DNA of 64,000 nt from Squalus acanthias (lineage: Eukaryota), in assembly GCA_030390025.1 (NCBI GenBank), contig CM059432.1, positions 42,100,001 through 42,164,000 on the forward strand, written 5' to 3'. The notes under the pieces are model-generated. The model was given only the letters and a program-made list of their open reading frames with translations, ran no database searches and was not told the origin of the DNA. The position numbers and the translations under genes are program-made. How positions within the stretch are numbered: the stretch's first letter is position 1; each line of letters begins with the position of its first letter. Positions 1-64,000 of this stretch are shown one piece after another.

Positions 1-125
1 CCGGATATTATGAGGGTTCGGATAATTTCCCTAGAATTCTGCAACTCCTCACCAAAGAGCGTACAGAGATTGAGTTCGCGAGTTTGATACAGAAGTATTA
101 TGTGAGATAATTCTAAAAATATATA

Positions 126-868
126 GGGCCGAAAATTGATCCCGGGACGCGAGAGTACGCACTGCGTACTCTCGCGTATTCCCACTCCAATTGCCGGTTT
201 TCTGCATGCCCTGCGCATGCGCTGAAAACCGGCAATTGCTCTTCTGAAAAGGGGGCGGGTCCTGGGTGCATCGCATGCGCGCTACAGGCTGCGCGCACGC
301 TGTGCACTTCATGCTTTGGACGCGCAGGTAAGTACGGAAGATTTTGGAAATGTAAAAAGGAGGAGTAAGACCCGCTTTTAAGAAGGTAAGTAGTGAATTA
401 AGTATTTTTTTGAATTTTTTTTTACAGGTATATCTTTTTTAGAGACTTTAAAGACAGGTAAGTTTATTTTTATAACTTTTTAAAAGATTTTAAATTTTTT
501 CAAAAATTTTATTTTTTATTTAAAATGGTTAATTTAATTAACTATACTTATTTTATTAATGTGATGGTTTTTTTTTAAATTTAATTGAGGTTTAGCTGTT
601 ATTTTGGGGGGGTGTAAGATTCATAGATTTCACAGCCGTGCTGTGAAACTTATGAATGGAAGATGGTGTGCTGCCATTGGCTCTAACTGAGTCACGTGAT
701 CCCACAGCTCGCACAAATTCACTACGCCGCTGGGATACGCAAGCACTGCCCAGCTGATCTCTAGAACATGAAGTTCGTGCGAGCTGGATCTGAAAAAGCA
801 CAAGCGAGGTGAGAGATCGCGGGAAAGCCTTACCCCCGCGGGAACAGAGCGAGATCAATTTCTGGGCC
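126..868 (+). mobile_element. Non-autonomous Harbinger-type MITE, copy 1
   Basis: Imperfect TIRs GGGCCGAAAATTGATC / GATCAATTTCTGGGCC. ATA TSD (123-125, 869-871) confirmed against the empty site in the LTR paralogue near 27710. A near-identical inverted copy lies at 48176-48919. Confidence 0.9.
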
Positions 869-1364
869 ATAGATTTATTAAAGAACCGACATGTAATTAC
901 AGTAGGTGTTTCAATCGCAACATTAACAGTTCCAAAAGAGAAAGCTTACAATTCTTATTATCAGATCTTAACTTCGCTACATTTTTACAGTTTTTAGTCT
1001 TATTCAGAATATCCACCAAAATCAAATACAGTACCATTGATCCCCGAGACACAAAGGGGTAAAAATTCACTTGGTTGCGCCTCCCGTTAGCGCCTTAAGA
1101 GGGCGCTAATGGGGCGTTAAGCCGCTAACGCCCGGGCGCAGCGCTGTTTGCGCCGCTCGAGAACTTAACTTGAGATTGTGCGGCGGCGCTAAAACTTACC
1201 GCTGCGACCACCTGCGCGCGCAGATTGTGACGTCATTCCATGGTGCAACGCCCTTGGGGCGCCCCGGAGCGGAAATTGAGTGGCGCCCCCTGCCTTACCG
1301 CCTGGCGCTTCCAACGACCGGAAGACTGGAACATTATCAATCGGTGTGGGGCTGGGGGGGGCGC

Positions 1365-1372
1365 TATTTAAA
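1365..1372 (+). promoter_or_regulatory. TATA-like box (TATTTAAA) upstream of the transposase
   Basis: Follows a GC-rich subterminal region and precedes a (GA)n tract and the ATG at 1568. Motif match only. Confidence 0.35.
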
Positions 1373-1425
1373 GGGGGCCTCTTCCTGTCTTTTTCTGTGG
1401 TCGACATTTATGCACCACTCGTTCT

Positions 1426-1462
1426 GAGAGAGAGAGAGAGATTCGGAGAGAGAGAGAGAGAG
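1426..1462 (+). repeat. Interrupted (GA)n microsatellite in the transposase 5' leader
   Basis: gagagagagagagag attcg gagagagagagagagaga. Confidence 0.85.
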
Positions 1463-1567
1463 ACTTCTACATTGACTCAACGCTTTGTGAGGTAGTTTTG
1501 CCTAGTTCATCCTAACTTTGTTGCTACTTTAGTTGCTGTACCTCATTACTTTTCTGGCAAAGAGAAT

Positions 1568-2728
1568 ATGGGGGCTGCAATGATTGGGGGCGTCGTCCTG
1601 CTCCAGCTGAATCGGAGGATACTGAGACGCAGACAGAGAGTGGCAATGATGGCCAGACGGAGGAGGGCCATCAGGCGCATGTACAGGAGAGCTTACCCTC
1701 CCAGGGTATATCGTGAACAGCTCTCCTACATCCATATGTCTGAGGAGCTGTGTTTGCGAAGGCTGCGATTCAGCAAGGAGGTGGTCACTGAGCTCTGCCA
1801 CCTGCTGCAGCCAGATCTGCAGCCTCAGCTGAGGTCCAGGACGTCTCTGTCGGTGGCAGTGAAGGTCACAGTGGCTTTGAACTTCTACGCCACTGGCTCA
1901 TTCCAAGCTGCTGTTGGGGACCTCGCCAATATCTCCCAGTTTGCAGTGCATCGCTGCATCCGGCAGGTCACCAATGCCCTCTTCAGAAGGAGACGAGACT
2001 TCATCTCTTTCCCTATGACCCCAGACAAGCAGCGTGACCGTGCTCTGGGCTTTGCGAGGGTGGCAGGCTTCCCCATGGTGCAGGGCGCCATTGACTGCAC
2101 GCATGTGGCTTTGCGTGCTCCGCGAGAGAATGCAGAGGAATTCAGGAACAGAAAGGGGTTCCATTCCTTGAATGTGCAGTTGGTCTGTGACCACAGACAG
2201 GTGATACTCGCTGTCAATGCCCACTATCCGGGCAGCTGCCATGATGCTTTCATCCTGCGCCAGACTACTGTGGCAGAGGTTTTCGAGGCACCGCATCAGC
2301 CAGTTGGTTGGCTTCTGGGGGACAAGGGGTACGCATTGAGCACCTGGCTGATGACACCGCTCCGTACGCCAAACACCCGTGCTGAGCTGCGGTACAATGA
2401 AAGCCATCAAGCAACCAGGAACATTATTGAGCGCACAATCGGCGTGCTGAAACAACGGTTCCGCTGTCTGGACCATTCCGGAGGAGCCCTGCAGTACTCG
2501 CCTGAGCAAGTTTCGAACTTCGTAGTCGTGTGCTGCATGTTGCACAACATGGCAATCCTCAGGACCCAGCCAATGCCACCAGGCCTTGGAGCACCACCAG
2601 AGGAGGAGGAGGAAGAGGAGGAAGAGGACGAGGACGATGATCATCAGCAGCACCAAGGCAGGAGGGCGGCCCACAATGGTCAAACTGCAAGGGCCGTCCG
2701 TCAACGACTAATAGCAAGCCGCTTCTAG
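1568..2728 (+). CDS. Harbinger DDE transposase (HARBI1-like family), 386 aa, intact
   Basis: Open ORF with GAIDCTH, NRKGFHSLNVQLVCD, PGSCHD, LGDKGY, RNIIERTIGVLKQRFRCL and CCMLHN motifs. Arg-rich N-terminus and acidic C-terminal tract. It lies between TIRs, so it is a transposon copy rather than the domesticated host gene. Confidence 0.95.
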   Translation: MGAAMIGGVVLLQLNRRILRRRQRVAMMARRRRAIRRMYRRAYPPRVYREQLSYIHMSEELCLRRLRFSKEVVTELCHLLQPDLQPQLRSRTSLSVAVKVTVALNFYATGSFQAAVGDLANISQFAVHRCIRQVTNALFRRRRDFISFPMTPDKQRDRALGFARVAGFPMVQGAIDCTHVALRAPRENAEEFRNRKGFHSLNVQLVCDHRQVILAVNAHYPGSCHDAFILRQTTVAEVFEAPHQPVGWLLGDKGYALSTWLMTPLRTPNTRAELRYNESHQATRNIIERTIGVLKQRFRCLDHSGGALQYSPEQVSNFVVVCCMLHNMAILRTQPMPPGLGAPPEEEEEEEEEDEDDDHQQHQGRRAAHNGQTARAVRQRLIASRF

Positions 2729-3022
2729 GGCCCCTGCCATTGCTACAAACACTAATCAACCCAGCACGCAACCCCTAAGCCGGCCAAGGCACCAATAATT
2801 CCAACCACCAGCCATGTATATTTTGAATACAGAAACTTATTTATTTTACAAACTCTGTGTGTGTCAATTCCTCATGACAAACTCATAGAAATAAACACAA
2901 AAAAACAGTCAATAACATAACTGGTTCTCACAACCTGGAGATAATGTCCAAAACACTAAACAAAAGATGGACCATGAACCTCGGCCTTTAATAAAAAAAT
3001 GACCAGCATTTTGTCACACCTC

Positions 3023-4844
3023 CTACTTTTTGCCCTTCGAGGGTGATCTCCTTCCCTTGCGCACTTCCCCCCTTCTAACCCTACTGCTCCTCCGTAATGG
3101 GACCTCAGTGGCTGCAGCAAGGCTGGTGGAAGGCTGCTGCTCGTCAGACCCTGACACTGCAGATGCCCCTGAAGGACGGCCTCGACCACTTCTGGGCCTG
3201 GAGGGCCCGGCTGCAGACTGCACCAACTCTGCATGGGCGGCAGCAGTCTGTCCTACAGGCGGTGGCAAGTGCAGTGGAGAAGTGACAGTGTTGGCAGCAG
3301 GAATGCTGTCATCGTGAGAGAGGCCAGCAACTCCCTGCTCGCCCGACACACTGGCACTCCCACGGGGCAGCACTTCAGCATCCGGAGCAATTTGCCGGAG
3401 AACAGATTGCTGGCCTGCTGCGGCGCGGTGACAGCCCCGGGGACATGTGCACGAACCATCGAGGTTGGCAGCAGTCTGTGCTCGCGTGGCCTCCATCTGA
3501 GTCTGTATGAGAGCAGTCAGAGGTGGGATCACGGCAGCCAGTGACTGAATTGCAGCACTAAGCGTTAGTTTGGCATCCGCCTGTGCTACAGCGAAGTGCT
3601 CCACACTCCTTGCCAGTGACTCAATGCAATCGGGCACCCTTCCCACTGCACCCATGAGCTCAGTGTGCATGCCCACCACCTGGGTGTTCATTTCTGCAAT
3701 CAGCCGCTCCTCCTCTGCGTCCATTGCAGTAGGAGTGTCTGGCATACTCTCCCTCTGGGGAGAAGGCCCCCGTTCTTCCCTACCCCCCCATGGCGTTGCT
3801 GCAGCCCGCTGGGCCCTGGAGCTTCACCATCATCAGCCCCTTCCCCCCTGCTCCCCTCCGGGGAAGGCGTGTTCCCAGTGTGGGCATGGGCTTCCTCGGG
3901 AGAGGGTGGCACTGATGCTCCGGCTTCCTCTTCCTCCTCAGCTGCAGCATCACTCCCAGTGGCAGCTTCAGGGCCCGTCTCCTCAGCTGGTGAATCACCA
4001 TCTGAAAGCAGGGAGGTACAAGAGTGGCTTTAGCGTGAGGACAGGGTGGCAGTAAGGGAGGAATAAGTGCAGCGAGTTAGCAAGTTGGATTGAAAGTGTC
4101 AAAGGCTGGTATTGTGAGGGACAAGTGGAAGGAAAGAGGACAAAAAGGTGATGACCTTACCATTGCTGTCCACAACGGGGTCGGCGTCTCCAGTGGCGAC
4201 GGGACCGATCACCCGGCTTGCCACAATCCTGTGGACGCGCTCCTCCAGATCGCTGAGGGGTTGCAGCTGAAGCCGCCCTCCACCCGTCCGTTGCTGCTGT
4301 CTCCGATTATGAGCCAGCTTAGCCTGCAAGAAAAAGGACAGCATCTGAGTAAATATACAGCCATGGTCTTGCCTGATGTGCCTCCCATAGGTGAATAGCC
4401 CTTACAATATACAGCCATGGTCTTGCCTGATGTGCCTCCCATAGGTGAATAGCCCTTACTGTATGCAAAGTGTGGAATGTGTGTGTGTGTTTGATGAAAG
4501 GGCCATAGGTGTTGGATGAGTGTTGTGCATTGGGGTTTTAAGACCCTCTGGCCATAGAGTGAGGTTGAGATGGAGGGATGGAGAGGTATTGAGAAAAAGC
4601 CACTCACCCTGACGACCCGAGTGAGGTCGTTGAACTTTTTGCGGCATTGAACATGGGTCCTGGGCACCATGCTCCTGGAGGAGACGCTCTGAGCCACCTC
4701 CCTCCACACTCTTCTGAACTCGCGTGGCAAAGGCCTCCTGCCACTCTCCGGGAACAGCATGCATCGTCTGCGCTCCACTGCGTCAACCAGAGCATCCAAG
4801 GCCCGCTCGGTGAAGCGATGAGCGGGTTCTCTCACCCTCTCCAT
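3023..4844 (-). CDS. Harbinger Myb/SANT-like (trihelix) partner gene, 3 exons (4844-4608, 4323-4161, 4001-3023), with one apparent frameshift
   Basis: Exon 1 encodes RFTERALDALVDAV...VWREVAQSV...QCRKKFNDL. Splice sites are canonical (AGG|gtgagt, ttgcag|GCT, ATG|gtaagg, tttcag|AT). The exon 3 frame stops at 3700 unless one G is added, most plausibly in the G7 run at 3783-3789; that gives 1380 nt / 459 aa ending at the TAG at 3023. Confidence 0.8.
4352..4459. repeat. Exact 54-bp tandem duplication in intron 1 of the Myb-like gene
   Basis: aatatacagccatggtcttgcctgatgtgcctcccataggtgaatagcccttac occurs at 4352-4405 and 4406-4459. Confidence 0.95.
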
Positions 4845-5906
4845 GCTTGGCAGCAAAATGGATTACAGGTCTCTCCAGGCTGAGATTCAAGGCTGCAATG
4901 AGCAGGGTGTGGCTGGGGAGCAAGTGGCCCCCCCCGCTTTAAGAAGTGTCCGGCGCCAGTGTGTCTGTGTTCCCTCGCTAACTGGCAGCAGCTGCGCTGC
5001 GCTCGTGCGCTGAGTTAGCGCCTCACTCCTTGGCCTTTGCGCCTTAAGAGAGGTGTGCAGCGCCTACTTTAGCGCTCCACTCACCTCCCGGGGCGGTAAA
5101 AGTGAAGTTTCCTGTCAGTGCCGATAATTAGCGCCAGGCGCTAATATTTGCGTCCGGACGATATTTGCGCCCCAAATGGGGCGCGACCTAATTTCTACCC
5201 CAAAGAGTTGTAGACTTACAGAGCCTGCCTCTGAAGCCTGAGAATCGCTTTGCCCCTTTACAGCGAATCTATCATCCCATTTGAAAGTTCAATATTTATA
5301 TCCTTTCTCAGGGGTATTTCCTTTGAAGTTTTCTGCTGATGTAAGCTATTCTTACAGTCACCTCAGCTGGTAGCAATGCAGACTCGTGTCTCTCCTTTAG
5401 GTGTTCGAAGCTTATCATAAAAAACGGTGTAACAGCAGGTTCATCTATTTGATGTCATCTTTACCAAGATCTTCTGTTTGTGTCTTTTTACGACATGTAA
5501 ATTAAAACACCTCAACCAGGATGATCTATGCAATTCTTAGTTACCTCAGCTGGTTGCAACACAGAATCGTGTCTCCTGTGTTTCATTTGATGTCATTTTT
5601 ACGAAGGCATATGTTTCTTAATTTTATGTGTTTCTTTCCAAAGTGTAATTTAGAACACCTTAACAGGATGTACCATTGTGTTCTTTCCAAAGCTTCAGAC
5701 CTCAGGAGCCTCCAACCTCCTGTTTCAATAAGGTTATTGATTCAGTGTCAACAACTTATCTTATCCCAATAGCCTGAATGCTGTTAACAATACAGCTTTT
5801 CAGAGCCAGGTTTCTAGATTTCCAGACCTAGTTTGTCATGTTTTAATAAAGCCAGAATTCTTTCATAGAATGGTGTATTTTTCTGAATATGGCTTATTCC
5901 TTCACA

Positions 5907-6308
5907 AGAGGATCGCCCTCCTCCTATCCACTGCCTGCACCAGAGCATCCAAGGGAGCATCAGAGTATATTGGTGCCCTCTTAGTACTTGCTGCAGCCAA
6001 ATTCTGTATTGAGAAGTGTTTCCCTTGTATATGCAGCCAGTATGCACCTCCTCTTTAAGATGTGGTGGTTGCCTTTAAGTGGCGTCCCTATTTGGGGGGG
6101 GGGGGGGGCTGCAAACATTAGGCCTCTGAGAGGCCTGATATTCAGCCCCCTAAACAGGCGTGCATGCAATGAATAGCACAGGTGGCACTGACTGCATACC
6201 TGAGTGATGGTAATAAGCAGGCAGCATGATTATTACGTGTTGCCTGAGACAACACTAACAGGCGTGTGCTGTGCCCACCCCAAAAACAGGCACGATCGTA
6301 TTTCTAGG
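5907..6308 (-). mobile_element. Older Harbinger fragment (Myb exon 1 start plus terminus), cut by the LTR
   Basis: The minus strand of about 5907-5998 reads AAASTKRAPIYSDAPLDALVQAVDRRRAIL, similar to the other Myb N-termini in the window. Ends in a TIR-like ATTTCTAGG. Confidence 0.65.
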
Positions 6309-8234
6309 TTGATGACTTTACCATGGAGCTCAGCCAGTACAGGTAAGTTAAGGACGTTAGACCTTCAGCAATGTAGCTCTGTAACCAGTTTTGATCCAGG
6401 AAGTGTGTAAGCAGCCTGGACTGATCTTCCTTCTGATTTTCCTCCCTTTGTCTCTGAGGAAGTCTCTGATCTCCACTTGGCACCAGGAGCATAAGACAAG
6501 ATCAGGAATATGGGAAATTACAGTTACCTTTGCATTATGCCATCTTTCTATCTCTATCTTATAGTATCATATATTACACATGTTTGTGAGCAAAACATAG
6601 ACTATATGTCAAATGTTGCAAAGACAATTTCAGTACTTGAAGGGTTAATGTCCCTGAGACCAACCAAACTTGGTACACGTCTCTCACTTACATGAACAGA
6701 ATGTAAAAAAATGCAGGAATACACTCACATAAAATAAATATATAATTTAAACCTCATGAGGTAAGTCTATTCAGCACATTCTCAAATGCCTTCTCTTTGA
6801 CATCAATGTGAACACCACTAAAATATTCATACACAAATACAAATTATTACAATAAATCAGATCAGGATCACGCTTTGATGTCCGAATAAAGTTGCCAAAT
6901 AAATTCAGCAGTTTTATTGTCTGAATAATTTGTATCACAACAACAACAAAAATCCAGTCCTTATAAAAGAAAAATTTGGGCAGTGAAAGGCATATAAAAG
7001 ATTTATTCCTTCCCTCACAAATAAAATTTATTCATTGCATCCACCAGCCATCACACAGATGGTCAGAAAATTGGCTTTGTGCATGGAGATGTGGATTCGG
7101 GCATGAATATTAATATGAAACAGATGTAAACGCATATTAATATGCATTTGTCTTACATGCCCTGACTGTAGAATTTACTTATTAAAGAAAGTCCACAGGA
7201 AAATTAGAAAGTATAAAACAATGGCCATTAAAAAAATAATAAATAAAAGATGGTGGGTTTTAGGATTCTAAGACTCAGCCACATGCTGCCAAAAGCATTA
7301 TATCTTTGTTCTGAAACTCACTGTTTGAAAGTGTAAAACATAAAGTCACAACATGAGCCTGAGAAATACACAGCCGTACCGAAAATTAAAAGCAGTTAGT
7401 AAAAAAAGTATTAAATCAAGAGCCATAAAATCAAAAGGTTTATGGCAGCCTTAACACAGTAGGACTGAATTATCATGTTAATTTAATTTCCATTCCCAAA
7501 TGAACCAGAAGGCACAATAAAGGTCAATTAACTAAGTACCTTCACGCTTTCATTTCTGTTTATTGCTTCACTTAAATCATAGGCAGACACCAAGAAGACA
7601 AACTTCTTCTGTTATCTAGTGAGCTTCTTGAAGAAGGAGAACCAAGGCCAAGCTTTCACGGTGAGTGGAAGAGATGAAAATTCAGGAGATGGCAGCCTGG
7701 CATAATTTTTTTCTCCCAGATTAAAAAAAGATATTGTTTAATATCTTGAGTTCTGAAGGTCCTTTGTAGCTTGAAGCAAACGCAACACATTTTTGATCAC
7801 AGAAATAAACATTTTCAAGATTATTGTTATCGTTATTGTCAAGTTAATAGTAACCAGATCGGCAATCATTTTAATTAAAAGTATTATATTTTCCAAAAGT
7901 GGTAAAGATTTAAGTTTAACCATTTTTTTAAATTTCACAGCTATTGTGAATGAATTGTGAAAAATAAATTAAAAATGACATATACCAAATAATTGGAAAA
8001 AAATAATTTTCTGCAACACAATCTATTGTATTCAGAAATAACTTTATTTTAGAAATAAATACAGCAAGGTTTATTCATGGAATGAATCATGAAACCAAAT
8101 TCTTTTAAAACGGATTGGTAACCAGGAAAGAAGGAAAGAGTCAGCTGCTGATAGATGTATCTGGTCCATTCATAGAATTGTAACATACAACAAATTTCAA
8201 ATTCATTGTTTTGTTTAAAATTCCAGATTGAATT

Positions 8235-10432
8235 ATAAAACGTCACAAGGCGCTTCATAGGAGAGTTATAAAACAAAATTTGACACCGAGACACATAAGG
8301 AGATATTAAGGCAGATGACCAAAAGCTTGGTCAAAGAGGTAGGTTTTAAGGAGCGTCTTAAAGGAGGAAAGAGAGGTAGAGAGACGGAGAGGTTTTGTGA
8401 GAGAATTCCAGAGATTATGGCCTTGGCAGCTAAAGGCACGGCCACCAATGGTTGAGCAATTAAAATCGGGGATGCTCAAAAGGCCAGAATTGGAGGAGTG
8501 CAGATATCTCGGAGGGTTGTGGGGCTGGAGTAGATTACAGAGATAGGGAGGGGCGAGGTCATGGAGTGATTTGAAAACAAGGATGAGAATTTTAAAATCC
8601 AGGCATTGCTTAACTAGGAGCCAATGTAGGTCAGCGAGCACAGGGGTGATGGCTGAATGGGACTTGGTGCGAGTTAGGACACGGGCAGCAGAGTTTTGGA
8701 TGACCTCAAGTTTACAGAGGGTAGAATGTGGGAGGCCGGCCAGAAGTGCATTGGAATAGTCAAGTCTAGAGGTAACAAAGGCTTGGATGAGGGTTTCAGC
8801 AGTAGATGAGCTGAAGCAGGGGCAGAGTCGGGTGAGGTTCTGGAAGTGGAAATAGGTGGTCTTAGTGATGGAGCGGATATGAGGTCGGAAGCTCATTTCG
8901 GGGTCAAATATGACACCAAGGTCAGCCTCAGACAATTGGCGGGGAGAGGGATGGAGTCGGTGGCTAGGGAATGGAGATTGTGGCAGGGGCCGAAGACAAT
9001 GGCTTCGGTCTTCCCAATATTTAATTGGAGGAAATTTCTGCACATCCAGCACTGGATGTCGGACAAGCAGTCTGACAATTTAGAGACATTGGAGGGGTCG
9101 AGCGAGGTGGTGGTGAGGTAGAGCTGGGTGTCACCAGCTTACATGTGGAAACTAACTCTGTGTTTTTGGATAATGTCACCAAGAGGCAGCATGTAGATGA
9201 GAAATAGGAGGGGGCCAAGAATAGATCCTTGGGGGACACCAGAGGTAACGATGTGGGAGTGGGAAAAGAAGCCATTGTAGGTGATTCTCTGGCTACGATT
9301 AGATAGATAAGAATGGAACCAGGCGAGTGCAGTCCACCCAGCTGGACGACGGTGGAGAGGCATTGGAGGAGGATGGAGTAGTCAACCGTGTCAAAGGCTG
9401 CAGACAAGTCGACAAGGACAAGCAGGGATAGTTTACCTTTGTCACAGTCACATAGGATGTCATTTGTGACTTTGTTAAGAGCCGTTTCAGTACTGTGGCA
9501 GGGCGGAAACCTGATTGGAGAGATTCAAACATAGAGTTCCGGGAAAGATGGTCACAGATTTGGGAGGCGACAATACGTTTAAGGTCTTTGGAGAGGAAAG
9601 GGAGGTTGGAGATGGGCGGTAGTTTGCAAGAACAGAGGGTCAAGGGTTGGTTTTTTGAGGAGAGGGTGATGACAGCAGATTTGAAGGAGAGGGGGACAGT
9701 ACCTGAGGAGGAAGAATCATTAACAATGTCAGCTAACATGGGAGCCAGAAAAGGAAGTTGGGTGGTCAAAAGTTTAGTAGGAATAGGATTGAGGGAGCAG
9801 GAAGTAGGTCTCATGGACAAGATGAGCTTGGAGAGGGCATGAGGGGAGATCGGAGAGAAACTGGAGAAAGTTGCATGTTCAGGGCAAGGGCAGGGGGAGC
9901 CTTAGGGGAAGTTTGGCCCGGTGGGCTAGTGGAAGGAAGAGAAGTAGCAGAGGCAACTGATCGGATGGTGTTAATCCTGGTGACAAAGAAGTCCATGAGC
10001 TCCTCGTTGTTGGAGGTGAGGGTGGAGAAGACTTGGGAGAAGGGTTTAAGAAGATGGTTTGCAGTAGAGAAAAGAAGCCGGGGGTTATCTCTGCATTCCA
10101 GAATGATCCTGGAATAGTGAGCAGTTTTGGCAGACGAGAGCAGGACCCAACAGTGCTTTATGTGGTTCAGCCAGATCTGGCGGTGAATGGCTAAGCCAGT
10201 TGTCCGCTATATTCGTTGAAGTCTGCATTCCTTGGACTTAAGTGAGCGGTGATACGGGCCGTGCCAGGGGGAATGACCCGGGTGAGAGAGAGTAATGGTT
10301 TTAATGGGGACTAGGGCATCAAAGGTGGTGGTGAGGGTGTTGTTGAGCAGATCGGTAGCTGCAGAAATGTAGTGGTGAATGGAGGGCCAAAGGTCAGACA
10401 GTTTGGATTTTGAAAGTGCAGTTGTAAGTGAG
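8235..10432 (-). mobile_element. L2-clade LINE, 5'-truncated, frameshifted ORF2
   Basis: RT and C-terminal fragments [46 protein letters not shown] and FKTLLKTYLF in several frames. Confidence 0.9.
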
Positions 10433-10804
10433 CACATTTAAAAGGAAATGGTACAGGCTAAATTAAAGGGGTTAAAGATGGAAAAAACATCAGGGTCAAC
10501 TATAATTTTCCTTGGGTACTAAGGCTGATGTTGTTAGTGTTGCTCTGGTAAATATTTCTAATAATTTAATGAGAATCGGGGCACCACATACACCTTTCTC
10601 CAGATGTTTGGAGGTAGTGCTGCCCTTATTAAAAATGGATTGAAATGGCAACATGGTAAATGTTTCTCCTCCTCTTCCCTTCCCTCCCCTCCCAAAGGTA
10701 TTGCCTTCTTGTTTGGGTACAGTTCCACAAATGCCAGTTGCCTACGTGGCCATTATTCATGTGTGTCACAACAGGGAGTGTAAGCAGGCTATTAAACCTT
10801 AGAG

Positions 10805-11558
10805 CAGGGGGTGTCAAACTCAATTTACATGGTGGGCCTGATCCACTATCCTGGCACTTGGTGTGGACCACATTCAGCAAAAGTTATTCAGACACACTGA
10901 GGTAGAAATCTCCCTCCTCCTCCCTCAACCCCAATCTACGTTTCCCAGCCCCTGCAGTCCCAAACTCAGTCTCCTGAGCCCCCCGTTCCCAATCCCAATC
11001 TCAGTCTCCCGACACCTGTCATCACAATCTCATTGTCCCTACCCCCCCAGTCCCAATCTCAGTATCCTGACCGCACCACCCCACCCCCACCGAGTACCAA
11101 TCTCAGTCTCCCGACCACCCAGTCCCAATCTCAGTCTCCCGAGCACCCCCCCTCCCGCCCCGAGTCCCAATCTCAGTCTCCCAAGCCCCTACGGCAAATC
11201 CAATCTCAGTCTCCTGTCTCCCGCAGTCCCAGTCTCAGTCCCCCGATGCCCCCCGTCCCAATCTCCTGCCCCGTAATCAGCCAGCCCAGCCCCGCATCTC
11301 TCCATGCTCCTTCTCTCTCCCTTTCACATTCTGACCACTCCTAAGTGAGTGCTGGCTCTATGCCAGGGAGGGGGGGTGTTGATATTATTGAGAGGGCAGG
11401 GGAGTGAGAGAGGGAGCGCTGCTGCGGCACAAAGTTTAAAAGCCGCTTCTCACAGCCTGGGAGATTCGTGTCCCATTTCAGAAGACATGGCAACACTAAA
11501 TGCAGGACAACGTGGGCCGGATTAAACTGTACTATGGCCCGCATGTTTGACACTCCTG
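10805..11558. mobile_element. Non-autonomous hAT-type element containing a minisatellite
   Basis: TIRs CAGGGGGTGTCAAAC / GTTTGACACTCCTG. Imperfect 8-bp TSD CCTTAGAG / TTTTAGAG. Confidence 0.75.
10920..11280 (+). repeat. C-rich minisatellite with core AGTCCCAATCTCAGTCTCC
   Basis: About ten degenerate copies of the core inside the hAT element. Confidence 0.85.
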
Positions 11559-11559
11559 T

Positions 11560-11730
11560 TTTAGAGCCCAATCCTGTCCTCATTTATCATCCACTTCCTA
11601 AACTGAGGCCAATTGTACCATCTCTACTATTGCTATGGGTGAGACTAGCTAACTCAGCACAGAACAGGATACAACCTGGGACCTTGCTACCATTTATGAT
11701 TCAGCCTCCTGTTCTGTAACACTGAGCCAC
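11560..11730 (-). mobile_element. Degenerate tRNA-derived SINE fragment
   Basis: The reverse complement begins GGTGGCTCAGTG (A-box-like) and includes CCCAGGTTGTATCC (decayed B-box-like). Confidence 0.4.
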
Positions 11731-12989
11731 CCTTCCCCCCACTCCCCCCAACCCCCCAACCCGCATCCTCGGGATTATTTTGCATGGCTGTCTTTCGGTA
11801 CAGCTTCCATTTCAATTGTGGTAAAGCAGCACAAAGAACCTGCAGAAAGTAGATTTACTCCAGCACTTGCATCTAAAAGAATTTTGTCTAACCTTTCTCA
11901 ATACAATGGCGATAGTATTCTGAGTATGAAAGCGAGATGTGTATTGTAAGTGTGGGGCAGGACAGTGAATTATCAGCTTCCTCCATGTGCAGGAGAAATA
12001 ATGAGTGGCAGAGATAAGACCTGTGAACAGCTGAGATAACATTTTCTTCTATGCATGGGAATGCGCGTGGGTGCTCCTACAATTTGCATGTTTGCATTCA
12101 CAGGGTATATTTTCCAGTTGGTGGAACAGGCATGCGAGGGCCAGGAAATTGCACAGAGAATCATATTGTCACATCCCTGTCTGAATTACAGTCAGTGCAA
12201 GAGCTTTATTATCATATTTAAATTGATGGTAATGGCATTACAAAGCGGCATAACATGATTCCCAGATTTTCTTATGGTGGTTGCGCTCTGCATTCAGCTC
12301 ACTCATAAAAAATGGGTAATGAAGGCCAGACATGTTCTGACGTTTCGGAAGTTTACTCGTTAAAGAGTGAACTACATTATTTTTTAAAGGTGGACTGTTG
12401 TTAGTGTCATTTTTATTTGGATTTTGACAGCTGGATTCCTGATTGCTGGCTTTTTTTGTTGCATTTTTATTTGCAAGATTTTTGATTGCTACAATCAAAA
12501 ATGGAATATGATTTCCTACAGGTGCTTCTCCATATTTGAGTTTCTTTCAACCCTAATACTCTAGATATTTTTGGCTTCTGTGTTTCAGGCTGCTCTTGGA
12601 GGTGAGCCCTAGCTCTCTTTGTCTTTGAAAGTATTTTCACTTGCCCTGCTATCTAGGTAAATTTCTTCACAGGATAATGAACAGAGTACTCCCACATCGT
12701 TCTTTCTGGAGGGCCTCCTGGCCCCTGTGGGTAGAGGGCCACTCTTGCATTGTTGACCCCCTGCACAAAGCTAGAGTGCTGTGTGTGAGACCCTCGGTGC
12801 CCCTTCCCTGGCTTGCTGAGCCATTTGTGTTAGTGCTGAGGCAGTTTTCCCATTTGTTGAGGTTAGGAAGGTAATTCAGCTTTAACAGCTGAATATTCAC
12901 ATTTGGAACTTCTTTTAAATATTGAATATTTCTTAAAAGGCAGAAAGGGCTGAAAAATGTATTGATTTTGTATTGCTTCAGTGTGCCTG

Positions 12990-13265
12990 GCCCCATTAAA
13001 TCTCAGACCTCTTCATTGCCCACAATTCCCTGCGAGCGCCACAGCTTCGCTCACAGAGGTTGTGGGAAGCCGCAACGCCGGACCTGGACAGGAACTTCAT
13101 CCCAGATCCCTCCAGCAACGCCACCAGGGCGACGTTGCACGGAAGGTGAGCGCTGCGCCACCTATCTCCATGCCCCCCAGACCAATTTCACTCGGTTAGC
13201 GTTGCGGCCATTTCCAGCGGCCATTAACTGCGGCAACTTTGCTGGCGAACACAAACTTTTCCCCC
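12990..13265. mobile_element. Terminal fragment of a Harbinger-type element
   Basis: CpG-rich patch ending AAACTTTTCCCCC, resembling the other Harbinger termini here. No second end found. Confidence 0.45.
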
Positions 13266-13366
13266 AGAGAATCTATTTTTAAATTACATCAGGTACAGGC
13301 TCCATCCTGTGCCTCCACAGGATCCCTCTGTTCTTTAGAAGGTGGCAGAGTCAGAACTACACTAGT

Positions 13367-14400
13367 ACAAAAGCAAAATACTGCAGATGCTGGAAATCTG
13401 AAATAAAAACAGAAAATGCTGGAAATATTCAGCATCTGTGGAGAGAGAAACAGATTTACTGTTTCAGGTCGATGACCTTTTGCCAGAACTGGAAAAAGTT
13501 AGAGATGTAACAGATTTTAAGCAAGTGCAGGGGCAGGGGAAGTGGGGAGGGGAGGAAAAAACAAAAGGAAGGTCTGTGATAGGGTGGAAGGCAAGAGAGA
13601 TTAAATGACAAAAGGGATGACTGTACAAAGCAAAAGGAGATGGTAATGGGACAAGTAAAGAAACAAAAGATGAGTCTAGAAGAGGTGTAAATGGGAATGG
13701 CAGAATCATCAACAGCTGCCATGTGAAAAAATAGGGGCAAAGGTTATGGTCTGAAATTGTTGCACTCGATGTTGAGTCCAGAAGGCTGTAAAGTGCCTAA
13801 TCGAAAGATGAGGTGCTGTTCCTCGAGCTAACGTTGATCTTCATTGGAACAGTGTAGGAGGCGAGGACAGAGAGATCAGAGTGGTAGTGGAGTGGAGAAT
13901 TAAAGTGACAGGCGACCGGAAGCTCGGGGTCACCCTTACGGACTGAACGGTGGTATTCCGCAAAGCGGTCACCCAATCTGCATTTGGTCTCCCCAATGTA
14001 GAGGAGACCGCATCGTGAGCAGCGAATACAGTATACTAAATTGCAAGAAGTACAAGTAAATCGCTGTTTCACCTGGAAGGAGTGTTTGGGGCCTTGGACA
14101 GTGGGAAGGGAGGAGGTAAAAGGGCAGGTGTTGCATCTCCTGCACTTGCATGTGAAGGTGCTGTTGGAAGGGGAGGGGGTGTTGGGGGTGATTGAGGAGT
14201 GGATCAGGGTGTCGCGGAGGGAGTGGTCCCTTTGAAATGCTGAAAGGGGAGGGGAGGGGAAGATGTGTTTGGTGGTGGAATCATGCTCGAGGTGGCGGAA
14301 ATGGCGGAGGGTGATCCGTTGAATGTGCAGGCTGGTGGGACAGAGACTCTGTCGCATTCGCTTTGTAGAACACCTCCGTTTAGTCCATAAGCGTGACCCC
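13367..14400 (-). mobile_element. Penelope-like retroelement 3' part with GIY-YIG endonuclease remnant; short inverted piece at about 14341-14400
   Basis: ORF 13797-14357 contains CKCRRCNTC...FTCTSCNLVYCIRCSRCGLLYIGETKCRLGDRFAE. A decayed hammerhead-like motif lies near 13451-13490. 14357-14400 matches the reverse complement of about 13927-13970. Confidence 0.85.
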
Positions 14401-15524
14401 TAACCTAAAAAACGGGTGTGTTGGGGTTGGGTGGGAGGTTAAAGACTTAAAAAACTGAATCCCAACCCCAACCTGCCTCAACCCGCCCACTCCCAGGTTT
14501 AGCTGAGGCGGGAAGGGGGGCTGCCAACCAACCCGCTCCCAGGAGGCAGGTTGTCTATTTAAATATTATAATACTGATCATGGTGATTCACTATTTCAAA
14601 TTTTACTCTGGCTGGCCGGCTTTCCCAGGCCTTGGGGAACCCGCCAACAAAAGGGAGGCAAGGACTGCTGGATCCAGGAGTTAAGTGCCTTTCCACTTAC
14701 CTGCTAGATCCCACATCCCTGCCTCACCAATCCCTGCGATTGGACAACTCCCCTGCCCCTTCCGATTTCCGCCCTAGGCCTCCCATCTGCCCCCAGAGGC
14801 CTCCAATCTGCCCTCCGACCCTTCCAATCTCCCCATGACCCCCCACCGACAACTCCGACCATCCCCCCACGAGGCCTCCGACCCCTCCCACCCCCAACAA
14901 GGCTGCCGATCTCTGCTCCCCCCTCCGCCCCCCAAATCCCCCTCCGGTCTCTGGTCCCCTCCCTCCAGCCCCAATCCTCCTCTGGCCTTCCCCTTCCAGT
15001 AACTGATCCTCCGCCGGCCACCCCACTCCGGCCCCGATCCTACGGCCCCAATCCTCCTCCAGCACTGTTCCTCCTCCAGCCCTGATCCCTCTGGCCCCGA
15101 TCCGCCGGTCTCGTTCCTCCTCTGGCCCCGATTAACCGGCCTCGTTCCTCCTCCAGCCCAAATCCATAGGCTCCGATCCTCCTCTGGCTCTGATCCTCTG
15201 GCCCTGATCCTCCTCTGACCTCCCTCCTCTGGCCCCGATCCTCTGGCCCCGATCCTACTCCTCCCCCGATCCTACGGCATCCGACTGCCCCCTCCCCGAT
15301 CCCTCCCTCCCTCCTTTTTGTGGCTTGATGCCGCAGGCCTATCCGCCCGACAGCCAGCCAGCCTCTCCATCTGGCTGGCTGTGGGCGGGAATCAGCGCTT
15401 TGAAATGCTAATCAGGCCCTGCCATTAAACTCGACAGGGCCTGCGGGAAACCCATTCTCCTGTGTTTCCCAACCACTTTCCAGCCACTCCGCTCCCTACC
15501 CGCCTCCAAATTAAAATTTCGGCC
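14401..15524. mobile_element. Non-autonomous Harbinger-type element with internal C-rich minisatellite; left end truncated
   Basis: Right end TTAAAATTTCGGCC. Repeats of CTCTGGCCCCGATCC at about 14950-15300. Confidence 0.6.
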
Positions 15525-16470
15525 TTTGTCTCTATTTATAAAGCCAAGGATCCCATATGATTTGCTAACAGCCTTATCCACTTGTTCTGCCGCCTTTAAA
15601 GATTTGTGTATGTGAATCCCCAGGTGTCTCTGTTCCTGCACCCCCTTTAAAATTGTACCATTTAATTTATATTGTCTCTCCTTATTTTTCCTACCAAAAT
15701 GCATCACTTTGCACTTCTCTGCATTAAATTTCATCTGCCATGTGTTTGCCCATTTCACCAATCTGTCTATGTCCTCCTGAAGTCTGTTACTATCCTCCTC
15801 ACTGTTTACATTTCCAAGCTTTGTGTCATTTGCAAACTTTGAATTTATTTTTATTCGTTCCTGAGATGTGGCAAGGCCAGCATTTATTGCCCATCCCTAA
15901 TTGCCTTTGAGAAGGTGGTGGTGAGCCGCCTTCTTGAACCGCTGCAGTCCGTTTGGTGAAGGTACTCCAACAGTGCTGTTAGGGAGACAGTTCCAGGATT
16001 TTGGCCCAGCGATGATGAAGAAACAGCAGTATATTTCAAAGTCAGGATGGTGTGTGACTTGGAGGGGAACTTGGAGGTGGTGGTGTTCCCATCTGTCTGC
16101 TGCCCTTGTCCTTCTAGGTGGTAGAGGTCGCGAGTTTGGGAGGTGCTGTTGAAGAAACCTTGGCGAGTTGCTGCAGTGCATCTTGTAGATGGTACACACT
16201 GCAGATATGGTGCACCGGTGGTGGAGGGAGTGCATGTTTAAGGTGGTGAATGGGGTGCCAATCAAACAAATTATGCCCTGTGTACCCAAGTCCAGGCCAA
16301 TAATATATATTTAAAAGAGCATTGGTACTAATAACAACCCTGGAGGACACCACTGTGTACTTTCCTCCAGTCTGATAAACAACCGTTCACCATAACTCTC
16401 TGCTTCCTGTCTCTTAGCCAATTTAGTATCGATGCTGCCACATCCCCTTTAGTCCCATGGCTTCAATTAT
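15525..16470 (-). mobile_element. CR1 LINE RT fragment interrupted by a CR1-group family B 3' end (about 15846-16265)
   Basis: WANTWQMKFNAEKCKVMHFGRKN motif. The inner piece carries the family B tail (...HHHLLKGN*) also seen at 18440 and 26083. Confidence 0.8.
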
Positions 16471-19400
16471 TAAACTTTGATAACTCCGCATATAGTAAAA
16501 AATAAGTAGTTCACAACTCTTTTGTTAAAATATGCTATAATTAATTTTTATATCTAGTCATTCTTTTCCTCACCAAATACAAAATTATTTGGACTGGGTA
16601 ACACTTTACTTCAAAGATTCCAGACAGCCTGTTGAATCATTGAAATCTGCGCAAGGTAGACTTACTGATTTCGAAAAGGACAGACTGATAAATATCTTTA
16701 CAGTGGTGGCTAGTACCGAGCAGAATTTAAAACAAAACTGTCTGTTAAATTCAAAGAGCTACTAATCAGATACATATTTGAAAATGTTACTTGGTATGTT
16801 TGTATTTGAATCGAGCGGCTTAGTTCCTCCATCAAGCAACTGCCTGACAATCAGCCAACTGATCATTACACAATGTACTGAGTTAAGCATGATTGCTGTG
16901 ATTGAACCTGGTTTATAACCCCTTGTGTGCCATGGCATGACTAAAGGAACAATTGCTCCCCAATCTCCTAATGTCAGATGGCATATTTCCATGATAGGCT
17001 GGAGTGCCATTGTCTCTTGGCCCAGAAAAGCATGTGTCCAGGGATGGCGGCATCCTCAGAGGTAGATTTTCAATTCTTCTCAATTCTTATATCTGTCTTG
17101 TTCCTATGATGCTTATAAGTTTTTCTGGTCCTCCTAGTTTCCTTTGCATAATGGAAGTGCTACATTCTTCATGCTAGGTGAGTGCTCATGTAATGAATTA
17201 GTTAAATCTATTGATGCATCTGTATACTGGTGCATGCATGTGTCCTGCATGCATGTTGTGGCCATGGTGCAGTGTGAAGGTGACTTCTGCTGTCTTCCAG
17301 ATGGAGCAAATTACACAAAGATGTCTATATTGGAGTCTCACTGTCATTTACTAGCAATATCTTCAATTGTGCCTTTGTATTGCTAAACATAGTGTGCGAC
17401 ATTATGCATAATATCAACATTGCTACCATAGTGCTGATCTAGTGCTGAGATTTTTATTGAGTGGGCCTGTTTCCAAGGAAGCACCTCAATAGAGAAGCTC
17501 CCTACCAATGTCAGTGTTGGTGACATTAGTTACTATTGCAAGATTATCTAGAATTAGGCAGAGCATCTTGATGGTGCTGGAGTTCAAACTTTCACAGCAT
17601 ATACAAGCCCGAGCACATACTCAGAACATCAGCTGATGCAATAACGGCTACCTGGTAGCTGTTTTACAGCAGAATTAAAGAATCCACCACGTAGTAAAAA
17701 AGCTGTAGTACGTCTTTTAAATAAAAGAAACATCATTACACTCCAAGATTTCATGGCAGAACAGGTGAAAGCCTACAGTCTGCTGGGATGAGTTCTCGTG
17801 GCACCTGTGTTTCACCTCTGATTGGTGGTTAACTATAATCTTCTGCTTGGAGGTTTTCTTGATATTATTGAAACTCTCGTAGACCTCTTGCCAAGTTTAT
17901 CTATTTTTCAACTGCTAAGTTATTTTCTCCCAGGCCTCCGTCTTGGCATTTGCATTTAGTAGATATAGTCCAGTGCCAGATATTGCCATCATTAAATGTG
18001 CACCTGCAAACAATAAATAAAAGAGGGAGAATGATGCCTTTGCCTTATACTTCCTAAAGAAGAAATATTTATAAAGTTCTAGCATCCTCATTGTGTTGAA
18101 GGCAAGACACATTGCATCGTCTCTTACTCTAATTCATTCTTTCTCAAGACATCAAAACTCCTTACACCCATCAGTCATTGCTTTCTTTTACAATATACAG
18201 GTTTTTAAACCCATGCTTGAATCACCGCTTCCTGGTTTACTTCATCCTCTCTCCTGCTCTTTTCAACCTTCTGGGCCCGCCCTTTCAAATAAAAAAAAAG
18301 CAAAATTATTGATAGCATGCGTTTAAACTGCAAGATGATACCCTTACTTTGCAAGTACATCAGTGTCTTACCCTTCGAGTAGTATTCAAAACAAGAAAAG
18401 AAAATTGGTGTCATGTAGGCTTTCATAGTTGATGTAATTTTTTTTTTATTCATTCCTGGATGTGGGCGTCACTGACAAGGCCAGCATTTATTGCTCATCC
18501 CAAATTGCCCATGAGAAGGTGGTGGTGAGCCGCCTTCTTGAACCGCTGCAGTCCATGTGGTGAAGGTACTCCCACAGTGCTGTTAGGGAGGGAGTTTTAG
18601 GATTTTGACTCAGTGATGATGAAGGAACGGCAATATATTTCCAAGTCAGGATGGTGTGCAACTTGGAGGGGAACTTGGAGGTGGCGGTGTTCCCATGCGC
18701 CTGCTGCCCTTGTCCTTCTAGGTGGTAGAGGTCGCGGGTTTGGGAGGTGCTGTCGAACAAGCCTTGGCGAGTTGCTGCAGTGCATCTTGGAGATGGTATA
18801 CACTGCAGCCATGGTGCGCCAGTGGTGGAGGGAGCAAATGTTTAAGGTGGTGGATGGGGTGCCAATCAAGCAGGCTTCTTTGTTCTGGATGGTGTCAAGC
18901 TTCTTCAGTGTTGTTGGAGCTGCACTCATCCAGCCAAGTGGAGAGTATTCCATCACACTTCTGACTTGTGCCTTGTAGATGGTGGAAAGGCTTTGGGGAG
19001 TCAAGAGTTGAGACATTCACTGCAGAATGCCCAGCCTCTGACCTGCTCTTGTTGCCACAGTATTTATGTGGCTGGTCCAGTTAATTTTCCTGTCAATGGT
19101 GACCCCCCAGGATATTGATGGTGGGGGATTCGGCGATGGTAATCCCATTGAATGTCATGGGGAGCTGGTTAGACTCTCGGTTTTTGGAGATAGTCATTGC
19201 CTGGCACTTGTGTGGCACGAATGTTACTTGCCACTTATCAGCCCAAGCCTGAATGTTGTCCATGTCTTGCTGCATGAGTGCATGGACTGCTTCATTATCT
19301 GAGAAGTTGCGAATAGAACTGAACACTGTGCAATCATCATCGAACATCCCCACTTCGGATCTTATGATGGAAGGAAGGTCATTGATGAAGCAGCTGAAGA

Positions 19401-19971
19401 TGGTTGGGCCTAGGACATTGCCCTGTGGAACTCCTGCAGCGATATCCTGGGGCTGAGATGTTTGACCGCCAACAACCACAACCATCTTCCTTTGTGCTAG
19501 GTATGACTCCAGCCAGTGGAGAGTTTTCCCCTAATTCCCATTGACTTCAATTTTACTAGGGCTCCTTGATGCCACACTTGGTCTAATGCTGCCTTGATGT
19601 CAAGGGCAGTCACTCTCACGTCACCTCTGGAATTCAGCTCTTTTGTCCATGTTTGGACCAAGGTTGTAATGAGGTCTGGAGCCGAGTGATCCTAGCGGAA
19701 CCCAAACTGAGCATCGGTGAGCAGGTTATTGGTGAATAAGTGCAGCTTGATAGCACTGTTAACGACACCTTCCATCACTTTGCTGATGATTGAGAGTAGA
19801 CTGATGGGGCGGTAATTGGCCGGATTGGATTTGTCCTGCTTTTTGTGGACAGGACATACCCGGGCAATTTTCCACATTGTCAGGTGAATGCCAGTGTTGT
19901 AGCTGTACTGCAACAGCTTGGCTAGAGGAGCGGCTAGTTCTGGAGCACAAGTCTTCAGCACGATAGCCAGG

Positions 19972-21472
19972 AACCAAAGTTGGTCCATTGCAGTCAGATA
20001 CGGGGGAATATATAACGGGAAATAAGGAAATGGCAGACCAACTAAATGCATACTTTGGGTCAGTCTTTACGAAGGAAGACACAAAAAACCTCCCTGGGAT
20101 ATCGGGAAAAATAGGGACATTGGCAAAGGAGGAACTGACGCAAATCAATATCTCTAAGGATATGGTGTTAAGGAAGCTAAAGGGATTGAAGGCGGACAAA
20201 TCCCCAGGGCCTGATAACATGCATCCTAGGGTACTGAAGGAGGTGGCCCTAGAGATAGTGGATGCACTAAGTATGATTTTTCAGAATTCATTAGACTCGG
20301 GAACAGTGCCCATGGATTGGAGGGTAGCTAACGTTACCCCACTATTCAAAAAGGGGGGTAGGGAAAAAGCAGGTAATTACAGACCTGTAAGCCTTACATC
20401 AGTTGTGGGCAAAATGCTGGAGTCCATCATTAAGGATGAAATAGCGGAGCACTTAGCAAGTGGGGACAGGATAGGACAGAGTCAACATGGATTTACAAAG
20501 GGTAAATCGTGCTTGACTAATCTATTGGAATTTTTTGAGGGAGTAACTGGTAAAATAGATGGGGGAGAGCCAGTAGATGTGGTGTACCTGGACTTCCAAA
20601 AGGCCTTTGACAAGGTCCCACATAAAAGATTAGCATGGAAAATTGAAGCTCATGGGATAAAGGGGAAAGTATTGACGTGGATAGAGAACTGGCTGTCAGA
20701 TAGAAAACAGAGAGTTGGAATAAACGGCTCATTTTCTGAATGGCAGGCAGTAACAAGTGGGGTACCACAGGGATCTGTCCTGGGTCCCCAGCTGTTCACA
20801 ATTTACATTAATGACCTGGATCAGGGAGTCGGATGCAGCATTTCCAAATTTGCAGACGACACTAAACTAGGAGGGGGGGTGGGCTCAGAGGAGGAGACCA
20901 GGAAGCTCCAGAGCGATTTGGACAGACTGGGTGATTGGGCGGATAAATGGCAGATGCACTATAATGTGGACAAGTGCGAAGTTATCCACCTTGGGTGCAG
21001 GAACGGGAGGGCAAATTATTATTTAAATGGCAATAAATTGGGAGAGGGGGAAGTACAGAGAGACCTGGGTGTTCTTGTACACCAGTCACTGAAGGCGAGC
21101 ATGCAGGTGCAACAGGCGGTCAAGAAGGCAAACGGTATGCTGGCCTTCATAGCAAAAGGGTTGGAATACAGGAACAGGGATACCTTGCTGCAGCTGTACA
21201 GGGCACTGGTGAGACCACACCTCGAGTACTGTGTACAGTTTTGGTCGCCTCATCTGAGGAAAGATGTTCTTGCCATGGAGGGGGTGCAGCGGCGATTCAC
21301 CAGGCTGATACCAGGAATGGCGGGATTGACCTATGAGGAGAGACTATGTAGTTTAGGGATGTACACACTGGAGTTTAGAAGATTGAGAGGGGACCTCATA
21401 GAAGTGTATAAAATTCTGACAGGTCTAGACAGACTAGATGCAGAAGGAATGTTTCCCTTGGCGGGTGAGAAC
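19972..21472 (+). CDS. CR1 ORF2 reverse-transcriptase segment, open throughout, truncated at both ends
   Basis: ORF track 19988-21556 has NYRPVSLTS, QHGF, LDFQKAFDKVPH, GVPQGSVLGP, KFADD and RPHLEYC. CR1 similarity stops at ...EGMFPLAGE; the remaining residues are read-through into the antisense host LINE. Confidence 0.9.
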
Positions 21473-21560
21473 ATGTTGTCGGGGCCCATCGACTTTGCTG
21501 TATCCAGTGCGCTCAGCCGTTTCTTGATATCACGTGGAGTGAATCGAATTGGCTGAAGAC

Positions 21561-23133
21561 AACAACAACAACAACTTTTATTTATATAGTGCCTTTAATG
21601 TAGTAAAATGTCCCAAGGTGCTTCACAGGAGTATTATAAGACAAAAATTTTGACACCGAGCCACATAAAGAGAAATTAGGACAGATGACCAAAAGCTTGG
21701 TCAAACAGGTAGGTTTTACGGAGCGTCTTAAAGCAGGAAAGAGAGGTAGAGAGGCAGAGAGGTTTAGGGAGGGAATTCCAGAGCTTGGGGCCTAGGCAAC
21801 AAAAGGCACGACTACCAATGGTTGAGCGATTATATCAGGGATGCTCAAGAGGGCAGAATTAGAGGAGCGCAGATATCTCGTGGGGGTTGTGGGGCTGGAG
21901 GAGATTACAGAGATTTGGAGTGGCAAGGCCATGGAGGGATTTGAAAAGAAGAATGAGAATTTTGAAATTGAGGCGTTGCTTAACCAGGAGCCAATGTAGG
22001 TCAATGAGCACAGGGGTGATGACCTCAAGTTTACGTAGGGTAGAACGTGGGAGGCCAGTCAGAAATAATCAAGTCTAGAGGTAACAAAGGCATGGATGAG
22101 GTTTTCAGCAGCGGATGAACTGAGGCAAGCGCGGAGATGGGCGATGTTACAGAGGTAGAAAAATGCGGTCTTAGTTATGCCGTAGGAAACGTGGTTGGAA
22201 GCTCATTTCAGGGTCAAATATGACACCAAAGTTGCGAACAGTGTGGTTCAGTCTCAGACAGATGTTAGGGAGAGGGATGGAGTCAGTAACTAGGGAACGG
22301 AGTTCGTGGCAGAGACCAAAAACAATGGCTTTGGTCTTCCCAATATTTAATTGGAGAAAATTTCTGCTCATCCAGAACTAGATGTCGGACAAGCAGTCTG
22401 ACAATTTAGAGACCGTGGAGGGGTCGAGAGAAGTGGTGTCGTCAGTGTACATGTGGAAACTGACACTGTGTTTTTGGATGATGTCGCCAAGGGGCTGCAT
22501 GTAGATGAGAAATAGGAGGGGGCCAAGAATAGATCCTTGGGGGGACACCATAGGTAATGGAGTGGGAAGAGAAACCATTACAGGTGATTCGCTGGCTACG
22601 ATTAGATAGAATGGAACCAGGCGAGTGCAGGTCCACCCAGCTGGACAATGGTGGAGAGGCGTTGGAGGAGGATGGAGTAGTCAACCGTGTCAAAGGCTGC
22701 AGACAAGTCAAGAAGGATGAGGAGGGATAGTTTATCTTTGTCACATTCACAAAGGATGTCATTTGTGACTTTGATCAGAGCCATTTCGGTACTGTGGAAG
22801 GAGCGGAAACCTTATTGGAGGGATATAAACATGGAGTTGCGGGAAAGATGGACACGGATTTGGAAGGCGACAGCATTGTCAAGGACTTTGGAGAGTAAAG
22901 GGAGATTGGAGATGGGGCAGTAGTTTGCAAGGACGGAGGGGTCATGGGTTGGTTTTTTGAGGAGAGGGGTGATGACAGCAGATTTGAGTGAGAGGGTGAC
23001 AGTACCTGAGGAGAGAGAACCATTAACAATGTCAGCAGTTTGGTGGGAATAGGGTCAAGGGAGCAGGAAGTGGTTCTCGTGGACAAGATGAGCGTGGAGA
23101 GGTCATGAGGGAAGATCGGAGAGAAACTGGAGA
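21561..23133 (-). mobile_element. L2-clade LINE with (TTG)n tail, inserted into the family B LINE
   Basis: Same family as 8235-10432, with (CAA)n at the left end. AAGAC direct repeat at 21556-21560 and 23134-23138. Confidence 0.9.
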
Positions 23134-23689
23134 AAGACTGGCTTCTGTGATGGTGGGAACTTCAGGAGGAGGCCGAGATGAATCAGCCACTCGGCACTTC
23201 TGGCTGAAGATGGTTGTGTCAAGGTAAAGGGGAATATTTACATAATTATAATGAGTACATTTGGAAAATTGCTGCATTCTAAACACAAGCATTGTTTTTT
23301 TTTAATATAACTTGCTGGACTTGGAGCAGTCCTGCAAAGCATGGAGCCATGGTATTTTGACAGATCGGTTAAGAGCTCAAGAAAGCATGGAATGAGGAAA
23401 GTCCATTGAGACTTCCTTCTACAGACTGCATGCAATCTCTCCTTTTATATACACTATCCATTTAATCTCCTAGGAAAGATTCTGCAAAATTCCTCTTTAA
23501 TAATGCAAAGAAAACTAAGAAAAATGTCAGATTATCTATCCAGTCTTGCATCCTACATTATTCATTCTTGATTAAGCACCTTCCTCAACATACCATTTTT
23601 ATGGTGTCGGTCGTTCATTTGATCATCTTTAATTGTACGCATGATGGCCTTCAATCCATTTCTTAATCAAACCATCCTGCTCTTTTTTA

Positions 23690-24800
23690 AAGGTGTTAAT
23701 TGACATAGTATTAACTTGTTTAGCTAGCAGCCTATACCATATACACTATTCTGTAGGGGAAAAAATCCTTCCTAATCTTAAATCTTGTTTAATGCTTATT
23801 AATTTTATAATTGTGTCCTTTAGTTGTGCACACTTAGTCCCAGTTAAATAATTTTCTTGCAGCTGCATTAATCATTTCTATTATCATTCTAAAAACCCAG
23901 ATCATGCCTTCTTTCACCCCTGTGTCTCTCTGCATAACTTGTTAAATTCCAGCATCATCACTCTCACACTCACTACCCTTTTGAACATATTAATGTTCTT
24001 TTCAAGTTAAAGTGTTCAAACTAAATACAATATTTCAAATCTGGCTTTGCTAATGGTCAATACAAGATTGGAATAGAGTGATTTTTTCAACTTTCATTTA
24101 AATGCTCTTGATCTGTGTCCCAGTAAATGATCAATCTTTTTTTCATAATAGTTTCACATTAACTAGGTACAGTCAGTGTATGATTAATAATGATGCCCCA
24201 ATTATTTTTTCTCCCTCTTGCTATTGGGCAATGTGTACATGTTCATATTGCAATTTATGTGTTTTTTTATATTTATCTTAAATCCATTTATTATTCCTTA
24301 CCATCCACTAATTGGTCCAATTCTCTTTGAATGCCATCAGTCTCTCTTACACTTATCGTAAGGCCACAAACTTTTACAATATAAGAATAAAAAGTGTGAA
24401 CAGTAGATGGTCCAAAGCAAATCCTTGCTGAACACCACTAGTCACTATTCCTAAGCGTAACTTCTCCATTTATCATAACTTTCAGCTTTCCATTCCATAA
24501 ACTGCTTTCAATCCAATTATCCTATTTGCTATTTATTGCAAAGCCTTATTTTTCTTTATAGGCCACAAATGTGGAACCTTATCAAATTATTTCTAGAAAA
24601 TGCAGATTGATAATATTCATTGGATTGTCTTTCTCATTGAATTTAATTTCCTCTTCAATGAATTCCAGTACATTAGTGAGGCACGACAATCCCTGATGAC
24701 TATTCTTATTGATCTCTGTACTCGATAGGTAAATTTAGACAGTACCCCGCAAATAATCTTGATCATACTGATTGATTTACTAGTATGATTTCAGGACTCA
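23690..24800 (-). mobile_element. Old, AT-eroded CR1 remnant
   Basis: The minus strand near 24570-24700 gives SCLTNVLEFIEE...FDKVPH with stop codons. Confidence 0.65.
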
Positions 24801-25184
24801 TTACTCTTTTTCCTTGCATCTTTTAAAGTATTTCTACTCGCAATTTACTACCTCCGTATTTTTTGCCTCCTTATTCAGCCAATGTAGTCTTGTTTTGTTT
24901 TGCTATGTTTCTCATTCTATTTATTGCAATACACTTCCTTTCCATATCCTTTAAAAAACTGACTTAAATACATTCCTTTTCCGTTGATTTATTTTACAGT
25001 ACCAGCTCCCACTTAAATCCTTTTCAAAGAAACAAATTCTTACATTTATATTGTGCCTTATCACATTTCTCAGAAACATCCCAAAATGCTTCATATTGAT
25101 TATTCTGCAGTGCAGTCACTGTTGATAGGTATTCATTTTCTTCAAAATAGTGATTTCAGGTGGCCATGAATCGGAGAGGGGTGA

Positions 25185-25639
25185 AAGAAAAAAAAAGAAA
25201 GACTTGCATTTATATAGCGCCTTTCATGACCACCGGAAGTCTCAATGCGCTTTACAGCCAATTAAGTACTTTTGGAGTGTAGTCACTGTTGTAATGTGGG
25301 AAATGCGGCAGCCAATTTGCGCACAGCAAGCTCCCACAAACAGCAATGTGATAATGTTATGTTGATTGAGGGATAAAAATTGGCTAGGACACCAGGGATA
25401 ACTCCCCTACTCTTCTTCGAAATAGTGCCATGGGATCTTTTACGTCCACCTGAGAGAGCAGACGGGGCTTCGGTTTAACATCTCATCCGAAAGACGGCAC
25501 CTCCGACAGTGCAGCACTCTCTCAGCACTGCACTGGAGTGTCAGCCTAGTTTTATGTGCTCAAGTCCCTGGAGTGGGACTCTGAACCCACAACCTTCTGA
25601 CTCAGAGGCGAGAGTGCTACCCACTGAGCCACAGCTGAC
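25185..25639 (-). mobile_element. tRNA-derived SINE with Deu-like central domain and L2-like tail
   Basis: Head GTGGCTCAGTGG...GGTTCAGAGTCCC. Central GGATGAGATGTTAAACCGAAG...AAAGATCCCATGGCACTATTTCG. Tail GGCGCTATATAAATGCAAG resembles the local L2 3' ends. Confidence 0.75.
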
Positions 25640-25789
25640 ACTGAGGGGGAAGCAGCTCATCCTAACGTAAATGACGGTGTGTCTGCCCGGGACCTTCAGT
25701 GCCTAACTTTACATGCCTCCAGCAGGAACCTGTATCACGGGGGTCACATCTAGGGCACCTGCCTGTCGAGATGAGGCTAGGAATCCCAG

Positions 25790-26530
25790 ATGAATGTTGG
25801 TATTCAGAGGGACCTGGGTGTCCTTGTACACAATCACTGAACGTTAACATGGAGGTACAGCAAGCAATTAAGAATGCAAATGGTATGTTAGCCTTTATTA
25901 CAAAGGATTGGAGTATAAGAGTAAAGAAGTCTTACTGCATTTATATAGGGTCTTGGTAAGACCACACCTGGAGTACTGTGTACAGTTTTGGTCTCCTTAT
26001 CTAAGGAAGGATATTCTTGCCTTAGAGGAAGTGCAACAAAGGTTCACCAGACTGATTCCTGGGATGGAGCGATTGACCTATGCCTAATTGCCTTTGAGAA
26101 GGTGGTGGTGAGCCACCTTCTTGAACCGCTGCAGTCCGTGTGGTGAAGGTACTCCCACAGTGCTGTTAGGTAGGGAGTTCCAGGATTTTGACCCAGCGAT
26201 GATGAAGGATCGACGATATATTTCTAAGTCAGGGTGGTGTGTGACTTGGAGGGGAACTTGGAGGTGGTGCCATTCCCATGCGCCTGCTGCCCTTGTCCTT
26301 CTAGGTGGAAGAGGTCGCGGGTTTGGGAAGTGCTGCCGAAGAAGCCTTGGTGAGTTGCTGCAGTGCATCTTGTAGATGGTACACACTGCAGTCATGGTAC
26401 GCTGGTGGTGGAGGGAGTGAATGCTTAAGGTGGTAGATGGGGTGCTAATCAAGCGGGCTGCTTTGTCCTGGATGGTGTCAAGCTTCTTGAGTGTTGTTGT
26501 AGCTGCATTCATCCAGGAAAGTGGAGAGTA
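25790..26530. mobile_element. CR1 fragment (+, about 25790-26082) abutting a family B LINE 3' fragment (-, 26083-26530)
   Basis: QQAIKNANGMLAFI and RPHLEYCVQFW on the plus strand. ORF 26084-26512 on the minus strand matches family B. Confidence 0.8.
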
Positions 26531-27834
26531 TGTAAAGGAATGAGCTAAACCTATTCAGAAAAATACACCATCCTATGAACAGAATTCTGATTTTATTAAA
26601 ACATGACAAACTGGGTTTAAAAATCTAAAAGCCTCAGCATCACAAAGCTGTAAACACCATGCAGGCTTTTGAGATAAAGATTGGTTATTGACACTGAGAC
26701 AATGGCCTATTGAAGAAGCAAAGTGTTGGTTCCAAGGAGTCTGCAGTTTGGAACCAACACAATAGCTATACCCAGTTTAAAGTGTTAAAAAAGTAACACG
26801 TCGAACAGAAACACAGAACATTACATTGAAGAAGCAAAGAGTTGGTTCCAAGAAGTCTGTAGTTTGGAACCAACACAATAGCAATGCCCAAGCAAAGTGT
26901 TAAAATCTAACACTTCGAACAAGAAACACAGAACATTAAAAAACCATGTACCTTTGTAAAAGTAACATCAAATGAAACAGGAAACACGATTATATATACA
27001 ACCAATTGAAGTAGCTAAGAAATGCAAAGAACACCCTAGATGAAGTGTTTTTAATTTTCATGATGTAAAAGATACAAACAGGTGACTTTGAAAATATTAC
27101 ATCAATAGATGACACCAAGCAATCACATTGTGTTTGTATTGAAAATGGAATAGTTAGGAGACACGACGTCTGCTAACAAGCAGTTAAGCCAATATTAAGA
27201 ATTGAATTGAAGACCTTTGAAAGAATGGCATCAAATAGATACTGCTGTTACATTAATTTTTATGATAAGATTTGAAACACCTATACAGCAGACAGGATTC
27301 TAAAAGTTAACAGCTGAATTGACAGTAAGAATAGAAAAGATTTCAATAGAGAATGACTAGAGATAATTAGCTTACATCAGCAGAAAACTTCAAAGGATAA
27401 ACCACTAAAAAAAGGTATAAAAATAGAGCTTTTCAGATAGAGAGAAGAAATCGCTGGAAGGGGCAGAGCGATTCTCGCCTTCAGAACCACTCTGTAGGCC
27501 TACAACTCTTTGAGTCTCAGGTAATCAAGGTATTTGATTTTGGTGGATATTCTGGATTAAGAAATAAGTAGAAATGTAGAAATGTAACGAAGTTAAGATT
27601 TGAGAATAAGGATCTCTGATAAGAAATGTAAGCTATTTGTATTTTGGACTGTTAAAGTTGCGATTGAAATCAACAGCTGTTAACTACATGTCGGTTCTTT
27701 AATAAATCTATATATTTTTAAAATTGTCTCACAGAGTATTTCTGTATCAAACTCGCAAACTCAATTTCTGTACACTCTTCTGTGAGTAGTTGCAGAATTC
27801 TGGGGGGTTTTCCAGACCCTCATAATATCCGACA
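26531..27834 (+). mobile_element. Solo LTR (family A), uninterrupted, about 1.3 kb
   Basis: TG...CA ends (TGTAAAGG...ATCCGACA). TATAAAAA near 27416 and AATAAA at 27701. Internal U3 repeats. Homologous to 1-5906. No TSD seen. Confidence 0.8.
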
Positions 27835-28149
27835 TGTTAGTTTTTAACACTTTACTCTGGGTATAGCTATTGTGTTGGTTCCAAACTGCAGACTCCTTGG
27901 AACCAACTCTTTTCTTCTTCAATGGGCCATTGTCTCAGTGTCAATAACCAATCTTTATCTCAAAAGCCTGTATGGTGTTTACAGCTTTTGTGTTAACACT
28001 TCATCTTATCTCAGAAGCCTGTATTTCTGTATACGTCTTGTGTCATTGAGGCTTTTAGATTTTTAACCCCAGTTTGTCATGTTTTAATAAAGTCTGAATT
28101 CTGTTCGTAGGATGGTGTATTTTTCTGAAATATGGCTCATTCCTTTACA
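27835..28149 (-). mobile_element. Inverted 5' fragment of a second family A LTR
   Basis: Reverse complement of about 26531-26798 with substitutions and an extra internal segment. Ends GCTCATTCCTTTACA. Confidence 0.85.
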
Positions 28150-28216
28150 ATGCCACATGCGATGGACGATCTGGCAACTTCCACTGCTGCACAGGCGGAA
28201 GCGACGCAAAATCACG

Positions 28217-28848
28217 GGGGGAGAAATTCAGTATCGCCCCATTTGGGGCGCAATTATCGGCCGGGCGCAAAGATTAGCGCCTGGCGCTAATTATCGCCAC
28301 CGACTGCAAACTTGACTTTTATCGCCCCTGGAGGTGATTGGAGAGCTAAATCAGGCGCTTCACACCTGTCTTAAGGCGCAAAGGCCGAGGAGCGAGGCGC
28401 TACCTCAGAGCGCTGGCGAAGCTCATGTAATGTCAGTCAGCAATGGAACACACACACAATGGCACGGGCCAGTTCTTAAAGGGGATGGTTAATCTTGCTT
28501 TCCATCCACATCCTGCTCATTGCAGCCTTGAATCTCGGCCTGGAGAGACTTTCCCTTCATGACTGCAGAACGCTCCCCTCAATCTGTCGTTGCTAGCATC
28601 AGGCGGTAAGGCAGGGGGCGCCACTCAATATCCGCTCCGGGGCGATACCGGGGCGTTGCGCACTCGAGTGACGTCATGATCTGCCGGCGCAGGAGATCGT
28701 GGCGGTAGTGTTTAGCGCCGCCGCAAAATGTCTAGTTAATTTCGCGAGCGGCGCAAACTTCGCCGCGCCTGGGCGCTAGATGCTTTGCGCCCCATTAGCG
28801 CCCTCTTAAGGCGCTAACGGGAGGCGCAACCAACTGAATTTTTCCCCC
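28217..28848 (-). mobile_element. MITE: internal-deletion derivative of the 1056-5201 family
   Basis: The left part matches the reverse complement of about 4870-5201 and the right part matches the reverse complement of about 1056-1305. TIRs GGGGGAGAAATT / AATTTTTCCCCC. Confidence 0.9.
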
Positions 28849-29537
28849 TTAGTGCTGTACTGCAGTCTATGCTTGGTGGCATCCAATCTCAGACTGCTCT
28901 CATGCAGTCTCAGCTTGATGCCACGCAAGCTCTGACTGCTGCCATCCTGGCTGGGTCTACCACTGCCGACCGGGGCTTTCATGATGTCGCAGCAGGCCAG
29001 CAATCTGTGCTCCAACAGATTGCTAGGGATGCTGAGGTGCTGCCCTGGTGGAGTGGCAGTGGGTCAGTGGAGCAGGAACCTGCTGTCCTCTCTCAGGATG
29101 ACAGCATTCCTGCTCCCACCACTGCCACTCCACCATCGCCCTTGTCACTGCTTGTCATCCAGTCAGCCCAGATTGCTGTCGCCCATGCTGAGGTGATGCA
29201 GTCTACAGCCGGGCCTTCCCGGTCCCAAGCTGGTTGAGGGCATCCTGCAAGGCCATCTGAAGTCTCCCGCACGGACACTCAGCAGCCTTCCACAAGCCCT
29301 GCTGCAGCCACTGGGCCAACACTTCGTAGGAGCACTAGAGTAGGCAAAGGCACAGTAATGAGAGGCACTAAGGGATTCCACAAGGGCGAATAGTTAATAT
29401 TTTTGGTGCAAATATGTGTTCACTGACTTTTGATAAACTTATTAATTCAGTTTGGATATAGCTTTGCGTTGTGATATGGCCTGCGACAGGAATGGAATGA
29501 TGGAGATGTGGTGAGCAACGGGGATCTGGGGTTTAAT

Positions 29538-30725
29538 TTATTCAAACCACAGTCTGATGAGGTGGTCATCGACCGCCCTTCCAGAAGGCCGATTGAGTGG
29601 CTGCCTCCTCCCTCGCTCCTGTTCCTCCTCCTCCTCCTTGTTCTCCTCGTCGTCCTCCTCATCTTCTTCTTCTTCTTCCTCTTCCTCCTCGTCCTCTTTC
29701 TCCTCTCCCTCTTCCTCCTCCTGAGGTGGTCCCGCAATCCTTGGTGGCAAGGGCTGGGCCCTCATGATGGCCAAGTAGTGGAGCATGCAGCAGACCACCA
29801 CGAAATGGGACACCCGCTCAGCCGAGTACTCAGCCATTGCTTCAGCAGGCCGATGGTCTGCGCGATGATTTTCCTGGTGGCAGCATGGCTCTCATTATAT
29901 GAGTGCTGGGCAGGAGTGTTGGTGTTGCGGAGGGGGTCATGAGCCAGTTGGAGAGAGGATAGCCCTTGTCTCCGAGCAGCCAGCCCCGAGTTTGACGTGG
30001 TGGCTGGAAGAGTGCTGACACCCTGGTCTGGCGCAGGATGAAGGCATCGTGGCTGCTGCCAGTATAACGGGCATTGATGGGGAGGATTCACTATCTGTGG
30101 TCGCACACCAACTATACATTAAGTGAGTGGTAGCCTTAGCGGTTAGTGAAGACCTCAGGATTGTTATGCGCTGCCCGCAAAGCCATGTGGGTGCAGTTAA
30201 TGGCACCCTGCACCACGGGGAATCCCGCTATCATGGCAAAGCCACATGCACGCTCGTCCTGCTTCTCTCTGGTGATGGGGAAGGAAATGTAGTCCCTTCT
30301 ATGACTGTAGAGAGCCTCTGTAACCTCCCGGATGCAGCGATGGACGGCGAACTGCGAGATGTTACCTATGTGTCCTGTTGCAGACTGGAAGGATCTGCTG
30401 GTGAAGAAATTGAGGGCAACGGTGACTTTGACTGCCACTGGAAGAGCCGTGGTTGCCCTGGTCTGAGACTGGTGGTCTGATTACAGGAGGTGGCAGAGTT
30501 CTGTGACCAACTCCTTGGTGAAGCAGAGCCTTCTACTACACTGCTCCTTGCTTAATTGGAGGTAGGAGAAGTGCTCTTGGAATACCCTCAGAGGGTAAGG
30601 CCTCCTGTTGAGAGCCCTGATGGCCATCCTTCTCCCTCAGGGCACATGTTCCAGTCTTTCTCGCTGCCTCCGCTCTCTCCCCTGTAGATCCTGGAGGGTG
30701 AGGTCGACTGCCAGTACAGCCACCT
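29538..30725 (-). pseudogene. Harbinger transposase pseudogene
   Basis: Fragments AVKVTVALNFF, VQGAINCTH and VVVCCMLHYLA plus an acidic tail, spread over several frames. Confidence 0.9.
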
Positions 30726-30729
30726 TTAA

Positions 30730-31810
30730 TGTTATGATGTGTAGAATTTTGATTCTTTAACGAATAAATGTAGCTACTTCCTGGTGCGTCACACCAGCTC
30801 TCCCTGTCGGTGTTTACTCCAGGCGCAAAGGTAAGTAGCGAGAATCAATTTAGCAGATTGGGTGGTCTGTGAGCATTGCACACTCACTGGCATCACATTC
30901 CACCTGCCGTTGACGTGTAAGACGTGCGGAATTACCCCTCACCCCGTCCAACAGGTTATAGAGTTCGGACTTGAGACTTATGAGAAATTACACCAGACAC
31001 ACGGGTTCTGCCTTTTATTGTTCCTAAAACAGATTCAAAACCCCAACCACTATCGAGCAGTACACCAATAATGTTACAAGAAATCATACATACATCCACT
31101 CGCAGATGATCAGTCCAGCGTTGATTGTATGTCCTCATAGGTGAGATGACTGGCCAGGCCACCTCCTTCCGACTGCATTGCCGATATTTTTCGTCACTGG
31201 TTTTTATACAGTTTTCCTTGCCTTTTTCAGTAAATCAATCATTCAGAGATGGTGAGATGTTCCTTTAATGTTCGACCTAAGTTGTTTGAGCTGTCAAAGT
31301 TTCACACTCACACATTCTGTGTGGCTACCCATTAGTTGCCTTTATTAAAGCCCAAAATTGTTCATTCACGTTGCATCCTGTATTTCAGAACTTGAAAGGT
31401 TTGACTCCTCCCCTTTAGCCACCAAAAGTCGTTCTACAATCTTGTAGCCTGTTTTGTTGTAGACACGAAGTCTGCAAATCTAAGGGGGTTTGTTTATCTC
31501 TGTTGTCTATGACTACCCCCTGCAGTCACAACCATTTGTTCTGTCAGTATCTGCTTATCTGAAACACAGCTCTTGAAATATCTCCATCACAAAGCAGCTT
31601 CCAAATACAACAGTTCCTTTTGAAAGCACATTTGCTCCCAAATGTTTGCTGCCTTTTAGTAAAGCACATCAAAGCACATTCCATGACCACTTATCAGTGA
31701 AAGACCATCTGTTACAACTTTATTTCACTTCAAAAAAACCTTTTAGCCTGGCAAAGCATTTCAATATATACCAAAATTAAAAATTAAGGGTCTGTGTATG
31801 CCTACAGACA
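30730..31810 (-). mobile_element. Probable solo LTR (family B)
   Basis: Non-Harbinger block bounded by TG...CA inside the Harbinger. On the minus strand TATAAAAA near 31208 is followed by AATAAA near 31019. No TSD seen. Confidence 0.55.
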
Positions 31811-31965
31811 TTCCCGGCGATACCTCTTACCGGCGGCACTATGGGGGGGGGCGGGATTTGGCATGCAGCGCTGGATGTACCTCGCCCTGGCGATACTGGT
31901 ATAGCACCCCATTACCGCCATCTGCTGGTGCTAATGGGAGGCGCTAAGGGGATGAATTTTCCCCC

Positions 31966-33257
31966 TTATGTGTCCTCCTCACTGCTTGCTTACCCACTTA
32001 GCTTTGTATCATCAGCAAACTTGGATACATTACACTCGGTCCCTTCATTTACGTTATTAATATAGACTGTAAATAGCTGAGGTCCAAGCACTGATCCTTG
32101 CAGCAACTCACTAGTTATAGTCTGCCAACAGAAAATGACCCGTTTATCCCTACTCTCTGTTTTCTGTCCGTTAACCAATCCTCTATCCATGCTAGTATAT
32201 TATCCCAACCTCATGAGCCCTTATCTTGTGTAACAACCTTTTATGTGGTACCTTTCTTTTCGTTCACGGGATGTGGGCGTCGTTGGCAAGGCCAGCATTT
32301 ATTGCCCATTCCTAATTGCCCTTGAGAAGGTGGTGGTGAGCCGCCATCTTGAACCAGTGCATTCTATGCTTCTTTGTAACAGTTTGGTATAACTGAATAT
32401 TTTGCTAGGTCATTTCAGAGGGCAGTTAATAGTCAATCACATTGCTGTGGGTCTGAAGTCACATATAGGCCTGACCAGGTAAGGACGGGAGATTTCCTTC
32501 CCTAAAGGACATTAGTGAACCAGATGAGTTTTTACGACAATCCGGCAGTTTCACGGTCACCATTACTGACACTAGCTTTTTATTCCAGATTTATTTAATT
32601 AACTGAATTTACACCTTGTCGAATGCCTTTTGAAAATTCAAATATAATCTACCCTGTTAGTTACATCCTCAAAAAACTCTAATAAATTTGTTAAACACGA
32701 TTTCCTTTTCATAAAACCATATTGACACTGCCTAATCATATTATAATTTTCTAAGTGCCCTGTTACCATTCCTTAACAATGGATTCCAGCATTTTCCCGA
32801 TGACTGATGTCAGGCTAACTGACCTGTAGTTCCCTATTTTCTCTCTCCTTCCTTTCTTGCATAGCGGGGTTACATTTGCTACCTTCCAATTGCTGCGACC
32901 ATTATAGAATCTAGGGAATTTTGGAAGATCACACCCAATGCATCCACTATCTCTGCAGCCACCTCTTTCAGAACCCTAGGATGTAGGCCATCAGGTCCAG
33001 GGGCTTTGTTGGCTTTTAGTCACATTAGTTTCTCAAGTACTTTTTCTCTGCTGCTATTAATTACTTTAATTTCCTCAATCTCATTAGCACTTTGGTTCCG
33101 CACTATTTTTGGTATTTTTTGTGTCTTCTACTGTGAAGACAGATACAAAATATTTGTTTAATGTCTCTGCCATTTCCTTATTCCCTATTATAATTTCTCC
33201 TGTCTCAGCCTCTAAGGGACCAACGCTTACTTTTGCTACTCTCTTCCTCTTTACATA
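31966..33257 (-). mobile_element. CR1 LINE fragment carrying an inserted SINE-like element (about 32255-32611) whose tail matches LINE family B
   Basis: LGPQLFTVYIN, KFADDTKL and GEIIIGNKEMAE motifs. The insert is flanked by ACCTT direct repeats. Confidence 0.75.
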
Positions 33258-33431
33258 GGTGAATATGAGGCTCAGGTGAATATATTCAGGGGCTAATAAT
33301 GAGTTTGTGGTTGTTTGTTGTTTACCCATGTCTGTCACTAAAAAAGACATATCCTAAAAGGGCAGCTGGCACAGTACTGAACACTGCCTTCATCACTAAG
33401 TGTAAAATATTTGTATTTGTATTTCTTCACT

Positions 33432-33469
33432 TCACCTGACGAAGGAGCAGCCGCTCCGAAAGCTTGTGA
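33432..33469 (+). ncRNA. Minimal type I hammerhead ribozyme motif in a short Penelope-like terminal fragment (about 33425-33525)
   Basis: TCAC-CTGACGA-A-GGAGC(agcc)GCTCC-GAAA-GC-TT-GTGA: both catalytic core boxes, a 5-bp stem II, a 4-bp stem I and palindromic AGCT at stem III. Confidence 0.75.
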
Positions 33470-35268
33470 TTTCAAATAAAACTGTTGGACTATAACCTGG
33501 TGTTGTGCGACTTCTCACTTTTGTAAAATAACTGATCACATTCTGCAACAAGTATAGAAGCAGCAAAACAATTGTTTACTTAAAAAAAGGACCCTTCCTG
33601 ACCATACCAGCTTATCCCTTATGACAGATAGCACTGAAATGGCAGCTCAGAAAACAGTAGTACAAAGTTTCCAAGGCACCCTTATCTGTACCCAGTGCTT
33701 TAGATAAAATCTGTGTGCAAAGCCTTCTGTAATTTACATTGCTGCAACCTCTTCGGGTGCAGACAACAGAAAAGCCATTTTTGGTGGTATTTGGGAGCAG
33801 GGCAGAGGAAAACTGGTCTGATTGTATCTTTTCAATGGTGTTAAGATAATTAACTCTCCTCACATTTGTGAATAACTTACAAACCAATGCCTTCAACAAC
33901 GTAATTAGCCTTCACCGTCTAACTAAACATCCATACAAATAGACTGAAAGTGAATGACTAGCCATAAAGTTAATCCTATATTTTTTGTAACAGTTTGACT
34001 TATGATCAGACTTATTAAAATTAACCAGAGATGTGATTAGTTAGATGCTACAAGTGATTCAAAATATGCATCCAAATCTATTGATTAACTAGTCAATATG
34101 AATATCAATTTCATTTTAAAGCATGTGGATTTAATAAAACCAAAATTAATATCTATTTTCACATAATGTTATTACACACAAATCATACACTGGTAAATAT
34201 AGAAAGCAATCACACTAGGAATGCATCTTTTTATAATTAAAAATCAGGTTTGTCATGAAAAAACAATTGTGCATTTTCAGTACAATAAAATAATATCTAA
34301 TATGTAAATGATAAGTTTGAAATGAAAAATCGTGTCATACATCAGCTCATCTGATTAACACATTTCAAAGGATACTAAATCCTTTTAATTAATTTTCCAT
34401 GCTAGACTGGTAAAAGTCTTAAGCTCCACTGCAGGATTTTCAAATTGTCACTGATGCTTTGGAATATTTTGCAGCAAGACATGGGTATTCATCATGCTCC
34501 TTTGAATTTAGCAATATTTATACTGGTTTCTGATTACATTCTTCTTAGTTGAATCAATCTTCACATCTTGAAGAATTTTTTAAAAATTCCAATTGTTATC
34601 CCTTTATCGCTATCGATTTATCCCTTTTCATCTCCTGTGATCTAATATACAAACATATGTAGATAATGTAATTTCCCACTGTATATGTTCTGGCAATCAA
34701 TCTCAATATCTCTAGTTTATTATTAAATGACAATTGACCAAAGCTGTCGTGTCAACCAAAGGACCTAGAAATATCCAATTTTTATAGAATCGCACAGTTA
34801 CTGATTTCATTGTAGACAGCTGCGCATTGTCTTGATGAATTACGTGATCAGAAAGGTAGTGACCCATATTTAATAACAGAAATTTATTAGAGCCATAATA
34901 TGATAATAGTGTTGGAGCTTTTAATATGTTGGTGAACAGAATTAGGTGGTAGGATTCTCTTAACGATATGGCATCCCTTCTTTAGATTGAAATAGCTGAG
35001 CTTTTTACTAAGACAACTAAATGCATGAAGCTATTCTATTTTTACATATCTGATTTCATGAAATTACATTTACATAAAGGATAATGTGAAAGGTTTCAGG
35101 ATCCATAAAATGCATATCGACAGAAACAAATCAAGAAACTAGAACATTTGTGAAGGGAGATTCAGATTGGTAAGTGCTGTTCTTGGCCAAACCTTCTGTT
35201 ATTTTGAGAGGAAGAAGTTCAGGTGAACTTTCAGTTGGCAGTTCAGGAAAAATATAATTATTTCCCAG

Positions 35269-35660
35269 TGGAACATCACGGGAGAGACCCGGATTGAATT
35301 TGAACAGTGCAGGGAACCCAAGCAGTGGCGGAACATCGCAGGAGAGACCGAGAGTGAATTTAAAGAACGTGGGGAACCTGAGCGGTGGCGGACCATCGCA
35401 GGCCCGGAAGTGAATTTAAACAGGGCGGGGATCCAAGCAGTAGCAGGGCATCGCGGGAGAGGCCCAGAGTGAATTTAAACAGGGCGGGGATCCAAGCAGT
35501 AGCAGGGCATCGCGGGAGAGGCCCAGAGTAAATTTAAACAGGGCGGGGATCCAAGCAGTGGCAGGGCATCGCGGGAGAGGCCCAGAGTGAATTTAAACAG
35601 GGCGGGGATCCAAGCAGTAGCAGGGCATCGCGGGAGAGGCCCAGAGTGAATTTAAACAGA
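35269..35660 (+). repeat. 59-bp tandem repeat (about 6.5 units) upstream of a CR1 ORF1
   Basis: Unit GAATTTAAACAGGGCGGGGATCCAAGCAGTAGCAGGGCATCGCGGGAGAGGCCCAGAGT. The last four units are nearly identical. Confidence 0.95.
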
Positions 35661-37130
35661 GGAATGCGTGACTGACAGTTAGCAGAGTAGGGGAATCCTA
35701 GTAGATGCAGGGAAGGAGGAACCACAGAATCTGGTCCTGTCCAACAGGTACGATGTGCTAGTTACCTGTGAGGATAAGAAGAAAGGCTGCGGGAAGGACA
35801 GCCAGAATGCTGCCCTAGGCACTGTGGAGTAAAAGGTAGTTTGGGGGCGGGGGGTGGGGGGGAGGGGGGGGGGGAGAGCAGTGGAGCAGAATAGAAAGGA
35901 TGTATTTATAGGGGATTTGATAATTAGGGGAATAGAGAATATTCTCTGCAGTCCAGAAAGATGTATTTCCCACCCACAGTCCCAGGGTAAGGGATATCCT
36001 GAAGCAGCTGGAAAAGAACTTGGAAAGGGAAGGGGAAGAACCAGTTTGTTGTAATCCATGTTGGAACCAATGACATAGGGAGGAACAGTGAGGATGCCCT
36101 GCTGAGGAATTTTCAGGAACTAGGAACTAAATTAAAAAGCAGGACCTTGAGCATGGTAATCTCCAGATTACTACCTGAACCATATGCTAATTGACATAGG
36201 GATAAACAGATCAGGAAAAAAAATGCGTGGCTGAAAGACTGGTGTGGGAATGAGGGGTTCCATTTCAATGGACACTGGCACCAGTACTGTGACAGGAAGG
36301 AACTGTACTGCTGGGGCAGGCCACACCTGAACTGGGCTGGGACCAAGGTCCTAGCAGAAAGGTGAAATAGGACTGTAGGAAGGACTTTAAACCTGTAAAG
36401 AAGAGGGTTCAGGTAAAAATCATAGTGGAAATAATAGTAACCTAAAGATAAGAAAAAGGGAAGAAAGCAAAGGTCAGAGTACCATAAGTAATAAAGATAT
36501 GGCCCAGAATTTGCTCGAAAAATAAAGCCGTGTGAAAGTCGCATGCCATTATTAATGTACAAATTGGCCAACAACTTGTAGCGAGGAAGAGATAACCCAT
36601 GAATCGTTTCGCAAAACCAACATCTTGCCCTTAACTTTCCCGTGATTTTCATGAAGTTGCTGCATTTGCACATTAATTGCCCATTAAACTCGCCACAAAA
36701 AGTTAAGTCTTCTAATTAATAGCACAAGTACCCTTTTAAAGATGTGATAATGTAATGACTGCTAATCAACCTCTCTTGCTCAGAAAGTGAACAATTAAAA
36801 GTGTGGAGTCTCATTCCTTCAGGTAGTGAATTGTTGGACAAATGTTTTTAGAGCTGAAGGGTGCAGGAACAAGTCTAACTAACAGGGCACGCCATGAGAT
36901 GCCCCGCTCCAGTAGATTCTGGGCCAATATAAATACTCCGGGTCCAGAAAAGGTTATAGGAAGTAACAAGAAAATACCTGATAAAAATAAAGCAGGAGCA
37001 ATGAAAAATAAAAACATATTAAATTGCCTGTATAGCAATGTACAGAGCATCAACAACAAAAGTGTGATAGATCAAAAAGTGTGAGAAATGTACCAAAAGG
37101 GGAGAGTGGGGATAGTTACCCTGTACACGA
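35660..37130 (+). mobile_element. 5' part of a CR1 LINE: decayed ORF1 (SGNH esterase-like) and start of the ORF2 endonuclease
   Basis: LSNRYDVL, IGDLIIRG, VVIHVGTNDIG and PHLNWAG remnants, then LNCLYSNVQSINNK near 37020. Confidence 0.75.
36501..36925. mobile_element. Harbinger-type MITE inserted between CR1 ORF1 and ORF2
   Basis: TIRs GGCCCAGAATTTGCT / AGTAGATTCTGGGCC. Flanks TAT / AAT. Confidence 0.75.
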
Positions 37131-37134
37131 ATGC

Positions 37135-38400
37135 ACGTCTTTTGGATGAGACATTAAACCGAGGCCCTGTCTGCCTTCTCAGGAGGGTGTAAAAGATCCC
37201 ATGGTACTATTTCGAAGAAGATTTAGATATGAATGTAGAAGGTATGATCAATAAGTTCGCAGATGACACGAAAATTGGTGGAGTGGTAAATAGCGAGGAG
37301 GGAAGCCTCAGGCTACAGGACGATAGACGGGTTGGTCAGATGGGCAGAACAGTGGCAAATGGAATTTAACCCTGAAAAGTGTGAGGTGATGCATTTTGGG
37401 AGGACTAACAAGGCAAGGGAATACACAATGAATGGCAGGACCCTAGGAAGGACAGAGGATCAGAGGGCCCTTGGTGTGCATGTACATAGATCCCTGAAGG
37501 CAGCAGGACAGCTAGATAAGGTGGTTAAAAAGGCATATGGGATACTTGCCTTCATTAGCCGAGGCATAGAATATAAGAGCAGGGAGATTATGATGGAGCT
37601 GTACAAAACGCTAGTTAGGCCACAGCTGGAATACTGTGTGCAGTTCTGGTCGCCACACTATAGGAGGGAAGTGATTGCATTGGCAAGGGTGCAGAGGAAA
37701 TTCACCAGGATGTTACCTGGGCTGGAGTGCTTCAGCTATGAAGAGAGACTGGACAGGCTGGGGTTGTTTTCCTTAGAGCAGGGAAGGCTGGGGGGGAACC
37801 TGATTGAGGTGTACAAAATTATGAGGGGCATAGATAGGGTAGATAGAAAGGAACTTTTCCCCTTAGTAGAGGGGTCAATAACCAGGGGGCATAGTTTCAA
37901 GGTAAGGGGCAGAAGGTTTAGAGGGGATTTGAGGAAAAACTTTTTCACCCAGAGGGTGGTTGGAATCTGGAACTCACTGCCTGAAAGTGTGGTAGAGGCA
38001 GGAACCCTCACAACATTCAAAAAGCATTTAGATGAGCACTTGAAACGCCATAGCATACAAGGCTACAGACCAAGTGCTGGAAAATGGGATTAGAATAAAC
38101 AGGGCTTGATGGCCGGCGCAGACACGATGGGCCGAAGGGCCTCTTTCTGTGCTGTATAACTCTATGACTCTAAGAGCAGGGGAGTTCTCCCTGGTGTCCT
38201 GGCCAATATTTATCCCTCAACCAACATCACTAAAGGGTAGATTGTCTGATCATTGTTACGTTGCTGTTTCTGGGAGCTTGCTGTGTGTGGGTTGGCTGCC
38301 TCGTTTCCTATATTGCAGCAATGATTGCGCTGTAAAAAGTGATGGTTGTAAAGTGCTTTGGGACGTCCTTGAGTTCGTGACAGGCACTGTAAAATGCAAG
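37135..38400 (+). mobile_element. Deu-domain SINE split by a CR1 insertion
   Basis: 37135-37221 and 38172-38400 join into the family seen at 25185-25639. Confidence 0.75.
37222..38171 (+). mobile_element. 5'-truncated CR1 LINE with open ORF2 C-terminus (37332-38093) and 3' tail
   Basis: WQMEFNPEKCEVMHFG...FFTQRVVGIWNSLP. Tail CTCTATGACTCT. AAGA TSD at 37218-37221 and 38172-38175. Confidence 0.9.
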
Positions 38401-38549
38401 TTTTTTCAATCTTTAGCATAAGGAATAAAACAAGCAAGTTAGAAGTACAAATTCAGCTTAAAGGGTATGATCAGCCATGGTCTAATTGAATGGTAGAACA
38501 GGCTCGAGAGGCTGAATGGCCTCCTCCCGCTCCTATGTAATAGCTATTA

Positions 38550-40690
38550 TAGAGGACTGGCTATAAGCCATAGGCGGGTTTGAATACCAGCTCTGTTGCA
38601 GAGGACTCAGATGCAGACTTCGAAGACCTAGCCTACCGAAGAAGGCTGATAGGCATATACCAGGTAATGTTAAGTGCACTGGGCAGCCTGTCAGCGAGCC
38701 TGCAGATAATGTTGCAGAGTATGCAGAAGTCGAGCTTCAACTTGTGTCAAGGCTTCGCGGAGATCATGGACATCATTCTGTGCAACATGGATCGAGCGGT
38801 CAGCTCCATTAACACCATGCTAATTCTGCCCGTCATGGAGCCTCTCCTTACAGCTCTCACAGTTGCCATGGAAGCTCAGTCAGTTTCCACCTTGGCTTTA
38901 GGGGCCACTGTTGACAGGGGCTTCCAGAGTGTCACCTCATTCCTGCACTCTGATCTTGCGCAGCGCCGCAGGAGTGCTGAGGCACAGTCTCAGGGGAGTG
39001 GCCTTGGCTCCATGGAGTGGCACCTGCTGTCACCTCTCAGGATGACAGCATGCCTGCTCCCCCACCACCCACTCTGCCAGTGTCCTTGTTAGTAATACAC
39101 AGTGAGCTGGGCCAGCTTGCCACGGCCTACCCATAGATGCTGCAATCTGCAGCTGGGCCCTCAAGGCCCACAGCTGCTCGAGGACGCCCACCATGACCAT
39201 CTGAAGTGTTATCAGTGGAAGCTCAGCAGCCTTCTACTCCCCAAGCTGCAACCACTAGCACATAAGACACGCACGAAGGGCTTGCACAAGGTTGACTCAT
39301 AAATATTTCTGTTCACTGTTAGATACAGATGGAATTGAATTGTTTGATAAATTTGTTATTTGTTTTGGATTTGGTGTTGGTGTTTGTAGTGAAGTGAGGA
39401 CAAGACCCATAAGGCTGGACTGAATGAAAGCAGTCGGATGGTGGTAGTAAGGATGATGGTAAGAATTGTGGGACTGTTGGTGTATTGGGGATTGGAGGGA
39501 TGGTTTAGGTGAATAGCTCTTTGATGAGTAGCTCTTTAAAAGCTCCAGCAGCTGGGGCATTGGTGGTCGATGCCTCACCTACTCTTCTTCTTCTTCATGC
39601 TCCTTCTCCTTATCATCCTCCTCCTCCTGCTGCACTTCTTGTTGCCCAGGTGCTGGTAAGGACTGGCCCCCAATGAAAGCAAGATTATGGAGCATGCAAC
39701 AGATGACCACAAATCTGGATACTCGCTCAGGGGTGTCCTGTAAAGCTCCCCCGGAATGGCCCAGGCAGTGGAAGCGTTGCTTGAGCATGCCAATTGCTTG
39801 TTCAATCACGTTTCTTGTGGCTGCATGGCTCTCATTATAGGCATGCTCTGCAACTGTGCATGGGTTCCTGACAGGAGTCATGAGTGGATAGCTTATGTCC
39901 CCCAGTAGCCAGCCTGTATCTTGACAGCCTGGTTGGAATAAAGGCAGCACAGAGGACTGGTGCAGGAAGAAACAGTCATGACTGAAGCCAGGATATCGGG
40001 CACAGGCCTACATGATGCTCTGCCTGAGGTCGCAAACCAGCTGCCCATTGAGGGAATGGAATCCCTTACAATTGATAAAGGTGCCAGACGGGTGAGGGGG
40101 AGGACCTAAGGTGGATGTAATCTATGGCACCTTGCACCCTGGGGAAGCCTGCGATGCAAGCAAATCCTAGTGCTCTTTTGTCCTGTTTTGCTCTGTCCAT
40201 GAGGAATGGGTTGTAGGTGTCCCTCCTGATGTAGTGAGCCTCAGTGACCTCAGCGGTAGACTGTGAACTGGGATATGTCGCTGATATCACCTGCTGCAGC
40301 ATGGAAGGAGCCCATGGCATACAAATTAAGGGCCACGGTGACCTTGACAGCCACAGGCAGTGTTGTCCATGCTCTGATCTGAGGCTCAAGTTGTGGTTGC
40401 AGCAGGTGACATAGCTCAGTGACATCCTCCTTTGTGAAGTGAAGGCACCTCCTACATTGCTCCTTAGTGAAGTTCATGCAGGGGAAGTGCTCCCTGTATA
40501 TCTGCTGTGGATATGGCCTCCTGCGCAGTGCCCTCCTCCTCGTCTCTCTTGTGGCAGCTGCTCCTGCTCTCTGCTGTCATCCTTGCCTTTCCCCCTCGTC
40601 CACTAGTCCCGAAGGCAGCCCTACCAGACCACCCATGACAATAATGGGACTTAAGAGAGGCAAATAACCAGGACAGGATGGTTTGCACCC
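38550..40690 (-). pseudogene. Degenerate Harbinger core: ORF2 remnant (+, about 38580-39290) and transposase pseudogene (-, about 39540-40640); no TIRs found
   Basis: [29 protein letters not shown] and RNVIEQAIGMLKQRF in broken frames. Confidence 0.85.
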
Positions 40691-42075
40691 CAAGATATTA
40701 TAAGCAATATGTGAGGAAATTGCAGATGCGTTAGTCACAATTTACCAAATCTTTCTTGATTCTGGAATTGTGCCATTGGATTGGAAAATTGCAAATGTCA
40801 CTCCATTAGAAAGAGTCAACATGGATTTGTGAAGGGTAGATCATGCCTGACTAATCTAGTTGAATTTTTGGAGGAGGTTACTAATACGTGGATAAGGGAG
40901 GCTTATGGATGTTATCTATATTGACTTCCAGAAGGGATTTGACAAAGTTCCGCACAAGAGATTATTAGCAAAAATGAAAGTGCATGGAATTGGAGGCAAG
41001 CTTGCGACATGGGTTAAAAATTGATTTGGAGGTCGAAAACAGAGAATAGGAACATACTCGGAATAGTGGGCTGTGGCAAATGTTGTCCCCAGGGATCTGT
41101 ACTGAGGCCTCAGCTTTTAACAATATATATCAATGACTTGGATGAAGGAATAGAGAGTTGTATATCCAAGTTTGCACACTATATGGAGTTGGGAGGTACA
41201 ATAAATTATGCAGTTGGGAGGAGGAAGTTACAAAGGGACATAGATTAAGTGAATGGGCAAAACTGTGGCAAATGGAGTTCAATGCGAAGAAGTGTGAGGG
41301 CATCCACTTTGGATCCAAGAGAGACAAATCAAAGTATTTGATAAATGGTGAGAGACTACGAGCTGTAGAGGAGCAAAGAGATTTGGATGTCCATGTACAC
41401 AGATCACTAAAAGCTAGTGCAAAGGTACAAAAAGTAGTCAAAAAGGCTAATGGAATGTTTCCCTTTATCTCAACGGGGCTGGAATGCAAAGGGGAGGAAG
41501 CTAAGCTTCAGTTGTATAGAGCCTTGGTCAGACCCCATCTGGAGTACTGCGTTCAGTTCTGAGCACCGCATCTTGGGAAGGATATATTGGCCTTGGAAGA
41601 GGTACAGTGCAGATTTACTTGAATTATACCTCGACTTAAAGGTTTAAATTCTGAGGACAGGTTGCATAAACGTGGCTTGTGTTCCCTTGTGTATAGAGGT
41701 TGAGGGATGATCTAATCGATGTGCTTAAAATGATAGAAAATGATAGAAGGATTCGATAGGGTAGATACAGAGAAGCTATTTCCTCTGGTAGGAGAATCCA
41801 GAACAAAGGGGCACAATCTTAAAATTAGAGCTAGGCCATTTAGGAGTGAAATCAGGAGGCACTTTTTCACACATAGGGTAGTGGAAGTCTGGAATGTTCT
41901 TCAACAAAAGGCTGTGGATGTTGAGTCAAGACTGAGATCGATAGTTTTGGTATGTAAGGCTATCAAAGGATATGGATCAAATGGATAAATAGAGTTGAGG
42001 TACAGATCAGCCATGATCTGATTGAATGGCGGAACAGGCTTGAGGGGCTGATTGGCCTATTCCTGTTCCTATGTT
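40690..42075 (+). mobile_element. Degenerate CR1 LINE with 3' end
   Basis: PQGSVL, WQMEFNAKKC, RPHLEYCVQF and FFTHRVVEVWN motifs, followed by a CR1-type 3' UTR. Confidence 0.85.
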
Positions 42076-42487
42076 CCTTTCTAAATATAAATGAAGCTGT
42101 TTTGAAATAATAGATTATCCTGGATGCAGTCAAACAAATTTCTATAAAACTGCTGCACCTTTCAATTTCTAAGTTTTAAAAACTTTTTTTTAACCAATCC
42201 TCTCTTGTAGGAGATAATAATTCAGGGATACAGTTCCATAGGAAGTGGCTGTCCTTGGGTATCTTGTCTGTGCTTGAGCTTTCAACGTGTCGAAAAGGTG
42301 TTCTACTGTATGGGCCATCACAGTGAGGCCCGATCCTGCATGCACCTTTCCAGAATGCACATTGTACAGCTATTGTAAGTATGAGTCCTCACCAACTTCT
42401 CCCCTCTTTAGCTGAAGGACGCCCAAGGCCAGTTGCAGAACCTTCACTGCGACCCTAGTTCAGGTTAACTATGTCACCAAATACTAT

Positions 42488-44222
42488 GGCCGGAATTTTG
42501 CGGGGCTCAGCGGGTGCGATCGGTGGCGGGTCGGGTGGGAAAGTTTTTTTTTTCACAGCGGATCGTGAACCTGACGCCACGCACCTTTCACAATGTCGGT
42601 CTGTCAGTGCTAAGCAGACCCAACACGCAGTGGCGGGAGACCCAATTCAGGTCATTAGTGGCTTCTTTAGAGCCACTTAAGAATGGTTTTCAGCTCACCT
42701 TTTGCATTTGACAGCTCGCCCAAGGTGTCCATGCTGGTCGTGGACCACGTCTGTCGAGCTGAGGCGGGAGTTCAGTGGCCATTGAATCAGCTGTTGAGTT
42801 GACAACTTCAAATGTAAAGTAAAAGCTCCCACCTTACAGAGAAATCTTCCCTCAGCACAAATTCTTCCTCACTGCATTTCCACAACAGATTCACCATGCT
42901 GCAAGTCTTTACACAAGTCTCCATCCAGTCTGACCTCATTACCTCTCCCACCATTGACAGATCGCTTCTGTCATCTCTACTTCACCTGCCATCTATTCCA
43001 TCAGCATGGGTGCCCTTTATACTCTCCCACCTTGGTCCTCAGAATCCCATCACGATCAGCCCCAACACCAGCAGCACCAGGCACACCAGCAGCACCAAGA
43101 ACACCACCAAACTTCTCCGCAATCAACTGATGCTGCACAGGACAGAGGGCATCAGCACCCGACCACATTGCTGCCTGGGACACCAGGGATGGCCTCACCA
43201 TGGCCAGATTTACTTCACTTGACGCTGTACACCCTGGCTGTTACATGATGCACCAGGTTGGCACCACCCCACACCAACACCATAAAGCATCCCTACAATG
43301 CCCAAGCCATTCCGTTCACACTGATCACCATTGTGGGGGATACTATTATGTCTCACCATTCACTGCAATTCACCAAGCCACTTCCAAAGGTGCACACAAA
43401 TCTGTCCAAGAACGCAAAGTGTTGAAAATAAAGGTTTCAATGTTTGACAGCACATTAACAGAAACTTCACATGAACATTGCATAAAACACCCAAGTGCCT
43501 ATCCTTGTGTGTTGTTAGTTGGTATGATTGCACTCGGATGAGGGTGAGTGTGAGGGGTGGCTAGTGAGATGGGGATGTGATGAGAGGCACAGCAGGATGA
43601 GGTTGAGTGTGGCTGGGTGGAGGTGCAAGGTAAGCTGGTGTGAGTGAGGATGTGCAGGAGTAGGGTAGGGACGGCAGAGTGATGGGGATGTGATGAGAGG
43701 CACAGCAGGATGAGGTTGAGTGTGGCTTTGCAGTAACATTTCGTGATCTACTGAAATCATTGAAAGGCTTGCAGCACTGCACCCAGGTCCTCCTGACGAC
43801 ATCCTGCTTGTGCCCTCATCTGTGTTGATCTCCTGGGAAGGTCTCTTCCACCCATGGGAAGGGAAGAGGACCTCCCTGCGTGCTGTGACTCCCTCCATAA
43901 GCATATGGAGGGAGTCATGGGAGAGCCTGGATGCAGCCCTGTGCCTTTGTGCAGTCATTGTCAGTGTTTGCCGAACACTGACAGCACAAATGTCAAAATA
44001 AAATTGGACATGGTCCCTTTAAGGAAACTGGCTGATGATGTGTCATCAAATGACGTCACCAGACCCACTTCCTCTAATTGGCCAGGAAACGCGCTGAGCA
44101 GGCTTAACAAGCCCAATCAAGGGAAATTCATTTCACAGAGCGGGATGGAGCCAGCAGCAGGGTTGGGACCCGCCACCGACGTCGCCCTCACCAGACCTGC
44201 CGAGGTCAGCAAAATTGCGGCC
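42488..44222 (+). mobile_element. Harbinger internal-deletion derivative retaining both gene starts
   Basis: TIRs GGCCGGAATTTTGC / GCAAAATTGCGGCC. Gln/His-rich transposase N-terminus at 43006 (+) and Myb exon 1 remnant at 43958 (-), similar to the 54851-59022 family. TSD not conserved. Confidence 0.85.
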
Positions 44223-44625
44223 TCGGCAGGTCAATCCTAGCAGTACTGTTTTGTAGCTTGATGCTTTAAGCTGTGTGGCCACACGGCCTGGAGCTCACCG
44301 CGTAGGCCACTCGTTGGAATATCCGCGCATGCACGAACATTTGAATGGGCCACGCAGCCACTTAAAGGGGCCACACACCCAAAAAAATTACAGGGAACAT
44401 TATATGCATTTATTTACTCAGACAGGAAACCACCAGATTTTTATTTGAAACTGCTTTTTTGTTTTGCCTAATTTTTTGCCCAATGTTCTTCCTGCAAAGA
44501 ATTCCAATGGAAACAAGCTTTTCTTCGATGATTGATTTTTTAATTTTACTTCAGAATACATAATCTCTATTAATACTTTTAGGTAAGATATCTTCTTCAG
44601 TTGTTGTTTTCAGTAAGAGCTTCAA

Positions 44626-45110
44626 AACCAGACTGATACCTGGGATGGCAGGAATGATGTATGAGGAGAGATTGGGTCGATTAGGCTTATATTCGCTGGA
44701 GTTTAGAAGAATGAGAGGGGATCTCATTGAAACTTATAAAATTCTAACAGGGCTAGACAGACTGGATGCAGGAAGGATGTTCCCGAAGGCGGGGAGTCCT
44801 GAACCAGGGGTCACAGTCTAAGGATAGGGGGTAAGCCATTTAGGACTGAGATGAGGAGGAATTTCTTCACCCAGAGAGTGGTGAACCTGTGGAATTCTCT
44901 ACCACAGAAGGCAGTTGAGGCCAAGTCAGTAAATATATTCAAGAAGGAGTTAGATATATTTCTTAAGGCTAAAGGTATCAAGGGATATGGGGAGAAGGCA
45001 GGGACAGGGTACTGAATTTGGATGATCAGCCATGATCTCATTAAATGGCGGAGCAGGCTCGAGGGGCCGAATGGCCTACTCCTGCTCCTATCTTCTATGT
45101 TTCTATGTTT
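44626..45110 (+). mobile_element. CR1 3' fragment with (TTCTATGT)n tail
   Basis: RMRGDLIETYKIL...FFTQRVVNLWNSLP followed by a 3' UTR and an octamer tail. Confidence 0.9.
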
Positions 45111-45873
45111 CTATATAGCTTTCTTTTGAATGAAAACATAAAAAAGTTGACATAAAGAAGCAAATTGCTTCTGAGTCCTTCTGGAATGTATACTAAAGCT
45201 GTTAAAATCAAAAAGCACATGGTGATCATTTTTCCTTTTAGCATATATCTTACACCATAAAATGTCACATATTGCAGTCGTTTCTCAATACAGATCACTT
45301 TAAATACTAAAGTCTAATTTTTATGGATCTATAAAACTACGGCCAGGGCATATAAAAGACACTGATGTGAATTTTATAGCCAATAAATTACACAGCTAAA
45401 GCGAAAATGTTTCTTTCATAAGAAGTGATACTTTGACGCTTAGACATATCCACAAGATCTTAATGCTTTAGCTCCTGCAAACCAGAATGCTGCAAAAACG
45501 GACTTAATTATTATGTACATCACTGCTCCTTGTTGTTTAAAATTGTCAACTTTTTTAACCATCCCTTTTTATTGATGTCTGACAAGATATTGTATGACAG
45601 TAATCCTGCACCCTTATCACAATGCATTTGTGTGTGTATGTGGATATAATTGAAACAGAGGTTAATAATACCCACACTAGTTTACCTAGTGAGATGAATT
45701 GTTAAGAGAATCATAAACTTGGCTTCATATTGAATCTAAGGCATCTAACATCAAAATCATAACAAACTAAATTTAATTAATTTTAAATACATCAGCTGTT
45801 CTAGAAAGAACTTAAGTCCGAAGTTGTACACATGGCCAATTCATGCATAGTTCACATCCTTGGTCCACTCAAT

Positions 45874-46047
45874 GGGGGGAGTTTTGACTTTGGGTGATAG
45901 TGTAAAATGAACAATATCAATTCAGCTACCCGTTATACATCTCTCCAGATTGAAGTCAATGGAAATGAAAATCGGGAGAGATGTATAATGAAATGCTGAA
46001 TCGATATCACTCGTTTTACACTATCACCCAAAGTCAAAATTACCCTC
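45874..46047. mobile_element. Palindromic 174-bp MITE
   Basis: Arms TTTTGACTTTGGGTGATAGTGTAAAA / TTTTACACTATCACCCAAAGTCAAAA and TTATACATCTCTCC / GGAGAGATGTATAA. AAT TSD at 45871-45873 and 46048-46050. Confidence 0.9.
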
Positions 46048-48175
46048 AATGTGTGATATCACCACATCATACAAACCTTGCTATGGTCTGCCACCTCAAG
46101 GACTTTCACCTCCGAGCAACCTCTTTGATCTGAAAGGATGGGGAGGCAAATAAGCTTCTCCAAACTCTTTATTGCTCTTGCCATTTTGTAGTCTGTAGCA
46201 GGTGTGCTTGCAATGGTATGAGACAGTCATGCCAGTTTTTCTTGAACTATTTAGAAGGTTTAAGCTCTATAAAACATGGCCTGATTGCAGTCACCTCTCT
46301 GCAACTCTCCCATAACTCACAGAGCCAATTAGTTTGGGTAAGTCTTCTTCTTCAGCTGTGTGTCTGAGCAAGAATCCATTCTGTGTTCTGACACACCACC
46401 TGAGTCCTGTGACCAGCTAATAGCACTGCTTCAAGGGCAAACACATCACAACACCCTTCAATTCACTTCACATTCCTCCTTCCAAGAAAAAAAATGGATC
46501 TGTAGGCACGAAAGTCATTTAGCCAAAAATAAAGAGCAAAAGACTCTTTGCTATATAATGTTTTGAGCTCTTTGCCATAATGCGCTGCATGCACCCATTT
46601 TGTCATCGCTTTGGGTCATCCTTGTTCACAATTGGTTATTTATTCAAGGCCTTTTGAAATTATCGAGTTGACACATCTGTCAGACTGCAAGAAGAGAAAT
46701 GGTAAAAGGTCACTCAGAGAGATACCAGCTGCTACAGACAAGCCTTTTGCCTTCAAATAGCACAATCATTACAGTCTGACAGATGGGGCTTCTACTTTCC
46801 TTTCTATTGCTTCCCTTGACTCAGGTGATTAGATACAATACCTCATTGCCAGGTCAAGCTCTTCTGCAATTACCTGCACAATAAGACACTCTACTACTTG
46901 AGAATATAAATCATCTGTTCGGCAAAGGAGGACTCTTTTGTCCTCACAAACAGAATTTCTGTTTCCTCTTACGTGCTTGTAATAAATGTTTCGATTACTT
47001 GGGTTATTTCTCAGCAGCTACAGTAGCAGAAGGATGTGTTAGATTTTACAAAGTAAAGATATTGTATTAATGAGAAAGACTTTTGGCACACAGCTGGCTA
47101 TAAGATTACCTACTGTCGGATTTTTGTAAAGAATAACCTACTAATGTTTAAATAACATTCCTTCGCTGAACAGGGCCAAAATCACATTAGACTGTCTATT
47201 TGTTCTCATAGCTTTCATTACAAAATTGAAGATTGATTTGAGACTAATGAAGCCTATTTGGAAATCTGTTGCAGACCCATAAAAATGTGTATTCTATGCA
47301 ATTTTTCAGCATTTTCCATCGGAGCAGATATTTGTGAATTGTTATAGTAGCAGGCTATTACATACTGAACAATTATGGAAATAGATGTTGGCTGTGGGGG
47401 TTCAGCTCTACAGGCTTTACCCTCAAATAGCACCACACTGATCATCAATATTGGTTACCATTTTAACAAAATCATTTATTTTCCATGAGAATGTGCTCAA
47501 GCCATTTTTCGGACTAAACTTTTAAATTACCCCCAAGTACACAAGGCTTGAAATGACTTTGAGCCAACAACAAATGCATTAAATGAGAACTAATCCTTTC
47601 CCAGTTTTTTTCAACATACAGGAATACAAAACTTTGCTCTGTCGGCTTTCGGCAAAATCAGGTGTGTTACAATTTAATCCTCAGCTGAAGAGCTAATCAC
47701 AACACATCTACAATAATGTTGTTGAGCCACTTGTTAAGCTGCTCCCATGGAATTCAGGATCTCAAGACTGTAAAATGTTGGCTAATGTTACTGTGTATTG
47801 TGCATGCCTCTAGTGCTTTTTTTCTGATTATCCCAGGTACAAGGGCACAAAACCAATATAGCCTGAAGGCTTTGCATTAGCTCAGATTCATAATTTCAAC
47901 CATTTTACTTTTTACATTCAAAAATAGTAACCCAAAATAAAATAATTATTTTCAGGAGTGCTTCTTGCTGTCCTTTTCATAAGGCATATCGTCAGCTACA
48001 AGGTAAATATGCATCAATTGCTGGACATGGCCAGCTACTTTACAAAACTGATGGTTTGCATTAGGAATGTGAAACTTTACACTATTATGCCCAGGAAATG
48101 TGATTAAGTAGTGTCTGGCATATTGTGAATGTTTTGTAAGGTTGAGTACATCATCATGATATTTGCAAACTTTGT

Positions 48176-48919
48176 GGCCCAGAAATTGATCTCGCTCTGT
48201 TCCCGCGGGGGTAAGGCTTTCCCGCGATCTCTCACCTCGCTTGTGCTTTTTCAGATCCAGCTCGCACGAACTTGATGTTCTAGAGATCAGCTGGGCAGTG
48301 CTTGCGTATCCCAGCGGCGTAGTGAATTCGTGCGAGCTGTGGGATCACGTGACTCAGTTAGAGCCAATGGCAGCACACCATCTTCCATTCATAAGTTTCA
48401 CATACTGCTGTGAAATCTATGAATCTTACCCCCCCCCAAAATAACAGCTAAACCTCAATTAAATTAAAAAAAAAAAACCATCACATTAATAAAATAAGTA
48501 TAGTTAATTAAATTAACCATTTTAAATAAAAAATTACATTTTTGAAAAAATTTAAAATCTTTTAAAAAGTTATAAAAATAAACTTACCTGTCTTTAAAGT
48601 CTCTAAAAAAGATATACCTGTTAAAAAAAATTCAAAAAAATACTTAATTCACTACTTACCTTCTTAAAAGTGGGTCTCACTCCTCCTTTTTACATTTCTA
48701 AAATCTTCAGTACTTACCTGCGCGTCCAAAGCATGAAGTGCACAGCGTGCGCGCAGCCTGTAGCGCGCACGCGATGCACCGAGGAACCGCCCCCTTTTCA
48801 AAAGAGCAATTGCCGGTTTTCAGCGCATGCGCAGGGCATGCAGAAAACCGGCAATTGGAGTGGGAATACGCGAGAGTACGCAGTGCGTACTCTCGGGTTG
48901 CGGGATCAATTTCTGGGCC
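48176..48919 (-). mobile_element. Harbinger-type MITE, copy 2 (inverted relative to 126-868)
   Basis: Perfect 16-bp TIR GGCCCAGAAATTGATC. Collinear with the reverse complement of 126-868. The flanks TGT/ATT do not form a clean TSD. Confidence 0.92.
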
Positions 48920-49377
48920 ATTATTTTGAATTGTTATTAATAAAAAAGTCAAAAAGCATGGACGTATTCCTGAATTGGCATTTAGAGATAAACAACCCCT
49001 GTGCTCAATTCAGAAAGATTCATGTTGACAAATCATAATCTGTAAATATGTCTGATACTCAGACATCTTTTTTATTTAGGCTCCCCAATTTGAATGCCTG
49101 TATTGTATGCAAAAGTAAAATTCATTCATACTAATAGCAGGTTGAATTCAACAGATGCAGTAAATTTTGTCAGCCCATTAATAACATGCTGATTCCGTGT
49201 TCATAATCATTACATACAATGAAAATTTTGCATTATAATAGAATTTTATAGACTACTCGCGAGCTTTGCCTTCTTTTCTGCTATGCTGTATCACAGAAAC
49301 ATAACTGATGGCCTTGACATCAATGGTAACATATGCTGCAGGCATCTACATGGGATGTTTGTGGCACATGGAGTAAA

Positions 49378-49811
49378 TAGAAACATAGAAACATAGAATC
49401 TAGGAGCAGGAGTAGGCCATTCGGCCCGTCGAGCCTGCTCCGCCATTCAATACGATCATGGCTGATCATCCAAATCCAGTACCCTGTCCCTGCTTTAATC
49501 CCCACAGTACACATATCCCACCCTACCCCCGTAACCCCACGTATTTAATTCCCCCTAACATATCCCATCCTATCCCCATAACCCCACATATTTAATCCCC
49601 CCTAACACTAAGGGTCAATTTATCATAGCCAAATCAACCTAACCCACACATTTTTGGACTGTGGGAGGAAACCGGAGCACCCGGAGGAAACCCACGCAGA
49701 CACGGGGAGAATGTGCAAACTCCACACAGACAGTCACCCGAGGTCAGATTCGAACCCGGGTCTCTGGCGCTGTGAGGCACCAGTGCTAACCACTATGCCA
49801 CCGTGTTGCCC
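49378..49811 (-). mobile_element. HE1-like V-SINE with tRNA head, V-domain and CR1-derived tail
   Basis: Head GGGCAACACGGTGGCATAGTGG...GGTTCGAATC. V-domain GTGGGTTTCCTCCGGGTGCTCCGGTTTCCTCCCACAGTCCAAA. The tail matches the CR1 3' end at about 45000-45110. Confidence 0.85.
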
Positions 49812-49989
49812 TATACTTACCCTTTAAGGCACAACGCCCGTGTAATAACTGAGTACTCTCCCATCAACACAGCCTGTTGTTTTCTCCAGTCTCCTTGTCA
49901 CTTTATGAATTTATTTTAGCTTTTCCACTGTTTCACATGCCAGTTTTTATCCTTTTCAGGTCATTTTATACACTTCCACTGCTTTACCT

Positions 49990-50255
49990 CCATCTCGGAG
50001 CAGGGTTTTATACCTGACATTCTAAGGTATCTCTTCAACCAGTGTGGAATATGCCCGGTACTGACAAATTTTCCTGAGGGAATAAGTAATAGGCCCTTCA
50101 TTAGCATATGCAAGGGGCCTTACACCTGTTTGAGGCGGCCATCCGAGATGCCTGAAAATCGTCCGAGGCATTAGACATACTTCAGGCATCGTTGGGGTGT
50201 CTTGCTCCCATTTTCTGCCCAGAAAACAGGCAAAATGAGAACTAATTTCTACCCC
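49990..50255. mobile_element. Terminal fragment of a Harbinger-type element
   Basis: Ends CTAATTTCTACCCC, identical to the right terminus of 1056-5201. Confidence 0.55.
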
Positions 50256-51482
50256 TGTATTTCATAGGAGTATGTTAAAATCTACAGCTTTCATCTACAT
50301 GTCATGCACAGAATTTGTCAGCAAGTACTGAAAATCCCTAGCACCCAAGGCTCAAGTGAAATTTCCAACTCTGGGAGAGAAGCTTGACAGAAAGGGCAGG
50401 TCTATATGGGGGAAACCTCTTGCAAACATGTATAACATTAAAAGACTAATGAGTCACTTTGTCTGAATTGTGTCATTTTGAATATGTTTATATTTTTGAT
50501 ATTTTCAGTTGTATAACCTAGCAAGAAATGAAAATGTCAGCATGAAGAGCTGGAAAAATTTGATTGAGCAAATTCTGGATTGCTTTATTGCAGTTGCAGT
50601 TCCTGATTGGTACTTTTGAAAATTTCAGCAGTTTGATTGGTTGGGTTTATGTGGGTTCCTGGTTTGTGATTGGTAGCTATTCCTTCAGTAAACGCAGAAG
50701 GCAACAGTGAGTCAAAGTTGACTTCCTCACTATCCAGTATTTCAAACATACTGAAAATAATCAGTAGTTATCATGTAGTTCTGGAACACATCCATAATGA
50801 GGCAATCTTTTAGAAAATGATGCTATACCATGTATATGATAATATCTGTGATGCAAAACATCAAGTCATTCTTTCAACCTCAATGAATCCTCACTGGTGT
50901 ATGGCCTCTGCCCTTTCTTGGTAGGAAGGCCCTCATTCATGAAGTTCAGTTCAGATGTATCACACTTTCATGTACTACTTTTATGTCATCCTAATTCCTG
51001 TGATGAGCCTCCTTGCTTGGGTTCACATTAAATGTTGCTTTGACCTCCTTGGGACAATCAGGGCCAAGCAGGTCATCTTGTAAATGAAAATACCTTCTTT
51101 TTGATTTGAAAACTTCTGATCTCTTTTGCTTCCCTGAGTAATTCCAGCAGGAATCTGGAAGATTTATGCATTTTGTTTATTTATTTATCATACAGTTTTA
51201 CAGCAGAACTCAATTAAATCACACATATAAACTGCATAAGATAAAATACAACTCATTATAACAATGCCCATGTACAGTAAATTAACATTCAATCTGTATC
51301 CAAGAAGACAACACTGTTTGCAAGATCAGTTCCACACTATAAATCACAATAGCATGCTGTACGCATATTTACCAAATACAATATTTCTATACAACAATTT
51401 ACATTTCTGTGGGACCTGTACTATTCACTACACAGAAGATGCCTTAGAGTATTTACAGGGTGGAGAAAAGGGTGGAAAGAAT

Positions 51483-52300
51483 AACAACTTGTATTTATAT
51501 AGCGCCTTTAAAATAGTAAAACGTCCCAAGACACTTCACAGGAGCATTATCAAACAAAATTTGACACTGAGCCACATAAGGAGATATTAGGGCAGATGAC
51601 CAAAAGCTTGGTCAAAGAGGTAGGTTTTAAGGAGCGTCTTAAAGGAGGAAAGAGAGGCGGAGAGGTTTAGGGAGGGAATTCCAAAGCATAGGGCCTTAGT
51701 AGCTGAAAGCACAGCCGCCAATGGTGGAGTGATTAAAATCAGAGATGCTCAAGAGGCCAGAATTGGAGGAGCACAGATATGTTGGAGGGTTGTAGGGCTG
51801 GGGGAGATTACAGAGATAGGGAGGGGCGAGGCCATGGAGGGGTTTGAAAACAAGGCTGAGAATTTTAAAATCGAGTCGTTTCTTCACCGGGAGCCAATAT
51901 AGGCCAGCAAGTGGTGATGAGTGTCCCCACTTCTGACCTTATGATGGAGGGAAGGTCATTGACAAAGCAGCTGAAGATGGTTGGGCCTAGGACACTGTCC
52001 TGAGGAACTCCTGCAGCGATGTCCTGGGGCTGTAATGATTGACCTCCAACCACCACAACCATCTTCCGGCATCACTGTTGTGATGTAGGAAACACAGCAA
52101 CCAATTTGTGTACAGTAAGGTCCCACAAGCAGCAATGTGATAATGAAAGAAAAGAAATAAAGATTTGCATTTATATAGCGCCTTTCATAATCACCAGACG
52201 TCTCAAAGCGCTTTAGAGCCAATGAAGTACTTTTTGAATGTAGTCACTGTTGTAATGTGGGATACGCAGCAGCCAATTTGCGCAGATAATGACCAGATAA
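51483..52300 (-). mobile_element. Cluster of fragments: L2 3' end, family B RT piece, and Deu-SINE tails
   Basis: RLDFKILSLVFK (L2) and GVPQDSVLGPTIF (family B). The SINE tail matches 25185-25350. Confidence 0.75.
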
Positions 52301-52879
52301 CAAGACAAAGAGAACTGGGGATTTAGGTAGGGAGTTCCAGAGTGCCATAGCCTACTGTTGAAAGAGTAGCTATTGATGATGGATTGGAGGGAGTAATGGA
52401 TGAGGAGTAAAGGATGTGTGCAAGGTCATATGGCTGGTGGACATCCTGGAGCATGGGTGGTTTGTGGTCATGCAGGGATTTGAAAGCAGCTAAAAGCTAT
52501 TCAGTTACATTTTTGCTCTGACTGGACAGTATTGCAGTCATGATTGTTCCTTGGTGTATGCTCTGCAGTGTTGAAACACCAGGAAAGTAACAAGATTTTT
52601 CCTTATGGCAATGCTTAGTGTTAACTGTTTGAACTGTGTTGTTGGGCTGTGTAAGTAAACAACAACAACTTGTATTTAGGCAGTGCCTTTAAAGTAGAAA
52701 AACATCCCATGGCTCTTCACATAGCTTCTCAATCAGACAAAAGATATTAGGAGGGGTGACCAAAAGATGGGTCAAATATATGGGTTTCAGGGAGGCTCTT
52801 AAAGTAGGAAGGGGAGGTGGAGGGGCAGAGAATTCAAGAGCAAGGGGCCAGGACAGCTGAAAGCATGGCTGCCATTGGA

Positions 52880-53360
52880 AACACAAACTGAGGAGGGAGA
52901 GAGAGAGCAACACAAACTGGGGGAAAGAGAGATAAACGCAAACTGGGGGGAGAGAGAGAGCAACACAAACTGGGGGAAAGAGATATAATCGCAAACTGGG
53001 GGGAGAGAGAGAGCAACACAAACTGGGGGAAAGAGAGATAAACGCAAACTGGGGGGAGAGAGAGAGCAACACAAACTGGGAGAGGGAGAGGGAGAGAGCA
53101 ACACAAATGGGGGGAGAGAGAGAGCAACACAAACTGGGAGAGGGAGAGAGCAACACAAACTAGGCGAGGAAGAGAGAGGGAAACCAACACGAACTGGGGA
53201 GGGAGTGAGAGAGAACACAAACTGGGGAGGGAGAGAGAGGGAAACCAACACGAACTGGGGAGGGAGTGAGAGAGAAACACAAACTGGGGAGGGAGAGAGA
53301 GGGAGAAACATAAGCTGGGAGAGGGAGGGAGAGAGAGCAACACAAACTGGAGGGAGGGAG
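52880..53360 (+). repeat. Purine-rich minisatellite, unit about 24-28 bp (GAGAGAGCAACACAAACTGGGGG)
   Basis: Directly visible tandem array with alternating unit variants. Confidence 0.95.
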
Positions 53361-54089
53361 AGTTCATGTTGGTCTGTGACATGCATTGTTGTATAATGTG
53401 TTTTAATACAGGAGTTTTGTGCTGCTCCCTGAGGACTGAGCCTCACCTCCCTGAAGCTGGGCTTCAGCGGAGGGGTGTGGGAGTCAGTGAACTGAATTAG
53501 GTTTCGTTTTGGTTTTATTTATTATATTAGTAAAAAATCATAAAATTGTATGAAAATTTTAGTTAGAATTTCCTTAGGAAAATAGGAACAGGAGTAGTCC
53601 ATTCAGCCCTTCAAGCCTGTTCCAACATTCAATGAGATTATGGCTGATCTGTGACCTAACGCCTTATACCTGCCTTTGCCTCATATCCCTTAATAACTTT
53701 GGTTAACAAAAATCTATCAATCTCAGATTTAAAATTAACAATTGACCTAGCATCAACTGCCATTTGAGGCACTTATATTGATGTTTTTGTTGAATCAGTG
53801 ATATTTATTTGGTGTTTCTCATTGCGGTCAATACTGTAGAAACATCACAAATAGTTTTTATTTAAACATTACTTATCCTTAAATCTTTCTATTCTTTTGT
53901 GTTCTTTCTTTGATTTATAAATTATGTTATTCATCTTACTATAAAACAAAAAGTTAAATATTCTATTCGGGACTTGGTGTTACTTAAACACTTAACTAAG
54001 GTAAATGCACTTACATTTGCAAATAGTGGTCAAATGTCACGTGATCAAATCTCCTGGAATACGTCAAACCAAAGTTGGCAACCCTACCA

Positions 54090-54429
54090 TGAAAGCTTTT
54101 AAACACGAGGTTGAGCATTTTATATTGGAGGCGCTGGGGGACCAGGAGACAATATAGGTCAGCAAGCATAGGTGTGATAGGTGAGAGAGAATTGTTATAG
54201 GATAGAATATGGGCAGCAGTGTATTGGATCAGCTGAAGGTTACACAGGGTGGAGTTTGGGAGGCTGGCCAGGGGAGCATTAGAATAGACAAGTCTCGAGG
54301 TGACAAAGGCATGGATGGGGGCTTTAACAGCAGATGAGCTGAGGCAGGGGTGGAGGTGGAAGTAGACAGTCTTTGTGATGAAGAGGATATGGGATCAAAA
54401 TCTCATCTCGGGATCGAACAGGATGCTAA
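54090..54429 (-). mobile_element. Old L2 fragment into which the outer Harbinger inserted; resumes at about 62415-62450
   Basis: Similar to 8580-8910 and 22060-22230. Confidence 0.6.
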
Positions 54430-55121
54430 GGGCTGAATCTCTACCTTTCCGGGTTGCTATCCCGGACGTTCTATCAGCGTGCTCCTCAGTGTCTTTTTAA
54501 CTAAACTACTGCAATTGAATCAGTCATGCGGCTTTCCCGGCCAATTAACTGAAGCGGGTCTGACGACTCAAATACAGCTCAGCTATTTAAAGGAGCATTG
54601 CACAGATGACAGTTGAAGGTTGGTGCAGGTGCTGCAGAGGTTGGTGGGGGAGACAGTGATTGGTGTGAGAGTAAGCAAGTTGTTTGATTATAAAGGTTTA
54701 AAGATTTATAAGGAAAAATGCAGGCTCAGCACCAAAAATCTGCCCCCAAATTCAGTGATGCCTCCCTGGAAATCCTGCTCCAGGGAGTGAGATCCGCAGG
54801 GAGGTCCTCTTCCCTGGTGATGGGAAGAAGAGGCCGACGGCAGAGACAAAGGCCGCGATTTTCCGAGTGGAGGCAGTTTGGAGGCGGCTTTGATGTTCGA
54901 CGGGTTCCAGTCCCGCTGCTGGTTTCAGCCACCCTGAAAATACGATTTTTGCTTAAGTGGGCTGATTAAACCCGTCGTGTGTGCTACCCAGCCCAATCAG
55001 TGGGTTCGGGTCTGCTGCTCACCTCTGCTGACGTCTTTCAGCCAGCTGTATTTAAGGGGCCCATGCAGCCTTGTTTTTGATCAATCCTATTCTGCTGCTT
55101 CTCGGTGTGACACTTCTGAAA

Positions 55122-57012
55122 ATGACTGCTGCAAGACCAAAGGCATCTCCCAGATTTGATGATGACTCCCTCCATGCTCTTGTGGAGGGAGTGAGGGGCG
55201 CAAAGAGGTTCTGTTCCCCTCAAATGGACAGAGGAAGCCTCCTCAGCAAACCAAAGCAGCCTGGCTACAAATTGCTGAGGAGGTGAGCGCCAGGTCTTTG
55301 TGCTCACGCACCTGGGTTCAGTGCTGGAAAAGATTCAATGATCTGCTATGCACAACAAAAGTGAGTATAACATCACACTTACCTTCAATCTGCTCCCCAT
55401 CTCCTCTCATCACCAGCACTCTGCATTGTCAACCTACTCCTGCACATCTCACTTTACCCTTACATCCCTTGCACCCTTAACCATCCCTCTCTCTCTATGT
55501 ACAGAATCACTCCACCATTCTACTATGCACCCCTCACACTCGCTAACACTGTTATGCAATGACAACAACTAACAACGCACAGGGAGGGCCCTTGGTACTG
55601 GCACCTCACTCCATCTTTGTCTCCCTCTAAGCATCTCTGCTATGGATTCTCTACACTCACTCCAACATTCTCACTCAAACTCCACTTGTGTCCCTCATTA
55701 CAGGAAAAGAGAGCCCACAATAAGAGAGAGAGGGGCAGGACAGGAGGAGGGCCACCTTCGATTGCCCACTTGACCACCGCTGAGGAAGCTGCTCTCGACA
55801 TCGTCGGAGGTGCTGAGGATCTGAAAGTAGGTCACGGTCAGACGGGTGCAGTAGAACAAGCTGGTGACAGAATAGATTTGCAGCCCTCTCATTTAGATTG
55901 CATGAGTGACTGATATGGCATCTGATGTTCATACAGATTGAGTTCTGATCATCTGCACAATTCGATGTGCCTGCTACATTAATATCACATGTCTAACTCA
56001 TGCCTTTACTCCCCCACAGGACCATCGAGAGCCCCCCTCCGCACTGTCCAGGAGGAAGAGCTGGAAGACTCCTCAGAAGAAGCTGCAACCTCTGAGGGCG
56101 CAGTGTCAGTAGAAATTGAGCGCACCCAGCACCAGCGCAGAGACGCGCACCTCGGTAGGTCATTCACGAGATAGATTGGTGTTGTCACCTGGTGTATCAC
56201 AGCTCACAAGAGAGCATCAGCAGATGGTGGAATCAGGGACAGTAGTTGAGAGTCCTCGTCGGCGGCTGCAGGGCGCTCCTAGCTCTGCTCAGCTGTATGT
56301 GGACCCTGTGCCTCTGGGGCCATCCAGAAAGAGAGCGGTGCTATAACTTCAGCAACAAGTGCAGGAGTCTCTGACAGGTTTTGCATCCACGGTAACTGCG
56401 AGTGTGCACAGAATGGAGAAGTCCATCTCAAACATAAGCAATGCCATGTTGGAGGCAATGGCACATGAACGTGCCACCATGGAGAGGGTCGCAACCTCCT
56501 TGGAGGACATAAGTTGCCAGACTCAACAGAGCATGGTGACTCTTCTAAATAGATGGTCTGCTATGGAGGATAGATGGGCAGCTATTGCGAGCTACATGGA
56601 CGTCCCCGTTATGAGGACTGTCAGTACAGAGACGGGTCCTCATGGCCCTACTGATGTGCAGCAAGCTGCTCTCCAGCTACTTGCTAGCAGTGAAGTGTGG
56701 GCGACCCATGAGAGGGTTGTTGGTGGTTGACAACAAGCAAGTGTGGGCTCCTCTCCAAGCGCTCACACTCCCGTGCCACTGCGGAGCCCTTGGTCAGAGC
56801 CCCAGATTCCTCACCCAACTCAGCTGGCCATCTCAGCTCGTGCACAGCCGCAGGAGGAGCAGACTGTTGCCGAGCCCTCACAGGCTCCCAAACCCAGAGG
56901 ACGCCCACCAAAGGTGTCGAAGCAGGAGCAACATGAAAGTGAGCAAGGTGCCTCCACATCTGCTGAATCCACGGGGAAGCACCACGTAGAAGCACGCGTA
57001 AGAGAAAGTTAA
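55122..57012 (+). pseudogene. Myb/SANT-like gene of the inner Harbinger, 3 exons (55122-55360, 55704-55863, 56020-about 57012), frameshifted
   Basis: MTAARPKASPRFDDDSLHALVEGV...WVQCWKRFNDL|gtgagt, then cag|EKRAHNKRERGRTGGGPP. Several frame breaks. Confidence 0.8.
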
Positions 57013-57286
57013 CACACAAATAGTCACAAGGGTAGTCACTTGGGTGTTTTGATGTAGTACAAATTTAAGATTATCATCGTCATTTCAATTGTAATAAAGA
57101 AATGCGATGGCAAACATTCAAAGATTTGGCCTATGTGTGCCCAGAAATGGAAGTGTCACAGTGAAGTGTCAGGGTGCCTTTTATCTGTAATGATGGTGGT
57201 GAGAGTGATAGGAACCCACAGTTTATTGTACAGATGGTGTATGGTGTGTTAAGAAGGTTGCAGCCACATGTGTTTGCTTCATAAAC

Positions 57287-58483
57287 TTAAGCGAATCTGG
57301 CACGGATTAGTGCATCCCTTGCATCACGGCCAGCAATGTGCTCACGTGCTGGTGGAGCTAGCACATTTGCCTCCGCAAGGTCTTCCTCCTCCTCTGAGGA
57401 GGAGGCTTTGCGCTGAGCCACTTGTTCCTCAGGCAGCGGTAAGCCACACTGCTGTGCGATGTTGTGCAGGGCACAGCAGACCACGATGATTCTGGAGACC
57501 CTGGCTGGTGAGTACTGTAGGGCTCCACCTGATCTGTCAAGGCATCTGAATCGCATTTTGAGCAAGCCGATGGTTTGCTCGATGATGGCTCTGGTGGAAA
57601 TGTGGCTGGCATTGTAGCGCTCCTCTGCTTCGTTTGATGGTCTCCTCAACGGCGTCATTAGACACGTCTTCAGGGGATAGCCCTTGTCTCCAAGTAGCCA
57701 TCCGGAAAGTTGCATTGGCGGATTGAAGAGCTGAGGCACAGTAGACTGCCGCAGGGTGAAGGAGTCATGGCAACTGCCAGGGAACTTGGTGCAAACTTGC
57801 ATAATGTTCTTCCTGTAGTTAAGGGAGTGGAAGCCCTTACAATTGACAAATACAGCTGGGTTGTGATGGGGTGCCCTAATGGCCACATGTATGCAGTCTA
57901 CGACGCCCTGCACCCTTGGCAAGCCTGCCATATTTGCAAAGCCAACCGCACGCGCAGTTACACTTGCTTCATCCGTGGAGAAGTGGATGTAATTGTGCGC
58001 CTTTGCAAAGATGGCATCAGTAACCTGCGTGATGCAAGTGTGTGCGGCCGACTGGGAGATGCCGCTAATGTCTGCTGATGATCCCTGGAAGGACCCTAAA
58101 GCAAAAAAGTTGAGGGCAGTGGTGACTTTGACAGCCACTGGTAAGGAGTGTCCACCCACTCCTCTGGGCTCCAGGTGTTGGTGCAGCATTGCGCAGATGT
58201 CAGCAACTACCTCTCGCGAAAGTCTAAGCCTCCTTTGGCACTGCTGCTCAGTCATGTTGAGGAAGCTCATCCTCGGCCTGTAAACCCTGTGTTGGGGGTA
58301 TCTCCTGCACCAAGGTGCAGCCCTGCGCTGATGCCCTCTGCCATGTGCAGCATCAGGTGGGTGAGAAGGAGGTTGGCGCTCCTGTTGTTGCTGCTGCTGT
58401 TGTTGTGCCTGGTTCTGCTGCTGCTGTGACTGCTCTGCCTCCGATTCTGAGGACCAGGATGAGAGGGTACAAATGGTTCCCAT
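57287..58483 (-). CDS. Transposase of the inner Harbinger, 398-aa open frame with a poly-Gln N-terminus and an in-frame deletion of about 6 aa
   Basis: GVVDCIH, LGDKGY and [15 protein letters not shown] are retained. KGFHSLN runs straight into YRKNIM, lacking the VQLVCD seen in 1568-2728. Confidence 0.85.
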
Positions 58484-59331
58484 TCCGTTGGTATATATCT
58501 CAGTTGAGGAATAGATGTTATAAGCGCTCAGGCAATGTGGGGAGAGGGTTTTCCAAGGAGGTCACAGTGCATATTGATCTCAGCTTAACCACTTACAAGC
58601 TCAACAGACCTGCAAAAAGCGTTCCAACACCTCAAAAAACAAAGTTCTGTCATCTGAAAGTCAGCCATGTTACAGGTCCACTTTTATGCTGCAGGTGCAG
58701 CTGTCAAGAATTTGCGTAGTTGCTGAACCCGGCACAATCAGCTGGCGTGTTTTGCGAACGGCGTGGAACATGCTGAAAATGTCCTAAAATGGGAAGAGCC
58801 TGCTAAAATCGGATTATATAGGCAATTAACAAGCTGTTAACTGCCTTAAGTGCCTCTCCCACCGCTTGGTGGCGGGTCTGATTGGGACTCCAAGAGCCGA
58901 CACTTGGCAAAGTTGCGTGGAGGTGGGTTGACGGTGGGTTTGGAACCCGCCGTCAATCAAAACGAATTTAATCTCTCACCCGCCTCCAAACTCGCCCTCT
59001 GAGCATGGGCAAAATCGCGGCCAAAGAGACATGGCTGGAGATCGCAGAACAAGTGAGCAGTAGGACTGTGGTCACCAGGTCCTGGATCCAGTGCAGGAAG
59101 AGATTTACTGACCTCATGAGGTCAGGAAAGGTGAGTACAATGCCACATTCAGCTACATCCTGATGTATGTGTCACCCCAACCTCATTACTCTGCCTTCCC
59201 AAGTCTACTCCTGCACATCACTTCTCACACTAACCTACCTTGCATGTGAACCCATCCCTCACTGTCTATGCACTTACTCACATCCTGATCTGAGTATCCA
59301 CCACCGACACTCACCCTCAGCCTAATGCAAT

Positions 59332-59371
59332 CATAGAATCATAGAATAACACCACAGAAGGAGGCCATTTG
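59332..59371 (-). mobile_element. 40-bp CR1 3' tail insertion in a Harbinger intron
   Basis: CATAGAATCATAGAAT...GGAGGCCATTTG flanked by GCAAT direct repeats (59327-59331, 59372-59376). Confidence 0.7.
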
Positions 59372-60742
59372 GCAATGTCACGCCACTCCCTCATAGTCAC
59401 CCTCTACAGATGTAGCCTGTCCATCCCTTACACTCATTCCATCACTCTCACTCAAAGGTCTCTTTGTTCCCTCCTTGCAGCAGAACAGAGCACAGAACAC
59501 CATGAAGAGGCAGCGACCCGGAGGTGACCCTCCATTTACCACTCCACTGTTGGCAGCAGAGGAGGAGGCGCTGGACATAAGTGAAGTTGCGGAGCTGCTG
59601 GCGGTGGAAGATGGAGCAAGGGGGACCTCCCAGCAACCTGGTGACAGAATTAAATATACAACCACATGGCATACAACAGTTGCTCATGATGACTTGATGT
59701 CAGCAGCCAGTGAAATATGATCATGTGATAATGGTAATTTAAAACATTCTCATCATAACAGTTCTAATTCATGTCCTTACTCTCTCACAGGTCCATCAAG
59801 TGCCCCCCGCCCACTGTCCAGCCAGAGGAGGAAGACAACTCCTCAGAGGAAGCTCCAGTCTCTGAGGGTGCACCGTCACACGACCCATGCACACCCAGCA
59901 CCAACGCAGATACGCACACGTCGGTGGGTCCAGTGATAGAGAGTGTAGTGTAGTCACCTGGTGTCTCACAGATCGCAAGTGAGCAATAGCAGATGGTGGA
60001 GACAGGGACAGCAGTGGAGAGTCCTCGTCGGAGGGCGCAGGGACGTTCCAAGCTCTGCTCAGCTGGACGCAGATGCTGAACCTTGGGAGCCGACGACAAA
60101 GAGAATGACCTTGGAGGAACAGCAAAAAATGCGAGAGGCTCTGGCAGCTTTTGCAGCCGCGATGTGCGCAATTGTAGGAAGAATGGAGGAGTCCATCTCC
60201 AACATGAACAGCACCAGAGCCCCACATGTTTCCTCGGATCCCGATGGCCGGGTTTGTCCCAGCACATTTGCAGAAGGAGCAGTCTTTGGCGGGGGCCCTC
60301 ACAGGTTCCAAAACCTAGAGGACATCCGCCAAAAGTGTCTAAGCAGTCAGAGCAGGGAAGTGAGCAGCCTGCCTCTACCTCTGCTGCAGCCACAGGGGGT
60401 GCATGTCACAGAAGTAGTAGGAAAAGAAAAATTACACAATTGTAGATGCACAAGGGTATGCACATGGGTGTGTTCCAAAATGTTAGTGTTATGTTCCAGC
60501 TGTATTTATGAGCCACATAAATTCATTTATTTGTACCACTTCCCAGACTTGTCCATTTTTGCCTGCTGCCTGGGAAGTGGCCTTGTCACTTGGAGTGAAT
60601 GGTAAGACATTACTTAACCTTGAGCAATGGGTGTGTGTGTGACAGGAATAGTTTGGTCATTTTAGGACTGCTTTATGGTTTTTTGGGGGGTGGGGCGGAG
60701 TTGGTTCAGCATCTGGGTGCTATATGGGTGCACTGGTGCAAC

Positions 60743-61887
60743 TTAACTAAATCGTGCCATTATGAAGCCATCTTGGGCCTTCTGGGCAGCAATGTGCACT
60801 GCTGCTGGTGCCATCTCCATCTCAGGTTCTTCCTTCTCCGAAGAGGCTGTGTGCTATGTGCCTTGCCCAATCCTCACTGCTGCGCTATGTTGTGCAGCGT
60901 GCAGCATATGACTATGATTCTCGAGACTCTGGCTGGTGCGTACTGAAGGACTCCTCCGGATCTGTCAATGTATCTGAAGCGCATCTTCAGCATGCCGATT
61001 GCTTGCTCTATGACACAACTGGTGGACATGCAGCTTTCATTATATCGCTCCTCAGCCTCATTGCTTGGCCTCCTCAAGGGTGTCATCAGCCACATCTTCA
61101 GTGGATAGCCCTTGTCTCCAAGCAGCCAATTGGTAAGTCTGTTTGGAGGTGCGAAGAGCTGAGGGAGGGTGGACTGGCACAGGACGAAAAAGTCATGACA
61201 GCTCCCAGGAAATGTGGCACATGTATGCATGATGATCTTTTTGTGGTTGCAGTCAAGAAGTGGAAGCCCTTCCAGTTCACAAACATTCTGGGTGATCTGG
61301 GGGTGCCTTGATGACCATATGTGTGCAGTTGATGATGCCCTGTATCTGTGGGAAGCCAGGCAGAGCCGCAAAGCCGAGCGCCTGCTCAGTGACACTGGGT
61401 TCATCAGTGCCAAATCTACATAACTGCCTGACTTGTGAAACATAACGTCAGTCACCTGGCTGATGCATTTGTGGGCGGCCGACTGCGAGATCCTGCAAAT
61501 GTCTGCTGCAGATCCATGGAAGGAGCCTGAGGCAAAGAAGTTGAGGGTGGTGATGACTTTGACAGCCACTGGTAAGGTGTATCCACCAGGCCCTCTGGGC
61601 AGCAGGTCTACTTCCAGCAAACTACAAATGTGTCCGATGACCTGGCGTGATAGCCTGAGCCTCCTGAAGCACTGCTGTTCAGTCATGTCCAGGAAGCTCA
61701 TCCTCTGCCTGTATACCCTGTGAAGGGGTTATCGCCTCCGGTGCGGTGTAACCCTGTGCTGATCCCTTCCCTCCTGTGGAGCATCAGGTCAGTGAGGATA
61801 AGGTTGCTGGTGTTGTTGCTGCTGCTGCTGGTGTGGCTGGTGTTATTGGTGCTGGGGCTCATCTTGGTCCGAATCTGAGGCACCCAT
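60743..61887 (-). pseudogene. Transposase pseudogene of the outer Harbinger
   Basis: LPVAVKVITTLNFF, LGDKGY and VIEQAIGMLKMRF with frame shifts and a premature stop. Ends ARFS* at 60743. Confidence 0.88.
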
Positions 61888-62456
61888 GCTGAACTGATAG
61901 ATCGCAGGTAAAGTGGAGATCAGGGGCACAATCCTCCAATGTAGTGAGAGTGACATCCAATGTATTGAGAGTGTCTTCCGAGGTTGCAGAAATTACCTGC
62001 AAACTCCTGAAAGCAAAATCTCTGCACAAAATGGTGTCAGCAAGAGCCTTTCCCTTAGGCAAGGAAGCAGGTGTGAGGTGTGAGTATTTATGTGATTTCT
62101 TTCAACTGTCAATGTTCAACTCACACTATGGCCACTCAGCTCTTGCCTTGCTTTCACAGGCGAGGTTCAGGAAACCCGTGAATCCCGTGCACAGCCAGTA
62201 AAAGCTGCAACATTAGGTTGAAAAGCCTGTTAATAATCTGTTAATGAGCTCTTAAATACTTTAAGTAGGTCGCCTGCCTCTCCCGAGCAGGTCTCTGACG
62301 CGCGGAAGTCAATGGGGTGAAGTCGGCTTCCCGCTTCGCTGTCATTTTCAGCGCTTTTAACTGCCCACCCACTCGCAAACCTGCACTCATTTCAAAGGAA
62401 AAATTCTGGCCTAAATTTCATCCTGAGAAAGTGCCTGGGGAAGGGAGAGACACCAT

Positions 62457-63208
62457 GGCCTAAAAATTCAGTTGCTTTGCGCAAAGCAACTAGCAACTAG
62501 TGCCTGGGCGCGGCACCACCAATGCCTCCCACAAAATTCAGCAGGAGATTAGTGGCGGCGGTAACCATTAGCACCCCGCAGCGCTGCACCGCCGGCGATG
62601 ACATCATCGCCGTGCGCAGCGCCCCGCTCGCGCAACGGCCACGATCTTCGGTAGCGCCCCCTGACTTACCGCCGGATGCTATGTCCAACAGGGTCAGGGG
62701 GGCTTACCTGCGGCCGGGGCGGCGCAAATTAAACGTGAAGTTGCCTGGTGGCCATTTTTGTTGCTGGCCACCTGCCAGCACCTGCCCCCATTGTCGTCCC
62801 CGGCCTCCTGAGCAGCCCCCCTCCCCCCACCCCGCGGAGTGCCGGCTGCGCTCGGTGAGCCTGGCACTTCTCTTGAGCGCCGGGCTCTTTTGCCGGCACT
62901 CTGATCCCTGGTGGCCCAGCTGGGCCCCGGGTCGCGCTGCGCAAGGCCCCTCCCCTTTAAGAAGGGGAGGAAGGCTTGCAGTAGTGTGGCGTGATTTGCC
63001 GCAGCGCATGGTGCTGCGGCACGTAGCGCCACGATATTCACTCGCAGTGCCCCAAGAGGGCGGTGGGGCGCTTCCAGTAGCTCCCCGCCTCCCTCTTGTG
63101 GCGCTACCGATGAATTTCGGCCGCGGGGGCGCTAATTTTTTCAGGGCGCTAAAAGTAGCAGCCCAGTGAAGTTAGCGCCCTAAAGGGGGCATGACCCAAT
63201 TTTCCCCC
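62457..63208. mobile_element. GC-rich Harbinger-type MITE
   Basis: Ends GGCCTAAAAATT / AATTTTCCCCC with possible CAT TSD. Shares TTAGCGCC/GGCGCTAA motifs with the 1056-5201 termini. Confidence 0.75.
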
Positions 63209-63362
63209 CATTACTTGAATTATTTCTAACTTTTTCTGATTAATTAAATCTCAAATTTAAATATAACATCATGTTACAGTCTCACCTTGTGGCTGGGATG
63301 TAAATATTAGGTGACACTGTAAGAGGTAATAGTTTTTGAATATTGGAACTTAGAATGTCATA

Positions 63363-63465
63363 GGGGTCGATTTTAATTGTTCCTACTGGGCAGGAAATGG
63401 GCAGGAGCGGGTCGGTTGCCTTTTTTACACCCCGATTAATTTTCCTTTCAATTAAAATCGACTCC
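63363..63465. mobile_element. 103-bp MITE inserted in a CR1 tail
   Basis: TIRs GGGGTCGATTTTAATTG / CAATTAAAATCGACTCC. ATA TSD at 63360-63362 and 63466-63468. Confidence 0.88.
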
Positions 63466-64000
63466 ATAGAATATTACAGCACAGAAACAGGCTATTTGGT
63501 CCATCAAGCTTGTGCTTGTATTTTACTCCACATAAACCACCTAGTCTAATCCCACTCTCCTCTCCATACCCTTTAATAATCCTCTTTTCAAGCAACTATC
63601 TAATTATCTTTTAAAAGAATTTATGGACTTTGCTTCAACAACATTTTATGGCAGAGAATTATTTCAAATTCTAATTTACCCCTACCATTTGATTCCTGCT
63701 CTCTAACCATCTCTCTATCCATGTGGCTACATTCGTTTTAATTCTTTGTACTATAAGTCTTTTATATAGTACCGTATCAAATGCTTTTTGAAAATTCATC
63801 TCCTTTATCTATCCTCTCTGCTATTTCTTCAAGGAATTGTATAGGGTTGTTAAGCATGACATGCATTTTAGAATTTTGTTCTGACTGCCATGATTAACTC
63901 ATGTCTCTCCAAGTTCCTAGTAATTCCATTCTGTATTATAGACTATATTGTCTCTGGATTTTCCTGGTAAAATTTGCTTGCTTTTGAGGAGGTCTGGTGA
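63466..64000 (-). mobile_element. Old CR1 remnant
   Basis: CR1-type 3' end near 63470-63510 and a decayed DEFSKSI*Y / CLT RT-like stretch near 63770-63860. Confidence 0.6.

Follow-up and report, generated by a model that had tools for sequence, protein, structure and literature searches.

A two-gene Harbinger-type transposon, likely from a shark, that probably cannot move without the helper protein of another copy

Introduction

Transposition by Harbinger elements depends on a pair of proteins, one the transposase and the other a Myb-like helper, both of which are established as necessary for Ping/Pong and Harbinger3_DR (PMC2836001). As described in the same paper for the superfamily, the helper protein binds to the element ends and acts in nuclear import. 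Harbinger3_DR of zebrafish has been reconstructed and is active in human cells (PMC3016246, PMC2836001), while Harbinger-Snek, present in sea kraits in full-length, single-ORF and short non-autonomous forms, is transcribed (PMC8437027). Vertebrate Harbingers have thus been published both as intact copies (PMC8437027) and as a reconstruction (PMC3016246). Whether cartilaginous fishes have Harbingers was left open in 2022, when PMC9179366 reported Harbingers as undetected in the elephant shark, with other species pending, and the text of two shark genome papers (PMC8455134, PMC12498223) lists Harbinger merely as a repeat class. Searches of papers available without subscription listed none with an element-level description of a shark Harbinger family; the family may appear in the supplements of PMC12498223, PMC8455134 and PMC8437027.

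Here we describe the element at positions 1056-5201 of a 64,000-nucleotide stretch of DNA (the window). It is a two-gene Harbinger-type transposon and an ordinary member of an already known superfamily. We think it probable that it is a full-length copy, likely from a shark, with an unbroken transposase gene and a helper gene that has a frameshift and likely an internal deletion as well; the copy is then likely immobile unless another copy supplies the helper protein. With it, the superfamily gains a well-defined, full-length element from a shark. If intact, polymorphic copies exist, the family would provide a marker with which to date events in shark genomes, which evolve slowly, and another vertebrate Harbinger, the second, in which to study target choice.

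Set side by side by description, the element resembles Harbinger3_DR in its two genes (DDE transposase and Myb-like) and its 3-bp duplication. However, the central triplet of the Harbinger3_DR target is CWG whereas that of the element is AAA, and the activity of Harbinger3_DR was shown in human cells whereas the present element is known from sequence alone (PMC3016246, PMC2836001). NuwaII of the PHIS superfamily (PMC4482050), also compared by description, is similar in the C and G that flank the triplet, in a TIR beginning with GG, and in having two ORFs (DDE_Tnp_4 and Myb) within ~4-5 kb, with vertebrate members in turtle and frog. It differs in its triplet, which is TNA, and in its TIRs of 13-46 bp, the 12 bp of the element falling just below this range; among 28 rows of Table S7 of that paper, none is a shark member. 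Harbinger-Snek, likened here by description, is a young vertebrate Harbinger with a marine host, but it is represented by 269 intact copies (PMC8437027), in contrast to the one damaged copy here.

Results

Ends, target site and classification

The element (Table 1) is bounded by the TIR pair GGGGTAAAAATT/GGGGTAGAAATT, 11 of whose 12 positions are identical. Among 400,000 end pairs drawn at random, a single one matched at 11/12, and none combined such a match with a 3-bp direct repeat. The TIRs extend over just 12 bp; farther inward, the ends are alike only loosely. On both sides the element is flanked by AAA, and a paralogous copy of the host repeat reads through the empty site with this triplet present once. 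The Myb protein likely binds to the TTAGCGCC/GGCGCTAA repeats in the two subterminal regions, and a motif scan of the inner 3,400 bp of the element found none of their looser versions.

Table 1. Features of the element and related sites in the window
Feature	Position	Strand	Basis
Left TSD, AAA	1053..1055	+	Flank comparison and empty paralogous site
Left TIR, 12 bp	1056..1067	+	End comparison and random-pair test
Left subterminal region, CpG-rich (o/e 1.18), three copies of TTAGCGCC/GGCGCTAA	1068..1360	+	Motif and CpG count
Transposase gene, 386 aa, uninterrupted	1568..2728	+	ORF, Pfam, homologues, structure model
3' spacer common to both genes	2729..3022	.	AATAAA-type signals, pattern match only
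Helper exon 3: acidic linker, helical region, basic tail; both lesions inside	3023..4001	-	Homologue alignment
In-frame shortfall, 12-45 codons versus homologues	~3590..3602	-	Homologue alignment, approximate site
7-G run, helper frame change	3783..3789	-	Homologue alignment, splice model
Helper intron 2, 159 bp, GTAAGG...TTTCAG	4002..4160	-	Predicted
Helper exon 2	4161..4323	-	Splice prediction and homologues
Helper intron 1, 284 bp, GTGAGT...TTGCAG	4324..4607	-	Predicted
Helper exon 1, Myb/SANT domain	4608..4844	-	Pfam and homologues
Right subterminal region, three copies of TTAGCGCC/GGCGCTAA	4860..5189	-	Motif count
Right TIR, 12 bp	5190..5201	-	End comparison
Right TSD, AAA	5202..5204	+	Flank comparison and empty paralogous site
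Paralogous host-repeat copy, empty site with single AAA	27490..27560	-	Alignment to element flanks
MITE, 632 bp, sister family	28217..28848	-	End identity, insertion site

Over 15 bp, the target context of the element agrees at 9 of 15 positions with the Harbinger3_DR target consensus AAACACCWGGTCTTT (PMC3016246), and so does the reconstructed target site of a MITE located elsewhere in the window, these being the only two sites scored against this zebrafish-element consensus. As background, 694 of 54,986 positions (1.3%) attain 9/15. An extended target preference (9-15 bp) of the Harbinger-like kind may apply here: the flanks are compatible with the known motif, and the central triplet is, at this one site, an unusual AAA.

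In the broad sense of Harbinger-like (PHIS) elements, the locus has a DDE_Tnp_4 transposase with a conserved acidic triad, a second, independent Myb/SANT gene, and TIRs with a 3-bp TSD. Narrower definitions do not accommodate the triplet. PIF/Harbinger elements as defined by Han et al. duplicate TWA, whereas both copies of the triplet and the empty paralogue read AAA here (one site); the NuwaII target is C-TNA-G, whereas the element has C-AAA-G, in which the flanks fit and the first base of the triplet differs; and NuwaI duplicates CWG rather than AAA.

Two convergent genes

The transposase gene encodes a DDE_Tnp_4 domain (PF13359, E 8.9e-39), and its product agrees with the homologue consensus at 94 of 94 conserved columns, while each of the 79 homologues covering these columns shows 1-27 departures. 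We take Asp176, Asp252 and Glu288 (D176, D252, E288) to be the putative catalytic triad; they are matched in 98/117, 93/115 and 77/116 homologues, respectively. The predicted structure of the transposase has a pLDDT of 90.6; prediction from the single sequence gave no usable model (pLDDT 38). Searching the PDB by sequence returned no real match (best E 0.2), and a fold search, in which piggyBac transposase and retroviral integrases ranked highest, gave nothing with an E value of 0.001 or below.

The helper gene, in three predicted exons on the minus strand, converges on the transposase gene. It encodes a Myb/SANT domain (Myb_DNA-bind_5, PF13873, E 3.8e-8) and has 68 homologues in a homologue search, one of which (P0125) aligns gap-free across the joint of exons 1 and 2. 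Both predicted introns are of the GT-AG type; in the first, positions 4352-4459 form a perfect tandem duplication of 54 bp. The C-terminal 266 aa of the helper matched none of 7,593 candidates. Between the two genes, AATAAA-type signals occur at 2890 and 2990 on the plus strand and at 2840 and 2987 on the minus strand, by pattern match only. The first-pass annotation had proposed matched TIRs, an AAA duplication verified against an empty site, an uninterrupted DDE transposase and a convergent, spliced Myb/SANT-like gene, and all of these are borne out, splicing as a prediction.

Decay and activity

Since its insertion, the copy has likely decayed by no more than about 1%. In simulations of neutral decay, the observed intactness was kept in 34% of runs at 0.5%, in 12.5% at 1% and in 3.9% at 1.5%. 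Sharks mutate very slowly, and at the rate measured in PMC10587355 a divergence of 0.45% corresponds to ~6 million generations. Because shark mutation is slow, such low decay can span up to millions of generations. The earlier description was right about the small amount of decay and about the vertebrate host, while its "possibly active" finds no support in these data. Judged by its sequence, the family is recent, which is no proof of current activity.

A word-share search found near-identical DNA in 12 studies, which carry eight organism labels; when the best holder is set aside, 11 studies are left. The word shares of 0.56-0.87 (0.87 in the best run, 0.56-0.68 in organisms B-H) correspond to at most 0.45-1.9% divergence, a word-based rather than an aligned value, and four rows with a word share of 0.00 were left out. 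No RNA dataset is among the listed holders.

Present-day transposition of the family, with intact copies at other places in the genome as its source, would be compatible with our explanation of this copy, yet we consider it unlikely. The low decay and the word share of the best run argue for it, as does the retention of CpG at the element ends (o/e 1.18 and 0.80, versus 0.39 for 9001-64000). However, the coding part is CpG-depleted (o/e 0.55 and 0.42), old copies stay well preserved under the slow clock of sharks (PMC10587355), and near-identical DNA under eight organism labels fits a burst predating the divergence of these organisms. Even less probable is a more specific version, in which an undescribed Harbinger family, 98-99% identical across at least eight species and with intact copies elsewhere, is still jumping in living sharks into a 15-bp target read from its flanks, with a loose triplet (AAA). 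If true, cartilaginous fishes would have a DNA transposon that is active in nature, and a target-selective vector for vertebrates could readily be drawn from it.

Damage to the helper gene

An autonomous Harbinger has two intact ORFs. As assembled, the spliced helper of this copy meets a stop at codon 234, which leaves 233 aa, and its frame changes at the G run 3783-3789. Three homologues pass from one frame to the other exactly at this run, and since homologues are continuous across it, a hidden intron instead of a frameshift was ruled out. One added base would reopen the frame, and the copy had been suggested to lie one base from autonomy. The register nevertheless favors two extra bases, with which three of five homologues align best and gap-free; of the other two, one prefers another length by one point and one is uninformative. 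Moreover, the distance between helices in the helper is 85 aa, versus 97-130 in all seven comparable homologues, a shortfall gauged against homologues of ~33% identity. The shortfall, near 3595, varies by homologue: relative to the closest (P0125) it is a single block of 45 aa, while relative to P0124 and P0122 it consists of split gaps, 24 and 16 net. Judging from these alignments, this loss is probably a second lesion, an in-frame deletion, but a functional family could also have the short form as its normal trait, both lesions being read from a single copy.

That one base would suffice is doubtful. Because the helper gene probably carries two lesions, the copy is also a poorer template for reconstruction than had been proposed, and because it is frameshifted and likely internally deleted, unaided movement of the copy is unlikely. 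The Myb domain is still present in the truncated helper, which might therefore be partly functional.

It is improbable that the copy is in reality intact and autonomous, the frameshift being a homopolymer slip in the assembly and the short helix a normal trait of the family. Homopolymers are where assemblies err, the sole frame break in the coding sequence (~2.5 kb) coincides with one of the five homopolymers of at least seven bases in the element, this G run is the only one of them inside a coding exon, and the transposase is flawless. On the other hand, two extra bases would mean a larger slip, and homopolymers slip in vivo too. A sister copy (H2) aligns by eye at 11 of 19 residues, gap-free, to the P0125 segment that is absent here, which favors a real deletion.

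In our preferred reading, that of a damaged copy, the element landed in an older host repeat and duplicated AAA. By analogy with the superfamily, the helper protein would bind the element ends, here likely at the repeated GGCGCTAA motif, and deliver the transposase first to the nucleus and then to these ends. The transposase would excise the element and insert it at a target read over ~15 bp, with a 3-base duplication. For this copy to move, another copy would likely have to supply the helper protein.

Homologues and distribution

Among the transposase matches listed, 112 of 120 come from sharks and rays, the best with 65% identity. In a 41-row tree, the element nests among shark/ray proteins, apart from those of bony vertebrates. 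These homologues likely place the element in a shark or ray lineage. The nearest proteins are elasmobranch gene models, named "putative nuclease HARBI1" or Myb-like (Pristiophorus, Heptranchias, Mobula, Narcine and others), and two of the latter (P0125 and P0124) share the helper architecture. However, these are automatic gene models rather than described elements, and since none is within 35% of the transposase, the family is without a close protein among the matches listed.

Horizontal passage of the family among the eight organisms with near-identical DNA is also improbable. Such transfer of Harbingers has been reported among marine animals (PMC8437027), and the word shares in organisms B-H would suit it, but the eight organisms may be close relatives, and the tree separates the element from bony-vertebrate proteins. 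The least credible alternative, that the two genes were domesticated by the host and are maintained by selection in the manner of HARBI1/NAIF1, could draw on the perfect conservation of the transposase, on the database name "putative nuclease HARBI1" borne by all its close homologues and on several short-branch shark/ray tree groups that look domesticated, but the element joins none of these groups, its helper gene is broken, four further Harbinger transposases lie within the window, and, whereas domesticated HARBI1/NAIF1/MSANTD genes are single-copy orthologous genes without mobile ends, the TIRs, the duplication and the empty site in the paralogue show that the element entered a repeat recently.

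In metagenome contigs, a protein search gave 622 pattern hits and 0 confirmed relatives, and a search with a 28-base end motif found no relative; viral contigs likewise contained none.

The MITE that the first-pass annotation had matched to the element does exist, but its identity to the two ends of the element is 83-84% (84.0% and 82.6%), which is why we place it in a sister family. The differences comprise 65 transversions and 35 transitions, and with such transversion-rich divergence a direct derivation from the element was ruled out. The MITE has TAA at one side only and splits the helper gene belonging to another Harbinger copy.

Results

The element combines matched ends with an uninterrupted transposase

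The element belongs to the Harbinger-like superfamily, broadly defined. Its ends, GGGGTAAAAATT (left) and GGGGTAGAAATT (right, reversed), are identical at 11/12 positions, a match found in 1/400,000 random end pairs drawn from 9001-64000 and, when combined with a 3-bp direct repeat, in 0/400,000 pairs from the same region. This bears out the matched TIRs of the first-pass annotation. AAA flanks the element on either side, within host DNA that is itself an older repeat. Since the paralogue of this repeat at 27209-27711 spans the insertion site with one AAA only, the target duplication is real, as had been claimed from an empty site. A TTAGCGCC/GGCGCTAA motif is present in three copies at each end, and a motif scan detected no looser forms of it in the inner 3,400 bp.

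Features of the element and of other transposons in the window
Feature	Position	Strand	Length	Remarks
Element	1056-5201		4,146 bp	
Transposase gene	1568-2728		386 aa	Pfam DDE_Tnp_4, E 8.9e-39
Helper exon 1	4844-4608	minus		Myb/SANT domain
Helper exon 2	4323-4161	minus		predicted splicing
Helper exon 3	4001-3023	minus		predicted splicing
MITE	28217-28848			
H2, second Harbinger copy	about 28150-31966	minus		frameshifted transposase; helper truncated; carries MITE
Further decayed Harbinger copies	38574-40576; 55181-58561; 59011-61728; 43744-43958			other families
Open frame	19967-21556		529 codons	

The transposase frame is uninterrupted, as first annotated. In an alignment with 120 listed homologues (the best 120 of 387 found, 112 of them from sharks and rays), it carries the consensus residue at 94/94 columns with conservation of at least 80%, D176, D252 and E288 among them; the 79 homologues covering at least 85 of these columns each depart at 1 to 27. 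The closest transposase among the matches listed is 65% identical. The predominance of sharks and rays among these homologues points to an elasmobranch host. A structure model built from 61 sequences is confident (pLDDT 90.6); a fold search with it gave no match with an E value of 0.001 or below, and its highest-ranked rows, all weaker than this, were DDE transposases and integrases.

The window holds four more Harbinger transposases. Three were placed in a midpoint-rooted tree with the element and 37 hand-picked homologues, the frameshifted copy at 39.6-40.6 kb being left out. The element groups with sawshark, ray and other window sequences in a clade of 12 rows (support 96/94), nested in a 34-row group that is set apart from seven bony-vertebrate or unnamed rows (support 100/100). 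Elsewhere in the tree, several short-branch groups of "putative nuclease HARBI1" (P0004/P0005; P0011/P0013; P0022/P0023/P0067; P0039/P0040; P0008/P0014/P0020/P0021/P0028) unite distantly related sharks and rays and lie separate from bony-vertebrate sequences; they may represent Harbinger transposases that were domesticated in the elasmobranch lineage.

The helper gene is disrupted

Convergent with the transposase gene lies the spliced Myb/SANT-like helper gene reported earlier. Its predicted introns (284 and 159 bp) are both GT-AG, and the alignment with P0125 runs gap-free over the exon 1/exon 2 joint. Predicted intron 1 contains a perfect 54-bp tandem duplication (4352-4459). Two or three tandem Myb-like modules are seen in gene models P0122 and P0123, explained by tandem duplication of exons or by the fusion of separate predictions.

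Spliced as assembled, the helper reading frame ends with a stop at codon 234, and the element is therefore not classed as autonomous. Three sawshark gene models (P0122, P0124 and P0125) match one frame up to codon 71-72 of exon 3 and the other from codon 72-73, a switch that falls on a run of seven Gs (3783-3789). When one to four unknown residues were put at the break and the helper was realigned to its homologues, two residues gave the best, gap-free alignment for all three models; the identity is only about 33%, and two of the models, P0122 and P0124, are closely related. P0129 scored one point better with one residue, and P0135 gave no information. The G run would thus probably hold two extra bases rather than lack one, which casts doubt on the first-pass view of an element possibly one base from autonomy.

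That annotation also overlooked a second anomaly, a helical shortfall. Two helical anchors are 85 aa apart in the helper, compared with 97-130 aa in all seven homologues (of nine other rows) in which both anchors were found, and a MAFFT alignment opens a 45-column gap near 3595. Pairwise, for the 3/78 proteins above the score cut, the shortfall is one 45-aa block against P0125 and split gaps against P0124 (24 net) and P0122 (16 net). H2 retains a segment that, judged by eye, aligns 11/19 residues to the part of P0125 absent from the element. The shorter spacing, the gap and the retained segment make an in-frame deletion near 3595 likely.

The MITE at 28217-28848 probably belongs to a separate subfamily

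The MITE is 84.0% identical to the element over 263 bp of the left end (58/60 in the first 60 bases) and 82.6% identical over 333 bp of the right end. Its differences comprise 65 transversions and 35 transitions, an excess of transversions that favours a separate subfamily over a decayed deletion copy of the element. It interrupts the helper gene of H2, a nested Harbinger-in-Harbinger insertion, and is flanked by TAA on one side and by three non-matching bases in place of the second duplication copy. The transposase of H2 is 65% identical to the element's (pN 0.20, pS 0.60). The suggestion that the family mobilised derivatives holds for related elements; the MITE is not evidence for the element itself.

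A second Harbinger-type MITE family is represented at 126-868 and 48176-48919 (719/742 aligned bases match), with 12-bp ends that start GG and finish AAATT. The former lies about 190 bp from the main element in a single shared host-repeat copy and has ATA on both sides where a paralogous host repeat has a single ATA; the latter lacks matching flanking triplets. With ATA here and AAA at the element, loose triplets recur in the window.

The element's sequence occurs under eight organism labels, and activity does not follow from its preservation

Neutral decay was simulated with 800 runs per divergence. At 0.25% divergence, 59% of runs kept both frames stop-free and every one of the 94 residues in place; this proportion fell to 34% at 0.5%, 12.5% at 1%, 3.9% at 1.5% and 0.9% at 2%. 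The element's sequence is present in 20/24 listed sequencing runs, with at least half of its words in 18; these come from 12 studies (11 when the best-matching source is set aside) and eight organism labels. Word sharing, which speaks to presence only, bounds divergence at 0.45% for a share of 0.87 and at 1.2-1.9% for shares of 0.56-0.68. One run comprising 9 million letters contains 0.58 of the words, a hint of high copy number.

The shark mutation rate quoted in PMC10587355 is 7e-10 per base per generation (interval 1.4-14.1e-10), at which 0.45% divergence corresponds to about 6 million generations. Given such slow mutation, an unbroken transposase is no proof of present activity. The earlier description of a young copy from a possibly active family is borne out as regards low decay and not as regards activity. 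The presence of the sequence in several species is consistent with a burst that preceded or accompanied their divergence; horizontal transfer among them is an improbable alternative.

Discussion

As outlined in PMC2836001, transposition in the superfamily needs both proteins, the Myb-like one attaching to the ends and also to the transposase, which it carries into the nucleus. Insertion duplicates a 3-bp target, and the sequence recognised by vertebrate elements spans about 15 bp. By analogy, the element may work like Harbinger3_DR: its helper protein would bind the ends and the transposase and import the transposase into the nucleus, both proteins would act in transposition, and the 3-bp target would be duplicated at insertion. 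Most likely the element would move only when a helper is provided in trans, and it could itself supply transposase to other copies. The insertion site agrees at 9/15 positions with the Harbinger3_DR target consensus excerpted from PMC3016246 (background 694/54,986 positions) and fits A-N-N-Y-[triplet]-R-N-N-T (background 992/54,986).

The AAA triplet lies outside the duplication-defined groups TWA, CWG and C|TNA|G named in the consulted part of PMC4482050. Its C and G flanks resemble those of NuwaII, whose triplet is TNA rather than AAA. We place the element in no such group and do not class it as autonomous.

Earlier reports list Harbingers in the whale shark (PMC8455134), place them with the most frequent DNA transposons in the grey reef shark (PMC12498223) and count 269 intact copies in one sea krait species (PMC8437027); a zebrafish Harbinger was reconstructed earlier (described in PMC3016246 and PMC2836001). 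PMC9392472 and PMC4350176 give general background. For the elephant shark, PMC9179366 reports none found and calls for a look at other cartilaginous fishes. In the literature searched, to which Dfam and Repbase do not belong, we found no shark Harbinger family described at the element level.

In one of the decayed copies in the window, the transposase frame at 57287-58561 has stayed open for 424 codons, and the helper gene of that copy contains stops. The frame at 19967-21556 resembles a CR1-type LINE reverse transcriptase.
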